The position numbers and the translations under genes are program-made. Below are positions 1 to 64,000 of a DNA stretch of 64,000 nucleotides, piece by piece. How positions within the stretch are numbered: the first letter of the stretch is position 1; every line of letters begins with the position of its first letter. Source of the stretch: a virus; the IMG/VR virus record IMGVR_UViG_3300045971_000409, positions 13,349 through 77,348 of that record. The stretch is one strand, 5' to 3'. The notes beneath the pieces are model-generated. The model was not told the DNA's origin and made no database searches. It was given only the letters and a program-made list of their open reading frames with translations.

Positions 1-2
1 CC

Positions 3-3000
3 TACGAGATATCGGCGGTAGCCCATTATCCCCAAAAATTCGACTTGATCGAGAACAATCTGGCCCTATCCGTGGACAGCGGAACTATTAACGCGGACTT
101 GACAACAGTTAGTCCCCCACGGAATATCACCTTCACCGAGGAGGTATACTCACCCACCCCTGGCACCTCAGCTATTCGCCTGGTAATAAGCTGGGAGGCC
201 CCTGAGAACAAGTACGTCTATCAGTACAAAGGGCAGGTTCAGCACCCGGATGGGTCCTTCCAGATGTTCAATACCCCTGATGCCAAGCTCACCGTAGTCG
301 TGGCATCTTCGGGTACCTACACGATAAACGTCAGAACTGTTACCTTTAGCAATATGGTATCAGCTCCCGCCACAGCATCATACTTGCTGGTACTGCACTC
401 AAAGGTACCCGTGCCCAATGTGACCGGGCTTGACCTATACCCTGGCAATAACTACCGGTACTTCAATACGAAAGACTGCCACCTCATCTGGCACACCCCC
501 CAGGCGTACTCTGATACCCCCCTGGCGGATGCCCAGCCTTTATCCCAGGTACCCCTGGAGATGTGGTTCAAGCAGTATGTTATCCGCATCTACAATATGG
601 ATAACTCGCTTCGCAGGACGGACTACTCAAAGACCCCGGAGTACTTCTACACTCACGAGAAAAACTATGCGGACGGGGGAGAAGCCTTCATCCTTGCCCG
701 CGAGTTTATTGTGGGGGTTGTGGCCGAGGATACCGCGGGAAACTGGTCTGAGGTAGAAGCGAGAATAATCGTATCCAATCCAGCCCCGGCGGCCTTACCG
801 GCCCCCACCCTCAATGGCTTTATCGGGTCTTTCATGGCGGCCTGGAATCCATCTCCTGAGGTGGATGTGGTCGGGTATGTAGTGCATGCAGTGTTGGGCT
901 CGGACTTTACTCCGGGGCCTACCAACCTGAAAAACACCGGGCCAGAAACGGTATTTACCTACACCAAGGCTGCGGCCGGCACTTGGTACGTAAAAATTGC
1001 CGCTTACGATGTGTTTGACAAGACCGGATTAAATTACTCCCCGGCGGCCACCATAGATGTGGCTGGAACCATCGCGGATATAATGACGGCCCTTGAGGGC
1101 AGCATCACCCGGTCTCAATTATTGCCTGCATTGCGAACCAGTATTGACACCATAGACGACCCCTCCACGGGACTTACCGTACGGCTAGGGGCGGCCTTAA
1201 CCCAAATAGATAGTATCAATGGCCAACTCGCGGGATTAACCGTCAGTACCTACACGGCATCCCTTACCTATGCCATTGGTGTATTGGTACGCGGAACGGA
1301 CGGCCTCACCTATAAGGCAAAAATAGCGGTACCCATAAATACCGCACCACCCAACCTCACCTACTGGGAGCCGGTAGTGGGTGTCGTAAGTCTTGCCCAG
1401 GCCATTACGGATGAGACAACGGCCCGACAACTAGCAGACAGTAATGAAATATCCAGGGTTAATGCTCTACTGGCCACCCTGCAAAATACCACGGTACCGG
1501 GCCTCATAGTTACGGCAACAAATGGCTCCATAAAAGATGCCTACGTCGCGGCAGATGGTGCCCTAGCTACGGACTATAACTTCAAGATAGCTAGTATAAC
1601 CCAGCCCGTCACAGGTAGTATAGCTTCCGCAATTACAGCCTCAGAGACAGTGACCACGGGGCTTATCAACACCACCGCCAATGCGGTTACCACTTTGCAA
1701 TCTCGGGTGGATGGGATTGAATCCTTATTTGGAGCCTATAACTCCTGGAACTTTGACACCACGGTAGAGGGTTTTATCGCCGGGGGTACGGGTGGCTCTC
1801 TGGCCTGGGTACGGGATTCTGGTAATGGGTCCTTAAACTACACCACTGTAGCGGGGGGAGTATCTCCTACGATCAACATTACAGGTCTGTCCGTCCCCAG
1901 TAAAAACAATGTTGTTCGGATGAAAATAAAACGAATATCGGGTACTGCTACAGACTGGGTGGGGTCTATGATGTACTCCACGGCGGCCAATCCAACCCCC
2001 AGTTTAAGTCGTTACAAGGCGGCCCCTTCCTTGGTGGGCGGCCTACCTCCAGGCAAGGATATGGTCTTTGAGTGGGATATGTCCGCTCTCACCGTGGGGG
2101 GTACCGATTGGCTTACCCAGCCCACCATCACTGGGCTATCCATTATCCTGGCCCCCAATAATACGGTAGGGCAGTTCTATATTGACTGGATTGTCATAGG
2201 GTCCAAAGCACCCCCCGCAAGTATGGCCTACCTGGAAGATGTACGTTACACTTTAGCCCAGGTGGATATAGCCGAAGCAGGGTTGCGCACTACCTTGGCG
2301 GCGCGAGTACTCAATACTGAGCAGCTATTCGACCCCATTGTGACCTGGAACTTTTTGTCTTCTTTCGAGGGGTGGAATCGTGTCGCAACCGATGTGACTC
2401 TTTCCGTCACCAGCACAGGGGGTAAAACCACCCTCAATATGGCAACCTTTACCACCAATACAGTACAAATCTACGTTCCTACCTCGGGGGTAGATGGGAC
2501 CAAGTACACACTGGTAAGAGCCAAAATAAAAAATACAGGGTCGATAGATATAACGCGCTTCCAGTGCTATTACGCTAATGCCGTCCATGCCACATACACG
2601 GTCAGTTACTACAAGAATCTGGTCCTCACCTTAAAACCAGGGGAAGAATCTATCGTTGAGTGGGATATGACGGCCCTAACTGCTGGGGGTGCTGACTGGA
2701 CCAACCCGGCTAACCCCATCAATGGCATAGCTCTGGGATTGGGGGGTATTGGAGCCACTCTGGAAATCGACTGGATAACGATAGGACGTAAAGCCCCGGC
2801 GGCCAGTACCGCGGCCATTGAAACGGAACAATCAGTTCGGGCTCAGACGGTAGGAAAAGACTATTCGGCAACAACGGCATTTCCCACCAAGAGTATCTGT
2901 CTTTACAATGGGGTCCTTTACCGCAACACGGTCGTACCTGCAAGAACTCTACTGGGTGAGCCACCCCCTGATGCGGCAAAATGGACCCCAGTAACCAGTA

Positions 3001-6000
3001 ATGCCTACGCCCAGTATACCTTGAAACTAGAGGTAGATGCTGGGGGTACTAAGTATGTGAGTGGTTTCGGACTTTCTAATGATGGAGAAACTTCAGACTT
3101 CATCGTAGTGGCGGACAAGTTCGCCATAATGGCTCCGATAGCTGATGCCTTAATTACGGACCCGTTAAAAAAGAAACTCATACCCTTTGCGGTGGCAAGG
3201 GTAAACAATACCTGGACAGTGGGCATTAATGGGCAATTAGTAGTGGATGGCTCCATCAATGCTCGGGCTATTGATGTCACCAGTCTGCACGTAGGGCCGG
3301 GCGGAATCAGTATAGACGAAAATGCCCTCATAACCTTCGGCCAGGTTATGAATGCAGTACCTACACTGGACCCCGCCATAAAGGACATGCTCCAGCAGGA
3401 AATAGAGCCCTACCTGCCCTCCCCGGTATACTCCAGGGCCTCCACCGCGTACTATGAGGGGTCCGCCGAAATAGCCCTGGTAGACACTCCCCGTATTGTA
3501 AAAACTACCCATGATGGGGCCAGGGTGACGGGAGAAAATGCCATACTCATGGAACCCGCAGCTACCAACTGGCTGGCGGCTAACCTACCCACCCACCTGG
3601 CCCTTACAGCCTGTACTTTAAACGGTGGAGCCACCTTAGGGTCTATAACCCCCGGCCAGTCTGACCCCTTCGGGGGTATGAATGCTGTGCGCTACTATGT
3701 CACTTCGGATGGCATTACCTCTCGTCGTAAATTCTGGCTAGGTGGGGTTGTAGTACCTGCTGGTGTCAATGGCTGTCAGCAGGTATGGGTACGTAATCGG
3801 TCAATCACCGTCATAACAGTTACCGCTAATATCGGGCTCTCTTCCGTCAGTATTCCCGCCAGTTCGGGATGGATACTGGTGCAGCACAACAACGTACTGG
3901 GGGATGGTGTAGCTCAGATGCACCTGGATTTCGCTACTACCCTGGTCGGTGAAAGTATAGATGTAGATTTGTTCCGTCCCATGCAAGACATAGTGAACAC
4001 CATATCTTACACCTCATGGACCAACTCTACCCGAGCTTTAGATACTTTGAGTGTCTCCGCGGTCAACATGGGCACCAAGTGGTCCATAGAATGTTGGGCC
4101 AAAAGTAATACCATAGGTACTATAAATAAGTGGGTATTCTCCTCCTGGACTAAATTTGGGGTGGGTATAGGTGGTGGATCTGATACAACCAAAGATGGCT
4201 ACCCCCTCTTCGCGTACTATGATGGGACCAATACCCGACAGAATGTTTACGCCTCCGCCCCCCTGGCGGCCCCTAAAGGATGGAATCACTGGGCAACCAC
4301 TTTTGATGGGACCACCGTAAAAGTTTATGTGAATGGCGTAGTGGTTATAGTCGTCACCACCCCCCTTCCTCAGGCATGGAATAGTAACGCTATACAGATC
4401 GGCTGCGGTATATACTGGGCGGGCTATATCTCCAAATTCCGTACCCTTAATTTTGTCATGACCCCAGCCCAAGTAACCAATGCGTACCAGTTCGCGTTTG
4501 TGCGCGGCGATTTCTCTGGGGCCTCCCTTTATGAGCTGGATTTCAACAACACCTCAATGTGGAAGCAAACCAGTACTGGGAAGCTCTACAGCTACAATGG
4601 GGTAGCGTGGGTTTTGGCCTCCACGGTGGGAGCCCCTGCGGGTACCCTGGTGGGCAATAAAGAAGCGACAGCTTTAGCCTTATCGGTAACCCTATCGGAA
4701 ACCGCTATAAGTGATCTTACCAGCGATGATATTTTATCCCCCGTGGAAAAACAGGCTCTTTTGACTGAGTGGTACAATGTCTATTATGAGTGGGCAAATG
4801 TCTTAGAGCCGAATGCGGCCGCTAAACTGGGCACGGGGCATATTGCATACACCAATTACCTGGGTAAGATTGCTACCCTGAACGCCTTCATCAATTCAGC
4901 CCCGGTCAATATATTAAATAAAACAGTAAGTACCGCACTGTCGGTAACAACTCTTGATGGGATAGTACCTCCCAACGTAACAGGCACCGTCTTACGTAAC
5001 TTTCTCTGGGGTTTTTATCAGACCCGCGGAGCCCTCATCACCGCCCTCACGGATAAAGCGGGCACCACAGCTTTATGGTCCGGCATCCCTACGGGTACGG
5101 GTAAGGCCGCGGATTATGCTACGGTTGGGGCTGATGCTACGAATCTACAGGTAGGTCTTTCCAGCAACATGATTGTTGATGCTGACTTTCGTAACTGGGC
5201 CAACCACCCGCTGACTCTATGGAACAGTATCACAGGACTTAGTGCTGAGGCTGGTATCAATTTTGGATCCATTTGGAGACTACCAGCCCCAAGTAATACA
5301 CCATACCTCAAGCACCCGAATAACATTCCGCCAGAAACTGCGTACTCGGCCTTTTACACGGAGTATTACACGGTAGCCTCTGACTCTTGGTACGAATTGT
5401 ATGCCTACACTGGTGCTCGTAGGTGCAAGGTTCAAATCACGGTGGCCGAGTATAATGGGGCGGGTGCTTTTAATCTGTCCACCACGTTATCCATAATAAA
5501 TGATGGTGAGGCTGCGGGGGGCGTTACCCTGAATGTCTACAAGAAAACGGGTGGCTTCTTCAAGACTCAGGGCACCACGGCGAGTATATACATCACTATT
5601 GCCAAGTTCTGCACTAAGACCGGTCAAGCCGATAGTTATCTTTTTCTCGGCCCGATGTATCTCGGCAAAGCACTATCGGCCCAGGTCACTTCTGGGGTAT
5701 TCTCCGATTGGAGTCCTGGCCCTGCGGGGTACGCGGGTCAACTTAATGCCACCAATGGCGCCCCCACGGGTACCTATGTCGGGGGTACCGAAGCAAGTGC
5801 CTTATCAACATCAGCAGCAACATCAGCAGCAAGTATTGGGCAGATGGCAGATGATACTATCCTCTCACCTATAGAAAAACAGGCATTGCTCAAGGAGTAC
5901 TATGACGTCTACTATGAATGGGTTAATGTTTTAGCACCCAATGCTGGGACTAAAATAGGAACTGGGGCGACAGCCTATGTAGACTATTCCACTAAAATGT

Positions 6001-6827
6001 CGCAACTTATTACGTTTATAAACTCTGCGGCAGTTAATATAGGCAGTGTAGGCACAAGTACCTATTTGTCCACAACAACCCTAGCCGGAGTAACTCCGGT
6101 AACAGGTAATAGTTTCCGGTCATTTTTCTTTGATTTCTACCAAAAAAGGGCTGCCCTCTATACCGCCCTTTCGGACAAGGCGGGTACCATAGCTGATTGG
6201 GATAAACTCAACGGCACTATGCCTGCAAATATAGTGACAGGCTCCGGTACCGAGATCGCAAGTACCTGGATATACACTGGTACCTTGTATGCAGAAAAAG
6301 TGAGTTCTCGTCTGGGTACCTACGATGAATTATATGTAGGTGGGCATGTTGTCTCTGACCCCAAACAAGCTACAGGCCCCGCTACAGACACTAGGGCTTA
6401 TCAGAATTATAATGCAGCGGGAGTTATGATATCATCCCCGCGGACCCATGTAGACCTTGGAGGGCAGGCTATAGATCACACCATAATGGCTGTCCTGGCC
6501 ATAGAAATTATAGGGCAGTCAACCTTCACTTGGACTGGATTTTTGACGGGGTACACTTCGGTAGCGGGAGCTAAAGTAATAATCGAGTTGTTTAGAGTGG
6601 ATACCTACGGTGGAGAAGCCTTAGTAAAAACATTCTCCACCTTAGATTTAACCTCAGGAACTCACATGATACCCGTACAGTACACTGATAGGGCCACTGG
6701 TGGTTATTTGTATCGTATAAAAGTTAAGGGTACAGTTGGTAATATGGATGTAACTGGTATTCCTACGCTAGGCTGTCGGGCTAATACCTGTAGTATTGTA
6801 GTTATGACTACCAAAGGGGGGGCTTAA
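3..6827 (+). CDS. Tail tip / host-specificity protein (lambda J-like central fibre), 5'-truncated by the window edge
   Basis: Frame is open from position 3 (YEISAVAHYPQKFDLIE). It has FN3-like segments, a J/DUF1983-like segment (QYTLKLEVDAGGTKYVSGFGL...DFIVVADKFAI), a ConA/LamG-like segment (WNHWATTFDGTTVKVYVNG) and internal repeats. Confidence 0.85.
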   Translation, partial: YEISAVAHYPQKFDLIENNLALSVDSGTINADLTTVSPPRNITFTEEVYSPTPGTSAIRLVISWEAPENKYVYQYKGQVQHPDGSFQMFNTPDAKLTVVVASSGTYTINVRTVTFSNMVSAPATASYLLVLHSKVPVPNVTGLDLYPGNNYRYFNTKDCHLIWHTPQAYSDTPLADAQPLSQVPLEMWFKQYVIRIYNMDNSLRRTDYSKTPEYFYTHEKNYADGGEAFILAREFIVGVVAEDTAGNWSEVEARIIVSNPAPAALPAPTLNGFIGSFMAAWNPSPEVDVVGYVVHAVLGSDFTPGPTNLKNTGPETVFTYTKAAAGTWYVKIAAYDVFDKTGLNYSPAATIDVAGTIADIMTALEGSITRSQLLPALRTSIDTIDDPSTGLTVRLGAALTQIDSINGQLAGLTVSTYTASLTYAIGVLVRGTDGLTYKAKIAVPINTAPPNLTYWEPVVGVVSLAQAITDETTARQLADSNEISRVNALLATLQNTTVPGLIVTATNGSIKDAYVAADGALATDYNFKIASITQPVTGSIASAITASETVTTGLINTTANAVTTLQSRVDGIESLFGAYNSWNFDTTVEGFIAGGTGGSLAWVRDSGNGSLNYTTVAGGVSPTINITGLSVPSKNNVVRMKIKRISGTATDWVGSMMYSTAANPTPSLSRYKAAPSLVGGLPPGKDMVFEWDMSALTVGGTDWLTQPTITGLSIILAPNNTVGQFYIDWIVIGSKAPPASMAYLEDVRYTLAQVDIAEAGLRTTLAARVLNTEQLFDPIVTWNFLSSFEGWNRVATDVTLSVTSTGGKTTLNMATFTTNTVQIYVPTSGVDGTKYTLVRAKIKNTGSIDITRFQCYYANAVHATYTVSYYKNLVLTLKPGEESIVEWDMTALTAGGADWTNPANPINGIALGLGGIGATLEIDWITIGRKAPAASTAAIETEQSVRAQTVGKDYSATTAFPTKSICLYNGVLYRNTVVPARTLLGEPPPDAAKWTPVTSNAYAQYTLKLEVDAGGTKYVSGFGLSNDGETSDFIVVADKFAIMAPIADALITDPLKKKLIPFAVARVNNTWTVGINGQLVVDGSINARAIDVTSLHVGPGGISIDENALITFGQVMNAVPTLDPAIKDMLQQEIEPYLPSPVYSRASTAYYEGSAEIALVDTPRIVKTTHDGARVTGENAILMEPAATNWLAANLPTHLALTACTLNGGATLGSITPGQSDPFGGMNAVRYYVTSDGITSRRKFWLGGVVVPAGVNGCQQVWVRNRSITVITVTANIGLSSVSIPASSGWILVQHNNVLGDGVAQMHLDFATTLVGESIDVDLFRPMQDIVNTISYTSWTNSTRALDTLSVSAVNMGTKWSIECWAKSNTIGTINKWVFSSWTKFGVGIGGGSDTTKDGYPLFAYYDGTNTRQNVYASAPLAAPKGWNHWATTFDGTTVKVYVNGVVVIVVTTPLPQAWNSNAIQIGCGIYWAGYISKFRTLNFVMTPAQVTNAYQFAFVRGDFSGASLYELDFNNTSMWKQTSTGKLYSYNGVAWVLASTVGAPAGTLVGNKEATALALSVTLSETAISDLTSDDILSPVEKQALLTEWYNVYYEWANVLEPNAAAKLGTGHIAYTNYLGKIATLNAFINSAPVNILNKTVSTALSVTTLDGIVPPNVTGTVLRNFLWGFYQTRGALITALTDKAGTTALWSGIPTGTGKAADYATVGADATNLQVGLSSNMIVDADFRNWANHPLTLWNSITGLSAEAGINFGSIWRLPAPSNTPYLKHPNNIPPETAYSAFYTEYYTVASDSWYELYAYTGARRCKVQITVAEYNGAGAFNLSTTLSIINDGEAAGGVTLNVYKKTGGFFKTQGTTASIYITIAKFCTKTGQADSYLFLGPMYLGKALSAQVTSGVFSDWSPGPAGYAGQLNATNGAPTGTYVGGTEASALSTSAATSAASIGQMADDTILSPIEKQALLKEYYDVYYEWVNVLAPNAGTKIGTGATAYVDYSTKMSQLITFINSAAVNIGSVGTSTYLSTTTLAGVTPVTGNSFRSFFFDFYQKRAALYTALSDKAGTIADWDKLNGTMPANIVTGSGTEIASTWIYTGTLYAEKVSSRLGTYDELYVGGHVVSDPKQATGPATDTRAYQNYNAAGVMISSPRTHVDLGGQAIDHTIMAVLAIEIIGQSTFTWTGFLTGYTSVAGAKVIIELFRVDTYGGEALVKTFSTLDLTSGTHMIPVQYTDRATGGYLYRIKVKGTVGNMDVTGIPTLGCRANTCSIVVMTTKGGA

Positions 6828-6828
6828 C

Positions 6829-7365
6829 ATGGGGTACATCGCAGTATATAACACTTATGATGGAAAGATAGTACGCAATATCCAGGAATATACCCGAGGT
6901 ATTGAGTTAGAGGCGGGAGAAGGGGAAGCCTTATATATGGGAGATGCTCTTGGGTACTCCCATATTATCGGTGGGATTCCTGTATTAATCCCAGAAATAA
7001 TCCCATTGCCTCAGCTTAAAGGGTCTAAAATAAGTATGATAACTTCGGCCTTCGAGTACTCTCTCGTCAGTAGGCAAACCAGTTACACCACTACGGGCTT
7101 AACGCCCAATATAACTGTAAATGCTGCCTCCCGCGATTTAGATAATGCCAAAGAATTACGGGACAAGATGATAGAGGAGACCATTGCAAATCTCCCCTTT
7201 AAGTGCTTCGATAATACCTATGTGCTACTCACCTTAGCGGATGTAAAACAGCTCATCACTGAGATGCGTAATTACGGTTTTTGGCTCTACCAGCATAAAT
7301 GGGAATTATTGGCGGCAGTAGAAGCCGCAACCACCGCCGAAGAATTAGAGGCAATCGTGTGGTAG
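6829..7365 (+). CDS. Tail-fibre associated protein (DUF4376-like)
   Basis: C-terminus FKCFDNTYVLLTLADVKQL...AATTAEELEAIVW is typical of this family; lies directly after the fibre gene. Confidence 0.7.
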   Translation: MGYIAVYNTYDGKIVRNIQEYTRGIELEAGEGEALYMGDALGYSHIIGGIPVLIPEIIPLPQLKGSKISMITSAFEYSLVSRQTSYTTTGLTPNITVNAASRDLDNAKELRDKMIEETIANLPFKCFDNTYVLLTLADVKQLITEMRNYGFWLYQHKWELLAAVEAATTAEELEAIVW

Positions 7366-7373
7366 TAATTGTT

Positions 7374-7391
7374 TGTGCAATCAATTGCACA
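7374..7391. promoter_or_regulatory. 18-bp palindrome copy 1 (TGTGCAATCAATTGCACA), intergenic
   Basis: Seen directly; symmetry extends to 7371-7394; just upstream of a possible TTTACA-N17-TATATA promoter (7398-7426). Confidence 0.85.
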
Positions 7392-7482
7392 AACTTATTT
7401 ACAAACCACCAGGACTGGGGTATATACAGGGCATCACCTCAAAATTATACGGTCCACCCGCCCTCGTAAAAGGAGTTATTGT

Positions 7483-8400
7483 ATGCAGTATTCCATAGGT
7501 ACGGTGGCAGTAACCCACGATAGTGCCACAGTAGTGGGCACTGGTACCCAGTTTCTACTGGTAGTACAAGTGGGGCACTCCTTCAAGCTAGACCTGGACT
7601 CTGTGGTTTATACCATAGCGGCCGTAGTATCCGACACCCAGCTCACTTTATCCGTACCATGGCAGGGATTAACGGGCTCGCTCAAAGGATACAGTGTTGG
7701 CATCAGTTACACCCCCAACTTCAATCTTTACGAGGTATCCGCCTCCGATAAAGATTGGGCGGCCCACCTCACCCAGAATACTATCCGTAAAATTGACAAT
7801 CTCCTGCGGCTCACCCCAGGGGTAACACGGACAGGAATAGTGGCCCCTACGGCCCTAACCCCCGCGTGTGTGGGCGAGGTATATCAGAACACGGTCACCG
7901 GCATAACCTACGTGGCCAACACGGTAACCGTGGGCGGCTACAAAGAACAAGTAGGGGTAGTAGCCACCCAAACCCTGACCAATAAAACCCTCACCGCCCC
8001 CGTACTCAACGGCCTGGTAGCCTTACAGGGCCTCTATAATAATGCTCTCAAGCTCGGGGCTTACTACTTCTGGATGTCTGCCGCGGGCAAGTATTTCATG
8101 AAGAGCACGGCTCCTGCCAGTGAAACTGATGGCTTTGTTATCCCCCAGCAAATAGAAGGTAGCGTGGTATATGACCCGCCCAGTATCGCTATTGGTGGGC
8201 TACTGACCACCACCCTGGTCGTATCAGGATGCGCCATGGGGGACTACGTACAGGCATCATTCTCTCTTGATCTGCAAGGCATAACCTTGACTGCTTACGT
8301 TTCCGTAGCTGGAACCGTTACTTTTAGTTTTTTCAATGGCACAACTACCGCCAAAGACCTTGCTAGTGGTACTTTGCGGGCCAGGGTAACCAAACAGTAG
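7483..8400 (+). CDS. Tail fibre/spike-like virion protein
   Basis: Start moved to ATG 7483 (RBS AAGGAG). The N-terminus YSIGTVAVTHDSATVVGTGTQF and the TQTLTNKTLT motif are common in phage fibres. Confidence 0.6.
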   Translation: MQYSIGTVAVTHDSATVVGTGTQFLLVVQVGHSFKLDLDSVVYTIAAVVSDTQLTLSVPWQGLTGSLKGYSVGISYTPNFNLYEVSASDKDWAAHLTQNTIRKIDNLLRLTPGVTRTGIVAPTALTPACVGEVYQNTVTGITYVANTVTVGGYKEQVGVVATQTLTNKTLTAPVLNGLVALQGLYNNALKLGAYYFWMSAAGKYFMKSTAPASETDGFVIPQQIEGSVVYDPPSIAIGGLLTTTLVVSGCAMGDYVQASFSLDLQGITLTAYVSVAGTVTFSFFNGTTTAKDLASGTLRARVTKQ

Positions 8401-8425
8401 TTTTCCAAGGAAGGAGAATACCCAA

Positions 8426-9196
8426 ATGGAACCCACTATTAGGCCCACAGGAGGTACTTTCGACATGAGTTCTGAGGATGTGGATTCCCGGCTTCGGTCC
8501 ATAGAGAAGAATCAGGCTTTACATAAAGCTCAGGAAGAGCATCTGACCAAGACGGTAGATACTATCCAGGAGGAATTGGCTGAATTTATCAATCTGGCTC
8601 GTCAGTGTGAGTTGGTAAATGAAACAGATAAAAAAGTTATAGCCTTACATTTCCGTGTAGATAAAGTAGCCCAGGACCTAGCCGTACTACATTCCCAACA
8701 TGAGGCATGTATGAAAACGGGCGATAAGGACACAGCAACCCTCCTAGCCATACAGAAGGACGTAATGAGTTTGACCCTCAAGTTCGATCAGTTCAATGGT
8801 ATGAGGGCCACCGTAGAGGCCAACAAATCTGATATTGAAGCCTTGAAAACCTCGGTGAATGGCTTGAACTTATCCAAAGACAAGACCGAGAAGTTTGTTA
8901 TGGGGCGCATGGGTAATCTATTTGATGCAGGATTCAAAATCTTGGTGTCCTGCATGTTAGGCTGGTACGTTTATTCTAACGGTATCAGAACCCAGCAACC
9001 TCCCATTGCAATAGCACCTGTACCCGCCCAAGTACAGGTTCACAACAATCCTGGTGGTCCTGATGATGACCATGATAATCCCTACAAAAAGAAGTTGGAA
9101 GAACATCAGGAGCAAGATCGTAGATTCCAGATTGAGCTTTTGGAGAAACTGAAAACCAAAGGTATTACTATCCCACCTATACCCTCAATGCCGTAA
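8426..9196 (+). CDS. Coiled-coil protein with one C-terminal transmembrane segment
   Basis: Heptad-rich body; hydrophobic FKILVSCMLGWYVY; RBS AAGGAG. Confidence 0.5.
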   Translation: MEPTIRPTGGTFDMSSEDVDSRLRSIEKNQALHKAQEEHLTKTVDTIQEELAEFINLARQCELVNETDKKVIALHFRVDKVAQDLAVLHSQHEACMKTGDKDTATLLAIQKDVMSLTLKFDQFNGMRATVEANKSDIEALKTSVNGLNLSKDKTEKFVMGRMGNLFDAGFKILVSCMLGWYVYSNGIRTQQPPIAIAPVPAQVQVHNNPGGPDDDHDNPYKKKLEEHQEQDRRFQIELLEKLKTKGITIPPIPSMP

Positions 9197-9208
9197 CAGG
9201 AGACCATC

Positions 9209-9532
9209 ATGATTTTCGATAAACAGGACAAAGTGGCAGGTTATCGTCGGGCCAAGCAGGTTGTTATCGACAACCCCAAAGATGGTGTTCCTCGCCTGAC
9301 TTTCGTGCTGGAGTGGGTTGTTGAAGTTGATGGGAAAACAGTCTCCATTCCCGCAGGAGAGCTGTCAGAGGATCTCATTGACATGAGTGATCCACTGATA
9401 ATCTACAACCCCATTGATGATAGTGTCATTATGCCTGCCAACAGTGGATTTTTGCAGGCGGTCATTTACAGTGACTATATGCGGCGGGTAGCGCGGGAAG
9501 CGGCGGAGAAAGCTGCTGAGGCGGTGATCTAA
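9209..9532 (+). CDS. Hypothetical protein
   Basis: RBS AGGAG; coupled to the next gene. Confidence 0.6.
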   Translation: MIFDKQDKVAGYRRAKQVVIDNPKDGVPRLTFVLEWVVEVDGKTVSIPAGELSEDLIDMSDPLIIYNPIDDSVIMPANSGFLQAVIYSDYMRRVAREAAEKAAEAVI

Positions 9533-9933
9533 TGTCTCTTGCTCATACGGTAGCACCTGTCCAGTGGGGGGGACTCAATACAGCCACTTTAGCATCTGGC
9601 GTATTTCAACAGTCCGACACCTTTGACGTTCTGGCTGCGACAGTAGCAGGAGTCGCTATTGGTCTATCCCTCCAGATTGACTGCTCCTGTAGTGCCCACG
9701 CTCGTCTGGATACGATAGAGATACTGTCCTCCGCAGACGGAATAACCTGGGATACTACCGGTAATGCCTACGCCTCAAACTCTTTGCAGGGCATAGCCAG
9801 TCAGCACGTAGGGGTAACAATCCCTCTGGCCTATGCTGAGGTACTTCGCTACTTCAAGGTGAGGATTACACCAGCGGTATTGATAGGTAGTTCTTACGTC
9901 TACACCATCACTTGTAATAAGGTCACTGCGTAA
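9532..9933 (+). CDS. Hypothetical beta-rich (probable virion) protein
   Basis: TAATG coupling on both sides; lies in the structural block. Confidence 0.55.
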   Translation: MSLAHTVAPVQWGGLNTATLASGVFQQSDTFDVLAATVAGVAIGLSLQIDCSCSAHARLDTIEILSSADGITWDTTGNAYASNSLQGIASQHVGVTIPLAYAEVLRYFKVRITPAVLIGSSYVYTITCNKVTA

Positions 9934-12629
9934 TGGCGATTAAGACCATCTCCAATGCTGGCGGGTTATGGAGTGCTACGACTACTTGGGTGGGTGGTAT
10001 TATCCCTACTGCTGCCGATGATGTAGTGGCCACAGCAACATCCGGTCCAGTGACTATCGGTGCTGCGGCGGTCTGCGGGAGTATCGACCTATCTCTCTAC
10101 ACGTCTACGTTGACCCATAACGCCTTCTCTTTGACGGTGGGTAGCGCCACTGCTGGTGCTTTGAATTTCTCAGGGGCATGGACTTACACTCCTGCGGTAT
10201 CAACAGCTTGCAGCATTATTCTTACCTCTTGGTCTGCAACTTATTGGGACGTACAATTTGGTGTAGGAGTGCAGCAGAAGCACCCCTATTATATCAGCTT
10301 TAATAATAGTTCTGGGCACTGGACGCTGGTAGATGATGTGGCTATGTATGATACCACAGGAACTTATTTTACTCTAGCCAACGGCGCTTTGAACGCTACC
10401 GGCAGAACCATCTCTACTGGTATTTTTCAGACAAGTGGTACTTCCACTGTAAATCTCACCAATGCCGTTTTAAATGTCGGTTATTCCTCCTCAGTAACCA
10501 ACGCCCTTCAACTAGGGTCTGCTTCTGTTGTAACTACTACTGGATTGACTATTAATTATATTGGTACTGGAAGCGCCACAACATACTCAACCTTGCTGTA
10601 TTTGAATACGGCGGTAATACCCACACTCAACATTCTAAACGTCCAGAATAAGCTCTCGCTCAGTGGTACAGCTATCAATATAACCAATCTCAACTTGGGG
10701 GCTACAGGACCAGCGGCAACATTGATTATGGGTTTCAGTAGCAACATTGGCACTCTTACCTGCACCGGCAGTAACCAAAACAAGGTGTTTATCCGAAGTG
10801 GTGTCTACGGCACACCAGTTACCATGACGGTTGGGGATACCACCGGAGTAACTTACGCCAACTTTCAGGATATTACGGCGGCGGGAGCAGCAACGTGGAA
10901 CTTCATTGACGGCAGCGACGTTGACCCGACTCGTGGCACCGTTGGAGATTGTCTCGGTAATGATGGCGGTATTGCTATCGCCTTCCCCCCTCTCAGAGAG
11001 TTAAAGATATTTCAAGTAAGTGGCACAGTATTGAATTACTGGCATTGGAATCATACCGGAATAAACCCTGACGTTTACTGGAGACTAGCTGATGGGACTA
11101 CCCCGGCCAGGGTTGCCCTGCCTCATGATAATGTAACCGTGGCGGCCATAGCCAATCCCAGAAGATTGATTATAGATATCCCTAATGCCTGCGCCAACCT
11201 AACTTGTGTTGGCATACCTTCTGGTAATTTTTACCCCAGCGAAGCTCGCGCCGTAAATTATTATGGCAACATCAACATAGACAACGTGGGTGGCCTTAGC
11301 AGAGGTGGGTATGGTATGGTACTGTGTGGTAGAGGCGATCACACCCTTTCTATAAAAAATTTCTTAACTGATAGCACCGCTGCTGGGATAACCATCAACT
11401 CGGTCGGAGGTTCATATACACTAGCCGCAGACCTGACGTTAGCTAATCCATCTAGCAGTAACTTTTTATCTGTAACACTAGGTAAGTTCGTCACCGATGG
11501 TTTTACTTATACTGCCTCGTCTTTCCAGTCTATAGGTACTTTGACCCGTACTATTGATATTAGCAACTCGACATTGAACTTGGTATCTGGGGGAGGTGGC
11601 GCTGCTCCTATCAATCTCACCAACACCGGACTAACTTTCATCTGCGGTAAATCAACAATTAAGTTTGGTTACTCAGGAGCAGTAAGTCACGCAGTGAATA
11701 GTGCAGGAATGGTTTTTGACACCATCAACTTTACGGGTACTCACACTGGAACCGTGACACTAAACAGTATGACGGTGAACAATCTCCTATCGAATGGTAC
11801 GCCGCGTATCCTGACGATTCCTGTTTCCAACACGGTAACGGTCCTCAAGAACTTCAAACTGCAAGGGAACTCGACAGGTAAGGCACAGATTATAGGAGCA
11901 GGGAATCTCGTTATAGCGTGCCCAACTCCGCAATCAGTATCCAATATGAATCTGACTAGGGTGCGTTCCATTGGCCCGGCCCTCTACGCAGATAAATCAA
12001 TCAACAGCGGTAGCAATATCAATGTCAACTTCTACCCTGCTGATACGTGGAGCACGGCGAAGACGTTGGAAGCGTGGGGTTTTAATATACCTGACCCCAA
12101 TCAAATCATATCCGCGGGGCTGCTTGTTGCATCCTATCAATCACCAGGCGCAAGTTTATCTATAGGTAGCACTTTAACACCAGCAGCATTGTCCGGCATA
12201 TACGCCGTTCTGGCCGCTACTACTTTACAGAACAGTAACTTTAGTATTACCGCAGGGGTACAGTCAATTGTTGCCACCGCTCTTCACCCAGACCTAGTGA
12301 CCGATTATAGAATCACCGTGGGAAGTGTATCGGCTGCTTTCTCCGTGTGGTCTACAACCACTTCTCAAGGTGCTAGTATATCTCCCGCAACGCAGAGTGC
12401 AGTGTGGGATGCTTTGAGCAGGACTGTTGTAACAGATTCTGTCCTTACACCTGCTACAATTACGGCTTTGTTCTCCGCACTTCATCCATTTATTGACGTG
12501 ACAGGGGCAATTGGGTTAATATCCGTCCTGTTTCAATCCGCAACTGTGGATAGAGTATTTTCCGATTATACCCAGGAAAAAACATTCATAGAGCCTAGCA
12601 CGGTAAAAGTTTTTACGGAGGTAAACTAA
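9933..12629 (+). CDS. Large Thr/Gly/Asn-rich beta-repeat virion or fibre protein
   Basis: 898 aa; GLWSATTTWVGGIIPTAADDV N-terminal motif; beta-helix-like composition. Confidence 0.6.
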   Translation: MAIKTISNAGGLWSATTTWVGGIIPTAADDVVATATSGPVTIGAAAVCGSIDLSLYTSTLTHNAFSLTVGSATAGALNFSGAWTYTPAVSTACSIILTSWSATYWDVQFGVGVQQKHPYYISFNNSSGHWTLVDDVAMYDTTGTYFTLANGALNATGRTISTGIFQTSGTSTVNLTNAVLNVGYSSSVTNALQLGSASVVTTTGLTINYIGTGSATTYSTLLYLNTAVIPTLNILNVQNKLSLSGTAINITNLNLGATGPAATLIMGFSSNIGTLTCTGSNQNKVFIRSGVYGTPVTMTVGDTTGVTYANFQDITAAGAATWNFIDGSDVDPTRGTVGDCLGNDGGIAIAFPPLRELKIFQVSGTVLNYWHWNHTGINPDVYWRLADGTTPARVALPHDNVTVAAIANPRRLIIDIPNACANLTCVGIPSGNFYPSEARAVNYYGNINIDNVGGLSRGGYGMVLCGRGDHTLSIKNFLTDSTAAGITINSVGGSYTLAADLTLANPSSSNFLSVTLGKFVTDGFTYTASSFQSIGTLTRTIDISNSTLNLVSGGGGAAPINLTNTGLTFICGKSTIKFGYSGAVSHAVNSAGMVFDTINFTGTHTGTVTLNSMTVNNLLSNGTPRILTIPVSNTVTVLKNFKLQGNSTGKAQIIGAGNLVIACPTPQSVSNMNLTRVRSIGPALYADKSINSGSNINVNFYPADTWSTAKTLEAWGFNIPDPNQIISAGLLVASYQSPGASLSIGSTLTPAALSGIYAVLAATTLQNSNFSITAGVQSIVATALHPDLVTDYRITVGSVSAAFSVWSTTTSQGASISPATQSAVWDALSRTVVTDSVLTPATITALFSALHPFIDVTGAIGLISVLFQSATVDRVFSDYTQEKTFIEPSTVKVFTEVN

Positions 12630-12928
12630 TGTTTTCATTCAGTAAGCAGCCAGGAGAAACTATTATCGGGGTAGGCATAGATTTCTCTCCCCGAATTAAT
12701 GCGTCGGAAACTCTGACAGTACTCACCGTAACCTCTGTTCTTTTGTCGGGGGTTGAAACTGTTGGTAGTGCTTTAACCATCACCAACAAGGCTGTATCTG
12801 GCAGTATTGCCGCGTGTACTCTAAGTGGGGGGTACGATAGTTGCACCTACAAACTGACCTACAGGGTAACAGGAACAGAGGGTAGTGTTCTCGAATCGGA
12901 AATCAAACTAAAGGTAAAGGAGATTTAA
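12629..12928 (+). CDS. Small virion protein (fibre adaptor-like)
   Basis: FSKQPGE...IDFS pattern; coupled to the preceding gene. Confidence 0.5.
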   Translation: MFSFSKQPGETIIGVGIDFSPRINASETLTVLTVTSVLLSGVETVGSALTITNKAVSGSIAACTLSGGYDSCTYKLTYRVTGTEGSVLESEIKLKVKEI

Positions 12929-12929
12929 C

Positions 12930-13376
12930 ATGGCAGACGTAATTTACAACGCCTTTAAGGTCAATCAGATGAAGGCCAAATTTCCAGATTTGAGTGTGGG
13001 GACTAATATCAAAGTGGCTTTGGTCAATGCTACCTATGCTGCCATCGCAGACGAGGTCAAGAAAGACACCCACACCACCTTTGCTGATGTCGTAGCCAAT
13101 GAAATCACTGGTACGGCTTACACCGCCAGGGGTCAGCAAATAACAAGTCCTACAGTGACACAGGATGATACCAACAATCTGGCAAAGTTCGATTTTGCTG
13201 ATACTACTTGGGCAGCATCGACCATCACTGCCAATGGGGCGGTAGTCTACCTGGACAGCGGTGTAAACTCCACCAGCTACCTGATTGCTTATATTGATTT
13301 TGTCGGTACAAAGTCTTCAAGCGCGGGCAATTTCACAATTCAGTGGAATGCTGGGGGCGTGGTGACCTTAACGTAA
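12930..13376 (+). CDS. Conserved phage structural protein
   Basis: VIYNAFK...IKVALV...EITGTAYTARG...FTIQWNAGG pattern seen in fibre-associated phage proteins; RBS AAGGAG. Confidence 0.6.
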   Translation: MADVIYNAFKVNQMKAKFPDLSVGTNIKVALVNATYAAIADEVKKDTHTTFADVVANEITGTAYTARGQQITSPTVTQDDTNNLAKFDFADTTWAASTITANGAVVYLDSGVNSTSYLIAYIDFVGTKSSSAGNFTIQWNAGGVVTLT

Positions 13377-13401
13377 TCAACCCAAGCAAAAGGAGATCAA
13401 G

Positions 13402-13902
13402 ATGAAACCACAGTTTCAGAATGGTAGCATTGATGGATGGAACCTCATTCTAAACGTCTGCTCGTTGAATGGTACCCAGTACCCGGCCAAGCCGGTTGCT
13501 GATCCTCCGAAATTTGAATTTCCACACATGCCAAGTGGCAAACCGGGGTTACTTCTGCATCCCGGAAAGTATCTCATGCTGAAAAATGGGCCGACCAGCC
13601 CTGAACACAATGAAACCAATAAGTACATCATTCAGCAGATGGTCAACACCAAGGGTGGCGAGGTGAGTCTCAAAGTACTCTGTGCCAGTCCCAACAATGG
13701 CTTCATGAGCGTACTCCTCAAGACAGAGAAGTTCGAGGAAGAGGGGTGGGGCAAACAGGTAGCCACCGGTTACACTACCAAATGGATGCCACTCAAGTTC
13801 ACCATACCGCCAGGTCAGTGTCTCATCACGCTGTTTTTCGGCGGGGACGCAAATCAAACTGGTGCCAATATGTGCATCGACGAGTTTTACCTCCCCGAGT
13901 AA
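13402..13902 (+). CDS. Hypothetical protein
   Basis: RBS AAGGAG; 166 aa. Confidence 0.55.
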   Translation: MKPQFQNGSIDGWNLILNVCSLNGTQYPAKPVADPPKFEFPHMPSGKPGLLLHPGKYLMLKNGPTSPEHNETNKYIIQQMVNTKGGEVSLKVLCASPNNGFMSVLLKTEKFEEEGWGKQVATGYTTKWMPLKFTIPPGQCLITLFFGGDANQTGANMCIDEFYLPE

Positions 13903-14017
13903 GGAGGCACCATGAACACCATCTGTCCTTACGCAGGGTACACTGAACACTGCCCTAAATGCGCTAACTTCGGAATTGCTTGGCACCTGTATCATTGCCC
14001 CCTGCGGAGGACAGTAG

Positions 14018-14251
14018 ATGAAAAAAATTAAGTTGTACCTCAGGAACCACCTGCTAGTTAGGGACTTAACCCTGAATGTTTGGTTAGGGGGGTCTCCCTA
14101 TGAGCCCATCAGTTCAAGGGTGTGGCGTAACAGGGATAAGCGGGGGATGCGTTACGTGGTCTATCTGATTGACCTAATATTTGGGGCCAATCACTGCATG
14201 GCCTCAGCAAAACGAGTTGAATACTATGAAGGGTACGAGGTGATTCGATGA
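14018..14251 (+). CDS. Small hypothetical protein before the endolysin
   Basis: RBS GGAGG; ATGA overlap with the endolysin. Confidence 0.55.
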   Translation: MKKIKLYLRNHLLVRDLTLNVWLGGSPYEPISSRVWRNRDKRGMRYVVYLIDLIFGANHCMASAKRVEYYEGYEVIR

Positions 14252-14724
14252 GAATGTCCCCCAAAGGCAAAGACCTCCTGATTCAGTGGGAGGGTTTCAA
14301 GGCCCACGCCTACAAAGATACTGCAAATAAATGGACTATTGGGGTGGGCCACCTCCTCCTACCCGAAGAAAGAGAGACGGATATCATTTACATCAACGCG
14401 GCCCCGGTTGATATCTCTAAGGGGCTTGGTTCTGATTTAGTATACTCCCTCCTGGAGCAAGATTTAGTGCCAAGGGAGGGTGCTGTCACTGATTCTGTAT
14501 CCGTACCGTTGAATCAAGATCAATATGATACCCTGGTCTCCTTCGTCTTTAATGTAGGTGAGCCGCGCTTCAAGTCTTCCACCTTGTTACGACTCCTCAA
14601 TGATGGAGATTATACTTCTGTTCCCGCCCAGTTAATGCGCTGGAACAAAGCTGGCGGCCGAGTGGATAAAGGACTAAACAACCGACGAAGCAATGAGGTA
14701 GCCTTATGGCTGAGTCAGCTATAA
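14248..14724 (+). CDS. Endolysin, GH24 lysozyme
   Basis: E-x8-D-x5-T triad (WEGFKAHAYKDTANKWTIGVGH); LNQDQYDTLVSFVFNVG; GLNNRR. Confidence 0.93.
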   Translation: MRMSPKGKDLLIQWEGFKAHAYKDTANKWTIGVGHLLLPEERETDIIYINAAPVDISKGLGSDLVYSLLEQDLVPREGAVTDSVSVPLNQDQYDTLVSFVFNVGEPRFKSSTLLRLLNDGDYTSVPAQLMRWNKAGGRVDKGLNNRRSNEVALWLSQL

Positions 14725-15197
14725 CCCATCTCACCATACCAGAGATGCTCATCGTCATTGCGTATCTTCTCTCTGCCTGGTATTTAGTTCGGACTGGCAT
14801 GCTGACCCAATTCCTTCTTGATGATAGCGGTAAACTCAGCAACTCCAAACTCTGGAGTTTCGTTGCCAATGCCGTCGGTTCATATGTGGTCATTCACTAC
14901 ACCATGGACGGTAAACTGACCTCAGAGTTTTTTCTGATCTACATGGGTGTTGTTGGTAGCGGTGCGGTAGCCAACAAATTGATTGCTTTCAAATACGGTG
15001 GAGCTACCGACGCTCCTTCTGCTTCCCACGAGGTACCCGATGCCAATCCTGCAAATCCTAAACGCAATCCTGTCGATCAAGATAGTCCAGTACCTAATGC
15101 TGATACTCCTGACGATCCTGATAGTAATGACAACGTATCTCGGAATAAGAAACAAGTGGATAGCCAAAGACCTAGAAGTTACGGGACAACAACTTAA
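14706..15197 (+). CDS. Putative holin
   Basis: Three hydrophobic segments and a hydrophilic tail; lies between the endolysin and the spanins. Confidence 0.6.
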   Translation: MAESAITHLTIPEMLIVIAYLLSAWYLVRTGMLTQFLLDDSGKLSNSKLWSFVANAVGSYVVIHYTMDGKLTSEFFLIYMGVVGSGAVANKLIAFKYGGATDAPSASHEVPDANPANPKRNPVDQDSPVPNADTPDDPDSNDNVSRNKKQVDSQRPRSYGTTT

Positions 15198-15429
15198 AGG
15201 GTATAAGGCGGCCACCGCCTTGCAGAATGAGGGTATCTTGCAGATGCAGAAAGCGGGAGAACAGGCCAAGATAGATGCCCAGGTAGCACGCGAAAAAATG
15301 CTCACGGCCATGGCGGACAGCAAGAAAAGAACTGATCGCATTATGTCGGTTCCGCCCCCTAAAGCCTGTGAGGATGCTCGTAAGTATGGTCTTGAGTTGG
15401 CCCGTAAATTAGTAGGGGGTTTACTGTGA
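15040..15429 (+). CDS. Putative i-spanin (Rz-like)
   Basis: Start moved to ATG 15040 (RBS GAGGT); N-terminal TM helix then coiled coil ending PPPKAC. Confidence 0.7.
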   Translation: MPILQILNAILSIKIVQYLMLILLTILIVMTTYLGIRNKWIAKDLEVTGQQLKGYKAATALQNEGILQMQKAGEQAKIDAQVAREKMLTAMADSKKRTDRIMSVPPPKACEDARKYGLELARKLVGGLL

Positions 15430-15716
15430 AAACAGCACTACTGAGAACCATCATGTATTTTGTGGGACTACTTCTCGCGTCCGCCATCACCCTGCTAATC
15501 ATGATTACCATGACCAGTTGCGCCCCTAACGTAGTTTACGTTCCAACCCCGGTCCCCTGTGTGCGCCCCACCCTCCCAGAACGTCCTGTATGGCCCATCA
15601 GTGCATTTAAGGGCACCGAGACCTACGGTGAGATCATTCAGGGCTTTGGGGCCTCTCTGAGCGCGGAGAAAGGGTATTCAGATAGTCTGCGGATACTCAT
15701 CGAAGGTATAAAGTAA
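15426..15716 (+). CDS. Putative o-spanin lipoprotein (Rz1-like)
   Basis: Signal peptide ending MTSC (lipobox-like) and a Pro-rich mature region. Confidence 0.7.
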   Translation: MKTALLRTIMYFVGLLLASAITLLIMITMTSCAPNVVYVPTPVPCVRPTLPERPVWPISAFKGTETYGEIIQGFGASLSAEKGYSDSLRILIEGIK

Positions 15717-15739
15717 CAATCAACCCCAAGGAGGTTAGT

Positions 15740-16063
15740 ATGCCAGCATATCAAGCAGTAAAATTCTACAGTTCGGCCACTGATGGTGCTCAGTCCAAAG
15801 CCATGAGCAAAGTTACCCAGCTCTTGTCAGAGGCCGCCGTGCCCGTAGGAACCACCTTTCAGCTCCAAGTTCGTTTGTCCCCCCTGGCTCCGTGGGTGGA
15901 CCTGCCCAATGCCAGCGTCTTCGGCACTACGCTGTTTGCAGGTACAGCCTTCATAATCTGGACTCTTCCAGGTAACTTCCCGTACAACGAGATACGCCTC
16001 AATCGCTCGGTAGGTGCCGGTGATGTTAATGTTTGGGCGCAAGGGGCCAACGAGACCTACTAA
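15740..16063 (+). CDS. Hypothetical protein
   Basis: RBS AAGGAGGT; 107 aa. Confidence 0.6.
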   Translation: MPAYQAVKFYSSATDGAQSKAMSKVTQLLSEAAVPVGTTFQLQVRLSPLAPWVDLPNASVFGTTLFAGTAFIIWTLPGNFPYNEIRLNRSVGAGDVNVWAQGANETY

Positions 16064-16067
16064 TTTT

Positions 16068-16085
16068 TGTGCAATTAATTGCACA
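16068..16085. promoter_or_regulatory. 18-bp palindrome copy 2 (perfect)
   Basis: TGTGCAATTAATTGCACA, intergenic at the end of the late block. Confidence 0.9.
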
Positions 16086-16139
16086 GAAGTACTTGCCTCA
16101 GCAAAGACCTCATGGCATAATAACGGCACAGTAGCTATT

Positions 16140-16173
16140 ACCCTCCGCCCTGGTACGGCGGGGGGTCTTTTTT
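16140..16173 (+). terminator. Intrinsic terminator ending the late/lysis block
   Basis: ACCCTCCGCC / GGCGGGGGGT stem followed by CTTTTTT. Confidence 0.75.
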
Positions 16174-16183
16174 ATGAATTTAT

Positions 16184-16212
16184 TTGACAAAACCATATAC
16201 ATATAATATACT
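16184..16212 (+). promoter_or_regulatory. Sigma70-type promoter (TTGACAAAAC class)
   Basis: TTGACA-N17-TATACT. Confidence 0.85.
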
Positions 16213-16245
16213 ATAACCATCACACACCCTACATGGAGGTATATT

Positions 16246-17493
16246 ATGGATTTAAAGTTGGCCATTAATGCCCGTATCCCGCTTATATCGGTGGAAACCA
16301 CGGACACCATCAACATCCTGGAGGTACTGACCCACTACGCAGGTATGCCCATCACAGAATACCCACTGAAAGGAGAAATTATGGCGGGAAACCTACTCGC
16401 CATAACCAAGAAGGAGGGAAATAAGATAGGGTCTATATTCTACTCCTACAACCCCATCTCGGGGGCCATCCCCAAACTGTACACTCGCCTGTCTGAATAT
16501 GCCCAGAGTATTATTTTCATCAATGTTGAGGATCAGGAGGGCAGTTTTGCAGTCGGCATGGTGTTTCCCGACTATGACCTCGTGAAGTCCAATTTGGCCC
16601 CGCATCTACCCGCCACTCAAGTTGAAGAATTTACCCCCTACCTAGTGGGGCACACTCTCAAGGAGATAACGGAAATTATCCGTATCCTCATGGAGATAAA
16701 AGGTACCAATGCCACACTGACTGATCTGCTTGCCGTCAAGAAAATGCTCTCTCCCCCCGTGAGAGGGGCCACAATGGTTAATACTACTCTCCCATACAAC
16801 CACCCCAATACGGCACTGGAATTGTGGCTCCAAACTGATGGTCCTATATTCCTACACTGTAGAGAGACTCGTCTGCGGCCGCGTGGATTATTATTTTACG
16901 GCACTCCAGGGACGGGTAAGACTCAGGGGGCCAAGTACCTGGCCACCCAACTGGGCCTGCCACTCTACGCCCTAGAGGTGGGAGACTCCCTGGGAAAGTA
17001 TGTTGGTGAATCAGAGGGTATGTTTGCAAAGGCTCTTCGGCATATCGACGCAGAGGAACCCTGTGTGGTCCTGCTGGATGAGGTAGAAAAGATATTCAAA
17101 GTGGGGGATGATTCCACCGGGGCAGTACAGCGCATCCTCTCCCGTCTACTCTGGTGGCTGCAAGAGAGAACGTCCAAGACTCTGGTAATCATGACTACCA
17201 ACCTCTTGGAGGCCCTGCCCACTGAGCTATATCGCCCCGGTCGTATTGATTACACCATGCGTTTCGAGGGTCTGCATTTACCAGAAGGGCTAGATTTAGT
17301 AACTGGATTGATTAATTCGTTCCCACATTTGGGAGAATTGGTACCATCCTTGCATAACTTTACGATAAATGTTCATGGTCATGTGACGCAGTTTCTTTAC
17401 AAATCGGGAGGCAGAGCCACTCCGTCGGACATAACGCAACTGGTTTTCAAGTACATCAAACTAGAGTACCTGAAAGCTATACCAAAAGAATAG
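16246..17493 (+). CDS. AAA+ ATPase (Ycf46/SpoVK-like)
   Basis: Walker A GTPGTGKT, Walker B VVLLDE, KYVGESE pore loop, RPGRID. Confidence 0.9.
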   Translation: MDLKLAINARIPLISVETTDTINILEVLTHYAGMPITEYPLKGEIMAGNLLAITKKEGNKIGSIFYSYNPISGAIPKLYTRLSEYAQSIIFINVEDQEGSFAVGMVFPDYDLVKSNLAPHLPATQVEEFTPYLVGHTLKEITEIIRILMEIKGTNATLTDLLAVKKMLSPPVRGATMVNTTLPYNHPNTALELWLQTDGPIFLHCRETRLRPRGLLFYGTPGTGKTQGAKYLATQLGLPLYALEVGDSLGKYVGESEGMFAKALRHIDAEEPCVVLLDEVEKIFKVGDDSTGAVQRILSRLLWWLQERTSKTLVIMTTNLLEALPTELYRPGRIDYTMRFEGLHLPEGLDLVTGLINSFPHLGELVPSLHNFTINVHGHVTQFLYKSGGRATPSDITQLVFKYIKLEYLKAIPKE

Positions 17494-17531
17494 TCAATAA
17501 TTACAGTAGGTTATATACCTAAAGAATAATC

Positions 17532-17560
17532 TTGACAAAACTTTCTACTTATTATATACT
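17532..17560 (+). promoter_or_regulatory. Sigma70-type promoter (TTGACAAAACT class)
   Basis: TTGACA-N17-TATACT. Confidence 0.85.
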
Positions 17561-17619
17561 CTTTCTATCAATTCAACCAACCGGTAACCCCAACCGGCAA
17601 CCACGCAAGGAGGCAACAA

Positions 17620-18336
17620 ATGGAAGACGAAGATTTGAGCTACGGAACCAAGGAGACCGAGGTAGACAACCCCAACATCATCCCCGTGGAGAGCAAGGAC
17701 CTGACCATCGCGGGCAACGCGGACTGTCTGCCCCAGGCCGTCATGTTCAACAACACCAAGGGCAATCGGGAACAGTTGGCCGTACCTGCCGACTTCCCCT
17801 ACCCAGCGCTGTTCATCAACGGTACCTACGAGCCCCAGAGTTATCTGGTACTGGGTGACATTGCCAACCGAGCGTTTCGAGTTGCGATCCGTCCCCTGTA
17901 CTCGTACTACCAGTCAGAATTCCGGGTCCGTATCGTGCCTATCTACGAGGGTGCGGACGTTTTGAATGTCCCGGAAGAATTCCCTCGGCTGCCTTTTGTG
18001 GGCAAGAAATCCAGTCATGTGCGTATCTCCAAAGTATTCACCGATGAGGTCGATACTAAGGGGGTTCGTAAGGATGAAAGTATGGAGCGCACCTTGACTC
18101 GATTCTTCTCCGACTCCCACATAGCCACCATCGAAAAGCTCTACTCCTGCTTCGGTAACACCGAATGGATAGTACCTCTGGATGGTCTGTACGCCTACCT
18201 CCAGACTTATGTGGCTCAGAATTGCGTGGACCATTTCAAACAGAGTCACGCGGGGAAAAACGATGAAACCCCGATGGTCTCCGATGAACCTGAATTTGCG
18301 GATAATGGACAAGGGCCTGATGACGATGAGTACTAA
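17620..18336 (+). CDS. Hypothetical acidic protein
   Basis: Own promoter; RBS AAGGAGG. Confidence 0.7.
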   Translation: MEDEDLSYGTKETEVDNPNIIPVESKDLTIAGNADCLPQAVMFNNTKGNREQLAVPADFPYPALFINGTYEPQSYLVLGDIANRAFRVAIRPLYSYYQSEFRVRIVPIYEGADVLNVPEEFPRLPFVGKKSSHVRISKVFTDEVDTKGVRKDESMERTLTRFFSDSHIATIEKLYSCFGNTEWIVPLDGLYAYLQTYVAQNCVDHFKQSHAGKNDETPMVSDEPEFADNGQGPDDDEY

Positions 18337-18862
18337 AACCAACCGCCTGGTAGGCACTGATGGAGCCCCGGACTACCTCATTATCCATGCGTGTAATGGG
18401 CTGGCCCTGGGCGTGAAACCCCTCCTGCTCCCCGTGGTAGGAGATGAACAGGCAAAAGTACTAGGGATACGGGTTCGCGTAGCCCGAGACCCCAACAGTG
18501 CTATCGCCGTCACCAATGTCCAAGCCTGCGCGGCCATAAACTACGAGATAGGATTCTCCAAGCGCGATGCCAATCGGTGCAGTCTCAATCTCACCGCCAT
18601 GATTCCTGATCTGAGTATGGCCACGCTGGAAGACTTCAAGACTCAAGTAGTAGCCGGTATTCAGGGGGCCATAACCAAGACCCTGGCCAGTTACATAGAG
18701 AGTCCTGGAGCCACCGTGGGACTGGATGAAATACAGAAATTTGTTGAAGAGACTCTGTGTGCCGAGTTCCTGAGTGTCTACCCGGACCACAAACCCCAAG
18801 CCAAAGAAGCCATTACTGGTAAGGAGGGCAAGGTAATACAGGTCAACTTCGGCAAGAAATAA
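18326..18862 (+). CDS. Hypothetical protein
   Basis: Probable start at ATG 18326, overlapping the previous stop region. Confidence 0.6.
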   Translation: MSTKTNRLVGTDGAPDYLIIHACNGLALGVKPLLLPVVGDEQAKVLGIRVRVARDPNSAIAVTNVQACAAINYEIGFSKRDANRCSLNLTAMIPDLSMATLEDFKTQVVAGIQGAITKTLASYIESPGATVGLDEIQKFVEETLCAEFLSVYPDHKPQAKEAITGKEGKVIQVNFGKK

Positions 18863-18932
18863 TCACCGACCCATTGTGATTTTACCCCCCCCCTGGCCCA
18901 TGTCAGGGGGGCATTTCCGTAAGGAGATTTTT

Positions 18933-19187
18933 ATGGCTCACGATATACACCACCAGATAACTGCAATGACCGGGCTCACAGTTTACGAAAAATTAGTACT
19001 CTGGTCCCTGGCGGACCACTACAACAAGAAGACAAAAAAATGCTGTCCCTCGTGGGAAACAATCATAGCTGAAACAAGTACGAGTAGTTCATCAGTACAC
19101 AGAGCTATGGTATCGTTAAAGAAAAAAGGATTGATAGAATCCCTACGGAGTAAAAATGCAGCACAGTATAACCTTCTCTTTATCTGA
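18933..19187 (+). CDS. Stand-alone winged HTH protein (paralogue of the initiator N-terminus)
   Basis: EKLVLWSLADH...CCPSWETI...SVHRAMVSLKKKGLI; RBS AAGGAG before ATG 18933. Confidence 0.8.
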   Translation: MAHDIHHQITAMTGLTVYEKLVLWSLADHYNKKTKKCCPSWETIIAETSTSSSSVHRAMVSLKKKGLIESLRSKNAAQYNLLFI

Positions 19188-19216
19188 CACCTCGTAACCA
19201 CAGTGAGGGACTTTTT

Positions 19217-20251
19217 ATGGCTTTTGACCACCACAAGCAGATACAAAAACTGGTAGAACTCAGCAGTAAGGAAAGCCTAGTTTTGAGAGTACTGGCCGAC
19301 CACGCTAACCATCACACAAAAAAATGCTGCCCCACATGGGAAACCATAACCAGAGAAAGTGGATTAAGTAGGGCCTCGGTGCATAGGGCTTTGGTTCTTT
19401 TGCGAGATAAAGGATACGTGACCCCCACCAAATCAGACCGCAAAGTCCAATACAATCTGGAACTGACAAACCCAAAACCACCCCAAGTAGCCATCGAATT
19501 GAAAGTAGCAGCAGTAGAGCAACGTCTCATCGGGGGAGTTTCCAAGGGCGCAGTCACGTCTCAGCTTGAGACCTGTCGCGTCTCACCGGGGGAGTTACCT
19601 ATACTTAACCTAAAAGATAATAAAAAAGAAATTCTTGGCAAACAAGTTTGCAGTTCGCAAGCTCACAAAAAATCAGAGGAGAAAATTATGAAATTTCCAG
19701 AAGGTACTTCATCCTCTGATGTATTAGGGCTAGTAGAAAAATTGAAAAACCAGAAGAAAAAGAAAACCAGTCAAGTGGGAGAAATACACACCCCCCTGAA
19801 TTTTTCTCTGGCCAAGGCAGATTTACTTTGGCGGAATCATATTCCGAAAATCTATCCGCAGATAACCATGGTCTGCCTGACGGTGAAACAAAAGGGGCAA
19901 CTCAAGTATCTGTTGACTCTGTTCACTCAAGGGCATTTGGAGGAGGACTATGCCCTCACCACGATAATCGAAAAATGGGTGGAGTTTTGTATCTACCTCA
20001 AGGGGCACTTCAACGTGTTCTATTCTCCCGCCCTACCTGACATGGGATTCCTGTTGAAGAATGGGGCCAATGCTGTCAACTTCATAATTCAGTACCAAAA
20101 TGCCACCGTAGCTCCAGTGCAATTAATTGCACAAAAACCATTCAAGGTTACTATGAAGGAAATCATACCCATAACATTGCCACCCGCAGAAGATTCTGTT
20201 ACTCTGGAAGATATCTTTAAGTGGGAGAAACTGCAAAGTAAGGCGGGCTAG
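19217..20251 (+). CDS. Replication initiator-like protein with an N-terminal winged HTH
   Basis: LVLRVLADH...CCPTWETI...SVHRALVLLRDKGYV; precedes loader and helicase genes. Confidence 0.7.
   Translation: MAFDHHKQIQKLVELSSKESLVLRVLADHANHHTKKCCPTWETITRESGLSRASVHRALVLLRDKGYVTPTKSDRKVQYNLELTNPKPPQVAIELKVAAVEQRLIGGVSKGAVTSQLETCRVSPGELPILNLKDNKKEILGKQVCSSQAHKKSEEKIMKFPEGTSSSDVLGLVEKLKNQKKKKTSQVGEIHTPLNFSLAKADLLWRNHIPKIYPQITMVCLTVKQKGQLKYLLTLFTQGHLEEDYALTTIIEKWVEFCIYLKGHFNVFYSPALPDMGFLLKNGANAVNFIIQYQNATVAPVQLIAQKPFKVTMKEIIPITLPPAEDSVTLEDIFKWEKLQSKAG
20116..20133. promoter_or_regulatory. 18-bp palindrome copy 3, inside the initiator gene
   Basis: AGTGCAATTAATTGCACA (encodes VQLIA). Confidence 0.85.
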
Positions 20252-20263
20252 AAGGAGGGCACT

Positions 20264-20860
20264 ATGAAAGTTTTAACCGAGATAGAAAAGCATGTAATCC
20301 ACTACCCACAGTATTACGTGCCGGGGGGTATACTCCAGCCGGAAACTCATTATCGACTGGCGGTAGATATCCCACGCTTTGCTCAGAGAGCCCGTATTCT
20401 ACCCAAGTTCATTTACACGTCCATGGTGTCGATTTGTGGTCAGGATGAGGTAGCATGGTTCAAGAGCATGAACACGCACGTTGACTCTGGTATTGCTGGT
20501 CTCATGTTTACGGGACTTATTCCGCACGTAGAGGACCGGATGCAAGCCATTGCTGGGGCGTGTATCCGTAACTTCATTGACGCTAGGGTTTACACCCTAC
20601 AGGAGGTAATTGAGGACCAGAAGGAGGGCTCAGTGCCTGATTGTAAGGTGCTACTCATTCCCAATTTTTACCTGAACACGGAAAGTGGGTCCAAAATAGC
20701 CGCATGGCAGTCTACTAGCCTGTTGGGATTATTGTACACTCGGTATCAGCGGGGATGCCAGACGGTAATATACGTAGAAAATATGACCTCTATGGCCAAG
20801 AGCTATGGAGGGGCCTTTAAAGCTCACTTCGACGAGCATTACACCTGTATCTCGGGTTAA
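20264..20860 (+). CDS. DnaC/IstB-like helicase loader with degenerate Walker motifs
   Basis: Position between initiator and DnaB; GLMFTG...VLLIPNF...LLYTRY...TVIY follows the DnaC pattern but lacks GKT and DD. Confidence 0.5.
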   Translation: MKVLTEIEKHVIHYPQYYVPGGILQPETHYRLAVDIPRFAQRARILPKFIYTSMVSICGQDEVAWFKSMNTHVDSGIAGLMFTGLIPHVEDRMQAIAGACIRNFIDARVYTLQEVIEDQKEGSVPDCKVLLIPNFYLNTESGSKIAAWQSTSLLGLLYTRYQRGCQTVIYVENMTSMAKSYGGAFKAHFDEHYTCISG

Positions 20861-20870
20861 GGGGTGGTTT

Positions 20871-22124
20871 ATGATTTTGGAATTCTACTCGGCTGTGCTA
20901 CAAGAGAACAAGATAAACGCCTACTTCAATTTACACCTGCTACCCGCTTATTTTCGCCAGTCTGAGACACCGCTATTCCAGTTTTTCAATGGACATTGTC
21001 AGCAGTATGGTTCTCTACCCTCCATCAATCTGGTAAACGAGTTTTTGGCGGGAACCACCGGAGACTTCCTACCTCCACCTGAAAACTGCCCGGAGTTTTA
21101 TCGGGACCAACTTCGTAATCGTTTTATAGTGGATAGCCTCAAGGAAATAGCTCAAGAGACCAAACAGAGTCTCGCCACCAAGGACCCTGAGGCAGTACTC
21201 GCTACCCACTCTGACCGTATCATCAACCTGCACCTGGAAGCCAGTGGTACCACCATCATCGACTTTCGAGACGCGGCGGACCACATCGTAAAGGAGTACA
21301 AATCAAAATTATTGCAGGGGAGCAATTACGGCATCAATATGGGTTGGCCCTATCTGGATGATATGTGTGGGGGACTACAACCGGGCGACGTGGTATCCTA
21401 TCTAGGACGTCCAGCCGCAGGCAAGACCTTTATGATGCTCTATTCGGCCCACCACGCATGGTACAATCAAGGAAAACGTACCTTGTTGATATCCATGGAG
21501 ATGAAACCCATCATCCTGGAGCAGCGGGTAGCAGCCATGCACACCCACTATAATCTGACCAAGCTGAAAAATGCGGCCATGTCTACCTCGGCCTTCAACA
21601 AGGTCGTCAAAGAGCTAACCCTCCTGAAAGGACACCCCGAACCACTATATATTGTGGATGGAAACCTGACTGCCACTATTGAGGACATTTGGCGGCTGTG
21701 TCGGCAACTCAAACCAGAAGTAGTTTACATTGATGGGGCTTATCTGGTACGCACCAAAGATAAAATGAGTCGCTGGGACAAGATAGCCTACGTAGCAGAA
21801 AATCTCAAAGCGGCCATTGCCGGGGATATCGGTACCCCCTGCGTGGCCAGTTATCAGTTTGGTCGGGACGTGGTAAAAAAGGCCAAGAAAAATGAGGAGC
21901 CAGGACTCGAAGATATTTTCGGCGGAGATGCGGTAGGACAGGTATCTTCGGTAGTCATTGGCTTCCTGGAGGATGATTCAGTCGAGACCCTAATACGACG
22001 GCGGGCGGATATCCTCAAGGGTAGAAGTGGGGAAGTAGGTCGCTTCTACATAAAGTGGCGGTTCGATTCTATGGATTTCGGCCAGTGGACAGAAGAGAAG
22101 CTGGAATCACTCCAATTTGTGTAG
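20871..22124 (+). CDS. dnaB: Replicative DnaB-family helicase
   Basis: GGLQPGD, Walker A GRPAAGKT, ISMEM, VYIDG, ILKGRSG. Confidence 0.9.
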   Translation: MILEFYSAVLQENKINAYFNLHLLPAYFRQSETPLFQFFNGHCQQYGSLPSINLVNEFLAGTTGDFLPPPENCPEFYRDQLRNRFIVDSLKEIAQETKQSLATKDPEAVLATHSDRIINLHLEASGTTIIDFRDAADHIVKEYKSKLLQGSNYGINMGWPYLDDMCGGLQPGDVVSYLGRPAAGKTFMMLYSAHHAWYNQGKRTLLISMEMKPIILEQRVAAMHTHYNLTKLKNAAMSTSAFNKVVKELTLLKGHPEPLYIVDGNLTATIEDIWRLCRQLKPEVVYIDGAYLVRTKDKMSRWDKIAYVAENLKAAIAGDIGTPCVASYQFGRDVVKKAKKNEEPGLEDIFGGDAVGQVSSVVIGFLEDDSVETLIRRRADILKGRSGEVGRFYIKWRFDSMDFGQWTEEKLESLQFV

Positions 22125-22146
22125 CATCGGTACTCAAAGGTTTTTC

Positions 22147-22175
22147 TTGACAAAACTTTCAACCTATTATATACT
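22147..22175 (+). promoter_or_regulatory. Sigma70-type promoter (TTGACAAAACT class)
   Basis: TTGACA-N17-TATACT. Confidence 0.85.
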
Positions 22176-22216
22176 CTTTCCATAAACAACCAACCACCCC
22201 ACGGAGGTACAACATC

Positions 22217-22720
22217 ATGGCAGTCACCAAAGTCGTCGTCAAAACGGGAGTCAAAGCGGCCACCAAGAACGTGGAAGCGGAGCAGGTAGCCCAGGCCGCC
22301 AAGCAGCAGGAAGACCTGACTCTCATGCGCCAGAGCATCGAGGTCTACGGGACCCTCATGGATGAGGTAGCCAAGATTAAGCCCACCATGGATAAAGCGG
22401 ATATCGTAAAAAAAGAATTACTGGCTTTCGCGGACGAATTATTTGACCCCGCGGATAAGCCCACGGTTACATCCGACCACTACGTTCTCTCCATCGGCCA
22501 GAAGGGTAATATGTCGGAACTGGTACCCAACGGGGCAGCCATGGTTCTGGAGAAATTGCAGAAGCAGCATGACCCCAAGGAAGGTCTCGCCATCTTCCTG
22601 CAACTGGTCAGTATCACCATGACCGACCTCAAAAAGTATTTTACTGAGGTGGAACTGGCCTCCCTGCTCAAAACAGAGCGCAGGAAAGCTCGCACCCTTT
22701 CTGTATCGCCCAAGCTGTAA
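22217..22720 (+). CDS. Hypothetical protein (coiled-coil N-terminus, possibly Gam/gp157-like)
   Basis: Own promoter and RBS GGAGGT; the family call is weak. Confidence 0.55.
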   Translation: MAVTKVVVKTGVKAATKNVEAEQVAQAAKQQEDLTLMRQSIEVYGTLMDEVAKIKPTMDKADIVKKELLAFADELFDPADKPTVTSDHYVLSIGQKGNMSELVPNGAAMVLEKLQKQHDPKEGLAIFLQLVSITMTDLKKYFTEVELASLLKTERRKARTLSVSPKL

Positions 22721-22745
22721 TCACTACCCCCCAAAGGAGAATAGT

Positions 22746-22892
22746 ATGAAGGGATCAGAGGACGTAAAAACGGTCATGTTCACCCCGCACGAGAAAAAAC
22801 ACACCATCACCGAACTGAAATCTGTACTGGCTGGGCTGGGCAAGGGTAACAACCCGTATCTGGAAAAACTGTTGAAGGAACTTGAATCCTGA
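22746..22892 (+). CDS. 48-aa hypothetical protein not in the ORF track
   Basis: RBS AAAGGAG; MKGSEDVK...KELES*. Confidence 0.55.
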   Translation: MKGSEDVKTVMFTPHEKKHTITELKSVLAGLGKGNNPYLEKLLKELES

Positions 22893-23168
22893 TTAAGGGG
22901 TGCGCCAGTCACAACGGTAGGCGATAAATGGGGTGTGTACCACCAGCCTCTCAGATTACAACTACAGGAGTATTATCGTGTGTACTTATCGGTCAGAAGT
23001 AATAATGTCCCTCATCGTTTTGCTCTTCGCGTTTCTTATGCTGTTTCTTTTGTACCATGTAAATAGGTCCCGCGTGAACATGCCAGATGCGTGTGCCGCC
23101 CGTGGCGGGATAGTTGTGCAGACCAACCACGGATATATGTGCCTGGACGTAAAACCCAAATAACCCAA

Positions 23169-23186
23169 TTTGCAATTAATTGCACA
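23169..23186. promoter_or_regulatory. 18-bp palindrome copy 4, intergenic
   Basis: TTTGCAATTAATTGCACA, 5 bp before the SD hairpin at 23192. Confidence 0.85.
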
Positions 23187-23205
23187 AGAACTACACGGAG
23201 GTACC

Positions 23206-23520
23206 ATGGGCAGCCCAAGACCCCAAGGAAATCGGGACTATAAGACCCGAGTAGTTTACACTGACCAGCCGCGCTACTGTGCTTACACCAAATGTGGACT
23301 TTTGCTCGTTCAGCGGGAAGGGGAAAACCCCTCTCGATTTTACGGCCGAGAGACCTGTAACCGGGTGTGCGGGCATGGTTTATCCGCGGAAAGAAAAGCA
23401 GAAGCCATGCACATCCAAAACACACCCACACCCCGAGCAGAAGTCTTATCCCTGGAATCGGCACCACAACACGTTCAAGATGCCATAGCGCGTAGACGTC
23501 AACAAGGAGCCCTTCGGTAA
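23206..23520 (+). CDS. Small Cys-containing (putative Zn-binding) protein
   Basis: Start after GGAGGT; CAYTKC...CNRVC. Confidence 0.55.
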   Translation: MGSPRPQGNRDYKTRVVYTDQPRYCAYTKCGLLLVQREGENPSRFYGRETCNRVCGHGLSAERKAEAMHIQNTPTPRAEVLSLESAPQHVQDAIARRRQQGALR

Positions 23521-24482
23521 TGTTACTCCCGGCAGTAGAGCATCTGCTCTCTATCCTCGGGGTTAAGGACCACGGCTTACGTCCTGGCTGGGTGACCTTC
23601 TCGTGTCCGTTTGCCTTCTGGACTCACGCGGGCAGTACGGATAGTAGTCCTTCCTTCGGCATATCCTTTGAGGCCAACAGTCGAGCACACTGTTTCTCGT
23701 GCCCCGAGACTGGCAGTGCCTTGGGTATGGTCATGCGTTTGGTTGAGTGGCAGAAGAAACAGCCCAATCCGCGGTATACCAATGAGCAACTCAAAGAGGC
23801 GGTAGAATTCGTGTCCCAAGAGGAGCCGGAGGATTCTACCTCTGAATTCGATTTCCCGTCCTTCGATTCTCTGCAAGAAATCAATACGGTCAAACCGTTG
23901 ATACCCTTCCCCGAGGATTGGCTATCATCCTTCCTCTCAGGAGCTAATCATGTCTATCGAGTCAGTAGAGGCATCTCCCTGGAAACTGCCTACCGTTTCG
24001 ATATCAGGTATGACACCCTACTCAAGCGACTATGCTTCCCCCTCCGCAGTATTACCGGAACCCTCTATGGGATGCAGGGCCGTGATGTTACTGGAAAACA
24101 GCAACCCAAGTACCATTTTTACGATTACAAGGGCATCAAGAATCCTGTGGTGTGGGGTAACGAGCAGCACGTAGACCTGTCAGAGCCACTCATCATCACC
24201 GAGGGTTTCCCGGACGCGGCCAAGATAGATACGGCTGGTTTCCGTAACGTGGTGGCCTGTCTCACGTCTAAATTCAGTCGTCACAAATACGAGCGACTCC
24301 AAGATGCCAAGAATATCATTACCTTCTTCGATTATGGTACCGGTGGGGACACAGGCAGACTCCTGGTGGAACGCTATTGGAAGCACGCCCACGTCATGCA
24401 CGTTATACCCGACGAGGAAGAAAAAGACGCGGGCAACATGAGCGTAGAAGCAATACAGGAGGTACTACATGGACTCGTCTGA
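23520..24482 (+). CDS. DNA primase (Zn-binding plus TOPRIM domain)
   Basis: CPF..H...CFSC Zn finger; FPLR...GMQGR; IITEGFPD; FFDYGTGG; KDAG. Confidence 0.88.
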   Translation: MLLPAVEHLLSILGVKDHGLRPGWVTFSCPFAFWTHAGSTDSSPSFGISFEANSRAHCFSCPETGSALGMVMRLVEWQKKQPNPRYTNEQLKEAVEFVSQEEPEDSTSEFDFPSFDSLQEINTVKPLIPFPEDWLSSFLSGANHVYRVSRGISLETAYRFDIRYDTLLKRLCFPLRSITGTLYGMQGRDVTGKQQPKYHFYDYKGIKNPVVWGNEQHVDLSEPLIITEGFPDAAKIDTAGFRNVVACLTSKFSRHKYERLQDAKNIITFFDYGTGGDTGRLLVERYWKHAHVMHVIPDEEEKDAGNMSVEAIQEVLHGLV

Positions 24483-24774
24483 TTGGATACCTGTTACCCA
24501 GAAATTCCCCGAGAGTGGTAAAAAAGTAATCGCCTATTACGAAAATGAACTAGGGAAGCCTCGTCGTATCATGGCGTACTACGCGGCCAAGTACGATGTA
24601 GAATCTGACATGGGGGACCAAACCGACGTATACGAGTATTGCGAAGAAAAAGACCTGTATTTTTTGGTTCCTGGGTGGTACGAGAATAACGAGTTCGATG
24701 AGGTAAATTACGCGGTCACAGCGGAGATAACTCACTGGATGAGTCTACCCCCACCGCCCAAAAAAAGAACCTAA
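24469..24774 (+). CDS. DUF551-like protein
   Basis: WIPVTQKFPE...ITHWMSLPPPP. Confidence 0.8.
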   Translation: MDSSDWIPVTQKFPESGKKVIAYYENELGKPRRIMAYYAAKYDVESDMGDQTDVYEYCEEKDLYFLVPGWYENNEFDEVNYAVTAEITHWMSLPPPPKKRT

Positions 24775-24783
24775 AGATATATC

Positions 24784-24812
24784 TTGACAAAACTTTCAGG
24801 CTATATTATACT
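24784..24812 (+). promoter_or_regulatory. Sigma70-type promoter (TTGACAAAACT class)
   Basis: TTGACA-N17-TATACT. Confidence 0.85.
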
Positions 24813-24868
24813 TTTACCATCACCACCCCCCATAGGGGACAAACGCCCATCGGGCAATGGAGGCCATC

Positions 24869-25654
24869 ATGGCACTAATTAAGACCATCGGTAGTAAGGC
24901 AATCACACCAGCAACACCGGCAGAGACCAAGAAGTTCGCACCATCCGCCCCGCCCACAGGTATCCCCAAGTGGGGAGTAACTGGCAAGGCGGCCCAAGCT
25001 AAAATGGCCGAAGAGCAGGCCAAGTTCGACAAGAAGACAGAAGAAATGAAGCGCATGTGGCGTTTCTGGATGAATGGGGGGGAATCAGGGCAGATCACCT
25101 TCCTCGACGGCATGCTGGATGAGTTTGGTGTCCTCCAGGGCCTCACGTTCTACGAGCACAATCTCAAACTCAACGGCAAGTGGGGCAACTACTTCATTTG
25201 CATCGGGGAGTGGGAGCCCTGCCCGATTTGCGAGGGCGGCGACGAATCTCGACTGGTCACGGCTTTCACTATCATCGACCACCGCGAGTACAAGGGCAAA
25301 AAGGCTGTCTACAAGGATACCCGCAAGCTCTACGTCTGCAAAAAAGGTACTCTGGAAATCCTCCAGAAGCGGGCCTCCAAACAAGGAGCCACTGGTCTCG
25401 CGGGATGCACGTTCGACCTTACCCGTACCAGTGCTGATGAGGTCAATGTCGGCAATGATATCGAGTTCGTGGTCAAGCGGTCCAAGGACGAGCTTATCAA
25501 AGCCTACCCGTCCCTCAAGGATGAAATGATGCCCGCGGACTACAATGCTGAAATCCCGTATCACAACCGGGAAGAATTACTGGCCCTGGGCTTCGGTACC
25601 ACTGGCCACGTAATCGGCAAAGAGACCTCGGCTCCGGGTAACTACAACTTCTAA
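24869..25654 (+). CDS. Single-stranded DNA-binding protein (gp32-like, Zn-binding)
   Basis: RFW...ITFLD...EH...C..EPCPIC...TIID...GCTFDLTR; replication context. Confidence 0.7.
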   Translation: MALIKTIGSKAITPATPAETKKFAPSAPPTGIPKWGVTGKAAQAKMAEEQAKFDKKTEEMKRMWRFWMNGGESGQITFLDGMLDEFGVLQGLTFYEHNLKLNGKWGNYFICIGEWEPCPICEGGDESRLVTAFTIIDHREYKGKKAVYKDTRKLYVCKKGTLEILQKRASKQGATGLAGCTFDLTRTSADEVNVGNDIEFVVKRSKDELIKAYPSLKDEMMPADYNAEIPYHNREELLALGFGTTGHVIGKETSAPGNYNF

Positions 25655-26080
25655 CCGACAAGGCGGGTCTGCTTTTGCAGCCCCCATAGAAGGGGACTTG
25701 GCCCCTTGCCCGCCTCGTTGTATTACATGGAGGTACCATGCTCAACGATACTTGCGTGCTTTACAAGGTAGGAGATACCCCCTACGTGGGACCGGATGCA
25801 GACTCAGGACCGGGCTACCCTATTGGAACTCAGGTGCGGATTATAGAAGTGTATCCCGAGGATAACCACTATCAGGTAGAGCCGGTTGACCCCGAGCTTC
25901 ACCGACTGTACCGACACTGGTACTATGCAGATTATGAACTGCGTACGGAGATACCATGATAGAGATTGATCTAAGCAGCGTAGATAAGCCCATCATCAAG
26001 GTAGAAGGGGTTGAAGTACAAGATATATGTACTTCTCTCAATCTATCCGTAGACGCAAAGACTTTAATGCCTACTGTAAA

Positions 26081-26098
26081 ATTGCAATTAATTGCACC
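26081..26098. promoter_or_regulatory. 18-bp palindrome copy 5, inside ORF 25956-26216
   Basis: ATTGCAATTAATTGCACC. Confidence 0.75.
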
Positions 26099-26217
26099 GA
26101 CCATGAGCCCTATTCATGTAGACCGGTATCAAATTATTTTTGATTTGTCGGGTACCAGTTTGCAGGTAGCAAAAGCACTTAATACCGCCGTTCGAGAGAG
26201 GCTAGGACTTAGTTGAT

Positions 26218-26730
26218 ATGAATTACTGGGTAACAGCAGACACGCATCTGGGGCACATGGCCATGATTGAAAAATGTGGCCGTCCCGACGACTTCTCCCG
26301 CAGGATTGTAAATAATACCGCGGCTATAGTACAAGAGGGGGACGTGCTCATACATCTTGGAGACTTCTGCCTGTATGCGGACGAGTTCTGGAATGAGCAA
26401 TTCTCCTCCAAGGTACTAGGCAAGCACTGGCTAGTCAGGGGGAATCATGACCGCAAGACCTCTTCGTGGTATCTCTCTCGGGGGTGGGATTGCGTAGTAG
26501 AACGCTTGGATATGTCCCTTTTTGGGGTGGATATAGCCTTCACCCACCGGCCAGTGTGGCCCCACATGCTTGAGGCGGGCCAACTGAATATCCACGGGCA
26601 TCACCACAACACTCGGCACCACCCCGAAGATGAAGTTACCTTCCAGCATCGCTGCATTAATGTTGAGGACAACAACTACGGGCCGATAAATTTACGCAGG
26701 GTGATAGAAACCTGGGGGAAGAAATGCTAG
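26218..26730 (+). CDS. Calcineurin-like metallophosphoesterase
   Basis: DTHLGH, HLGDF, GNHD, THRP, HGHHH. Confidence 0.9.
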   Translation: MNYWVTADTHLGHMAMIEKCGRPDDFSRRIVNNTAAIVQEGDVLIHLGDFCLYADEFWNEQFSSKVLGKHWLVRGNHDRKTSSWYLSRGWDCVVERLDMSLFGVDIAFTHRPVWPHMLEAGQLNIHGHHHNTRHHPEDEVTFQHRCINVEDNNYGPINLRRVIETWGKKC

Positions 26731-28991
26731 GGCAACCACTCATGACCGCTGCGGCGGCAATCTACCCTTACAAGACGGGCATGGAGAAGAAGTACACCCA
26801 TGTGTCCCGCTACGGTGACCCCTTCGTCACTTACAAGTTGTCGGGGTACGGGGGCAACGCCTCCATCCACCTGCCACGGGCCATTTGTCCTATCGGCAAA
26901 CTGGATAAGCGAGTAGTGGGGATACCGGTGTCCTTCCCCAAGGCCAACTTCATTCCCCGTAATGAGGACCAGTCTGAGGCCGTAGATTACTGCTCCCAAC
27001 TGCTACAAGGGGACGAGTCACACATCCTGGAAGCCCCCACGGGATGTCTTGTGGGTAGTACCGAGATAATTGTAAACAGGGCGGGGAAATCCGTAAGGAC
27101 TACTCTGGAAGAAGCCTACCGCCACACGCACCCACCAACACCTGTACCTGAGGGCTATTGTTTTTGTGGGTGCGGAGGAAAGACAACAGTACCCGAGAGA
27201 ACTAGAAGTCCAAAACGTCCCAAGGGAGTACCCTCTAAGTTTTTATTCAAGCATGAGGGTAGAGTTCGTCAATGGAAAAACAGCATGCAGGTACGGTCTT
27301 TTTTAGGTACCCATATAGGGCTAAACAAGGCTAATGCGGTAGTACAATCGGGGGTGAAAGAGGTATACCGCCTTACTCTAGGGGATTGTAATTTTTTGGT
27401 GGGAACTAAAGACCACCCCATAATGACTACAGAAGGTTTCGTGCCTCTGGGGGACCTAACCCCTGACCACATGGTTATGTGTGATCGAGTACGCCCCACA
27501 AAGCAGGTAACTAAGGCCCCCAAAGTACGAGACAAGTATATCAATAACATGTGGAAGCACCCGTTTGCTGTACGCATAAGGACCACAAAAGAGGCCCGAG
27601 GGTACACCCGCAGAGTAGCCCTGCACGTAGCGATATTTGAGGCCAGGACCAATAAATTGTCACTGGATGATTACATCACCGTATGCAGACTAGGTAAGAC
27701 GTCCAATCTTGATTTGGTAGACCCTTCGATTTACGTGATACACCATAAGGATGGTAACCACAGCAACAATAGTATTGATAATTTGCAAAAGATGTTGAGG
27801 GAAGACCACTACAGCCACCATGCTTCACCGCAGAATTTTGGAAATATGGTACCTTATTACGTTCCTGTGGAGTCAGTTGTGTATGTGGGTGAGGAAATGA
27901 CCTACGACATACAGTGCGAGGCCCCTCACCACAATTTTGTAGCCAATGGTATTGTAGTACACAATTCCGGCAAGACTTTCATGGGTATGGCCATTGCCGC
28001 CAACATGGGGCTCTGTACCCTAGTCGTGGTACCCAAGACTGACCTCGTGGACCAGTGGATAGTGGCAGCCAAAGGAGTGCTAGGACTCACCGATTCAGAG
28101 ATAGGCATTGTCAAAGGGGACAAGTGTTCCTATGAGGGCAAGAAGCTGGTCATTGGGTTGGTACACTCTCTGTGCAAAGAGGGTCGTTATCCAGACGCGC
28201 TCTACCGTCAATTCGGCCTCATCATCTTCGATGAAGTACACGTTATGGGAGCAGAAACCTTCTCCGAATTGGTCTGGCTATTCCCTGCCAAGTACCGACT
28301 GGGACTGTCGGCTACCCCCTACCGTAAAGATGGACGAGAGAGGCTGTTTACGGACCACATCGGGCAAGTCCTAGTGCGTATCGAGGGTAATGAATTACCC
28401 TTCCGTATTTTCCGCAAAGAGACCGGCTGGAAAGTACCCCGAGTCAAAAAGAAAAATCCCCAGACGGGAGCCTACGATATCATTCAACTGCCCCACAGTG
28501 CTGGAAAGCTCATGCACATTTTCAAGCTCATGGCAGGCAACGAGAAACGTAATTCGATCATTGGGGACTTCGTGGCCAAGGCTTATACCGCAGGGAGAAA
28601 CATTCTGGTAGTATCGGACCTCAAGGAAGATCACCTGGACCGACTCTACGCCCTCTTCGCCAAGCTCGGAGTGGCTCGTAAGGACATGGGCTACTACGTG
28701 GGCACCATGTCTAAGAAAGACTTGGAGATTTCCAAAGCCAAGCAGGTAATACTGGCTACGTACGGGATGATTAACTTCGGGACCAATATCCCGTGGCTAG
28801 ATACTCTAGTAATGGCTACCCCCAGGTCGGACGTAGTACAAATCGTGGGACGTATTCTGCGGGAATATCCTGACAAATCGGTACCCATAGTCTTCGACCC
28901 GGTAGATAGTGATAGTTCAGTAATGGCCAGTTATGCGGCCACTAGAAGAAAATGGTACCTCAGCAAAGAAACCACGATAGAAGAGCATTGA
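26724..28991 (+). CDS. Superfamily 2 helicase (UvsW/XPB-like) interrupted by an intein
   Basis: Walker A APTG|SGKT split by the intein; DEVH; GLSATPYRKDG; QIVGRILR. Confidence 0.92.
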   Translation: MLGQPLMTAAAAIYPYKTGMEKKYTHVSRYGDPFVTYKLSGYGGNASIHLPRAICPIGKLDKRVVGIPVSFPKANFIPRNEDQSEAVDYCSQLLQGDESHILEAPTGCLVGSTEIIVNRAGKSVRTTLEEAYRHTHPPTPVPEGYCFCGCGGKTTVPERTRSPKRPKGVPSKFLFKHEGRVRQWKNSMQVRSFLGTHIGLNKANAVVQSGVKEVYRLTLGDCNFLVGTKDHPIMTTEGFVPLGDLTPDHMVMCDRVRPTKQVTKAPKVRDKYINNMWKHPFAVRIRTTKEARGYTRRVALHVAIFEARTNKLSLDDYITVCRLGKTSNLDLVDPSIYVIHHKDGNHSNNSIDNLQKMLREDHYSHHASPQNFGNMVPYYVPVESVVYVGEEMTYDIQCEAPHHNFVANGIVVHNSGKTFMGMAIAANMGLCTLVVVPKTDLVDQWIVAAKGVLGLTDSEIGIVKGDKCSYEGKKLVIGLVHSLCKEGRYPDALYRQFGLIIFDEVHVMGAETFSELVWLFPAKYRLGLSATPYRKDGRERLFTDHIGQVLVRIEGNELPFRIFRKETGWKVPRVKKKNPQTGAYDIIQLPHSAGKLMHIFKLMAGNEKRNSIIGDFVAKAYTAGRNILVVSDLKEDHLDRLYALFAKLGVARKDMGYYVGTMSKKDLEISKAKQVILATYGMINFGTNIPWLDTLVMATPRSDVVQIVGRILREYPDKSVPIVFDPVDSDSSVMASYAATRRKWYLSKETTIEEH
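27045..27965 (+). mobile_element. 307-aa intein with an HNH homing endonuclease
   Basis: Starts CLVGSTEI; block B GTKDHPIMT; HHKDGNHSNNSIDNL; ends TYDIQCEAPHHNFVANGIVVHN followed by Ser+1. Confidence 0.93.
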
Positions 28992-29016
28992 CAAAACTGT
29001 CAACACTAGGTACACT
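28988..29016 (+). promoter_or_regulatory. Sigma70-type promoter (TTGACAAAACT class)
   Basis: TTGACA-N17-TACACT. Confidence 0.75.
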
Positions 29017-29044
29017 CCGGGTATCTATTTTCAAGGAGGACAAT

Positions 29045-29491
29045 ATGCAAGATAGAAACGCCTCATGGAGTGCCTGGTATAAGAAAAATTCGCAAAAGTA
29101 TAACGCCCAGCGTAAAGCTCGATACCACACGGACCCTGAGTACCGGGAGAAGATTCAAACCATAGCCCGAGAAAGTAAACGAGTACGGACGGCCAAACTA
29201 GAAGGCTCAGTCTTTCGAGTATGGGATGGTAAGCGTATCCTTGTCCACCGTATAGGGGCTATTGCCGTGGCGGCCGGAGTAAATGTAGACTTCATTCGTC
29301 GCTTGGAGGAGAATGGTACCATCCCCAAACCTTCGTTCTCTGGCACCCAACGAGTGTACACGCAGTCTCAGGCTGATCTGATTCGCACGCTGGCTTACAA
29401 GTTGAAAACCACTTCGTCTCGCAAACTGTTTGCGAGCATTTGCTCCCAAGAGAGCATCAAAATCAAGGCCCAATGGCTTAAAGAAATTTGA
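29045..29491 (+). CDS. MerR-like HTH DNA-binding protein
   Basis: RIGAIAVAAGVNVDFIRRLEENGTIPKP...RVYT; RBS AAGGAGG. Confidence 0.75.
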   Translation: MQDRNASWSAWYKKNSQKYNAQRKARYHTDPEYREKIQTIARESKRVRTAKLEGSVFRVWDGKRILVHRIGAIAVAAGVNVDFIRRLEENGTIPKPSFSGTQRVYTQSQADLIRTLAYKLKTTSSRKLFASICSQESIKIKAQWLKEI

Positions 29492-29516
29492 GCCCAACCC
29501 AGAGGAGGACATTGTT

Positions 29517-29876
29517 ATGGCAATCGTAAAAGGCGCAGCAAAACCGGTAGCGGCCCCACCCGTAGCGAACATCGAAACGGCCCAGGCCAAGGTAAACACC
29601 ACCGTTGTGGAGAAATCCGGGGCCGTGGAAACCAGTGTCACGGAAGCAAATGAGCCCGTGGGGGACGTAATTGTCTCTGCGGAACCCATGGCCAATGTCG
29701 GCATCGGTCTGTCTGTAACCCGTAATCTCGGGGACTACAACTCCATCAAGATGTCGGTGGATATCCACATCCCCTGCGCGGCCACCGAAGAGGGCATCCA
29801 GGAAGCCTACGAAGTCGGCAAGGCTTTCGTGGAAGACAAACTGAATGGTCTCATTGTCGAGAACTGCGGCGAGTAG
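29517..29876 (+). CDS. Hypothetical protein
   Basis: RBS GAGGAGG; TRNLGDYNSIK motif. Confidence 0.65.
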   Translation: MAIVKGAAKPVAAPPVANIETAQAKVNTTVVEKSGAVETSVTEANEPVGDVIVSAEPMANVGIGLSVTRNLGDYNSIKMSVDIHIPCAATEEGIQEAYEVGKAFVEDKLNGLIVENCGE

Positions 29877-29915
29877 GGTAAGGTAGCTGGCTTAGAACGA
29901 CGATGCCAGTACCCC

Positions 29916-30040
29916 AGGGGGGCAGTCATTGAGGGGCATTGATAGGACGTGTTATATAGGACAGTCGGGGGCTGCGCTCCTGCACACAAAGGTTCGAGTC
30001 CTTTAGCCCGTGTAGATGTAGTGACCTGAGCTGCCCCCCT
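29916..30040 (+). ncRNA. Candidate structured RNA with a tRNA-like T-arm
   Basis: 10-bp terminal stem AGGGGGGCAG/CTGCCCCCCT; T-arm AAAGG-TTCGAGT-CCTTT stacked on GGGCT/AGCCC. Confidence 0.5.
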
Positions 30041-30043
30041 TTA

Positions 30044-30061
30044 TTTGCAATTAATTGCACA
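30044..30061. promoter_or_regulatory. 18-bp palindrome copy 6, just before the recA RBS
   Basis: TTTGCAATTAATTGCACA. Confidence 0.85.
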
Positions 30062-30076
30062 CACCAGAGGTGACGT

Positions 30077-31156
30077 ATGGCAGTTCTCGCAGTAGAGCAA
30101 CCCAAGAAGGCCAAGGAATTCAAAGCAGATGAACTTATCAAGTCCTTCACCAAGAACATGGGGAAGGGCATCGTTTCTCTCGGCGGGCATCTGGTAGATA
30201 TTGAGCGTCTACCCACCGGAGTATTCCCTTTCGATCTGGCTTCGGGTGGGGGCTTCCCTCTCGGCAAAATAGCCATTGTTTACGGACCCGAATCCAGCGG
30301 TAAGACCAACCTTCTACTCAGGGCTATGGCCATGTTCCAGTTCATCGCCCCCCACCTATCTATCGTATTCGTTGACCTGGAGCATGCCTGGGACCCGGTG
30401 TGGGCTGTTCTCATGGGGGTAGATGCCTCCAAGATTATTGTCATTCGCCCCGAGTATGCAGAACAAGCTGTGGATATCGTGGAAGGATTCATGCAGGCCG
30501 TGGATATTGGTCTGGTGGTTGTGGATTCTATCTCCGCATTCATCACGGAAAATGAATCAGCCTCGTCGGCGGAAAAAGCCATAGTCGGGGGTTCTGCGGG
30601 GGTAGTTGGTAAGCTCCTGCGGAAAACAGTTGCCGTACAGAGTCGCATGGCTATACTGGAACGATACCCCACCCTTCTCTGCACCAGTCAGACCCGCATG
30701 AAAATTGGGGTACTTCATGGTGACCCGGAAACCATGACTGGTGGACAGGCCCCCAAGTTCTACTCCTCCATGACTACTCGCTTGTATGGTAAGAACATCG
30801 TGGAAAAAGCTATCAACCCGAATCTCCCTGCCTACAAAGAGACCAGCATCATCATCAAGAAATGGAAAGTACCTATCGTGGCTACGGCTGCATCGTACCA
30901 GATGAACATGATACCATGCCCCTCCGGTCCTGTCGGCTTTGTGGATGATTGGGCCACAGTCCAAACCTACGCCAAGAACTATGGTATCTTCGCCAAGGCA
31001 GATAAAGGGCCAGGATGGAAAGTAGGCACCACCCTATTCCCCACACTGGATGCTATACGCTCCCAAATGGACCTGGACCCTCACTATCGCAATGCCATTC
31101 GAGAAGAGATTTGCTCATTGGCACTGCAAGACCACACAGTAGCCCCCCAATCCTGA
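30077..31156 (+). CDS. recA: RecA/UvsX-like recombinase
   Basis: GGGFPLGKI..YGPESSGKT; FVDLEHA; VVVDS; QTRMKIG...GDPETMTGG..KFYSS. Confidence 0.93.
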   Translation: MAVLAVEQPKKAKEFKADELIKSFTKNMGKGIVSLGGHLVDIERLPTGVFPFDLASGGGFPLGKIAIVYGPESSGKTNLLLRAMAMFQFIAPHLSIVFVDLEHAWDPVWAVLMGVDASKIIVIRPEYAEQAVDIVEGFMQAVDIGLVVVDSISAFITENESASSAEKAIVGGSAGVVGKLLRKTVAVQSRMAILERYPTLLCTSQTRMKIGVLHGDPETMTGGQAPKFYSSMTTRLYGKNIVEKAINPNLPAYKETSIIIKKWKVPIVATAASYQMNMIPCPSGPVGFVDDWATVQTYAKNYGIFAKADKGPGWKVGTTLFPTLDAIRSQMDLDPHYRNAIREEICSLALQDHTVAPQS

Positions 31157-31515
31157 TGGCCAGGGACCATACAGCCAAGTTTTTTGGTGGGACGGGGCAA
31201 CACGAACACGGCCAACGCTCAGAGAAGAGACTGGCCAAATCCTTTCAAGCCCGGCTTACCCCCGCCTCGGGGGCTCTGTCTGGGGCCAAGAGCGATTTCG
31301 TGTTGCCCTCGTTTCGTTTCGAGGCCAAGTCAACCGTCAACAACAGCTTCTCCGTAAAGCTCGAAGTACTGGAAAAGATTACGCGGGAAGCAATGGAGAC
31401 CAATCGGGAGCCGGTAGTAACCGTATCCTTTGTCACAGGCAATGGACAACCCAGACTATTCGGTGACTGGGTACTCATCCCTCAACACGTCTTCCGAGAA
31501 CTCACCGAGGAGTAA
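31156..31515 (+). CDS. PD-(D/E)XK nuclease, Holliday-junction-resolvase-like
   Basis: SEKRLAK...PASGA...KSD...FEAKST. Confidence 0.75.
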   Translation: MARDHTAKFFGGTGQHEHGQRSEKRLAKSFQARLTPASGALSGAKSDFVLPSFRFEAKSTVNNSFSVKLEVLEKITREAMETNREPVVTVSFVTGNGQPRLFGDWVLIPQHVFRELTEE

Positions 31516-31517
31516 GC

Positions 31518-32432
31518 ATGCCCATCCACTTCGTCAAGAAATTTGCGCCCGAAGCCACCATATCCCTGAAAGGACTTCTCCACTCGGAGATTGCAGGCTT
31601 TGAGAACGCACGCTGTCATAAGACTCTCCATGCCTCTGATGTTACGCGGGAAGAAAAAGAATTCTGTCCGCGGGAATTTGCTCTGATGGATATGACCGGG
31701 AAGAAACCCAAAGGTCAGTTTATCGGTACCTCCCTTCGCACTACCTTCGATTCAGGAGATGCCCTCAGTGATTTGGTACGGGAAAAATGGCTTCGTCGTC
31801 ATGCCGTGGGCTCGTGGCGTTGCTTGAAGTGCGGAGTAATCCACAGCTTCTGTCTAGTACCAACCAAATGCGGGATAGAAAACTGCAACTCCCGGCTGTT
31901 CAAGTATAAGGAAGAGGTATTCATCAATCCTGTAACTGGACTCTCCGGCTCCCTTGACCTACTGGTAGCATTCCCCAAGGTACCCTTGCTCTTCATGGTG
32001 GAAGTAAAAACCATCGACAAAGACCAGTTCAAAGAATTACTGGTCCCTAAAGCAGAACACCGCACGAGGACCAATCTGTACCTGCGGCTTATCGAGAACT
32101 CTTTACACCCCAAGAAGCATCGCATAAATACCTCTAAGGCCGCCGTGCTTTACGTCTGCCGGGGTTTTGGGGTCAAGGACACTACTCTGCATGGCTTGGG
32201 AGTCAAAGACGCTGCATTTACCCCTTTCAAGGATTATTGGGTTAAGCGGGACGACGAGGAAACCGACTATCTTTGGGGTAGAGCTGCCCAGCTTCAAATC
32301 TTTCGTAAGCATGGAATCATCCCCGGTCGTATATGCCCTTCGTTCATGTGCAAGCGGGCACAGGGCTGTAACATGACCCATGAGTGTTTTACCGACCAGT
32401 ACCCCCCTGATTATACGTGGTCCTTCACCTAA
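31518..32432 (+). CDS. Cas4/RecB-like PD-(D/E)XK exonuclease
   Basis: HASD..CPR; GSLD; EVKT; C-terminal C-x4-C-x5-C-x5-C cluster. Confidence 0.8.
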   Translation: MPIHFVKKFAPEATISLKGLLHSEIAGFENARCHKTLHASDVTREEKEFCPREFALMDMTGKKPKGQFIGTSLRTTFDSGDALSDLVREKWLRRHAVGSWRCLKCGVIHSFCLVPTKCGIENCNSRLFKYKEEVFINPVTGLSGSLDLLVAFPKVPLLFMVEVKTIDKDQFKELLVPKAEHRTRTNLYLRLIENSLHPKKHRINTSKAAVLYVCRGFGVKDTTLHGLGVKDAAFTPFKDYWVKRDDEETDYLWGRAAQLQIFRKHGIIPGRICPSFMCKRAQGCNMTHECFTDQYPPDYTWSFT

Positions 32433-32441
32433 AGAATAATA

Positions 32442-32470
32442 TTGACAAAACTAGCAATATAACATATACT
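32442..32470 (+). promoter_or_regulatory. Sigma70-type promoter (TTGACAAAACT class)
   Basis: TTGACA-N17-TATACT. Confidence 0.85.
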
Positions 32471-33878
32471 CATACTATACACACACTACAAGGAGGTACC
32501 TAATGCCTTATACAGAGAAATGGTGGCTACTCGTCTTCGTAACTTATTTGGGAGGGGAAGTATATGGTCAAATGCTTTGGGACTCTTCCCTTACTTGTTG
32601 GATATTGGGTCATAAGGGTTCCATTTTAGTAGCGGCCCACCCCCTCACCCGACAAGAGTACCAAATCATATTTAAGGAGTGGGGTGGATCGGAGGGGCCA
32701 TGCCTATAATCATAAAAAAAGGCGTAGTATCTCTATCCAAAGTAAAAGAGCTACTCCAAGAGATTACAGTCCCCAAACCCCCACCCGACTTGAAAATGCT
32801 TTGCGCTGGGGTAGGTAAACCGGTCGGTCCTGATTGGGTCATGACCCCCTGGGGTGCTTGGTGCCCTGTGTGTGGCTATAGAAGCTACTGGAATCTGGCG
32901 GCTCGTATCCATATAGGATTATCCGTTAATTGTCCCGTTATGGATTGCACCGCCCAACTTGTAGACCCTATTACGGAGAGCAAGTCATGACTGATTACAT
33001 TCGACCATCAGGGCTAGGCACTATGAATTACCGTAATATTGCCTTAGCCATCGCCTGCGGGGCTCTCATTGAGGTAGAAAAAGAAGTTCAATCTCATAGT
33101 GCTATAGGCAGGGCGGCCAACAAAGCCAACGAGGCATTAGCCAAGGTACTGCAACTACTTCCAGATCGAATGAGTACTGAGGAAGTAGTTGCGGCCGGTA
33201 AACTCTTCTTCGTTATGGAAGCCCTTATCATCCACGCTAAGTCTGATGAATTTGCGGACATGGTAAAAGAAACTGCCAAGATTTTATGTAAGTGCAAAGA
33301 CTGCGGATATAAGGGTAACAAAGAGCACTGCAAGACCTGTAACGATACACACTATCATGGGGGGTGGGGGCCAAAATGGGACGATTCAAAGTAGAGGTAG
33401 AAAACAGTCGCTTTGATTTATACGAGGAAAGCATAACAGGTACCTGTATTGTTCGTCATAATGAAAAATTCATTACGGCAGTACTTCTACAGGAGAAAGC
33501 AGATAAGAAGGAAGCGTTCTCCTACCCCTATTTTGAGGATTATGATTGGGATGAAAAAATGGTTGTAAATCAGTAGGTTATCAGTTAGTCTAGGCGGGTG
33601 CCCCGGTATATGCTGCGCGTTACCGGGTTGCCCTCCTGGACTTACCCCCCACGGAGGGCCTTTTTTATGGTAGAACAAGAAGGAATACTGGCCAAAGTAT
33701 ACACCCGATCTTACAGCAATAAACTTTGCAAGGTAAAAAGCACCCACTGGTTTTATACCAATGATCTAAAAGAAGTTCATATCCAAATGGGCCGGGCAGG
33801 GTATGACATATCCCGGTACGAAGTAGAACCTTTCTACTATACAGCTACCCCCGAGCGAAAGTTCCTGCCGGTAGATCG

Positions 33879-33896
33879 CGTGCAATCAATTGCACA
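33879..33896. promoter_or_regulatory. 18-bp palindrome copy 7, intragenic
   Basis: CGTGCAATCAATTGCACA. Confidence 0.8.
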
Positions 33897-34319
33897 CGTT
33901 TTACACGAAGGGGGAGTACCTATCTATGGATAACCCCATTGCAGTATGGATTGTTAGGCTGGATGCCGATTGCCCTGGCTGTGGTGACTCCGTAGACCTT
34001 ACTGATGCTTCTGATTTTTGGGATGCAGACAATCATATCCAACCTGCGGAAACTCGTTATGATTACGAAGTAGTATGCCCCAGGTGCGGACACGAATTCA
34101 AAGTTGACACACTATACTGAGTCGTGCTACTAGGTAATTCCATGATACATCCAGAACTGCCATTCTATCTGTACCCACGATGGGCACGTAAAGCTGCCGA
34201 AAGGAAGTACGCACATGCAGATTCCACCCTCAACTCCGTTGCCCACGCTATGCGAGCCTATGCCCGAGAACTTGTGGATAAAGAAACTTCTAAACGAGAC
34301 TCTAAGATTGGAAGTCGGC

Positions 34320-34721
34320 ATGTCATTTTATGATCGACTCCGAGGCTGGCTGACTGAAACGGTTTGGAAAGGTCACACTCGCCCCCAAGAGTGGGTCATT
34401 CGCCAGGAGAAGATCAAAGAGGAGGACCGGGAAGCCCAAGAGGCTATGTCCAACTTTGAGATGTGCCCTACCGAGGCCAACAAGATAGCCCTCATCAAAG
34501 AGGTGAGTGATAAAATCATCGCTTCTCTGGCTATGATTGAATTCCTGGGGGTGCGAAGCGAGGTAGCCCTGGGTCTGGTGCTGGACAACAATATCAAGCG
34601 GGCAGAGTGCGGTGGGATGTCTGATGGCATCTACCTCCACAGTCCTGAGGATAAAATGGCCTTCAAGATTCAAATCCACGAAGAATTATCCGCGGCCTCA
34701 AGAAATACCTTGCAAGTTTAA
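34320..34721 (+). CDS. MazG-like all-alpha NTP pyrophosphohydrolase
   Basis: KIKEEDREAQEA and LIKEVSD acidic motifs, then NNIKR; start at 34320 is a best guess. Confidence 0.6.
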   Translation: MSFYDRLRGWLTETVWKGHTRPQEWVIRQEKIKEEDREAQEAMSNFEMCPTEANKIALIKEVSDKIIASLAMIEFLGVRSEVALGLVLDNNIKRAECGGMSDGIYLHSPEDKMAFKIQIHEELSAASRNTLQV

Positions 34722-34738
34722 AAGGAATATCCTATACT
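34710..34738 (+). promoter_or_regulatory. Sigma70-type promoter of the dikinase operon
   Basis: TTGCAA-N17-TATACT; SD hairpin TACACGGAGGTA at 34766-34777. Confidence 0.75.
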
Positions 34739-34785
34739 TACACTATAAACATTCACCAGCGACACTACACGGAGGTAATTGACTA

Positions 34786-36918
34786 ATGCAACCCAAGAAG
34801 CTGTACAGTACTATTACCGAAGGCGATCTTTTCGAGACCATGAATCTCGGAGAGGCCAAAGAGTTATTGGGGGGCAAGGCTTCCGGCCTGTTCGTCATGA
34901 CTCAACTCGGTATCCCTGTACCCCCCGCAATGACTATCCCAACCGTAGAATGTATCAAGTTCTTATCTGAGGCAAAGGAAGAGTCAGTACAGACCAGACT
35001 CAATTTTCTGGTAGATGAAGTCCTCACCGCGATAAAGACCGATATCGTTCCGCAGTTCGGATACACCCCGTTGTTCTCCGTTCGTTCCGGGGCTCGGGTG
35101 TCAATGCCAGGTATGATGGATACCATTCTCAACGTGGGACTGACCCCGGATACCTTGGAAGAGTGGTTTCCGCGTATCGGGGAGTGGGCCTCCTGGGATA
35201 GCTACCGTCGCCTCATTCAGATGATGGCTTCTGTGGCCCTTGAAGTTCCGATGTCTCAGTTTGAAGAGGCCCTCACGGACGCGAAAAAAGAAGAGAATGT
35301 GACTGAGGATACCGCCCTTTCAGTATCCGCCCTTCGCAAACTGGTTATCCGTTACAAGAAACTGGTCAAGGCCCATACCGGTAACGATTTCCCCACCACC
35401 CTTCGGGGGCAGTTATTGCTGGCCATCAAGTCGGTATTTCAATCGTGGGACAACCCCCGCGCCCATACGTACCGCGCATTGAACAATATCCCCTACGATT
35501 GGGGCACCGCGGTAACAGTACAAGCCATGGTCTTCGGAAATCGTAACGAGCAGTCTTGCTCTGGTGTTCTCTTCACCCGAGACCCATCCACCGGGGATGA
35601 TAATCTGGTAGGGGAGTTCCTACCTAACGCCCAGGGTGAGGACGTTGTTGCGGGAATCAGAACCCCTCTGCCCTTTGACGAACTGGAAAAATGGAACCCC
35701 AAGGTATGTTCTGACTTGAAGGCCGTCGCTGTTCGACTGGAAGATCACTACCGGGACATGCAAGACATAGAGTTCACGGTAGAGAATGGAAAGTTATATA
35801 TCCTCCAGACCCGTAATGCCAAGCGATCACCAGAAGCAGCTCTCAGGGTAGCGGTAGACATGTACCACGATGAGCTGATTACTCTGTCTGATGTATCTCG
35901 AAGGCTCACCCCGGAATTGCTCTTGGGGTCCGACCACGTCAGTATCGACCCGGCTTATACGGGAAAACCTGCGGGGGTGGGCATCCCTGGGGGTGGTACC
36001 ATCGTCAGTGGTGTCGCGGTATATACCTCTGAGGAAGCTATCGCCTGCAAAGAGCCCTGCATCCTGGTCTCCAAGGAAACTACCCCCGATGATATTGGGG
36101 GGATGCACGCCGCAGTGGGTATTCTCACCGCAACTGGGGGCTTAACTTCTCACGCGGCCGTGGTGGCTCGGGGTATGGGTAAAACCTGCGTCGTCGGTTG
36201 TGGGGACCTGGGTAAAATCGGCTTTGTGTGGAAACTGGGAGAGACCCTGCTCCCCAAGAATGAATGGCTAACCATCAACGGTCTCACGGGGGAAGTATGG
36301 AAGGGGAAGGTACCACTGGTGACCAAGGGCATCAGTCCTGCGGCCCAGCAGATAATAAGTATTCTGACCAAGGGTTATTCTCCGTTACTACTGGATGGGA
36401 CCTTCGACTCACGCTTACGACTACCTTCGGTATGTGTGACCCCCGCCATAACGAGTACCAACCTGAGACACGCGGCCCTACAGCATGATACAGTAGTTAT
36501 CAATGGTACCGCCACAGTGAAACAACTGCATGTCGAAGACGATAAAGTACTCTCTGAATTGTTTAGTATTGATATCGCGGCCAGGGCTGAATATCAGGCT
36601 ATAGGGGCAAAATTGAAGCAACTGCACACTTTAACTGCCCCAGACGTGGCAATTTATGTTACAGTACCCCCCGACTCAGGCATTAATGTCAAGGATATGC
36701 CCAAGTTTAAAACGGTGCCTTCCGCCAATACGATAACCGATATCCTGAACTCGTCGGGATTGGTTGAATTACCCGCGGACACCTGTAAGACTTTATTCGA
36801 GGACCAGACGGGATTGCAATTGTTCCTAGATATGGCTGAAATGGCTGGCCGTAAGTTTAATATCCTACCCCCGGCTCAAACGTACACCGAGTTTATCCAC
36901 CGCGTTTTGGGAGAGTAA
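34786..36918 (+). CDS. PPDK-derived dikinase: ATP-grasp and phospho-His domains plus an unrelated ~195-aa C-terminal domain
   Basis: GGKA, SVRSGARVSMPGMMDTILNVGL, NAQGEDVVAGIRTP, DMQDIEFT, GGLTSHAAVVARG (His456). No motifs of the PEP/pyruvate TIM barrel are visible. Confidence 0.9.
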   Translation: MQPKKLYSTITEGDLFETMNLGEAKELLGGKASGLFVMTQLGIPVPPAMTIPTVECIKFLSEAKEESVQTRLNFLVDEVLTAIKTDIVPQFGYTPLFSVRSGARVSMPGMMDTILNVGLTPDTLEEWFPRIGEWASWDSYRRLIQMMASVALEVPMSQFEEALTDAKKEENVTEDTALSVSALRKLVIRYKKLVKAHTGNDFPTTLRGQLLLAIKSVFQSWDNPRAHTYRALNNIPYDWGTAVTVQAMVFGNRNEQSCSGVLFTRDPSTGDDNLVGEFLPNAQGEDVVAGIRTPLPFDELEKWNPKVCSDLKAVAVRLEDHYRDMQDIEFTVENGKLYILQTRNAKRSPEAALRVAVDMYHDELITLSDVSRRLTPELLLGSDHVSIDPAYTGKPAGVGIPGGGTIVSGVAVYTSEEAIACKEPCILVSKETTPDDIGGMHAAVGILTATGGLTSHAAVVARGMGKTCVVGCGDLGKIGFVWKLGETLLPKNEWLTINGLTGEVWKGKVPLVTKGISPAAQQIISILTKGYSPLLLDGTFDSRLRLPSVCVTPAITSTNLRHAALQHDTVVINGTATVKQLHVEDDKVLSELFSIDIAARAEYQAIGAKLKQLHTLTAPDVAIYVTVPPDSGINVKDMPKFKTVPSANTITDILNSSGLVELPADTCKTLFEDQTGLQLFLDMAEMAGRKFNILPPAQTYTEFIHRVLGE

Positions 36919-36919
36919 T

Positions 36920-37234
36920 ATGGCATTGATATTGGGATTAAAAAAGGGATGTTCCATGTACATAGGTGACACACGGGTCACCCTACACACGATTATAGGC
37001 CCCGAGGCGTTCCGCATCCAGGTATTCCAGAACAAGAAGAAACCCCACTACCTGCCCATAACCGGGGAAGAGAGTACAGAAATACTCCCTTCGGTATTTG
37101 TGTCTGCGGGCAACGGGGATTTAGAGACCGCACGGGTAGTAGTTGATGCCCCCCGCAGCATCACCATCCTTCGGGAAGGCCCGTACAAAAGGCATATCAA
37201 TGGACAGACGTCAAAACTACCGCTTCACGAATAG
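36920..37234 (+). CDS. CsrA/RsmA-like RNA-binding protein, apparently two fused half-units
   Basis: LILGLKKGCSMYIGDTRVTL..IGPEAFRIQV resembles CsrA LILTRRVGETLMIGDEVTV..VKGNQVRIGV; ARVVVDAPRSITILRE resembles VRIGVNAPKEVSVHRE. Confidence 0.72.
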   Translation: MALILGLKKGCSMYIGDTRVTLHTIIGPEAFRIQVFQNKKKPHYLPITGEESTEILPSVFVSAGNGDLETARVVVDAPRSITILREGPYKRHINGQTSKLPLHE

Positions 37235-37667
37235 TGCTTTACGACAAGCCGAAGAGTTATTCGGGGTCCTCAGTTTAGAGGACTTGCAGCACAAAATGGA
37301 GTTCTCAGCCCGAGTAACCCACGCCCACGGCAACCGACGCTTTCACAACTACGTCTTCAATTTAGTAGGGGATGATTTAGTGACAGGAATCTACAGGTAT
37401 ATCGCGGGTGTGCATAAAAAGCAGGAAGGATGCCCTGTATGTGGGGGCTCCAAAAAATTGATTGTTTATGATGTGTGCGACTGTGTCTACAACCCACCAC
37501 AAGGAGAATGTAAACTATGCAAGGGAATGAAGGAAGTAAAAACGGAACATACCTGCACCTATTGCGGGTCGGATTCAAAGCCTTCAAGGATGGACTGCGC
37601 GAGGCCAAGAGAAGCTACTACGCGGGACAAGTTGAGAGCGTTCCAGCAGAGTTACAACCGGCGGTAA
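37200..37667 (+). CDS. Zn-finger protein (DnaJ-like CxxCxGxK repeats)
   Basis: CPVCGGSK, CDC, CKLCKGMK, CTYCGS. Confidence 0.65.
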   Translation: MDRRQNYRFTNSALRQAEELFGVLSLEDLQHKMEFSARVTHAHGNRRFHNYVFNLVGDDLVTGIYRYIAGVHKKQEGCPVCGGSKKLIVYDVCDCVYNPPQGECKLCKGMKEVKTEHTCTYCGSDSKPSRMDCARPREATTRDKLRAFQQSYNRR

Positions 37668-37729
37668 GCAACGCGGACCTTAAGGCTATCCAGCGCAAGG
37701 CTCTGCTACACACCCTGGTCAAAGGTACT

Positions 37730-38179
37730 ATGGATTTTCAGTTGGGTTCCATCAAAGGTACGATATACGGGGGCCCTTATCGTAGCAAGCCTTCTGATAT
37801 TATTCACGGGGTCAACATGGCCAAGGAAATCAAGGCTCACGCCACTATCTATGTGCCTACCGTGGATTTTAGTATCCCCGACTCGAATACCTTTCTGCTT
37901 GGCCTCATTCGTGGGGTGTTGGTTCTCAGGGAGCACGGGGAGATTTACGTGGGCTGTATGGGTGGTATCGGGCGCACCGGACTCTATCTCGGGGGCCTTG
38001 CCAAGATTATGTACTTGGCGGGAGAACTGGACGTAACCCCGGACGGACAACTCGCCCCCTATGTGAAGTACGTACGGGATAATTATTATGGCCACGCCAT
38101 AGAAACTATTGAACAACTGGATTTCCTGGCCCGGTTGGATGTGAGTGGTATCACCAAAGAATTACACTCCATAGCCTAG
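37730..38179 (+). CDS. Cys-based PTP/dual-specificity phosphatase 1
   Basis: CX5R loop GCMGGIGRTG; general-acid PTVDFSIP; ETIEQ. The start is uncertain because the frame is open from 37517. Confidence 0.85.
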   Translation: MDFQLGSIKGTIYGGPYRSKPSDIIHGVNMAKEIKAHATIYVPTVDFSIPDSNTFLLGLIRGVLVLREHGEIYVGCMGGIGRTGLYLGGLAKIMYLAGELDVTPDGQLAPYVKYVRDNYYGHAIETIEQLDFLARLDVSGITKELHSIA

Positions 38180-38197
38180 CTATCCTACAAGAATTTC

Positions 38198-38226
38198 TTG
38201 CAAAATCACGTGGGAATCTATATACT
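38198..38226 (+). promoter_or_regulatory. Sigma70-type promoter
   Basis: TTGCAA-N17-TATACT. Confidence 0.75.
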
Positions 38227-38270
38227 TACACTATATAAATTCCCACGTGGTACTTACAGGGAGGTAAACG

Positions 38271-39311
38271 ATGAACGTGTATCAGTACAATCAGCGGGCG
38301 TTAAAGAAGAATTTGAACTTCGGAGGAACGCCCGCCGAGCATTTAGCCACAGCCTTCAAGAACCGGCAGTACCATAACTCTATGCACCACACCAAGCAAA
38401 CCCCCGAAGTGGATGCCCTGAATTTTTATCTGGGCAACCACATTTACGCGGTACTAGCTGGTAGCCGTGACCTTTATGCCCCCCTGACCCAAGAAGAGCG
38501 TTACTTAGCCGATACGTACTTCACAATGACCCTGCCAATGGTTCATCGGGCCTTTTCGTATTTGTTCCTTATCTGCATGCGGGAAGCGCGTCACGTCAAA
38601 ATATCGGACGGGACGTGGTGGCCTAAAATGCAGGCCAAGTTTACCCCGGCAGTAGTGCAATTCATGCAGAAGATTCAGCCTATGAGTAATGGGGTACACG
38701 TAGTATCTGCTTTTGTGAGTACGCCCCCGGAACACGTAAGTATCGGGGAACTCACCGAGGCGTTCATGTTCACTTACAAGAATGGCAAGTTTTCCCCCTC
38801 GTACGGAGGGCCCAAGTGGGGAGTAATTGCCGAAGTGTTGCACAATTACACCGTGGGTATCACGTCAGCGGAGATAATGCTTGATATAGTGTGGTCTCTG
38901 GCCCACAATACCGCGTCCATCTTCAATAAGGGGGTAGTATACGAGGGTAGTGGTGGGACCTTAGGCAGCATCCTGGATATTCAGCGGGCAGGACAGATAC
39001 CACAGTTATTGAGCGAGCTACAGAAGCTAGGCCCCAACTACCTCAGCCTACCTGGGTCGTGGACCACCCAAGTACAAATGTCCCTGCTTACCGCGGCTCG
39101 CAAGCTATACCCGGAACTTGGTAGCTTGGTAAATTGGCCAGCAGTGGGTAAATCTGCTATTGGAGGAGTGGCTTGGGTCAACTACAAACAAAAGCAAGAA
39201 CAACATTACGGTGCGACTTCGGTTATTAACGCATCCAATGGAAGTAATGTCTTCTACGTGTCGAGTAAGGAGCAGTACAAAATCCTGACTCGGGCGCAAC
39301 TCGCAGCATAG
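38271..39311 (+). CDS. 346-aa helical protein of unknown function
   Basis: Own promoter and SD hairpin; motif-like REARH, SYGGPKW and LAHNTASIFNKG segments. Confidence 0.75.
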   Translation: MNVYQYNQRALKKNLNFGGTPAEHLATAFKNRQYHNSMHHTKQTPEVDALNFYLGNHIYAVLAGSRDLYAPLTQEERYLADTYFTMTLPMVHRAFSYLFLICMREARHVKISDGTWWPKMQAKFTPAVVQFMQKIQPMSNGVHVVSAFVSTPPEHVSIGELTEAFMFTYKNGKFSPSYGGPKWGVIAEVLHNYTVGITSAEIMLDIVWSLAHNTASIFNKGVVYEGSGGTLGSILDIQRAGQIPQLLSELQKLGPNYLSLPGSWTTQVQMSLLTAARKLYPELGSLVNWPAVGKSAIGGVAWVNYKQKQEQHYGATSVINASNGSNVFYVSSKEQYKILTRAQLAA

Positions 39312-39331
39312 CCCCTTACATGGAGGTAACA

Positions 39332-40165
39332 ATGGGAAAGCCCACAGTAAAATGTAATCTAAAATTGGAGTTCAAGGTGCAAGACGAAGACCGGGATGAT
39401 GTGATAGTAACTCCCTTATCGGCCACGGGAGCACCCCTTGAGTCGTATGTAACTACCGGTAAAATGGCCCCTGCCAGTCAGCGATCTAACGTAGTGCCCT
39501 TCACCCCCAAAGGGGCATCGACTAAATCGACACAGCCAAAGTGCCACCATTCGCATCCGGGGTTACCCATCCTTTGTTCTGATGGGATAACTCGTTTGGT
39601 GTATGGGGGCTCGTGCCTTGACCCTGTAATCAAAGACATGGATATATTCATTGGCTTAGATGGCGGGATGCAACACACAAAGAGACGTTATCCGTGGGAA
39701 CCGGGCCTGGAGTATCTCTTCCCTATCCCTGACATGGGCGTACCTCCCGACCTGAGCTTGTTCAAGTCCCTGATTCAATATCTGTCTGAGCAGATTATGC
39801 TGGACAAAAAGATATTTATTGGGTGTATCGGTGGGCATGGCCGAACAGGATTAGTTCTATCGGTTCTTGTGCAATCAATTGCACAGGAAGCTGATGCGGT
39901 AACTTATGTGCGGGAGCATTATTGTAAAAAGGTAGTCGAGTCCTCCGTGCAAGTTGAGTGGCTAAACAAGAACTTTGGGATAACCAAAGTATCAGCGTCT
40001 AAGACAGGCCACACCGCAGCATCCCTATCCGCAACCGTCGGCTATAAGTCCTCGCTAGAGAGCTACAGTTCGTCGGCCTATCTGCCCAGCAACAATTCAC
40101 CCAAGAAAGAAGTCCATCCCGTGTCTAGCAAGGGGTGTATATGGACGGGTAATACACTGAAATAA
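39332..40165 (+). CDS. Cys-based PTP/dual-specificity phosphatase 2
   Basis: GCIGGHGRTG; PIPDMGVP; ESSVQ; start moved to ATG 39332 after GGAGGT. Confidence 0.88.
   Translation: MGKPTVKCNLKLEFKVQDEDRDDVIVTPLSATGAPLESYVTTGKMAPASQRSNVVPFTPKGASTKSTQPKCHHSHPGLPILCSDGITRLVYGGSCLDPVIKDMDIFIGLDGGMQHTKRRYPWEPGLEYLFPIPDMGVPPDLSLFKSLIQYLSEQIMLDKKIFIGCIGGHGRTGLVLSVLVQSIAQEADAVTYVREHYCKKVVESSVQVEWLNKNFGITKVSASKTGHTAASLSATVGYKSSLESYSSSAYLPSNNSPKKEVHPVSSKGCIWTGNTLK
39868..39885. promoter_or_regulatory. 18-bp palindrome copy 8, inside phosphatase 2
   Basis: TGTGCAATCAATTGCACA. Confidence 0.85.
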
Positions 40166-40166
40166 C

Positions 40167-40195
40167 TTTACTTTCACCCCGGAATACTCTATAAT
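40167..40195 (+). promoter_or_regulatory. Sigma70-type promoter
   Basis: TTTACT-N17-TATAAT. Confidence 0.65.
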
Positions 40196-40231
40196 CTTCT
40201 TAATACATACCACTACAAGGAGGTAATCATT

Positions 40232-41014
40232 ATGTCAGTAATTTATGGGGGTGCTTTGGATATCGGTAAAGTATTCACTGCCTTCCACTTGGAGGGGGAA
40301 TACGAGGCCCTCAAGAATAATGGGGTACAGGTTAAGAGCGGGGTAAACAAGCTCTTGTTTATTAAGTACGGGTCCACCCTCAAGACCGTTACCCTACCGG
40401 GGGGCAGCATTGATCAGGCTATGAAAGGGGAACTTATGCCTCTTTCGTTTAGCCATCTCAAAGGGCAGTTGGAAACGGCTATCGAACAGGCTCTTGCTAT
40501 GGCCAATACGACACCGGGGTCTACGCCATCAACCCCTAAGAAGAAATGGACTTCTTCTTACGGTGCGACCCCAAACCCCAAGCCCAATTTTACCCCGCCC
40601 CCAGGGGCTTCGGGACCCGAACCAAGCCAGTTCGCTACGCCTACGACGCTTTCGTTTGGCCATCCTTCTAAGTATGGGGAACCGGACTGTACTCTGTACA
40701 GCGCACTGGCCCTCTACCAGAAGGTACCGGGCACCACCGCAGGCAGTCTCTACACGGTAGTAGCCATGGGACCGGGTATCAATATGGCGGCCAGGGTACA
40801 AGGGCAGAAGGTATCTATTCGGGTACAGGGGTCGAATTTCCAGCAGTACAAGCCCATGTTCCTGGCTAATGATTTCACGGTGCATGAGTCTCACGCTTCC
40901 ATCCACATTGACTGTGAAACTTCGGTTCGAGTTGGGCGGGTAATAGGGGCGGTAATTATGGGGCTAGGAATCTTTCAGTCACCGTTACCTGACCTCAAAA
41001 AACTGGTAGCATAG
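40232..41014 (+). CDS. Two-domain hypothetical protein with a Pro-rich linker
   Basis: Promoter and SD hairpin upstream. Confidence 0.7.
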   Translation: MSVIYGGALDIGKVFTAFHLEGEYEALKNNGVQVKSGVNKLLFIKYGSTLKTVTLPGGSIDQAMKGELMPLSFSHLKGQLETAIEQALAMANTTPGSTPSTPKKKWTSSYGATPNPKPNFTPPPGASGPEPSQFATPTTLSFGHPSKYGEPDCTLYSALALYQKVPGTTAGSLYTVVAMGPGINMAARVQGQKVSIRVQGSNFQQYKPMFLANDFTVHESHASIHIDCETSVRVGRVIGAVIMGLGIFQSPLPDLKKLVA

Positions 41015-41022
41015 GGGGTATT

Positions 41023-41262
41023 ATGAGTGAACTTATCGACTTCGCCAATGCCGTGAAAGACATGAATCTAGGGGATGTGTTCAGCGTGGGCACCCCCTTT
41101 CCTCCGTTGAGCGCGGAGCCTTTAGAGTGGTCCTGCATTGCCGTGAAAGAGAGGGACGGACTGCCGGTAAAAACCTTTGTCCTACATTGGTTAGGGGTTC
41201 TAATCGACTCACGGGAATTAATCGTCAATACGGATGGTAGCGTACGCTGCAAGGGAGTATAA
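41023..41262 (+). CDS. Hypothetical protein
   Basis: Compact operon spacing; RBS AGGGGG. Confidence 0.55.
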   Translation: MSELIDFANAVKDMNLGDVFSVGTPFPPLSAEPLEWSCIAVKERDGLPVKTFVLHWLGVLIDSRELIVNTDGSVRCKGV

Positions 41263-41265
41263 ACC

Positions 41266-41679
41266 ATGCTGAATCCTACTACGTTTTACAAGATGGCGGA
41301 CCTTCTGGGAATGACTCTGAGCCTGGAGAAAGGTAGAGTCTACGGGTCTGTGGGTGTGGCCGTAAAAGATACCCCTTACAAACTGAACATGACCGTGATA
41401 GATTACGCCAACCTGAAAGACGAGGACACCAAAGCCAGTGGGGTACATTGTCTGCTCATCAACATAGGCAGTAAGGGCTACTTCCTTTTGACGGATAATA
41501 GTCGCAGCAACTCTCTGGTATTTGTGAACTCGGACAAACTGCCCATCAGTCTCGCCACCCTAAAGCTCGCCAAGTGTGCCTCTACTCCCCGCGAGTTATT
41601 CGCCTATTTGAAGCCGGGCATTGTAGCCGCCTGGAAATTCAATCGGGGCACTGAGGTATGGGACCCCCTGCCATGCTGA
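41266..41679 (+). CDS. Hypothetical protein
   Basis: RBS GGGAG; overlaps the polymerase start. Confidence 0.6.
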   Translation: MLNPTTFYKMADLLGMTLSLEKGRVYGSVGVAVKDTPYKLNMTVIDYANLKDEDTKASGVHCLLINIGSKGYFLLTDNSRSNSLVFVNSDKLPISLATLKLAKCASTPRELFAYLKPGIVAAWKFNRGTEVWDPLPC

Positions 41680-44138
41680 TTATCTGGACTACTGCTAAAA
41701 CAGGAAGAGTGCGGGAGGCCATAGGTTCTGTGATAAAACAGCACCATGGTCTGCCGCACAAGATTATCTCGGACTTCACCAAGCTACCCGACTCTGAACC
41801 GGGGGATATCATCATAGCGTGTGGGACCAAGGCGGTAGAAGTGCTATCGTCTTTCCAGATATGCCCCAAGAACAGAACCGTCACTTCCATGCGGGGCAAG
41901 CCCCTAACCAATAATGGGCGGACCTTCCTCTGCACCTTTGATGCGAATATCCTGGATAAGGAGCCCGCCTTGGTGGACTCTATCAACTGGGATGCACAAC
42001 TAGCCATAAGACTTCTCAAAACCGGACAGATGGAACCCATCCTGGGCAAGTATACCTGGGTGGATGATTTTCTTGACGTGATCCTTTACGTTGAGCAGCA
42101 GTATGCCAAGACTCGGAAACCAGTACCAGTGGCCCTTGACCTTGAGACTATGGGCCTGGATTACATGAACAGTTCCAAGAGGATAGTTTCGATAGCTTTT
42201 ACGGCGAGACCCAAAACGTCCCAACTGTTGTACCTGGATTTATCCGGCAAGCCCTCCCCCGAAGTCCTCCGACAGATCGAGTGGCTCATAACCAGTCCGC
42301 TGGTAACGCTTCGCGGGGCCAACCTTAAATACGATAGTCTCTGGATACAGTCCAAATGGGGCATACGCATAGAGAATTTCTGGTTTGACACCACCCTGGT
42401 CGGCTCCCTGCTCAACGAGAATCGTAGCAACAGTCTGAATAACCACACCAAGATATATGTTACTGAGCTGGGGGGCTATGATGATGCCTTCAGCTTGAAA
42501 TATGATAAAGCTCACATGGAACTGGTGCCCAAGGACGACCTGCTCACCTACGCTGGGGGGGATACTGATGCTTGTTTGCGGGTTTCTGAGGCGTTACGGG
42601 AAGAGCTAGTGGAAGACCCCAAGCTGGCCAACTTCTACCAGAAGTGTCTTCACCCTGCGGCACGTGCTTTTGAGGATTTGGAGCTGGAAGGGGTACTGGC
42701 CGACTATGACTACTACATGCACCCGGAAATTGTGTACAAGAAGAATGAAAATGGTCATATCAAATACGACAAGAACGGGCTGCCGGACATTGAAAAGGGA
42801 TTGGATAAACTGCTGGACAAGACCATCCAAGACCTTACGGATACCTTGCTCGGACTCATACCGGCCAAGATACGCTACAAATACGCGGACAAGTTAAAGC
42901 TCGGTACCAAAGGGGTATTGCAAGACTACTTCTTCTCCCCGCTCGGGTTCAACCTCAAGCCCCTGATACTAACGGACAAAACCAAACAGCCTTCCACAGC
43001 GATGAAGCATCTTCTCCAATTCGATGAAGTACCAGAAGTCAAGAACTTCGTCACCATCCTCAAGCGATTGAATTCAGCCACCAAAACCAAGACCACATAC
43101 ATTACGGGCTTCTTCAAGTTCCTGCGGGAAGACGGCAGATTCCATGGCTCATACATTCTGCATAAGGGTGGCGTTGAAGGCGGAGACAACGATCAGGAAG
43201 CAGGGACCGATACTGGACGTTCCAGTTGCAAGGACCCGGCCCTGCAAACGGTACCCAAGCATACCATCTGGGCCAAGAAACTGCGGCGAGGATTCATAGC
43301 CCCTGAGGACTGTATTATCGTCAACATCGACTACTCCCAGGGGGAGTTGAAGATTGCGGCGTGTCTCGCCAACGAGACCACCATGATTCAGGCGTACCTC
43401 AATGGCATCGACCTGCATCTGGTTACCGGGGGACGGGCTTCGGGCTCCACACTGGAAGACCTGCTGGCCATGAAGAAATACGCGGATGAGAATCCCGACA
43501 GTGATGAGGCTGCTCTCTTCGCGGAGATACGCCAAAAGGGCAAGGCTGGTAACTTCGGCTTCATCTATGGGATGGGACCGGAGGGGTTCATGTCCTACGC
43601 CAAGTATAATTACGGGGTGATATTCTCCCTGCAAGAGGCGGTAGATTTTCGTAATGGCTATTTCGCCACCTACCCTCGACTCCTGGAGTGGCATAAAGAG
43701 TGCAAGGCTATTGCCAAGCGGGATGGGCAAATACGTTCTCCCCTGGGCCGACTACGCCATGTACCTCACATCTACTCTCCCGACCAGGGGGTACGGTCTC
43801 TGGCGGAAAGACAGTCGGTAAACTCCCCGGTACAGGGGACCTTGTCGGACATGGCTTCTATGGCTCTAGGCATATTCAAAGAGCAATACGGTAGGCCCGC
43901 CAATTGTCGCCCCTTCCTCATGACCCATGACGCCAATACCTTTTACATGCACAAGAGTGAAGCAGGCGTCTGGATTCCTCGGGTCGTAGATATCATGGAA
44001 AATCTGCCGTTGGAGGAGAATTTCGGTTGGCGGGCGCAGCTTAAATTCACGGTAGATGTGGAAACCGGATTGAACATGGCGGAGCTTAAAAAATACCCTC
44101 ACAAATACAATCCACCCCCACAAGGAATTATACTGTGA
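41673..44138 (+). CDS. polA: Family A DNA polymerase with 3'-5' exonuclease and an N-terminal UDG-like remnant
   Basis: Exonuclease motifs DLET, NLKYD, YAGGD; TGRSSCKDPALQTVP; motif A DYSQGEL; motif B RQKGKAGNFGFIYG; motif C THDA. Confidence 0.95.
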   Translation: MLIIWTTAKTGRVREAIGSVIKQHHGLPHKIISDFTKLPDSEPGDIIIACGTKAVEVLSSFQICPKNRTVTSMRGKPLTNNGRTFLCTFDANILDKEPALVDSINWDAQLAIRLLKTGQMEPILGKYTWVDDFLDVILYVEQQYAKTRKPVPVALDLETMGLDYMNSSKRIVSIAFTARPKTSQLLYLDLSGKPSPEVLRQIEWLITSPLVTLRGANLKYDSLWIQSKWGIRIENFWFDTTLVGSLLNENRSNSLNNHTKIYVTELGGYDDAFSLKYDKAHMELVPKDDLLTYAGGDTDACLRVSEALREELVEDPKLANFYQKCLHPAARAFEDLELEGVLADYDYYMHPEIVYKKNENGHIKYDKNGLPDIEKGLDKLLDKTIQDLTDTLLGLIPAKIRYKYADKLKLGTKGVLQDYFFSPLGFNLKPLILTDKTKQPSTAMKHLLQFDEVPEVKNFVTILKRLNSATKTKTTYITGFFKFLREDGRFHGSYILHKGGVEGGDNDQEAGTDTGRSSCKDPALQTVPKHTIWAKKLRRGFIAPEDCIIVNIDYSQGELKIAACLANETTMIQAYLNGIDLHLVTGGRASGSTLEDLLAMKKYADENPDSDEAALFAEIRQKGKAGNFGFIYGMGPEGFMSYAKYNYGVIFSLQEAVDFRNGYFATYPRLLEWHKECKAIAKRDGQIRSPLGRLRHVPHIYSPDQGVRSLAERQSVNSPVQGTLSDMASMALGIFKEQYGRPANCRPFLMTHDANTFYMHKSEAGVWIPRVVDIMENLPLEENFGWRAQLKFTVDVETGLNMAELKKYPHKYNPPPQGIIL

Positions 44139-44312
44139 ACCATCCATATTTCAGTTCTACCAAGATGGAACTCCTCAACCTATACCCTACCCTCACCCCT
44201 TTTATTCAAAAAGGCCCAAAAAGGATTATAACCGGAGCATTTTCTCGAAAAAAGTAGCATTTCTCCGGCCCCTCTGCTATGGTTTGACAAACACACTTAG
44301 GAGGTACTACCC

Positions 44313-45875
44313 ATGGCAGAACCAACCCCATTGAAAGGAAAACTAACCGCCATCAAAAAGCCCCCGGTTAGTGGCTCGGTAGTACCCCAAAACTCTTCGT
44401 TTATCGAGGATAGTTTTGCTCAGTTCTACCTATCGGCGGGTAGTTCTTATGGGGTGCTACAGCCCCCCTACGACTACAACGATCTGGCTTCCCGAGCAGA
44501 GGAAAACAATACCCTACCTCAGTGCATTGAGGCCATGGAAGTAAACATTGATGGTACGGGACACGTCATTGAGGACCCAGCGAAAACCAATTCAGCCACC
44601 GACCCCACCGCCATAAAACTGAGTGACTTTTTCAAAGAGCCTTATCCGGGGGAGACTACGGTAGCCATTCGTCGCAGGCTACGTAATGACCTGGAAAAAA
44701 TGGGGGGTGGGTACTTGGAGATTCTGCGGACCATAACGGGAGATTTGGTGGGCTTCCGGCGCGTGGACCCCACCCTCATGAGGCTGGTACGTCTGGACCC
44801 CGCGGTACCTGTAAAAAAGACTCTACGCCGGGGAGGGGCAGATGTTGAATTTACCATGTATGTCCGAGACCGTCGTTTTGTGCAGATACTCAACGGCACC
44901 AACCTCACTTATTTTGCGGAGTATGGGTCCTCTCGGGACCTAGACAAAACGACAGGACTATGGGCACCCCAGGGTACAACCCTGCCAGCCGACAAGCGGG
45001 CCACGGAAATGCTCTACTTCCCCTGCAAAGTCACCCACAAAAGCCCCTATGGTATCCCCCGATGGATACCCCAAGCCCCTTCGGTAGTCGGCTCGCGCAA
45101 GGCCGAGGAATTCAATCTGGAGTTCTTCAACAATGGTGGCGTGCCTCCCTTCATCGTGTTCCTCTCCGGCGGACAGCTTCTTGACGAATCCCGCAAGGCC
45201 ATGGAAGGTATGCTCAATGGGGCAGCAAAAAAGAAACAACGAGCCTTTATCTTCGAGATTGCCCCCACCGGAGGTTCCCTTACTGACGCAGCCCGAGCTG
45301 ATGTTAAGGTAGAACGCTTTGGCGGCGAGCGTACCCAGGATGCCATGTTTCTCAAGTATGATGCCAACTGCGAGTCCCATGTTCGCAGTGGTTATAGGTT
45401 ACCCCCACTCTTCATCGGCAAGGCTGAGGACTACTCCTACGCCTCTGCCTACGCATCCTACATGGTAGCTGAGGCCCAAGTATTCAGCCCTGAGCGCATT
45501 GCTTTCGATGATCGTATCAATGCCACCCTAATGCGGGAACTGGACCCCACCGGGAAGTATCTTTTCCGTTCCAAGTCCATCACTGTCATTGATATCCAGA
45601 ACAAGCTCAAGGCAATTGAGGTGGCCACTCCCAACATGGACGGACGGGACGTGATTGATGCCATCAACGAAGCAACCTCTATGGACTTGAAGTACACCAA
45701 GCCCAAGGAGCCCATCATTCCCAAAGGTGGAGCTAATCCTTTGGACCCCAATGCCCCACCCACACAAAATCCTATCACGGCAGACGGCGGGACGGATTCC
45801 AATACCGAGGGGAAGCCCCGTCCAGTAGTGGGTAAACCGACAGACGATAAGAAACTGAAACCCGCGGGGCACTAA
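44313..45875 (+). CDS. Phage portal protein (PBSX-like)
   Basis: DLEKMGGGYLEI; YGIPRWI; FNLEFFNNGGVP; YRLPPLFIG..YSYASA; RBS AGGAGGT. Confidence 0.85.
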   Translation: MAEPTPLKGKLTAIKKPPVSGSVVPQNSSFIEDSFAQFYLSAGSSYGVLQPPYDYNDLASRAEENNTLPQCIEAMEVNIDGTGHVIEDPAKTNSATDPTAIKLSDFFKEPYPGETTVAIRRRLRNDLEKMGGGYLEILRTITGDLVGFRRVDPTLMRLVRLDPAVPVKKTLRRGGADVEFTMYVRDRRFVQILNGTNLTYFAEYGSSRDLDKTTGLWAPQGTTLPADKRATEMLYFPCKVTHKSPYGIPRWIPQAPSVVGSRKAEEFNLEFFNNGGVPPFIVFLSGGQLLDESRKAMEGMLNGAAKKKQRAFIFEIAPTGGSLTDAARADVKVERFGGERTQDAMFLKYDANCESHVRSGYRLPPLFIGKAEDYSYASAYASYMVAEAQVFSPERIAFDDRINATLMRELDPTGKYLFRSKSITVIDIQNKLKAIEVATPNMDGRDVIDAINEATSMDLKYTKPKEPIIPKGGANPLDPNAPPTQNPITADGGTDSNTEGKPRPVVGKPTDDKKLKPAGH

Positions 45876-45926
45876 GTTCCACAGTCGGCATGACGTTTTA
45901 CGTCACCGAGGCAGGAGTATGATTGA

Positions 45927-46472
45927 ATGAAGATTATGGGTATCGACACGGGTAAAACCTCTGGGGTATGCGTAGTAGAGTGTACCCAAATGAATAAGCC
46001 GGAACTGCTCATGGCGGGGGTAATCAAAGCCCCCGCCAAACTCAAACGATTTGCCCGGTTTGTCCGTCAGGTAGAGCAGATTGCGGAGGCAATACACGAA
46101 CACAAACCAGACCAGATTTGGATAGAGGGATATGCTGTAAAATTCCGTGGGGCGGCTATCAACCTCATTGAGTATGGTGGGGTTCTTCGGTATGAATTGC
46201 ACATGGCCGACATTTCCTGGCAGGAAGTGGCCCCCACTTCTGCCAAGCTCTTCGCGGCCGCCTACGGAAAGGCTACTAAAGAGCAACTGGCCGAGGCTAT
46301 CAAAGGCACATGGGGCCTTGAGCATCCCGACTACAACGTAACGGACTCCATAGGAATAGCCCTATTTGGGCTGGCAGTGCATGGCAGGCTCATCAATTCG
46401 GCGGCCCAAATGTCACCTGTCTACACCTGGATGGAAAAGAATTCTGCGACACTTAACGGAGTAACTATCTGA
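45927..46472 (+). CDS. ruvC: RuvC-like Holliday junction resolvase
   Basis: IMGIDTG; IWIEGY; PTSAK..GKATKEQ; DSIGIA. Confidence 0.85.
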   Translation: MKIMGIDTGKTSGVCVVECTQMNKPELLMAGVIKAPAKLKRFARFVRQVEQIAEAIHEHKPDQIWIEGYAVKFRGAAINLIEYGGVLRYELHMADISWQEVAPTSAKLFAAAYGKATKEQLAEAIKGTWGLEHPDYNVTDSIGIALFGLAVHGRLINSAAQMSPVYTWMEKNSATLNGVTI

Positions 46473-46478
46473 TTTAAT

Positions 46479-46507
46479 TTGCGATTTAATCCAGTACCCT
46501 ATATACT
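46479..46507 (+). promoter_or_regulatory. Sigma70-type promoter (TTGCG class)
   Basis: TTGCGA-N17-TATACT. Confidence 0.75.
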
Positions 46508-46553
46508 ATAACCATATCAACCACCACAACAGCACAATACAAGGAGGTACACC

Positions 46554-46685
46554 ATGGATGCGTCACAAGGAATGAAAAGATGGTATGATTTTCTAAAAAG
46601 CCGCAGTAAAACCACAAAGACCTTCACCCTCAACGATATTATGATTTGGGAAAAGGAGGTACACAATGACAGCACTACCGATTGA
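46554..46685 (+). CDS. 43-aa protein not in the ORF track
   Basis: Follows a promoter and TACAAGGAGGTA; MDASQG...STTD*. Confidence 0.55.
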   Translation: MDASQGMKRWYDFLKSRSKTTKTFTLNDIMIWEKEVHNDSTTD

Positions 46686-46981
46686 CAGGTGGAAAAAATG
46701 GGAAGCCGCATCTAATGTAAAAGAGATACTCACTGAGCGCGGAATAGAACCCAACCCCAACTATGTAGAGACAATATACCCCCACCAAAGACAAAAACAG
46801 AGGCAGGAATTCAAGAGAAAGAATGAAAAACTTGTACCTTTCGACCAACTTGATTTTCCCAGTCAGTGCATGTCCGTATTCCTTATATTTGGTAATATAT
46901 TGTGGGCAATTATCACAGGGGTGGCGCTAGTCCTTTCTGTTGTTGTCCTATTATTTATGGGGGGCGGCGGCGGGGGAAGGC

Positions 46982-47641
46982 ATGAGTGAACAACCGGATT
47001 GCGTAATAGGAAGGCACAACACTGATCTAACCGGGCTCCGATGGCCCAAGCGTATCATTGGTCGATCTCGTCTGCATAAGTGCTACACTCTCCGGGGCAT
47101 GACCCATTGGATTTTCGCCTGGGATGAGAAGGACGCTATTGCCCTGATGGTTCACTTTAAATTGGTGACAGACCCCAAGTATGTGACCAAAGTTCGCAAC
47201 TACTGGGACAGTAACACCAAGATGCCTGAACTCTACGACTCCACCAAACTCATCGCTAAACTCGGGGTGCGGGGCATGGGGGAGCCTATAGCCACGCCTG
47301 ATGGGGAATCCTTTTGGCGACTTACGGATTTTGTGGATGGCAGGGAACATGACATGCTGCCCAACCTACTCGAAGAGGGGGCATTTAGTTACCTGTACCA
47401 GCCCAAGTCTGAACAGCCCAAAGTACCCAAAGAAATCCCCACTGGAGTTGAAGAACTGGCCAAGAAGTTCATGACGTACCTACAGCGGGAAAAGCCAAAG
47501 CTAATGGTAGAAGAAATGGAAGAGCTGTGGAAGGTGTACCAGGAGGGGGCTTATGGCGGCTTGAGTATGCCTCCGGTACCACGGGACCGCTTCAAAAGAC
47601 ACTACCGCAAATATCTGAGCGAGAAAAAGAAACAAGATTAA
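46982..47641 (+). CDS. Hypothetical protein
   Basis: Long ORF; likely start MSEQ. Confidence 0.6.
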   Translation: MSEQPDCVIGRHNTDLTGLRWPKRIIGRSRLHKCYTLRGMTHWIFAWDEKDAIALMVHFKLVTDPKYVTKVRNYWDSNTKMPELYDSTKLIAKLGVRGMGEPIATPDGESFWRLTDFVDGREHDMLPNLLEEGAFSYLYQPKSEQPKVPKEIPTGVEELAKKFMTYLQREKPKLMVEEMEELWKVYQEGAYGGLSMPPVPRDRFKRHYRKYLSEKKKQD

Positions 47642-47653
47642 GCACTTACGTTT

Positions 47654-47671
47654 TGTGCAATTAACTGCACA
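47654..47671. promoter_or_regulatory. 18-bp palindrome copy 9
   Basis: TGTGCAATTAACTGCACA, 24 bp upstream of the promoter at 47696. Confidence 0.85.
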
Positions 47672-47695
47672 AGATTCATTTTCAAAGCATTTCAC

Positions 47696-47724
47696 TTGCG
47701 TACTTTCGCGGACCCCACTATACT
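47696..47724 (+). promoter_or_regulatory. Sigma70-type promoter (TTGCG class)
   Basis: TTGCGT-N17-TATACT. Confidence 0.7.
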
Positions 47725-47758
47725 TACACTATATCATCCACACACAAGGAGGTACCCA

Positions 47759-48040
47759 ATGATTATCAAGCGGGCTTTGCAGGTAGCGGAAGAATCAGAG
47801 AACAGAACAGTAAAGGCCCTGGCGGCTGAGGTAATCAGTTTGCGGGAATTGGTGACTGACTTCAATCAGCACATGATCGTTATGCAGGCGGACTGCGAAA
47901 AGTATCTGGTACCCGATAGCGGTTGCAGCATAGAATGGCTGACCAATCGCACCATCTGGAATCTGGACGGCCCGGTACAGCGTACTCTGCAAGAGAGGGC
48001 CAAACACGCGGAAACAGGGCTCTCCGACCCAAGACCCTAA
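47759..48040 (+). CDS. Hypothetical protein
   Basis: Start after CACAAGGAGGTA. Confidence 0.6.
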   Translation: MIIKRALQVAEESENRTVKALAAEVISLRELVTDFNQHMIVMQADCEKYLVPDSGCSIEWLTNRTIWNLDGPVQRTLQERAKHAETGLSDPRP

Positions 48041-48055
48041 TTTACAAGGTTTTTC

Positions 48056-48084
48056 TTGACAAAACTACAGGTATCACATATAAT
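48056..48084 (+). promoter_or_regulatory. Consensus sigma70 promoter
   Basis: TTGACA-N17-TATAAT. Confidence 0.9.
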
Positions 48085-48159
48085 CAACTCATAAATAATT
48101 CTTGCTGGCCATCCAGCGAGACCCCCCCAGGGGGGCACACTACACGGAGGTATCACATC

Positions 48160-48594
48160 ATGGCAATCGTCAAAGGCAAAACCACCCCGGCTACGGCCAC
48201 CATCGAAGTTCCCGTTCACGACACCACCCAGGTCACCGGACCTGCCGACACCCCCGAGCCCACCCCGGCTCCGGTTGAGACCCCGGCCCCTGCGGCCATC
48301 GTCGCCCCCGCTACCCCGGCTGGCCCGTCCAGCGGCGAACTGCGGACGGCCTTCATCGCTCTGGTCTTCGGGGCCAACGGCTACAAGTTCTCCCCGCCCG
48401 CCGAGCGCCCGGCCATCATGGAGCAGGCTATCGCGGCCCGCGTAGCCTACGAAGCTCACCCCCACCACCGCAAGGACATCCTGGCCAAGATGGACCGCAA
48501 CCTCGCCAACATCGACCGGGGTGCCAAGTCCTACCAGGAAGCGGCCCCTGTGGTTGAGGCCACCGACCCCGAGCCCATTGCGGCCGTCGGGTAA
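48160..48594 (+). CDS. Pro/Ala-rich protein, probably highly expressed
   Basis: Consensus promoter, SD hairpin, strong C-ending codon bias, hairpin downstream. Confidence 0.75.
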   Translation: MAIVKGKTTPATATIEVPVHDTTQVTGPADTPEPTPAPVETPAPAAIVAPATPAGPSSGELRTAFIALVFGANGYKFSPPAERPAIMEQAIAARVAYEAHPHHRKDILAKMDRNLANIDRGAKSYQEAAPVVEATDPEPIAAVG

Positions 48595-48603
48595 CACCCC
48601 CAA

Positions 48604-48629
48604 GGGGGCTGGGCTTCGGCCTAGCCCCC
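48604..48629 (+). terminator. Stable hairpin with TTCG loop (weak U-tract)
   Basis: GGGGGCTGGGC-TTCG-GCCTAGCCCCC. Confidence 0.5.
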
Positions 48630-48956
48630 CACTTCACGTTCGAGGAGAATTATCGTGGCCAATCCCAATGAAAAGATGTGTGTGAAATGCCCTATGCAGG
48701 ACTACTCTCTCGGTATTGAACTGGGGAAGCGTAATCCTGATGGAACCGGCCCCAAACTGCGCGGGAAGCGGTACACCAAGTACATCACGGACGCAGAGAA
48801 GTGCCCCAAGTGCGATAGTAAACTGGTACCGTGGAAGCACGCCTCACCCTACAACCCCACGGCCCAAGAGCCCCGCCCCACGACAGCCAAAGAACCGGAC
48901 GCCCTGATCGACCAACTGGTAGATTAATCTGCCACACTACAAGGAGGTATCACGTT

Positions 48957-49469
48957 ATGCCAATCGTCAATATCACAGCCGCAGTGACTGGGAAAGGCCA
49001 TCCTGCTTTATGGGAAGAGGGTGGATCAGCAGGCCAGTCAGGTTTCGCTCAGATTATCAGCGGGCAGGACGGTAACAAACTGGCCCCCATCTTCGTAAAG
49101 AACTCGGGTCATAGGTCTTGCGCCGAGCATGCCCTCATCCCGGTAGCCAATAACTACTACGTGGTACGAGTGATGCGAGTCCGCGGGTCTATTACCGTGG
49201 AAGTGATGAAAGTCCTACGTATCTACAAGGAAGTCACTGGCACCAAGCTGGCCATGAATCTCTTTGCGCGGACCAGTGCCCCGGAAACTGATGACCTCAG
49301 CGAGTGGGCGGAGTCCTTCTCCCACCAAGTACCCAAAGCTATCAAGGCCGCTATCGCCAAATCGTTCGAGCATCATTGTCGGGAGCCGCGGTACACCAAG
49401 GATTTCATATCTGCGGCCGACTACGAGACTACGGAGGTTATCAATGGCGTATCAGACCAACATCCTTAA
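48957..49469 (+). CDS. Hypothetical protein
   Basis: Start after TACAAGGAGGTA. Confidence 0.65.
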   Translation: MPIVNITAAVTGKGHPALWEEGGSAGQSGFAQIISGQDGNKLAPIFVKNSGHRSCAEHALIPVANNYYVVRVMRVRGSITVEVMKVLRIYKEVTGTKLAMNLFARTSAPETDDLSEWAESFSHQVPKAIKAAIAKSFEHHCREPRYTKDFISAADYETTEVINGVSDQHP

Positions 49470-52040
49470 CGGAGCAATAGCTACGGAGTCGGGACTTATT
49501 GTTGGCAAACACTACGAGGATTGTGTATTATGCCGGTCACCGCTGTCTTCTGACGGGTGCTCCAATCCCAAGTGCTTTCAGTCCCGCCCCACCTACCCGC
49601 TACAAGAAGCCATGCGGAAAGTAGCAGCCACCAAAGACTTAAAGGGGGAACGTCGTGGGACAAGCCAAACGCAGGCCCAACCGGGTACAGGAAGCGATAG
49701 CCCGCCAGGAAGCCCAGGACCGAGCTGAAGCTGATCGGCGGGACCAAGAGGCAGAGCGCGATTACCGTCACCAGTTGAAGATAGCTGAAGAATGGGCCAA
49801 GCTCACCCCCGAACAACAATCAGCTTGCCTGAAAAAGGCAGCACGAGAGGCGGAAGCAATGTCCTATCTGGCTTCTATATTCAATGTGACACGCTACGGG
49901 AGGTACTTTAGATGAGAGAAAAGATGCGGTGGGATACTCTCAGCTACAATAGTCGAATACGGATTACCACTTACTCATCATTTCTGGGTGGAGGACACTA
50001 CCGGGTTCGTATTATGGTGGGCCCGCGTAATGAAGATGGAACTGATAATCTTGGTCCCAGGTCTAGGCCATACAGGGTGATCGAGGATATTACTGCGTCC
50101 AGTCATGACCATGTGTTTGAACAGTGCGCGGCCATGATACGCAAAGACCCCAATTGGAAAGGAATCAAATAACGAATTCCCCGGCGGTATTTTAGCTACA
50201 GAAAGGAGAGCCAGTTCTCACGAGGAAAACCCCTTGCTTAATGTTAGCGTTGTGGTTTGCTGGTACCGGAATTGGTGCTCTCATGAATAGGGTGGTCCTA
50301 TTCTCTGGGTCTAGTCGTGACGATCCCTCCGGGGTCTTATTTTCAAAGGAGATGCTATGCGGACAGTAGACCTACATTCCATTGCGTCTTTCTCTTCGGG
50401 TCTGGTACTCAACTTGGTGGAATGGATACCCGCCCGCTGGGGGTACAGAAGTGTGAGCTACCAGCAGTATTTTTTCCCCTCTATGGAGGGATAGTTTGCC
50501 AGGGGAATCAAGGACCACTGGTGGATAAGTAGTGTCGGAATAGGCCGACCGGGGTGTCGATGTAAAACAACTTCCAACCTGTCTGTGGACGCTATATTCA
50601 TTTGAGCCATCTATTAACATCTTGGGCGACATCGGCACCCCCCTTATATCGTAAAGGAATAAAGATATGACAGTAGAAAAGGCAATAGAGTGGGCCAGGG
50701 GTAATTCGTGGCCGTTGGATAAAAATGACGACAGGGATTTCAGAGTCATTGAAGACATAATGGACGCCTTTGCAGACGAGGTAGATAGGTTGCGGGAAAC
50801 CGTGGCCATACAGGAGGTACTTATCTTGGGGGAGGGTAAAGCAAATCAAGCCCTCCGTGACGAGGTGGGACGGATAAACAATCTGCTTGATATCACGACA
50901 AATGATTACAACCAAGTTCACGATAAGCTGTTATTGTCGGAGGCAGAGCTAGACAATTACAAGCTGCGGTGGGAAATAGAAAAACAAAATCGAACCCAAG
51001 GAAGATGAATAGTCGGCATGTAGTTTAGCGACTCAGCCAAGGAGAATGACCGAATGGAAGACTCAGACCGAGAGGCCACACAATTATTTCAGTTGAGGAG
51101 CATACTCATAGGCCATTGTGGGGAGATACTGACTCCAAACAAAGTTGACGCCATATTCCTTGAGATAAAGGATGCCATAACCCAAGGCCCCTGCTCCTGG
51201 GCGTTCAAGGGGATTGGACAAAAGAAGACTGTTACCCTACTCAAGCCAGTTATCGGCGGCCATCTCCTACAGCACATGACGGTAGGGCGGGCATACCCCC
51301 TGTACAGCGGAAAGCCTCACTTTGCTGGGCTGATACTGGATGATTCGGGCTCCGTAGTGCATCTGACCGCAACCTGCATCCGGCAACATCTACGGGTCGG
51401 CCACAGTACACCCCAAACACCACCACCCCCTACAACACCGGGGTAGCATTTTACCCGCTAAATTTGCGGCCTAACAAGGAGAACACCCCTTACCCATACC
51501 TACCCCTCACCACCATTTTTACAAACGGCCCACAACGAATTTCACACGGAGGTACATCATGAAGGAACCCATCTGGAATATGCGGGCGGTATGCCCCACT
51601 TGTCTCCCCCCACCCCCGGACCTGTCCAACCTGACGGTGGGGCATTTCGTCAAGACCATTGATAACTACGAACGCTTCTGGGTCAAAGTGGCCGAGCTAC
51701 ACCCTGACGGCATGATTGTTGGCGTAGTGGACAACGACTTGGTACTGGAGCACTCTTTTGTCTGCGGGGATGTTATCACTATCCATCGAGACAAAGTTAT
51801 TGAGGTATGGGTATGAACCGTATACCCAAGTTTCCACGGCTCGTGACAACTCGGCCCATGACGGAGGAAGAAGCCAAAATAATCAGGCTGACCGCCAAAG
51901 AAGCAGCACAACAGGGTGCGAGTGTCGCAACCAAGTGCCGGGATATTGACACCGGGGAAATGAAATCTTGCGAGAAAGAAGACAACCACACCAAGATGCC
52001 ATTCTTTGTACAGAAAGCCTAAGTAACTACATGATTTTCC

Positions 52041-52069
52041 TTGCGCTTTATCCCTGTCTATTATATACT
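52041..52069 (+). promoter_or_regulatory. Sigma70-type promoter (TTGCG class)
   Basis: TTGCGC-N17-TATACT. Confidence 0.75.
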
Positions 52070-52406
52070 ATTCTTACAAATCGGCACCCACCACTCAGGG
52101 TAACTACAGGGAGGTACATCATGGAACAGGTTAAAAAGTACAGAGTGAACACAGCGGAGGAAGGCGGGGGCTGGACAATCCATACTTGCGGGCGTGACCT
52201 CAAGCCGGGGGATGAGTTCTGTCCCTTCCTGCTTCGTATGGACCCCGCCTGGATACCGGAAATGCTCGCGGACAAGCGAATCACCTACATCGGGCTGGCC
52301 TACTAGGAGGGCATCATGTCTTACACGCTTTGGACTTTTGAAGGCTTTATGGTATTCATCGTTCTGGTCGGCTTCTACTACACGATAAAAGACTTCACGA
52401 AACGCT

Positions 52407-52424
52407 AGTGCAATTAATTGCACA
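52407..52424. promoter_or_regulatory. 18-bp palindrome copy 10
   Basis: AGTGCAATTAATTGCACA, 4 bp before the SD hairpin at 52429. Confidence 0.85.
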
Positions 52425-54010
52425 CCACTACAAGGAGGTATAACATGCGGGAAAAGCAGCAGATTTATCACAAGCATCAGGTAGTCATGCCACGGATGAG
52501 GATTATTCGGGGCTATCCGCTTACCACATCGCTGGACGAGAAGGCCAAAGACGCGGCCGAGTTCCCTGGTATTACGGTCTTCCTCAACGGTAAGCATACC
52601 TTGGCTCATTGCATGTATCAGGACGACCCGGATGGTCTCTACCGCACCCGGATTCGTGACCACAAGGCCCACACCCTCAAGGGCTGCCGGGATGAGTACG
52701 TCTACGAATACTTCATGATTAGGCTCATGGCCCGCATGATAATAGGGGGTAGGTAGCCATGGGCAACCTCATTTGCCCTAAGTGCGACGACTCTGGAATG
52801 ACCTGGCTGGACCCTGAGATGGACCGCCTCTTGGAAGAGGGTATCATGAAGTGCGACGGCTGTGGGGCCGAGTTCAAGGGTATCCCCGGCTGGCAGCGGG
52901 CTATGCGCTCCAAGAGGGATAGGCAGAGGCACGACAGTCTACGCACGTTCGGCCCACCCACACAGGAGCTTCTACAGATAACATGCGACTGGATGGAAGC
53001 CCAGGGCGGGGGCACCGTTGGTACCGAGGGGCAAGTAGTAGTGGTTCGTAATGCCAAGGGCAAGGCCATAGGCGTAGGCATGACCCATCTGGCTGCTCTG
53101 GCTATGGCGGGCCGCAGAATACAAAGAATAAAGGGAGAATAATCATGGCCTTATCTCTAGCGGAAGCGAAAAAGTACATGAACGAGGGGGGCTCAAGCCT
53201 GCAAGGACGGCAGCACTGACATGCCCTACCCCAAAGATTCAGGTGAGGCTTTTTGGTGGGACAAGGGGTATATTGCCCAGAACAAAGAAGAGGAGGATTA
53301 GTCATGGCAAGGAAATACATTCACACGTACAAGTTCGAGTTCCAGGTAGAATCGGAAGAGTATGACCCGGACAAGGTTACTGAGGAAGAGATCGGCAACG
53401 CTCTCATAACTGCCGCAGGCATATCCTGTATAGACCCATCAACTGTTGAGGTAGACTGCGAGTACGTGGGGACGTTATGACCGGACTTCGTTTGGTACAC
53501 GTCCTCACGCTGGCGGACAAGCATAAGACCCTGCTCTCCAAATTTGAGCGGGAATTAGTAGAAGACCGCGTAGCCGCCTTCCAGAAATATGGATTGCGGA
53601 CCCGCATCACCCCCAAGCAGGAAGAGATACTGGAAGAGATAGCCGAGAAACTGGGAGGTACGTCATGACACCACAAGAACAGAATGAATTACTGGCTCAG
53701 TGGGCCGGGCTTGAGTGCCGGTGCGAGACATTATTTTGTACATGCGATGCTCATCCCGACTATGACCGGGATGAGGTGGCGGTTACGCTGTTGTCGAAGT
53801 TGAACGAGTTAGGATACAGATTTGAATTAAACAACAGAGGAAAAGAAAACGACTATACTCTTGAAGTCTGGATAAAGCCACAGGACGGATTTCTCGCAGT
53901 AGTCGAAAAGCCCACCATCGCCGCAGCAATCAAGGCGGCAGTGCTACAGTTGGTTCAACAGGAGAAGTAATGAGACATTCACGGGATAATGGTTTTAAGG
54001 CGGAACCTCT

Positions 54011-54631
54011 ATGGTAGGGACTAAAATAGGAAGACTGACAGTTGTATCTTTGCATGATACTACCGCAAGTAGGCATCGTAGGTATTTGTGCGTTTGCGAT
54101 TGCGGAGTGGAAACAGTGGTGCAGGCGGGCAATCTGGCCAATGGGCATACTACCTCCTGCGGGTGTCTACCTAAAGAAGTAACGACAAAGCGTAGCAAAA
54201 CGCACGGAATGTCTGGCTCTAAAGAGTACACTGCTTGGGGCAGCATGATTACACGTACAACCAATCCGAGAAACAAACGATGGGCTAGATACGGTGGTAT
54301 AGGTATTACCGTCTGTGCCGAGTGGTTATCTTCTTTCGAGCAGTTTTTATCTGATATGGGACTAGCCCCTACAAAAAATCACCAGCTAGATAGAATAGAA
54401 AATAATAAGGGGTACTACCCCGGAAATTGTAGATGGGCTACCCGAGTAGAGCAGGCGAGGAACACAAGTACAAGTGTATTTATTGAGTATCAGGGTGCCA
54501 GTAAAACGATAGCCGAGTGGTCGGAAATTACAGGCATAGAACGATCTTTACTACACTGGAGATTAAAGAGAGGATGGCCTGTGCATCGCGCCTTTACTGA
54601 GCAAGCAACTCTCGGTAAAAATCAATACTAG
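54011..54631 (+). CDS. Free-standing HNH-type homing endonuclease
   Basis: CVCDCG, TSCGC, HGMS, YGGIGITVC..W, LDRIENNKGY.PGNCRWAT..EQARN; more AT-rich than its neighbours. Confidence 0.85.
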   Translation: MVGTKIGRLTVVSLHDTTASRHRRYLCVCDCGVETVVQAGNLANGHTTSCGCLPKEVTTKRSKTHGMSGSKEYTAWGSMITRTTNPRNKRWARYGGIGITVCAEWLSSFEQFLSDMGLAPTKNHQLDRIENNKGYYPGNCRWATRVEQARNTSTSVFIEYQGASKTIAEWSEITGIERSLLHWRLKRGWPVHRAFTEQATLGKNQY

Positions 54632-54850
54632 GGGGTATATAGTTATGGACAGACTACATCAATCGTATTTAAGAGCCCAGGCCGCCTACGAGGCGCAACT
54701 TCCTCCGGGATTCGATGAGCCGGAAGTGGCTGAGGATTGCGAAGGCGAGTTCTGCGGCGAGTGCTTGAAGTGCATCGTAGCGAACGCAATATCTGCGGAA
54801 GAGGATGCGGGGGAGGCCGAGTATGAGCGCCGGAAGGAAAAAAGGACCCA

Positions 54851-55287
54851 TTGATTCGGGGTGGATTCAGTGTGCCGAGACTTTAGGGTACGCCACTCCC
54901 GAGGAAATGCTCACCACCATGTATCAGACCATGAGCCTGCGGGAAATGGGTAAAAAGCTCGGGTATGATAGGCACACGATTGCCAATCGTCTGCGCCTGC
55001 ATGGTATAGTTTTGCGCCCCAAAGGCGGGAATAATAACTACAAGACGGGTAAGTACCGGGGGCAGTACCAGCGTAAATTAGCGTACGAAGAGGTAGCCCG
55101 CCTACCAACCGGCATGCCAACACAAGAAACCCTGGACGTGTACTTGGCGACCCGTACACGAAAGCAACCAGTGTACCTGGCCAAGCTGGGGGGAGTCCTA
55201 TTCTATTGGAGTTTGAATCGACAAGCGGTAATACGGCGGGCCAATGAATACTTGGTGCCCTGGGAGAAATACGAGGGTCCGTCATGA
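54851..55287 (+). CDS. HTH-containing protein
   Basis: MSLREMGKKLGYDRHTIANRLRLHGIVLR; start uncertain. Confidence 0.55.
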
Positions 55288-56236
55288 CCAAAGAGGAAGT
55301 CCTACTTGAAGCCCAGATAATACTGAGCGCGGACTATCACGTAATGCTGGGTAGATACCGAAAACCCAAATGCAACGTAACCATAGACCCGTGGTGCCGC
55401 ACAAATCGTAGCCTCCACCTTGTGTGGGTAGCCAAGTACCCACCAAGGTACAACATCCAAGGGACGTTCGAGTACAATCTGGACCGTCCGACACTAGGGT
55501 ACTTCAAATTTACGATGGGGTAACAACATGCCAAGAATAGACGAAAGTACTATAATGGGACCGCATCCACGGGGTAAGCTCCGAAAGGTGTGGTATGCCC
55601 TAGACTCAGGAACCCTTATAGGTACAGTAGCTGCCACCTACGGCTGCTGGACCTGCGGGACCGAATATCCATACATGCGGATAGTGAATAGACAGTCCGA
55701 TATTGTGCAGTGGAGAATCCGCTGCAATGGAGTATCTATAACCGAGTGCCCCTACTGCTCAGAATACGGGAGAAAACCATGACAATGGGAGAAAGACTAC
55801 GTAAAAATGGCTTCGATACCAGCACCTACAATCGCAGTGATAAAACTTGGCGGGTGGGATGTAGTCAGTGTCAAGCCCTGGTTGTAAATGGGTGCGCCAC
55901 CCATGAAACGGGCTGTCCCCGGCACCCTAGCGTTTGGAACCCACGGCCATCCGGGAGGACGCCGTGAGTAAGCTCCAGTTTTCAATGCACTCGTACCCAC
56001 AAGGAACATTGGTGACCAAAATCATGGAAAAACAGGACAAGCAGCTTTCCCTGGTACTCAAATGGATGGCCCAAGAAGTGTACCATAACGGGGCATGGGT
56101 ATTCGTGGCCCCCGCTAAAGAGTGGTACGGCCCCCACGCTACCGGCTGGGTATTGGTCGTCAACGGCACTGTCCATTTACAGGGAGAACTAGGGGATTTA
56201 AAAAAGAGTGTCTACTACCCGCCGAAAGGATAAGTT

Positions 56237-57022
56237 ATGAATATCTATTGGCAGATTACAAACCGCTGCAATATGTTATGCGCCCATTGCTGCGGAGCGC
56301 ACACCATTCGCGGCCGACACATGGACGATAAAACCGTGGACCAGACCATGAAATTCCTCACCAACCTGTACCTAGAGAAAGAAGACTACACTCCTGACGA
56401 TAGGTGGCGTTTTACTTTGGGGGGAGGAGAACCGACGCTACACCCACGGTTCTGGGAGGCTATGACTTTTGCCTTCTCAGTGTTTCCGTCCGACCTCGAC
56501 AGCGGGGACCCGGCTACGGTAGCAGTGGTTACCAACGGGACAGTTACCGCCACGGCATTACGTTTAGCGGCTATGGCCAAGAACGGCTATATCCATGCGT
56601 CATTGTCGCGGGACGATATGCACCCCAAGCACATGGTAGCCCCCGAAGTAGTTGCCGCGTTTACCAGAGAAAGACTAGAGGGTACCTGGGGTAGTTACGC
56701 GGGGCCTAAAAATGACGGTCGAGAGATACGCAATTCAAGCGTCTGGGTGCCTATTGGTAGGGCCAAGACTACCGGGGTAGGGCATAGTTCTCGTAAAAAT
56801 GACTGCATCTGCGGGGCGTTATTCATACGGCCCAACGGGAATCTGTACTTCTGCGGCTGCCCGAAATCCCCTAAGGTGGGAAATGTGTGGGACGGGATCA
56901 CCGACTATTACCGATGGGTATTCTCCCTGCCCAACGCCTACGGGGATGATCTGACTTGCTACCGGGACATACCGGACGCAATAGAAGAAGCGGAATCAAA
57001 TGGAAATACTTGGAGGACCTAA
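56237..57022 (+). CDS. Radical SAM enzyme with a SPASM/Twitch-like C-terminus
   Basis: CNMLCAHC (CxxxCxxC); GGGEPTLHP; VVTNG; CICGALFIRPNGNLYFC. Confidence 0.9.
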   Translation: MNIYWQITNRCNMLCAHCCGAHTIRGRHMDDKTVDQTMKFLTNLYLEKEDYTPDDRWRFTLGGGEPTLHPRFWEAMTFAFSVFPSDLDSGDPATVAVVTNGTVTATALRLAAMAKNGYIHASLSRDDMHPKHMVAPEVVAAFTRERLEGTWGSYAGPKNDGREIRNSSVWVPIGRAKTTGVGHSSRKNDCICGALFIRPNGNLYFCGCPKSPKVGNVWDGITDYYRWVFSLPNAYGDDLTCYRDIPDAIEEAESNGNTWRT

Positions 57023-57041
57023 CGAAACCCACTGATTTTAC

Positions 57042-57070
57042 TTGCGATTTCTCAGCGCCTATTATATAAT
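57042..57070 (+). promoter_or_regulatory. Sigma70-type promoter (TTGCG class)
   Basis: TTGCGA-N17-TATAAT. Confidence 0.8.
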
Positions 57071-57449
57071 AAACATAAAAAAGCGCATCAACCCCCACCG
57101 AGGGGGACCACTACAGGGAGGTACAGCATGCAAGTAATTTACAGAGGAAAAGTCCTGGACCATGACGGGATGTGCGTCTCCCCGTACTGTGCCCTGGAAC
57201 ACGGGAGGAAACTGTGAACAGCATATTCGTGAAGATAGACAATGGGGTAATCAGCATTGAGGATGGAGAGACCCCGGAACTTGAACCCGCGCTCTTCAAT
57301 GCCAATGCCATAGGGGCCGCCGGGGCTCGTAAGTATCTGGACAAGCTCAAAGGGCGGTGTATACTGTTCTCCAGCAGCGTGGACTTTCCCACCGATTACG
57401 GCGGGGCGAAATCCATCACTCGCATCCTGCGAAGCAACCTTCAATAGTT

Positions 57450-57467
57450 TGTGCAATTAATTGCACA
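57450..57467. promoter_or_regulatory. 18-bp palindrome copy 11 (perfect)
   Basis: TGTGCAATTAATTGCACA, intergenic and abutting an RBS. Confidence 0.9.
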
Positions 57468-58730
57468 CGGAGACTACTATGCTCGACCCAGTAACAGGAC
57501 ACACCGATTACAGTCGCCGCCCCATGGTGCTCAAATTCTGGCCCTGGTGGCTGGCCAAGATCAAATCCAAGGGCTACTCGTGGGAGTACGCCATCAAGCT
57601 GCTGGAAAGCGGCAAGACCATCAAGTTCCTGACCCGCAAGGACCGCCTCGGGATGATTCAGCGTATCCTGCAAGCGGAAGGAGACTCGGAGTTCTAACGG
57701 CGGCATGTCAAAGGCCGACCACGAAAGGAGATGCTATGGCAGAACGGGTATCAATGTACGCGGTAGAACGAGACACCTTCATCAAGGCCGACACCAAGAA
57801 GATGGACGCCAGAGCCATCACGGCTATGCAGCGCACCTGGGACTACGTTGCCGAGGATTGCTTCGTCAATGACCAGGGGGAATTCGATGAGTCCATCAAG
57901 TATCGGCGTTCGGAAGTGCTGGAGCTGGTACTCGACGCAGACCGCATGACTTCCATGCCCGAGGCGGATGTGGAAGCAGCGCGGTACGCTGTCTGGGTTC
58001 ATCGGTACCATCCGGCCCACTGGTCGCGTCTCAGCAAGCAGGCGTTCCCCTACTCATGGTACGGGGTATGAAGTGTCCCATCTGTGGCACTGACCATCTT
58101 GCGGAAAACAAACTACCTAGTGTCTTTGATTTGTACTTTGATATTAAGACACTACCAAAGTTGGCTGAGGAGTATCGCGGGGCTCGTATGAGAGTAATAG
58201 ACATGGAAATGCTCTGTGAATCCCACGGTATAAATCACGACCTACTCTACCAGTACGAGGAGAAGGAAGATGAAAGTAAAGATAATACTGGAAGATAAGC
58301 CCAAGGGGGCAGTGGAAATTACGTTCGACTTCGACCCGCCGGTATCCGATTCCATACCCGACACTCCGGCGGGAAACATGGCCGCCAAGATACTGGAAAT
58401 TATGCAGGGGATGGGACCCATCAGTAAAAAGGAAATGCGGAAAGCTAAAGGAGGTAAGTCGGCATGACGCACCAAGAACAAGTAGACGTAGTAATGAAGA
58501 TTGGCTCTAAGCCGGGGCGTGAAATAGAGGATATGTATAGCGGGCGTTTCATGTACGGGGCCACCTGCTACGGCATAATCACCAGTAACCCCGACAATGT
58601 AGCCAGGGAAGCACACTTGGCTGGGTTAAAGGGGGAAAAGTACGACAACATGGGACTGCAATTCATTGTGTACTGGCCGCACATACCCGGAAAACCCGAG
58701 GAATAAGCTCTCGTATCTTACTGGATTCCC

Positions 58731-58759
58731 TTGCGTTTATCCCCCGGAACCATTATAAT
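58731..58759 (+). promoter_or_regulatory. Sigma70-type promoter (TTGCG class)
   Basis: TTGCGT-N17-TATAAT. Confidence 0.8.
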
Positions 58760-58820
58760 AAATCAAAAAGTTCACACCACACCAACCCGCGGGGCGGGCA
58801 ACTACAAGGAGGTACATCAG

Positions 58821-59234
58821 ATGGAAGTTTATCGCGGCAACAGATTGCTTCATGCGGACGAGGCCCAGAAGGATTTTCCAGAGTCAACCCAGTATTTCAG
58901 GCTGGTGATTGAGCACAATGAGGACGGCTTTCAGGTAACGCAGCTCGATTACGAGGACGAGTCGGAAACCCCGTGGAACGCTACTCCGGTCAGGACGTAC
59001 CCCACCCTCGAAGATGCCATCGTCTTCATAGTGAACAGCGAGGACGACTACTGCTTGTTCATTGGCAATTCGGATGTGGGGTTGGCCATCGCCCACCGAC
59101 CTATCGGCCACGGAGAGTCCGTTATCGGGGCACAAGACCTTGAGACCATCCGGCTCATGTTTGAGTATCTGAGGGAAAAGGGCCTCATCGAAGACGCCAG
59201 TGACTACGTAGACCAGCGGCTCGAAGGCGCGTAA
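58821..59234 (+). CDS. Acidic hypothetical protein
   Basis: Start after TACAAGGAGGTA. Confidence 0.65.
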   Translation: MEVYRGNRLLHADEAQKDFPESTQYFRLVIEHNEDGFQVTQLDYEDESETPWNATPVRTYPTLEDAIVFIVNSEDDYCLFIGNSDVGLAIAHRPIGHGESVIGAQDLETIRLMFEYLREKGLIEDASDYVDQRLEGA

Positions 59235-59643
59235 CATAACCAGCGGGGGCGGCAACGCCCCCCTCAACCCAACTACAGGAGAGAGCCATGATTTACAACG
59301 GACAGGACGTACAGCCCACGCAAAAGACCTTCTACCTGCGGGCTCGGAAAGAAATCAAGATGAGAAACACTGTGGTACCGGCGGGACGGCAGTTCAGTCT
59401 CAACGACCACGCCTTTGCCCAGTTCATAGTCGAGAAAGGGCATGCCTACTTCATCAGGAAGGGAGCAATCTAATGACCACGACTATCATCACGTTCGACG
59501 AAAAGAGGTGCCACGAGTGTGGGACGATGGCATGGCGGGACACGCAATGCGGCCCTGGTAAGTGGTACTGGTGCCCGACGTGCAAGGAATACACCATCAA
59601 CCCCCACGGTGTAAAGAACGACGTATCATGACCCCAATCAGCA

Positions 59644-59673
59644 CTAGGCCCACAGGATTTCTTGTGGGCCTAG
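59644..59673. terminator. Inverted repeat / hairpin
   Basis: CTAGGCCCACAGGA-TT-TCTTGTGGGCCTAG. Confidence 0.5.
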
Positions 59674-59696
59674 CCCTCGTAACCACATGAATCTTC

Positions 59697-59725
59697 TTGC
59701 GTTTTTCCCGAGGCTATTATATAAT
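59697..59725 (+). promoter_or_regulatory. Sigma70-type promoter (TTGCG class)
   Basis: TTGCGT-N17-TATAAT. Confidence 0.8.

Positions 59726-64000: not shown

What the first reader, a model, noticed from the sequence alone, without database searches (positions are those of the whole stretch)
34320..41014. Repurposed PPDK dikinase clustered with two CX5R phosphatases: a candidate phage writer/eraser phosphorylation system
Seen: the 710-aa protein keeps the PPDK ATP-grasp domain and the GGLTSHAAVVARG phosphocarrier (His456). After about aa 515 it has an unrelated ~195-aa domain instead of the pyruvate/PEP TIM barrel, with no RTEHMF, NPMLG or GTNDLTQ motifs. Next come the CsrA-like gene, a Zn-finger gene, phosphatase 1 (CMGGIGR), a 346-aa unknown and phosphatase 2 (CIGGHGR). 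A MazG-like gene lies upstream. Established: dikinases change acceptor by swapping the third domain, as in rifampin phosphotransferase and glucan water dikinase; the latter works with CX5R glucan phosphatases. Inference: this is not a central-carbon auxiliary metabolic gene. It is more likely a kinase for a new acceptor (protein, nucleotide, nucleic acid end, glycan or defence signal), reversed or processed by the phosphatases.
Basis: partly seen in the sequence, partly recalled or inferred. Interest (0 to 1): 0.88.

Follow-up and report, generated by a model that had tools for sequence, protein, structure and literature searches.

The report
Phage dikinase-phosphatase module, not PPDK
A gene that phage papers call the glycolytic enzyme pyruvate phosphate dikinase is a cut-down, ATP-driven phosphate carrier that always travels with a cysteine phosphatase, a new-fold enzyme-like protein and another unknown protein beside the phage DNA polymerase; its target is unknown.

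Summary
The core observation holds. The 710-aa protein (34786-36918) keeps the PPDK ATP-grasp and phospho-histidine domains. His456 is invariant in 45 homologues. The PEP/pyruvate barrel motifs are absent in 0 of 50 short forms and present in 25 of 25 full-length forms.

The cluster is conserved in about 50 viral contigs, 40 phage isolates and 10 bacterial assemblies. Its order is dikinase, CsrA-like gene, phosphatase 1, 346-aa protein, phosphatase 2, 260-aa protein, two small proteins, PolA.

Three corrections:
- The C-terminal ~200 aa has no conserved residue. It aligns structurally with the PPDK barrel region, so it looks like a decayed barrel, not a new acceptor domain.
- Phosphatase 2 is dispensable, because SIO-2-type Vibrio phages lack it.
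- The "MazG-like" neighbour matched no family.

The 346-aa protein folds confidently (pLDDT 88.5), matches no solved fold (best Z 4.5) and has about 24 invariant residues, many of them polar.

Best reading: a split dikinase that supplies phosphate to an acceptor held by partner proteins, probably in phage nucleotide or DNA metabolism. This is inferred. The only experimental hint is that the DNA of phage DLP3 resists 15 restriction enzymes.

This scan found the same module before in at least 13 other genomes, with similar verdicts.

The parts
34786..36918 (+). PPDK-like dikinase, 710 aa
   Evidence: AF2 model has mean pLDDT 86.1. PHROG 18609 'kinase', E 6e-151.
34786..35925 (+). Nucleotide-binding ATP-grasp domain (about aa 1-380)
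   Evidence: Pfam PPDK_N. Many invariant residues, including K31, R100, E277, Q283, E285, D327, E329, Q341 and R343. Aligns to the rifampin phosphotransferase ATP domain 5hv6 at Z 14.4.
35947..36315 (+). Phospho-histidine swivel domain (aa 388-510). The catalytic His456 codon is at 36151-36153.
   Evidence: Pfam PEP-utilizers. PDB 2fm4 aligns at Z 17.4, rmsd 1.9, over residues 388-510. T454 and H456 are invariant.
36316..36915 (+). C-terminal alpha/beta domain (aa 511-710) with no conserved residues; possibly a decayed PEP/pyruvate barrel
   Evidence: No invariant column after W505. Variable length. phmmer against 1.8 billion representatives found only itself. hhalign to the true barrel gives probability 0.4%. 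pLDDT is 52-87. Structural alignments to PPDK span to residue 710.
36920..37234 (+). CsrA-like 104-aa protein
   Evidence: Pfam CsrA E 9e-4, below the cut-off. NCBIfam CsrA E 0.005. Homologues found in 33 of 83 loci by tblastn. A77, P78, I83 and R85 are conserved.
37200..37667 (+). Cys-rich zinc-finger protein; start uncertain; overlaps the long form of phosphatase 1
   Evidence: Translation shows four CxxC-type pairs. Weak DnaJ_CXXCXGXG match, E 0.38. Homologues found in 8 loci.
37517..38179 (+). Phosphatase 1 (CX5R; Cys147 codon at 37955-37957). The start may instead be 37730, because homologues are about 165-175 aa.
   Evidence: The family profile hits archaeal PTPs and DUSP23 in the PDB at E 3e-10.
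38271..39311 (+). 346-aa all-helical protein of unknown fold, with about 24 invariant residues, many of them polar
   Evidence: AF2 pLDDT 88.5, pTM 0.85. No Foldseek PDB match at E <= 0.001. Best Z 4.5 against 48,161 chains. Invariant residues include R104, E105, R107, H108, G179, G180, W183, E201, D205, H212, N213, N219, K220, D236 and Q238. PHROG 20946, function unknown.
39332..40165 (+). Phosphatase 2 (CX5R, Cys169 in ORF numbering from 39320), with conserved C75, H79, C99 and C202
   Evidence: The family profile hits Thermococcus PTP 5z59 and the ShufPTP entry at E 2e-11. Met5 is invariant and ATG 39320 lies inside the leader motif.
40232..41014 (+). 260-aa protein: N-terminal domain, Pro/Thr-rich linker, conserved C-terminal ~100 aa
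   Evidence: The family is found in about 40 loci by iterated HMM and in SIO-2. A158, Y174 and R197 are invariant. No PDB or Pfam relative.
41023..41262 (+). 79-aa protein, conserved in position and by profile
   Evidence: 39 rows in the iterated HMM, query included. No family match.
41266..41679 (+). 137-aa protein directly before PolA, conserved in position and by profile
   Evidence: 39 rows in the iterated HMM, query included. Only D12 and W132 are conserved.
41658..44138 (+). Family A DNA polymerase with a 3'-5' exonuclease domain
   Evidence: Pfam DNA_pol_A 4e-55 and DNA_pol_A_exo1 3e-13. The 40-46% identity clade of this polymerase coincides with the phages that carry the module.
34710..34777 (+). 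Promoter-like site plus shared leader TACANGGAGGTA before the dikinase. Matching elements lie at 38198-38266 (before the 346-aa gene), 40167-40225 (before the 260-aa gene) and 39317-39328 (before phosphatase 2).
   Evidence: The motif occurs 18 times, all on the + strand, against 1.13 expected.

Best explanation
The block is a split phosphotransfer system built around a truncated PPDK.

Shown:
- The dikinase keeps everything needed for the first PPDK half-reactions: ATP binding, and pyrophosphorylation then phosphorylation of His456 on the swivel domain.
- It has lost the pyruvate/PEP site.

Inferred:
- The remaining C-terminal domain is a decayed barrel kept for folding or dimerisation, not for catalysis.
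- The phospho-His domain delivers phosphate to an acceptor held by a partner protein encoded next to it. The best candidate is the invariant-residue-rich, new-fold 346-aa protein. The 260-aa protein is a second core partner.
- The cysteine phosphatases (one in every member examined, two in most) then remove a phosphate from an intermediate or product. This would be a processing step in a pathway, not simple reversal.
- The block and its own clade of family A DNA polymerase always occur together, and one member phage has DNA that resists all restriction enzymes tried. The most likely field of action is therefore phage nucleotide or DNA metabolism, for example activating a hydroxyl by phosphorylation on a nucleotide or on DNA.
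For: - The dikinase core is intact and under strong constraint: about 80 invariant columns, including T454 and H456. E is 1e-127 to PPDK residues 14-524.
- The barrel is lost in 0 of 50 short forms against 25 of 25 full-length forms.
- No invariant residue lies after W505.
- Structural alignments to PPDK and Enzyme I extend through residue 710.
- Co-occurrence is complete. Every short dikinase with enough flanking DNA has phosphatase 1, the 346-aa protein and PolA downstream in the same order. No full-length PPDK does.
- All 10 bacterial-assembly hits to the 346-aa family carry the dikinase.
- All 40 phage records with the 346-aa protein belong to the same host groups as the short dikinase.
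- The 346-aa protein has a confident model, no known fold and about 24 invariant residues, many of them polar.
- The phosphatases keep Cys, Arg, Asp and the Q-loop.
- The PolA clade coincides with the module.
- DLP3 DNA resists 15 restriction enzymes (PMC7326821).
- Four module genes share one promoter/leader class.
Against: - No biochemical data exist for any member.
- No partner docking was computed.
- The link to DNA rests on gene adjacency within a single phage lineage, where synteny alone could explain it, and on one phage that also carries a glycosyltransferase.
- No thymidylate-synthase-type hydroxymethylase is present in five genomes of the lineage, so a 5-hydroxymethylpyrimidine route of the usual kind is unlikely.
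- The nearest solved relatives of the phosphatases are protein phosphatases.
- The barrel-remnant reading rests on a model region with pLDDT 52-87 and has no sequence support.
Confidence: 0.4

Rival explanations
1. Protein phosphorylation switch. The phospho-His domain phosphorylates a phage or host protein, as Enzyme I phosphorylates HPr. The cysteine phosphatases erase the mark.
For: - The central domain is homologous to the Enzyme I phospho-His domain.
- The phosphatase profiles are closest to small protein phosphatases: Thermococcus PTP, SsoPTP, DUSP23 and receptor PTPs.
- The 260-aa core protein has conserved Ser, Tyr and His residues that could be acceptors.
Against: - No HPr-like or receiver protein was found.
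- The only phospho-peptide-binding lead (FHA in the 137-aa protein) failed: 1 of 35 members matched.
- The Enzyme I helical HPr-binding subdomain was not detected. This was an incidental observation, not a targeted test.
- The cysteine phosphatase fold also acts on RNA ends, lipids, glucans and inositol pyrophosphates (general knowledge).
- One phosphatase is dispensable.
Confidence: 0.2
2. Small-molecule pathway unrelated to DNA. The module phosphorylates a metabolite or a host defence signal, or makes a phosphorylated product. The 346-aa protein would be the small-molecule-binding enzyme.
For: - Dikinases are known to act on small molecules: rifampin phosphotransferase (5hv1) and NCBIfam hits to the PigC/RedH ligases.
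- The 346-aa protein looks like an enzyme with a charged pocket.
Against: - No PADLOC match for any module protein.
- No transporter or other metabolic gene is in the block.
- The strict pairing with PolA is left unexplained.
Confidence: 0.2
3. No acceptor at all. The enzyme only cycles ATP, AMP, Pi and PPi through its two retained half-reactions to shift the adenylate or pyrophosphate balance during replication.
For: - Only the domains for the first two partial reactions are conserved.
- DNA synthesis next door releases PPi (general knowledge).
Against: - It does not explain the invariant partnership with the phosphatase, the 346-aa protein and the 260-aa protein.
- A stalled phospho-His enzyme is not catalytic without an acceptor.
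Confidence: 0.08
4. Ordinary auxiliary metabolic PPDK that boosts host glycolysis or gluconeogenesis, as phage genome papers state.
For: Annotations and discussion in PMC9229204, PMC10141217 and PMC10671443. The N-terminal two thirds have strong similarity to PPDK.
Against: - The PEP/pyruvate domain and its motifs are absent in all 50 short forms.
- The score is below the equivalog cut-offs of TIGR01828 and PRK05878.
- Genuine full-length PPDKs on viral contigs form a separate clade (SH-aLRT 100) and lack the module.
Confidence: 0.02

Closest known systems
Pyruvate, phosphate dikinase (EC 2.7.9.1; C. symbiosum 1KBL/1DIK, T. brucei 2X0S)
   Same: The ATP-grasp domain and the phospho-His swivel domain with the T-S-H motif are shared. 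E is 1e-127 over residues 23-523. The whole-model structural match is Z 34.6, rmsd 8.6, 678 residues aligned.
   Different: - No PEP/pyruvate site.
- The C-terminal part is about 200 aa instead of about 340, with no conserved residue.
- It fails the TIGR01828 cut-off.
Short PPDK-like proteins of the PRK05878 type (NF004531, 534-position model)
   Same: Both are truncated dikinases that lack the full barrel. The match is 391 bits over residues 23-513.
   Different: The score is below the family cut-off of 456 bits. The phage proteins carry an extra variable C-terminal domain and a fixed set of partner genes. The gene neighbourhoods of the cellular short forms were not examined here.
Dikinases with a different acceptor: rifampin phosphotransferase (5HV1), PEP synthase, glucan water dikinase
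   Same: They share the ATP-grasp plus swivelling phospho-His logic. Rifampin phosphotransferase aligns at Z 17.9, rmsd 3.6, 360 residues.
   Different: Those enzymes hold the acceptor in a conserved domain of the same chain. Here no such domain is conserved, and the 346-aa protein does not resemble any solved chain (best Z 4.5).
Small cysteine phosphatases: Thermococcus kodakarensis PTP (5Z59), SsoPTP (2I6I), DUSP23 (4ERC)
   Same: The CX5R(T) loop, the Asp general acid in a D-F/M-x-x-P loop and the E-T/S-x-x-Q loop are shared. Profile E-values are 2e-11 and 3e-10.
   Different: The scores are below the Pfam cut-offs. Phosphatase 2 has an added N-terminal part with conserved Cys and His. The substrates are unknown.
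Thymidine hypermodification pathway (5-hydroxymethyl-dU DNA kinase plus aGPT-Pplase; recalled from the literature, not retrieved here)
   Same: The logic is similar: a kinase, an all-helical transferase-like protein and further enzymes sit beside replication genes. One member phage has restriction-resistant DNA.
   Different: - The kinase is of a different family.
- No thymidylate-synthase-type hydroxymethylase is present in 5 genomes.
- The one aGPT-Pplase model listed by the viral fold search ranks 42nd with TM 0.14.

Membership tests
Pyruvate, phosphate dikinase (EC 2.7.9.1) | ATP-grasp nucleotide-binding domain | tested here: met
   Pfam PPDK_N 3.5e-46. PDB alignment.
Pyruvate, phosphate dikinase (EC 2.7.9.1) | Phospho-histidine swivel domain with the catalytic Thr-Ser/Cys-His | tested here: met
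   Pfam PEP-utilizers 1.3e-22. T454 and H456 are invariant. 50 of 50 short forms keep GGxT[SC]HAA.
Pyruvate, phosphate dikinase (EC 2.7.9.1) | PEP/pyruvate TIM barrel with NPM[LM]G and GTNDL motifs | tested here: not met
   No PEP-utilizers_C. Motifs are in 0 of 50 short forms and 25 of 25 full-length forms. hhalign probability 0.4%.
Pyruvate, phosphate dikinase (EC 2.7.9.1) | Score above the curated equivalog cut-off (TIGR01828) | tested here: not met
   532 bits against a cut-off of 843; only profile positions 13-521 of 865 are matched.
Short PPDK-like proteins (NF004531 / PRK05878) | Score above the curated cut-off | tested here: not met
   391 bits against a cut-off of 456.
Acceptor-swapped dikinases (rifampin phosphotransferase, glucan water dikinase type) | A conserved acceptor-binding domain in the same polypeptide | tested here: not met
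   No invariant column after W505 in 45 homologues; segments are missing in many members.
Cysteine-based PTP/DSP superfamily (both phosphatases) | CX5R(S/T) phosphate-binding loop | tested here: met
   C147...R153-T154 and C169...R175-T176 are invariant.
Cysteine-based PTP/DSP superfamily (both phosphatases) | General-acid Asp loop and Gln-containing loop for hydrolysis | tested here: met
   D117 and D138 are invariant and align with the PDFTAP loop of 5z59. E-T/S-x-x-Q is invariant.
Cysteine-based PTP/DSP superfamily (both phosphatases) | Score above the Pfam gathering cut-off for a named PTP family | tested here: not met
   17-20 bits against cut-offs of 21-27. Family profiles nevertheless reach E 2e-11 and 3e-10 against solved PTPs.
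Thymidine hypermodification systems (5-HMUDK / aGPT-Pplase) | A thymidylate-synthase-type pyrimidine hydroxymethylase in the genome | tested here: not met
   PF00303 is absent from 5 genomes of the lineage, two of them at least 99% complete. The control search found it in 10 of 14 reference genomes.
Thymidine hypermodification systems (5-HMUDK / aGPT-Pplase) | An aGPT-Pplase-type transferase | tested here: inconclusive
   No Pfam match for 41 members of the 346-aa family. One aGPT-Pplase1 model in BFVD ranks 42nd with TM 0.14. No direct profile comparison was possible.
CsrA (the 104-aa protein) | Match to the CsrA profile above the cut-off | tested here: inconclusive
   E 9e-4, 19.6 bits against a cut-off of 27; only profile positions 26-49 are matched. 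A-P...I-x-R is conserved in the family.

The most novel reading that the evidence does not exclude
The module makes an undescribed, phosphate-activated modification of phage nucleotides or DNA. The truncated dikinase would be the phosphate donor. The 346-aa protein would be a transferase of a new fold, and the cysteine phosphatases would be processing enzymes. The module would work with its own co-inherited polymerase. This would explain the complete restriction resistance of DLP3 DNA.
Probability: 0.3. Interest if true: 0.9.

Novelty: new variant of a known kind. Interest (0 to 1): 0.66.

Why it matters
Dozens of published phage genomes, including aquaculture and Stenotrophomonas therapy candidates, list this gene as a glycolytic auxiliary metabolic gene. 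That label is wrong.

The gene belongs to a fixed multi-gene block that is a core trait of a widespread lineage of 80-105 kb siphoviruses. These infect Vibrio, Stenotrophomonas, Rhizobium, Rhodobacter and other bacteria.

The block contains a confidently folded protein with no known fold and an enzyme-like set of invariant residues. It also shows a dikinase that appears to hand its phosphate to a separate protein.

Finding the acceptor could reveal a new nucleotide or DNA modification route, or a new phage phospho-signalling device. It would also give function to at least four orphan protein families.

Tried and rejected
- Word-indexed search with the C-terminal domain alone found only itself.
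- A full phmmer scan of 1.8 billion representatives found only itself and one spurious hit.
- hhalign of the C-terminal family against the true PPDK barrel gave probability 0.4%.
- The 346-aa protein had no Pfam match across 41 members and no PDB sequence match.
- It also had no Foldseek PDB match, and the best VIA-align Z was 4.5.
- The ESM Atlas model of the 346-aa protein was too poor to use.
- A profile search of 5.8 billion proteins returned only 14 close family clusters and no distant relatives.
- The 260-aa protein had no PDB or Pfam relative. The Atlas gave only a weak DHHA1-like hint, not relied on.
- The FHA lead in the 137-aa protein (E 0.046) was rejected: 1 of 35 family members matched and the signature residues are not conserved.
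- PADLOC found nothing for ten proteins.
- No thymidylate-synthase family member was found in five lineage genomes.
- Literature searches for a described function of the module, or for a link between this dikinase and DNA modification, found nothing. They returned only genome papers that call it an auxiliary metabolic gene.
- Sigma-70-type promoter and terminator counts were not above chance.
- In the tree run, protein P0006 was wrongly added as an outgroup. It is not a homologue (branch length 10) and should be ignored.

Full report
**What the window is.** The window lies in a 77,348-base IMG/VR virus record estimated to be 62% complete. It encodes a phage replication set and a virion set. 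These include a DnaB-like helicase, a primase-like protein, an intein-bearing helicase, RecA, a resolvase, an exonuclease, family A DNA polymerase, portal and lysozyme. It has no close DNA relative among 50,697 phage records.

**The observation.**
- ORF 34786-36918 encodes 710 aa.
- Residues 23-523 align to Clostridium symbiosum PPDK residues 14-524 at E 1e-127.
- Pfam finds the nucleotide-binding domain and the mobile phospho-histidine domain, but not the PEP/pyruvate domain.
- GGLTSHAAVVARG begins at residue 451, with His at 456.
- I extracted the homologous ORFs from 80 viral contigs and two phage records. They fall into two classes. Proteins of 636-749 aa lack NPM[LM]G and GTNDL (0 of 50). 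Proteins of 875-930 aa have both (25 of 25). All 75 keep the T-S/C-H motif.
- The protein scores 532 bits on the PPDK equivalog model (cut-off 843) and 391 bits on the short PPDK-like model PRK05878 (cut-off 456).
- The truncation is therefore real, recurrent and not an assembly artefact.

**The other genes of the finding.**
- Both CX5R phosphatases are present with the quoted motifs.
- The CsrA-like gene matches weakly.
- The zinc-finger gene shows DnaJ-type CxxC pairs.
- The 'MazG-like' upstream gene could not be verified in any of four libraries.
- The ATG at 39320 lies inside a conserved leader motif, and Met5 is the invariant start in the family. Phosphatase 2 therefore probably begins at 39332.

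**The C-terminal domain.**
- In an alignment of 45 short forms, about 80 columns are invariant. All lie at or before W505.
- After that point the sequences vary from about 120 to 215 aa, and many lack whole segments.
- Neither the word-indexed search nor a full phmmer scan of 1.8 billion representatives finds any relative of this part.
- A profile comparison with the true barrel gives probability 0.4%.
- In the AF2 model (mean pLDDT 86.1; 52-87 in this part) the region is alternating strand and helix.
- Structural alignments to PPDK run over model residues 1-710. The best is 2x0s, with Z 34.6, rmsd 8.6 and 678 residues aligned. Enzyme I aligns over residues 394-710.
- I read this as a shrunken, decayed barrel, not an unrelated new domain. 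This rests on a model of middling confidence, and I could not fold the part alone.
- Either way, a domain with no conserved residue is a poor candidate for the acceptor site.

**Conservation of the cluster.**
- tblastn of the window's proteins against the loci shows the same order wherever enough downstream DNA is present. The order is dikinase, often a CsrA-like gene, phosphatase 1, the 346-aa protein, phosphatase 2, the 260-aa protein, PolA, portal.
- Iterated HMMs show that the 260-aa, 79-aa and 137-aa proteins are also conserved families. Each search returned 39-40 rows, the query included.
- No full-length PPDK locus has any of these genes.
- The same block is annotated in Rhizobium phage TM16, Stenotrophomonas phage DLP3 and Rhodobacter phage RcZahn.
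- All ten hits to the 346-aa family in 185,579 species genomes carry the dikinase in the same order. They come from Burkholderiaceae, Azospirillum, Helicobacteraceae, Acidobacteriaceae and others. One is a decayed prophage remnant.
- Among phage isolates the 346-aa protein occurs in 40 records, from the same Vibrio, Stenotrophomonas, Rhizobium and Rhodobacter phages that carry the short dikinase.
- The polymerase clade at 40-46% identity is exactly this set. The next polymerases, at 29%, belong to phages without the block, and there PolA sits among helicase and primase genes.
- In a quick maximum-likelihood tree the 21 full-length viral-contig PPDKs form one clade (SH-aLRT 100) apart from all 47 short forms. 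This is consistent with a single origin, but the sample of full-length enzymes is narrow and the tree is unrooted.

**A reduced form.** SIO-2-type Vibrio phages have dikinase, a 160-aa protein, one phosphatase, the 346-aa protein, the 260-aa protein and PolA. My family HMMs find no phosphatase 2, no 79-aa or 137-aa protein and no CsrA-like gene there. The core is therefore the dikinase, one cysteine phosphatase, the 346-aa protein, the 260-aa protein and PolA. The second phosphatase is an addition.

**The partners.**
- Both phosphatase families keep the Cys and Arg of the P-loop, an Asp in a D-F/M-x-x-P loop and an E-T/S-x-x-Q loop.
- Their profiles are nearest to small archaeal PTPs and DUSP23, at E 2e-11 and 3e-10. 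They look like active hydrolases.
- Phosphatase 2 adds conserved C75, H79, C99 and C202, possibly a metal site.
- The 346-aa protein folds with pLDDT 88.5 and pTM 0.85 as an all-helical protein.
- It has no Foldseek match in the PDB and a best Z of 4.5 against 48,161 representative chains. Its only matches among viral models are its own relatives.
- Its invariant residues include R104, E105, R107, H108, G179, G180, W183, E201, D205, H212, N213, N219, K220, D236 and Q238. This is the pattern of a charged active site or phosphate-binding pocket.
- The 260-aa protein has no relative in the PDB or Pfam.

**How it most likely works.**
- Shown: the enzyme can bind ATP and carry phosphate on His456 by homology, it cannot bind pyruvate in the PPDK manner, and it never occurs without its partners.
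- Inferred: the phospho-His domain delivers phosphate to an acceptor bound by a partner, most plausibly the 346-aa protein. The phosphatase then removes a phosphate from an intermediate or product.
- In solved PPDK the barrel domains form the dimer interface (general knowledge), so the C-terminal remnant may be kept for dimerisation.
- The field of action is inferred from two things. One is the strict pairing with a dedicated PolA clade. The other is the report that DLP3 DNA is cut by none of 15 restriction enzymes and is presumed modified (PMC7326821).
- Against a conventional hydroxymethyl-pyrimidine route, no thymidylate-synthase homologue exists in five genomes of the lineage.
- The protein-switch, small-molecule and adenylate-cycling readings remain open and are listed as rivals.

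**Comparison with the literature and novelty.**
- Every paper I could retrieve treats the gene as a glycolytic auxiliary metabolic gene, or simply lists it. None describes the block as a system.
- PHROG labels both phosphatases 'thymidylate synthase'. GenBank records carry that label too.
- The dikinase belongs to a well-known superfamily that is known to change acceptors. I therefore class this as a new variant of a known kind, with a new-fold partner and an unknown target.
- This scan has already reported the same module in at least 13 other genomes, with follow-up verdicts close to mine. My additions for this window are listed below.
  - The clean motif dichotomy (0 of 50 against 25 of 25).
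  - The finding that the 260-, 79- and 137-aa proteins are conserved families.
  - The reduced SIO-2 form, which defines the core.
  - The rejected FHA lead.
  - The shared promoter/leader class in front of four module genes.

Noticed in passing
window, 18 sites on the + strand, e.g. 16230, 23192, 32487, 34766, 38255, 39317, 40214, 46538, 59765: The leader motif TACANGGAGGTA occurs 18 times, all on the + strand, against 1.13 expected by chance. Several copies follow a promoter-like TTGCAA-N17-TATACT. It overlaps the Shine-Dalgarno sequence and resembles, from memory, the CsrA binding consensus RUACARGGAUGU. The phage also encodes a CsrA-like protein, so phage-wide translational control is possible.
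   Followed up: partly
window 39320-39332: The first ATG of the phosphatase 2 ORF lies inside the leader motif. Met5 (39332) is the invariant start in 35 homologues, so the gene is probably 277 aa, not 281.
   Followed up: yes
window 37143-37730: The zinc-finger ORF and the long form of phosphatase 1 overlap by about 150 nt in different frames. Both candidate starts of phosphatase 1 (37517, with AAGGAG upstream, and 37730) are possible. Homologues are about 165-175 aa, which favours the later start.
   Followed up: partly
L096 (Vibrio phage SIO-2, NC_016567.1 29500-43500): The module is reduced here, with one phosphatase only and no CsrA-like, 79-aa or 137-aa gene. The record labels the phosphatase 'thymidylate synthase' and the dikinase 'kinase'.
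   Followed up: yes
L090 (Thalassobaculaceae MAG chromosome OZ001190.1): This looks like a decayed prophage remnant. Only residues 387-517 of the dikinase are detectable. The CsrA-like gene, phosphatase 1 and the 346-aa gene are present, but phosphatase 2, PolA and portal are not.
   Followed up: no
window 26724-28991: A helicase (ResIII/DEAD) is interrupted by an intein that carries an HNH nuclease.
   Followed up: no
L001 (Rhizobium phage TM16, record 71447-75131): A sugar-nucleotide epimerase/dehydratase, an ArnB-type aminotransferase and a glycosyltransferase lie a few kb upstream of the terminase and the module. They might modify DNA or the host surface.
   Followed up: no
L085 (RcZahn), L001 (TM16): In these phages the module plus PolA sits between the large terminase and the portal gene. 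In this window it instead follows RecA, resolvase and exonuclease genes, so its position relative to the packaging genes is not fixed.
   Followed up: no

What the first reader, a model, noticed from the sequence alone, without database searches (positions are those of the whole stretch)
36920..37234. Single-chain tandem CsrA-like protein
Seen: 104 aa, versus about 60 for CsrA. Residues ~3-35 resemble CsrA strands b1-b4. Residues ~43-86 resemble a second unit ending DAPRSITILRE, which keeps the Arg equivalent to R44. Established: CsrA is an intertwined homodimer whose RNA site is formed by b1 of one chain and b5 of the other. Inference: fusion would give a monomeric pseudo-dimer with one RNA site (N-terminal b1 plus C-terminal b5). 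Such a protein could not heterodimerise with host CsrA and might resist host antagonists.
Basis: partly seen in the sequence, partly recalled or inferred. Interest (0 to 1): 0.8.

Follow-up and report, generated by a model that had tools for sequence, protein, structure and literature searches.

The report
Single-chain one-sited phage CsrA
A pond phage encodes a 104-residue relative of the bacterial translation repressor CsrA that is predicted to fold alone into the shape normally built by two CsrA chains, keeping one RNA-binding face, while about 18 of the phage's own genes start with the small GGA hairpin that CsrA proteins grip; no binding has been measured.

Summary
The ORF is real. It belongs to a mostly viral family (about 190 clusters at 50% identity, 85-118 aa), and 106 of 122 members weakly match Pfam CsrA.

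AlphaFold (pLDDT 92.9) gives nine strands and a helix. Residues 40-96 superpose on a whole CsrA protomer (1.6 A, 57/57). Strands 1-2 with strands 7-9 superpose on the one-site RsmN monomer (2.0 A). Coevolution recovers the cross-unit strand pairings. So the chain resembles a CsrA dimer sandwich lacking one beta5, with one conserved RNA face (L3, L5, A77-P78, I83, R85).

A duplication origin cannot be shown from sequence: residues 41-66 resemble neither CsrA nor unit 1.

New here: the 12-mer TACANGGAGGTA, an ANGGAX hexaloop on a 3-bp stem, covers 18 ribosome-binding sites, including that of the gene's own operon. Such hairpins are enriched only in relatives carrying the gene, and their stems covary.

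A partner gene with a RelE/ParE-like predicted fold follows the gene and is fused to it in some relatives.

RNA binding, monomer state and partner binding are all untested. I found no published description. This scan's earlier AI notes report the same kind of protein on other DNA.

The parts
36920..37234 (+). Gene for the 104-aa single-chain CsrA-like protein, stop codon included
   Evidence: ORF. Family of about 190 clusters. 106 of 122 members match Pfam CsrA at E <= 0.01. AF2 pLDDT 92.9, pTM 0.80.
36920..37027 (+). Unit 1, aa 1-36: strands S1-S4, equivalent to CsrA beta1-beta4 with no beta5 or helix. S1 (MALIL) is the N-terminal half of the predicted RNA face.
   Evidence: DSSP strands 2-8, 12-15, 18-27, 30-36. 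hhalign residues 3-25 to CsrA 2-25. L3 kept in 99% and L5 in 80% of relatives.
37028..37045 (+). Variable hairpin loop, aa 37-42, joining S4 to S5. It is the indel-rich part of the family alignment.
   Evidence: Alignment gaps and low occupancy. S4-S5 coevolution ladder 32-46, 31-47, 30-46, 32-44.
37046..37213 (+). Unit 2, aa 43-98: strands S5-S9 plus helix, a complete CsrA-type protomer. S8-S9 carry the ARxxIxAPRxIxILR motif.
   Evidence: 1vpz_A superposes on model 40..96 with 57 of 57 residues at rmsd 1.6 A, Z 5.0; 5dmb_D superposes on 43..104. hhalign residues 67-92 to CsrA 26-51.
37172..37174 (+). Codon CGG for Arg85, the equivalent of CsrA Arg44 and RsmN Arg62
   Evidence: Sequence. Alignment to CsrA. 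Kept in 95% of relatives. Role of Arg44/Arg62 in RNA binding: PMC3791407.
37200..37667 (+). Partner gene, 155 aa from the ATG, overlapping the CsrA-like gene by 35 nt. It has an N-domain of about 65 aa with the motif TH..GNRRF and a Cys-rich DnaJ-like zinc finger.
   Evidence: It follows the CsrA-like gene in 38 of 46 relatives and is fused to it in P0061, P0079, P0090, P0127, P0138, P0235 and L050. The N-domain model has pLDDT about 95. The top structural matches are RelE/ParE-type toxins, Z 4-6.4.
34786..36918 (+). Upstream 710-aa PPDK-like dikinase lacking the PEP/pyruvate barrel. It is the first gene of the unit; its stop lies one base before the CsrA-like ATG.
   Evidence: Pfam PPDK_N and PEP-utilizers, phrog_18609. 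46 of 73 PPDK-anchored viral loci carry the CsrA-like gene downstream.
34766..34777 (+). RBS hairpin UAC-ACGGAG-GUA of the PPDK-like gene: an ANGGAX hexaloop on a 3-bp stem. Candidate binding site and possible autoregulatory site.
   Evidence: The stem covaries across 42 orthologous RBSs.
38255..38266 (+). The same hairpin at the RBS of the 346-aa phrog_20946 gene
   Evidence: 10 of 24 orthologous RBSs in relatives have an ANGGAX hexaloop on a 3-bp stem.
39317..39328 (+). The same hairpin at the RBS of the second phosphatase-like gene (start 39332)
40214..40225 (+). The same hairpin at the RBS of the 260-aa gene
16230..16241 (+). The same hairpin at the RBS of the 415-aa ATPase-like gene
23192..23203 (+). 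The same hairpin, RBS of a 104-aa ORF
25724..25735 (+). The same hairpin, RBS of a 73-aa ORF
32487..32498 (+). The same hairpin, RBS of a 68-aa ORF
46538..46549 (+). The same hairpin, RBS of a 43-aa ORF
47743..47754 (+). Hairpin variant CAC-AAGGAG-GUA (one mismatch), RBS of a 93-aa ORF
48141..48152 (+). The same hairpin, RBS of a 144-aa ORF
48938..48949 (+). The same hairpin, RBS of a 170-aa ORF
51543..51554 (+). Hairpin variant (one mismatch), RBS of an 85-aa ORF
52105..52116 (+). The same hairpin, RBS of a 61-aa ORF
52429..52440 (+). The same hairpin, RBS of a 103-aa ORF
57112..57123 (+). The same hairpin, before a 29-codon ORF
58803..58814 (+). The same hairpin, RBS of a 137-aa ORF
59765..59776 (+). 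The same hairpin, RBS of a 63-aa ORF

Best explanation
The gene encodes a CsrA-superfamily protein in which one chain builds the whole beta-sandwich that canonical CsrA builds from two interlocked chains. Strands S1-S4 (aa 1-36) take the place of beta1-beta4 of one protomer. Strands S5-S9 plus the helix (aa 43-98) form a complete second protomer. The predicted sheets are S1-S8-S7-S6 and S5-S4-S3-S2-S9, which is a CsrA dimer lacking one beta5. Only one of the two usual RNA-binding edges exists and is conserved: S1 (L3, L5) with S8-S9 (R72, A77, P78, R79, I81, I83, R85). Inferred and not shown: the protein binds as a one-sited monomer to ANGGAG hexaloop hairpins that cover the Shine-Dalgarno sequence of about 18 phage genes. 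One of these is the PPDK-like gene that heads its own translationally coupled unit, so the protein would control translation of a phage regulon and of itself. It probably acts together with the gene product that follows it, which has a RelE/ParE-like predicted fold and is fused to it in some relatives.
For: Family and homology. There are 191 hits at E <= 1e-3 among 50%-identity representatives, nearly all 85-118 aa and aligned end to end. 106 of 122 members match Pfam CsrA at E <= 0.01. The family profile matches solved CsrA sequences in two stretches, 1-28 with CsrA 1-29 and 65-92 with CsrA 27-54.

Fold. The AF2 model has pLDDT 92.9 and pTM 0.80, with nine strands and a helix. CsrA chain 1vpz_A superposes on model residues 40..96 with 57 of 57 residues at 1.6 A. 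RsmN chain 4kji_A superposes on model 2..89 with 50 residues at 2.0 A and 26% identity. An RsmN monomer carries one complete RNA site made from its own beta1 and beta5, with sheets b5A-b2A-b3B-b4B-b1B (PMC3791407). The model therefore places S1 beside S8 and S2 beside S9 in the same way.

Coevolution. A pseudolikelihood analysis (265 sequences) recovers S2-S9 (12-86, the top pair), S1-S8 (4-74, 2-76) and S4-S5 (32-46, 31-47).

Conservation. It is concentrated on the one face: L3 99%, A77 99%, P78 96%, R85 95%, I83 88%.

Candidate targets. TACANGGAGGTA occurs 18 times, all on the + strand and each 4-10 nt before an ATG, against 1.13 expected. [quoted passage not shown] In viral loci carrying the gene, 7.3% of RBS-like sites have such a hairpin, against 1.3-2.7% in shifted-register controls. 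In loci without the gene the figure is 1.7%, no higher than its controls (Fisher odds ratio 4.6, P 5e-9). At the orthologous PPDK-like RBS the three inner pairs covary across 42 phages: covariation score 0.431 against 0.168 +/- 0.031 in shuffles (0 of 500 as high) and <= 0.159 in slid registers. The pattern repeats at a second gene.

Synteny and fusions with the partner.
Against: No RNA binding, oligomeric state or expression has been measured. The fold rests on a prediction whose coordinates I could not inspect, so the topology comes from aligned ranges plus coevolution. That coevolution is the same signal AlphaFold uses.

The Z-scores for CsrA and RsmN chains (4.3-5.0) are modest in absolute terms. 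Whole-model hits to unrelated beta-sandwiches score higher (Z about 7).

This protein itself is below the Pfam CsrA cut-off (19.6 against 27 bits). The basic residues of CsrA beta1 (R6, R7) are only partly kept: position 8 is R or K in 60% of relatives.

The link between gene and hairpin is confounded by phylogeny. The loci without the gene form a separate clade with full-length PPDK and lower G+C (47.5% against 56%).

A Shine-Dalgarno sequence shown in a loop could simply aid ribosome binding. The 3-bp stem is weak on its own.
Confidence: 0.6

Rival explanations
1. The CsrA-like protein is mainly a protein partner of the RelE/ParE-fold protein encoded next to it, acting as an antitoxin-like neutraliser or adaptor. 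On this reading it is not a translational regulator, and the RBS hairpins are unrelated to it.
For: The layout resembles a type II toxin-antitoxin operon: a small upstream gene overlapping a downstream gene with a toxin-type fold. The pairing is conserved in 38 of 46 loci, and several fusions exist. Highly conserved residues E54, V59 and G64 lie away from the CsrA-like RNA face.
Against: The best-conserved positions are those that contact RNA in CsrA and RsmN: L3/L5, APR, I81/I83 and R85. The RelE-like assignment is weak (Z 4-6.4, Foldseek E > 1, no sequence match). Eight loci carry the CsrA-like gene with no partner detected. Covalent fusion is unusual for a toxin and its neutraliser.
Confidence: 0.15
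2. The protein is a CsrA-type RNA binder but is not monomeric. Two chains associate, for example through the free edge of strand S6 where the missing beta5 would lie. This would restore two RNA sites and allow CsrA-like bridging of two GGA motifs.
For: The predicted sandwich has an unsatisfied edge strand next to S6 (topology). All characterised CsrA-family proteins are dimers (PMC7366521, PMC3791407).
Against: The single-chain model is confident and compact without a second copy (pTM 0.80). The candidate targets carry a single hairpin at the RBS rather than paired sites.
Confidence: 0.15
3. The ANGGAG-loop RBS hairpins are a general translation-initiation device of this phage clade, or are targets of a host CsrA. 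Their co-occurrence with the CsrA-like gene reflects shared ancestry and not a functional link.
For: The loci with and without the gene are different clades. Each phage uses one stem sequence for many genes, as expected if a standard RBS cassette is copied around the genome.
Against: The loop (A, any base, GGA, X) and the closing pairs match the structurally defined CsrA/RsmE site and not merely the anti-Shine-Dalgarno complement. The base before GGA varies freely, and the conserved A after GGAGGU is not complementary to the E. coli-type 16S rRNA 3' end (recalled from general knowledge; the host and its 16S are unknown). Hairpins occur in Rhizobium and Rhodobacter phages. Rhizobia are reported to lack CsrA; I did not check Rhodobacter for CsrA.
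Confidence: 0.2
4. The protein did not arise by duplication. It is one CsrA unit whose beta3-beta4 loop acquired an unrelated four-strand insert (aa about 26-66) that fills the partner's place by convergence.
For: Only residues 3-25 and 67-92 show sequence similarity to CsrA, and together they make one colinear CsrA. Residues 41-66 match neither CsrA nor unit 1.
Against: Residues 40-96 superpose on an entire CsrA protomer at 1.6 A, including the strands that have no sequence signal. Duplication followed by loss of one beta5-helix is the simpler route to that geometry.
Confidence: 0.3

Closest known systems
Canonical CsrA/RsmA/RsmE (Pfam PF02599; PDB 1Y00, 1VPZ, 2JPP, 5DMB)
   Same: The sequence motifs of beta1 (LxL) and beta4-beta5 (R..I.AP+.I.I.R..Y) are shared, including the Arg44 equivalent. 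The C-terminal 57 residues adopt the full protomer conformation (rmsd 1.6 A). The overall two-sheet sandwich is the same. The candidate targets are ANGGA hexaloop hairpins over the Shine-Dalgarno sequence.
   Different: One chain of about 100 aa replaces a domain-swapped homodimer of about 60-aa chains. There are nine strands instead of ten because one beta5 and one helix are missing. Only one RNA-binding edge is present and conserved, so it could not bridge two GGA sites. It is phage-encoded and sits in a fixed module after a PPDK-like gene.
RsmN/RsmF of Pseudomonas aeruginosa (PDB 4KJI, 4K59)
   Same: It is also a rearranged CsrA-family member in which a single chain supplies both beta1 and beta5 of one RNA site. 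The model's S1, S2 and S7-S9 superpose on the RsmN monomer (50 residues, 2.0 A, 26% identity). The Arg62-equivalent residue is conserved.
   Different: RsmN has a 16-residue alpha-helix inserted between beta2 and beta3 and is still a dimer of two docked monomers with two RNA sites. Here the insert is four beta-strands that complete the sandwich within one chain.
Phage- and plasmid-borne csrA alleles (e.g. RsmM of P. aeruginosa phages, Bcep22 CsrA, RsmQ-type plasmid genes)
   Same: These are CsrA-family genes carried by mobile elements, some in hosts that lack chromosomal csrA (PMC7366521).
   Different: Those are canonical-length, presumably dimeric CsrA proteins thought to act on host regulons. 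This family is about 40 aa longer and single-chain, and it co-occurs with CsrA-type hairpins on the phage's own genes.
RelE/ParE/YoeB/HigB toxin superfamily (for the partner protein only)
   Same: The predicted partner N-domain has beta-alpha-alpha-beta-beta-beta-beta topology. RelE/ParE-type toxins and CdiA-CT/colicin D RNases fill the top of both structure searches. The gene overlaps a small upstream gene.
   Different: Z is only 4-6.4, Foldseek E is above 1, and there is no sequence match. The C-terminal catalytic helix or tail of RelE is not evident. A different conserved motif is present (TH..GNRRF). The domain is often followed by a DnaJ-like zinc finger and is sometimes fused to the CsrA-like protein.

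Membership tests
CsrA/RsmA family (PF02599) | Sequence match to the family profile above the curated cut-off | tested here: inconclusive
   This protein scores 19.6 bits against a cut-off of 27. Relative P0002 scores 29.1 bits. 106 of 122 family members match at E <= 0.01, best 2.5e-10. The family profile matches solved CsrA sequences at E about 1e-4.
CsrA/RsmA family (PF02599) | Protomer fold beta1-beta5 plus a C-terminal helix | tested here: met
   Model residues 40-96 superpose on 1vpz_A over 57 of 57 residues at rmsd 1.6 A (Z 5.0), and residues 43-104 on 5dmb_D. This is a predicted structure, not a solved one.
CsrA/RsmA family (PF02599) | Domain-swapped homodimer of two identical chains | not testable with these tools
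   The single-chain model already contains nine of the ten sandwich strands, so an intramolecular pseudo-dimer is predicted. The oligomeric state needs SEC-MALS or a structure.
CsrA/RsmA family (PF02599) | Two symmetric RNA-binding edges (beta1 of one chain with beta5 of the other) | tested here: not met
   Only S1 with S9 forms such an edge. The second edge would need a beta5 after S4, which is absent. Its beta1 equivalent (S5) lacks the LxL motif and carries a conserved acidic residue (D49 58%).
CsrA/RsmA family (PF02599) | Conserved RNA-contact residues (E. coli L2, L4, R44, V40/V42, AP loop) | tested here: met
   L3 99%, L5 80% (plus I 15%), A77 99%, P78 96%, I81 59% (plus V or L 28%), I83 88%, R85 95%. 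Roles of the equivalent residues: PMC3791407. The R6/R7 equivalents are only partly kept.
CsrA/RsmA family (PF02599) | Binds GGA in hairpin loops overlapping the Shine-Dalgarno sequence | not testable with these tools
   Candidate sites are abundant and covary. Binding itself was not measured.
RsmN/RsmF subfamily | Alpha-helical insert of about 16 residues between beta2 and beta3, with the C-terminal helix lost | tested here: not met
   The model has beta-strands, not a helix, between S2 and S7, and it keeps a C-terminal helix at 86-98.
RelE/ParE toxin superfamily (partner protein, 37200-37667) | RelE-type alpha/beta fold | tested here: inconclusive
   VIA rows 2-18 are almost all RelE/ParE/YoeB/MqsR/HigB toxins, Z 4.1-5.4, with about 65 residues aligned to model 2-69. 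Foldseek lists the same families at E > 1. There is no sequence-profile match.
RelE/ParE toxin superfamily (partner protein, 37200-37667) | Toxicity or mRNA cleavage, neutralised by the upstream gene product | not testable with these tools
   Only the conserved polar motif TH..GNRRF, with invariant N45 and R47, is seen.

The most novel reading that the evidence does not exclude
A widespread group of roughly 100-kb phages runs its own translational circuit. A monomeric, one-sited CsrA made from one and a half CsrA units recognises an ANGGAG hexaloop hairpin, with a phage-specific stem, placed on the ribosome-binding sites of a set of non-structural phage genes, including its own operon. It works in complex with, and in some relatives fused to, a RelE-fold partner that turns RNA recognition into cleavage or into a ribosome-linked switch. 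This would be the first natural single-chain CsrA. It would also show that CsrA-type control can work with one site per protein, even in hosts that have no Csr system.
Probability: 0.3. Interest if true: 0.85.

Novelty: new variant of a known kind. Interest (0 to 1): 0.72.

Why it matters
CsrA is a textbook obligate, domain-swapped homodimer, and its two RNA sites are thought to underlie tight repression by bridging two GGA motifs. A natural single-chain, one-sited version would be a ready-made test of what one site can do. It would also be a compact monomeric RNA-hairpin binder with an obvious cognate 12-nt tag, potentially useful as an orthogonal translational switch.

For phage biology, it suggests that a large uncultured and cultured phage group (RcZahn, RHph_TM16, DLP_5-like) controls a block of early or middle genes after transcription using its own regulator. 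Some of these phages infect hosts reported to lack CsrA.

The conserved pairing and occasional fusion with a RelE-fold protein hints at a new way of coupling RNA recognition to an effector. None of this appears in the literature I could search.

Tried and rejected
1. Complex prediction on the CsrA-like protein plus the partner (alignments A1 and A3) gave no verdict: median score 0.22 against a mark of 0.32. It counts neither for nor against binding.

Context was taken from the search for related loci anchored on the PPDK-like gene instead.

3. The search for related loci with the protein or with alignment A1 or A2 found almost nothing in viral contigs. Both genome-contig scans found nothing.

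4. phmmer of the single protein against PDB sequences found no CsrA. Foldseek against PDB chains gave nothing significant, as expected when a single chain is compared with chains of an intertwined dimer.

5. hhalign of unit 1 against unit 2 detected no internal repeat.

6. The first mean-field DCA runs were noisy, dominated by gaps and invariant columns. They were replaced by a pseudolikelihood version.

7. My last homolog search, with E. coli CsrA, returned only near-identical enterobacterial CsrA, so the CsrA 'profile' used is shallow.

8. An Rfam scan of the window found no known RNA family and no Csr/Rsm sponge RNA.

9. PADLOC found no defence-family match for the module.

10. The look-up of sequencing runs listed two pond-metagenome DNA holders and no RNA holder.

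11. A simple ACANGGAGG count in relatives was only weakly enriched. A structure-based definition was needed because the stems differ between phages.

12. The PTP2 ortholog RBS analysis returned no usable rows.

13. Literature searches for 'CsrA' with 'pseudodimer', tandem or single-surface terms found no description of such a protein.
Full report
**Observation.** The ORF at 36920-37234 (+) is present and encodes 104 aa. Its ATG lies one base after the TAA of the upstream 710-aa gene and 6 nt after GGAG, so translational coupling is likely. The window is part of a 77-kb IMG/VR viral record judged about 62% complete. Public runs that hold the stretch are pond metagenomes.

**A real, large, mostly viral family.** An exhaustive HMMER search of 1.84 billion representatives gave 191 hits at E <= 1e-3. 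Nearly all are 85-118 aa long and align over residues 1-91; three long repetitive proteins among the hits are spurious. A second search added about 90 more members. JGI's pipeline labels some of them 'sRNA-binding carbon storage regulator CsrA', and most carry no name. The nearest ESM Atlas clusters, which carry a CsrA Pfam label on 12-69% of members, are 52-86% viral by the few members with a record, with one structure-search cluster mostly bacterial. BFVD holds structural relatives with TM up to 0.83. Three cultured phages carry the gene, annotated as hypothetical: Rhodobacter phage RcZahn gp7 and Rhizobium phages RHph_TM16 and RHph_Y1_11. The locus L037, 96,542 bp long like Stenotrophomonas phage DLP_5, also carries it.

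**Relation to CsrA by sequence.**
- This protein is below the Pfam cut-off: 19.6 against 27 bits, over residues 67-90.
- PHROG 8397 'CsrA-like regulator' matches residues 1-23.
- 106 of 122 family members match Pfam CsrA at E <= 0.01, and P0002 exceeds the cut-off.
- The family profile hits every solved CsrA at E about 1e-4, in two stretches: profile 1-28 with CsrA 1-29, and profile 65-92 with CsrA 27-54.
- hhalign gives the same picture: residues 3-25 with CsrA 2-25 (P 2e-4) and 67-92 with CsrA 26-51 (P 1.5e-6).
- Residues 41-66 match neither CsrA (P 0.12) nor unit 1 (probability under 4%).

By sequence alone, then, the protein reads as one CsrA split by about 40 residues. A duplication cannot be proven.

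**Structure.** AlphaFold2 with the 122-sequence alignment gives pLDDT 92.9 and pTM 0.80. The strands are S1 2-8, S2 12-15, S3 18-27, S4 30-36, S5 43-48, S6 53-56, S7 59-63, S8 70-76 and S9 83-85, followed by a helix at 86-98. Foldseek against single PDB chains is uninformative, as expected for a fold that is normally split over two chains.

The exhaustive VIA search gives two telling superpositions.
- P. aeruginosa CsrA/RsmA chain 1vpz_A aligns over all 57 of its residues to model 40..96 at rmsd 1.6 A (Z 5.0).
- RsmN chain 4kji_A aligns 50 residues to model 2..89 at 2.0 A, with 26% identity.

An isolated CsrA protomer is an open, non-globular shape that only makes sense inside the dimer, and unit 2 reproduces it. 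Morris et al. 2013 (PMC3791407) give the RsmN sheets as b5A-b2A-b3B-b4B-b1B, and each RsmN monomer holds one complete RNA site made from its own beta1 and beta5. The RsmN match therefore places the model's S1 beside S8 and S2 beside S9. Together the two superpositions imply sheets S1-S8-S7-S6 and S5-S4-S3-S2-S9, which is the CsrA dimer sandwich lacking one beta5.

I could not read the coordinates, so I checked this topology with my own pseudolikelihood coevolution analysis (265 sequences). The strongest pair is 12-86 (S2-S9). It also gives antiparallel ladders 4-74 and 2-76 (S1-S8) and 32-46, 31-47, 30-46 and 32-44 (S4-S5), together with the expected hairpins and cross-sheet core contacts. In canonical CsrA these three pairings are contacts between subunits.

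**One RNA face.** Conservation in 229 relatives peaks at L3 (99%), L5 (80%), R72 (72%, plus K 17%), A77 (99%), P78 (96%), R79 (72%), I83 (88%) and R85 (95%). In RsmN the equivalents Leu4/Leu6 stack on the two guanines, the backbone of Val58/Ile60 reads them, and Arg62 (Arg44 in RsmA) binds the phosphate and G N7. The second edge has no beta5, and its beta1 equivalent (S5) lacks the LxL motif. The claims about host CsrA and its antagonists are untested. They are also doubtful as the main rationale, because rhizobia are reported to lack CsrA (PMC7143759) and csrA-positive phages are known for hosts without csrA (PMC7366521).

**Context.** I anchored on the upstream gene and retrieved 80 viral loci. 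Of the 73 with enough downstream DNA, 46 carry the CsrA-like gene after the PPDK-like gene, 28 of them within 50 nt. Of the 27 without it, 25 have a longest + strand ORF of 794-1018 aa, close to the length of full PPDK. RcZahn and RHph_TM16 show the same order: terminase, PPDK-like, CsrA-like, a small ORF, a phosphatase, a phrog_20946 gene, a second phosphatase and, further downstream, DNA polymerase.

**The partner.** The next gene (37200-37667 here, overlapping by 35 nt) follows in 38 of 46 loci. It is fused to the CsrA-like domain in P0061, P0079, P0090, P0127, P0138, P0235 and L050. Its conserved core is a domain of about 60 aa with the motif TH..GNRRF (N45 and R47 invariant). A DnaJ-like CxxCxGxG zinc finger sometimes follows. 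The N-domain model is confident (pLDDT about 95). Both structure searches put RelE/ParE/YoeB/HigB/MqsR toxins and CdiA-CT/colicin D RNases at the top, but weakly: Z 4-6.4 and Foldseek E > 1. I treat this as a lead only.

**Candidate RNA targets (new in this follow-up).** A first-reader note mentioned a 'CsrA-type SD hairpin', so I scanned for ANGGA in hairpin loops near start codons.
- In the window, the 12-mer TACANGGAGGTA occurs 16 times exactly and twice with one mismatch. All copies are on the + strand, against 1.13 expected and 0 of 100 shuffles reaching 18. Each lies 4-10 nt before an ATG.
- It folds as UAC / ANGGAG / GUA, a hexaloop ANGGAX directly on a stem. This is the high-affinity CsrA/RsmE site defined by Duss et al. 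2014 (PMC4005645) and is close to the SELEX consensus RUACARGGAUGU (quoted in papers found).
- The base before GGA varies freely. The conserved flanks are not what complementarity to the E. coli-type 16S 3' end (recalled from general knowledge; the host is unknown) would select.
- The genes led by the hairpin include the PPDK-like gene that heads the CsrA-like gene's own unit, the 346-aa gene, the second phosphatase, the 260-aa gene, an ATPase and many small ORFs of unknown function. None lies in the first 16 kb, which holds the largest ORFs in the window (2274 and 898 aa).

**The hairpins in relatives.** I used a sequence-independent definition: A at loop position 1, GGA, a six-base loop, at least 3 closing pairs, and GGA 5-12 nt before an ATG.

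| Set | Sites with hairpin | Shifted-register controls |
|---|---|---|
| Window | 18 of 213 | 1, 3, 3 |
| Loci with the gene | 115 of 1585 (7.3%) | 20, 34, 43 |
| Loci without the gene | 12 of 715 (1.7%) | 16, 22, 18 |

The difference between loci with and without the gene gives a Fisher odds ratio of 4.6 and P 5e-9.

At the orthologous PPDK-like RBS of 42 phages the loop is constant while the stem changes in a compensatory way: GCC/GGC, ACC/GGU, UCC/GGA, CAC/GUG, GAC/GUC, AUC/GAU, UCA/UGA, GCA/UGC and UAC/GUA. The three inner pairs are formed in 30, 37 and 35 of 42 sequences, with 19, 9 and 5 double changes. The covariation score is 0.431, against 0.168 +/- 0.031 in shuffles (0 of 500 as high) and at most 0.159 in slid registers. 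The same pattern appears at the 346-aa gene, in 10 of 24 RBSs, and each phage reuses its own stem there.

Caveats: the loci with and without the gene are different clades and differ in G+C. A loop-displayed Shine-Dalgarno sequence could have a protein-independent role.

**Mechanism proposed.**
- Shown by prediction and comparison: a CsrA-superfamily protein whose single chain is predicted to form a CsrA-type sandwich with one conserved RNA face; a conserved genetic partnership with the downstream gene; and covarying ANGGAX hairpins on RBSs of the same phages.
- Inferred: the protein binds these hairpins 1:1 and blocks or modulates ribosome access on a phage regulon, including its own operon. 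A single high-affinity site per mRNA would make a second RNA face unnecessary.
- Speculative: the RelE-fold partner couples recognition to cleavage or to the ribosome.

**Known versus new.** I found no paper describing a single-chain or one-sited natural CsrA. The 2020 survey of csrA in phages lists 30 phages and does not mention Rhizobium or Rhodobacter phages or a tandem form. Automated pipelines already label some members CsrA, so the family relationship itself is not new. Earlier AI notes of this scan describe the same kind of protein on other DNA, with RBS hairpins and in one case a RelE-like partner. They agree with my reading but are not independent evidence.

**Verdict.** This is a new variant of a known kind. 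All functional claims await binding, oligomer and genetic tests.

Noticed in passing
window 34733-34747, 38221-38235, 47719-47733: The exact 15-mer TATACTTACACTATA occurs three times on the + strand, each about 20-35 nt upstream of an RBS hairpin. Five looser copies also occur; the total is 8 against 1.6 expected. It looks like a phage promoter that sets short leaders ending in the hairpin.
   Followed up: partly
window 34786-36918 and loci L006-L085: The PPDK-like gene comes in two forms in viral contigs. One is about 700 aa and lacks the PEP/pyruvate barrel; it is followed by the CsrA-like gene, the partner and two phosphatase-like genes. The other is 876-935 aa, full length, and lacks that module. 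The phospho-acceptor of the short form is unknown.
   Followed up: partly
window 37517-38179 and 39332-40165: Two dual-specificity/tyrosine-phosphatase-like genes (weak Pfam Y_phosphatase and DSP hits; phrog_17568 at E 1e-26) flank a conserved 346-aa gene of unknown function (phrog_20946). The order is kept in RcZahn and RHph_TM16.
   Followed up: partly
protein P0059 (238 aa, another contig): One relative has the CsrA-like domain at its C-terminus, preceded by a CxxC zinc ribbon and about 145 residues of unassigned sequence. This is a different fusion partner from the usual downstream protein.
   Followed up: no
window 48141-48152, 57112-57123, 58803-58814, 59765-59776: Several RBS hairpins lie directly after G+C-rich inverted repeats that look like terminators, for example CCCCCAGGGGGG. 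The hairpin is therefore not tied to the promoter-like 15-mer and also occurs at internal gene junctions.
   Followed up: no
loci L033, L061, L004, L027/L028 compared with the window: Each phage uses one characteristic stem sequence for its RBS hairpins across different genes (UCA/UGA, GCA/UGC, GCC/GGC, ACC/GGU, and UAC/GUA here). This could reflect stem-specific recognition by each phage's own protein, or homogenised RBS cassettes.
   Followed up: partly
window 3-6827: A very large ORF of more than 2270 aa is open at the window's 5' end. Together with the following ORFs up to about 12.6 kb it carries none of the RBS hairpins. I did not annotate these ORFs; they may belong to a structural module.
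   Followed up: no
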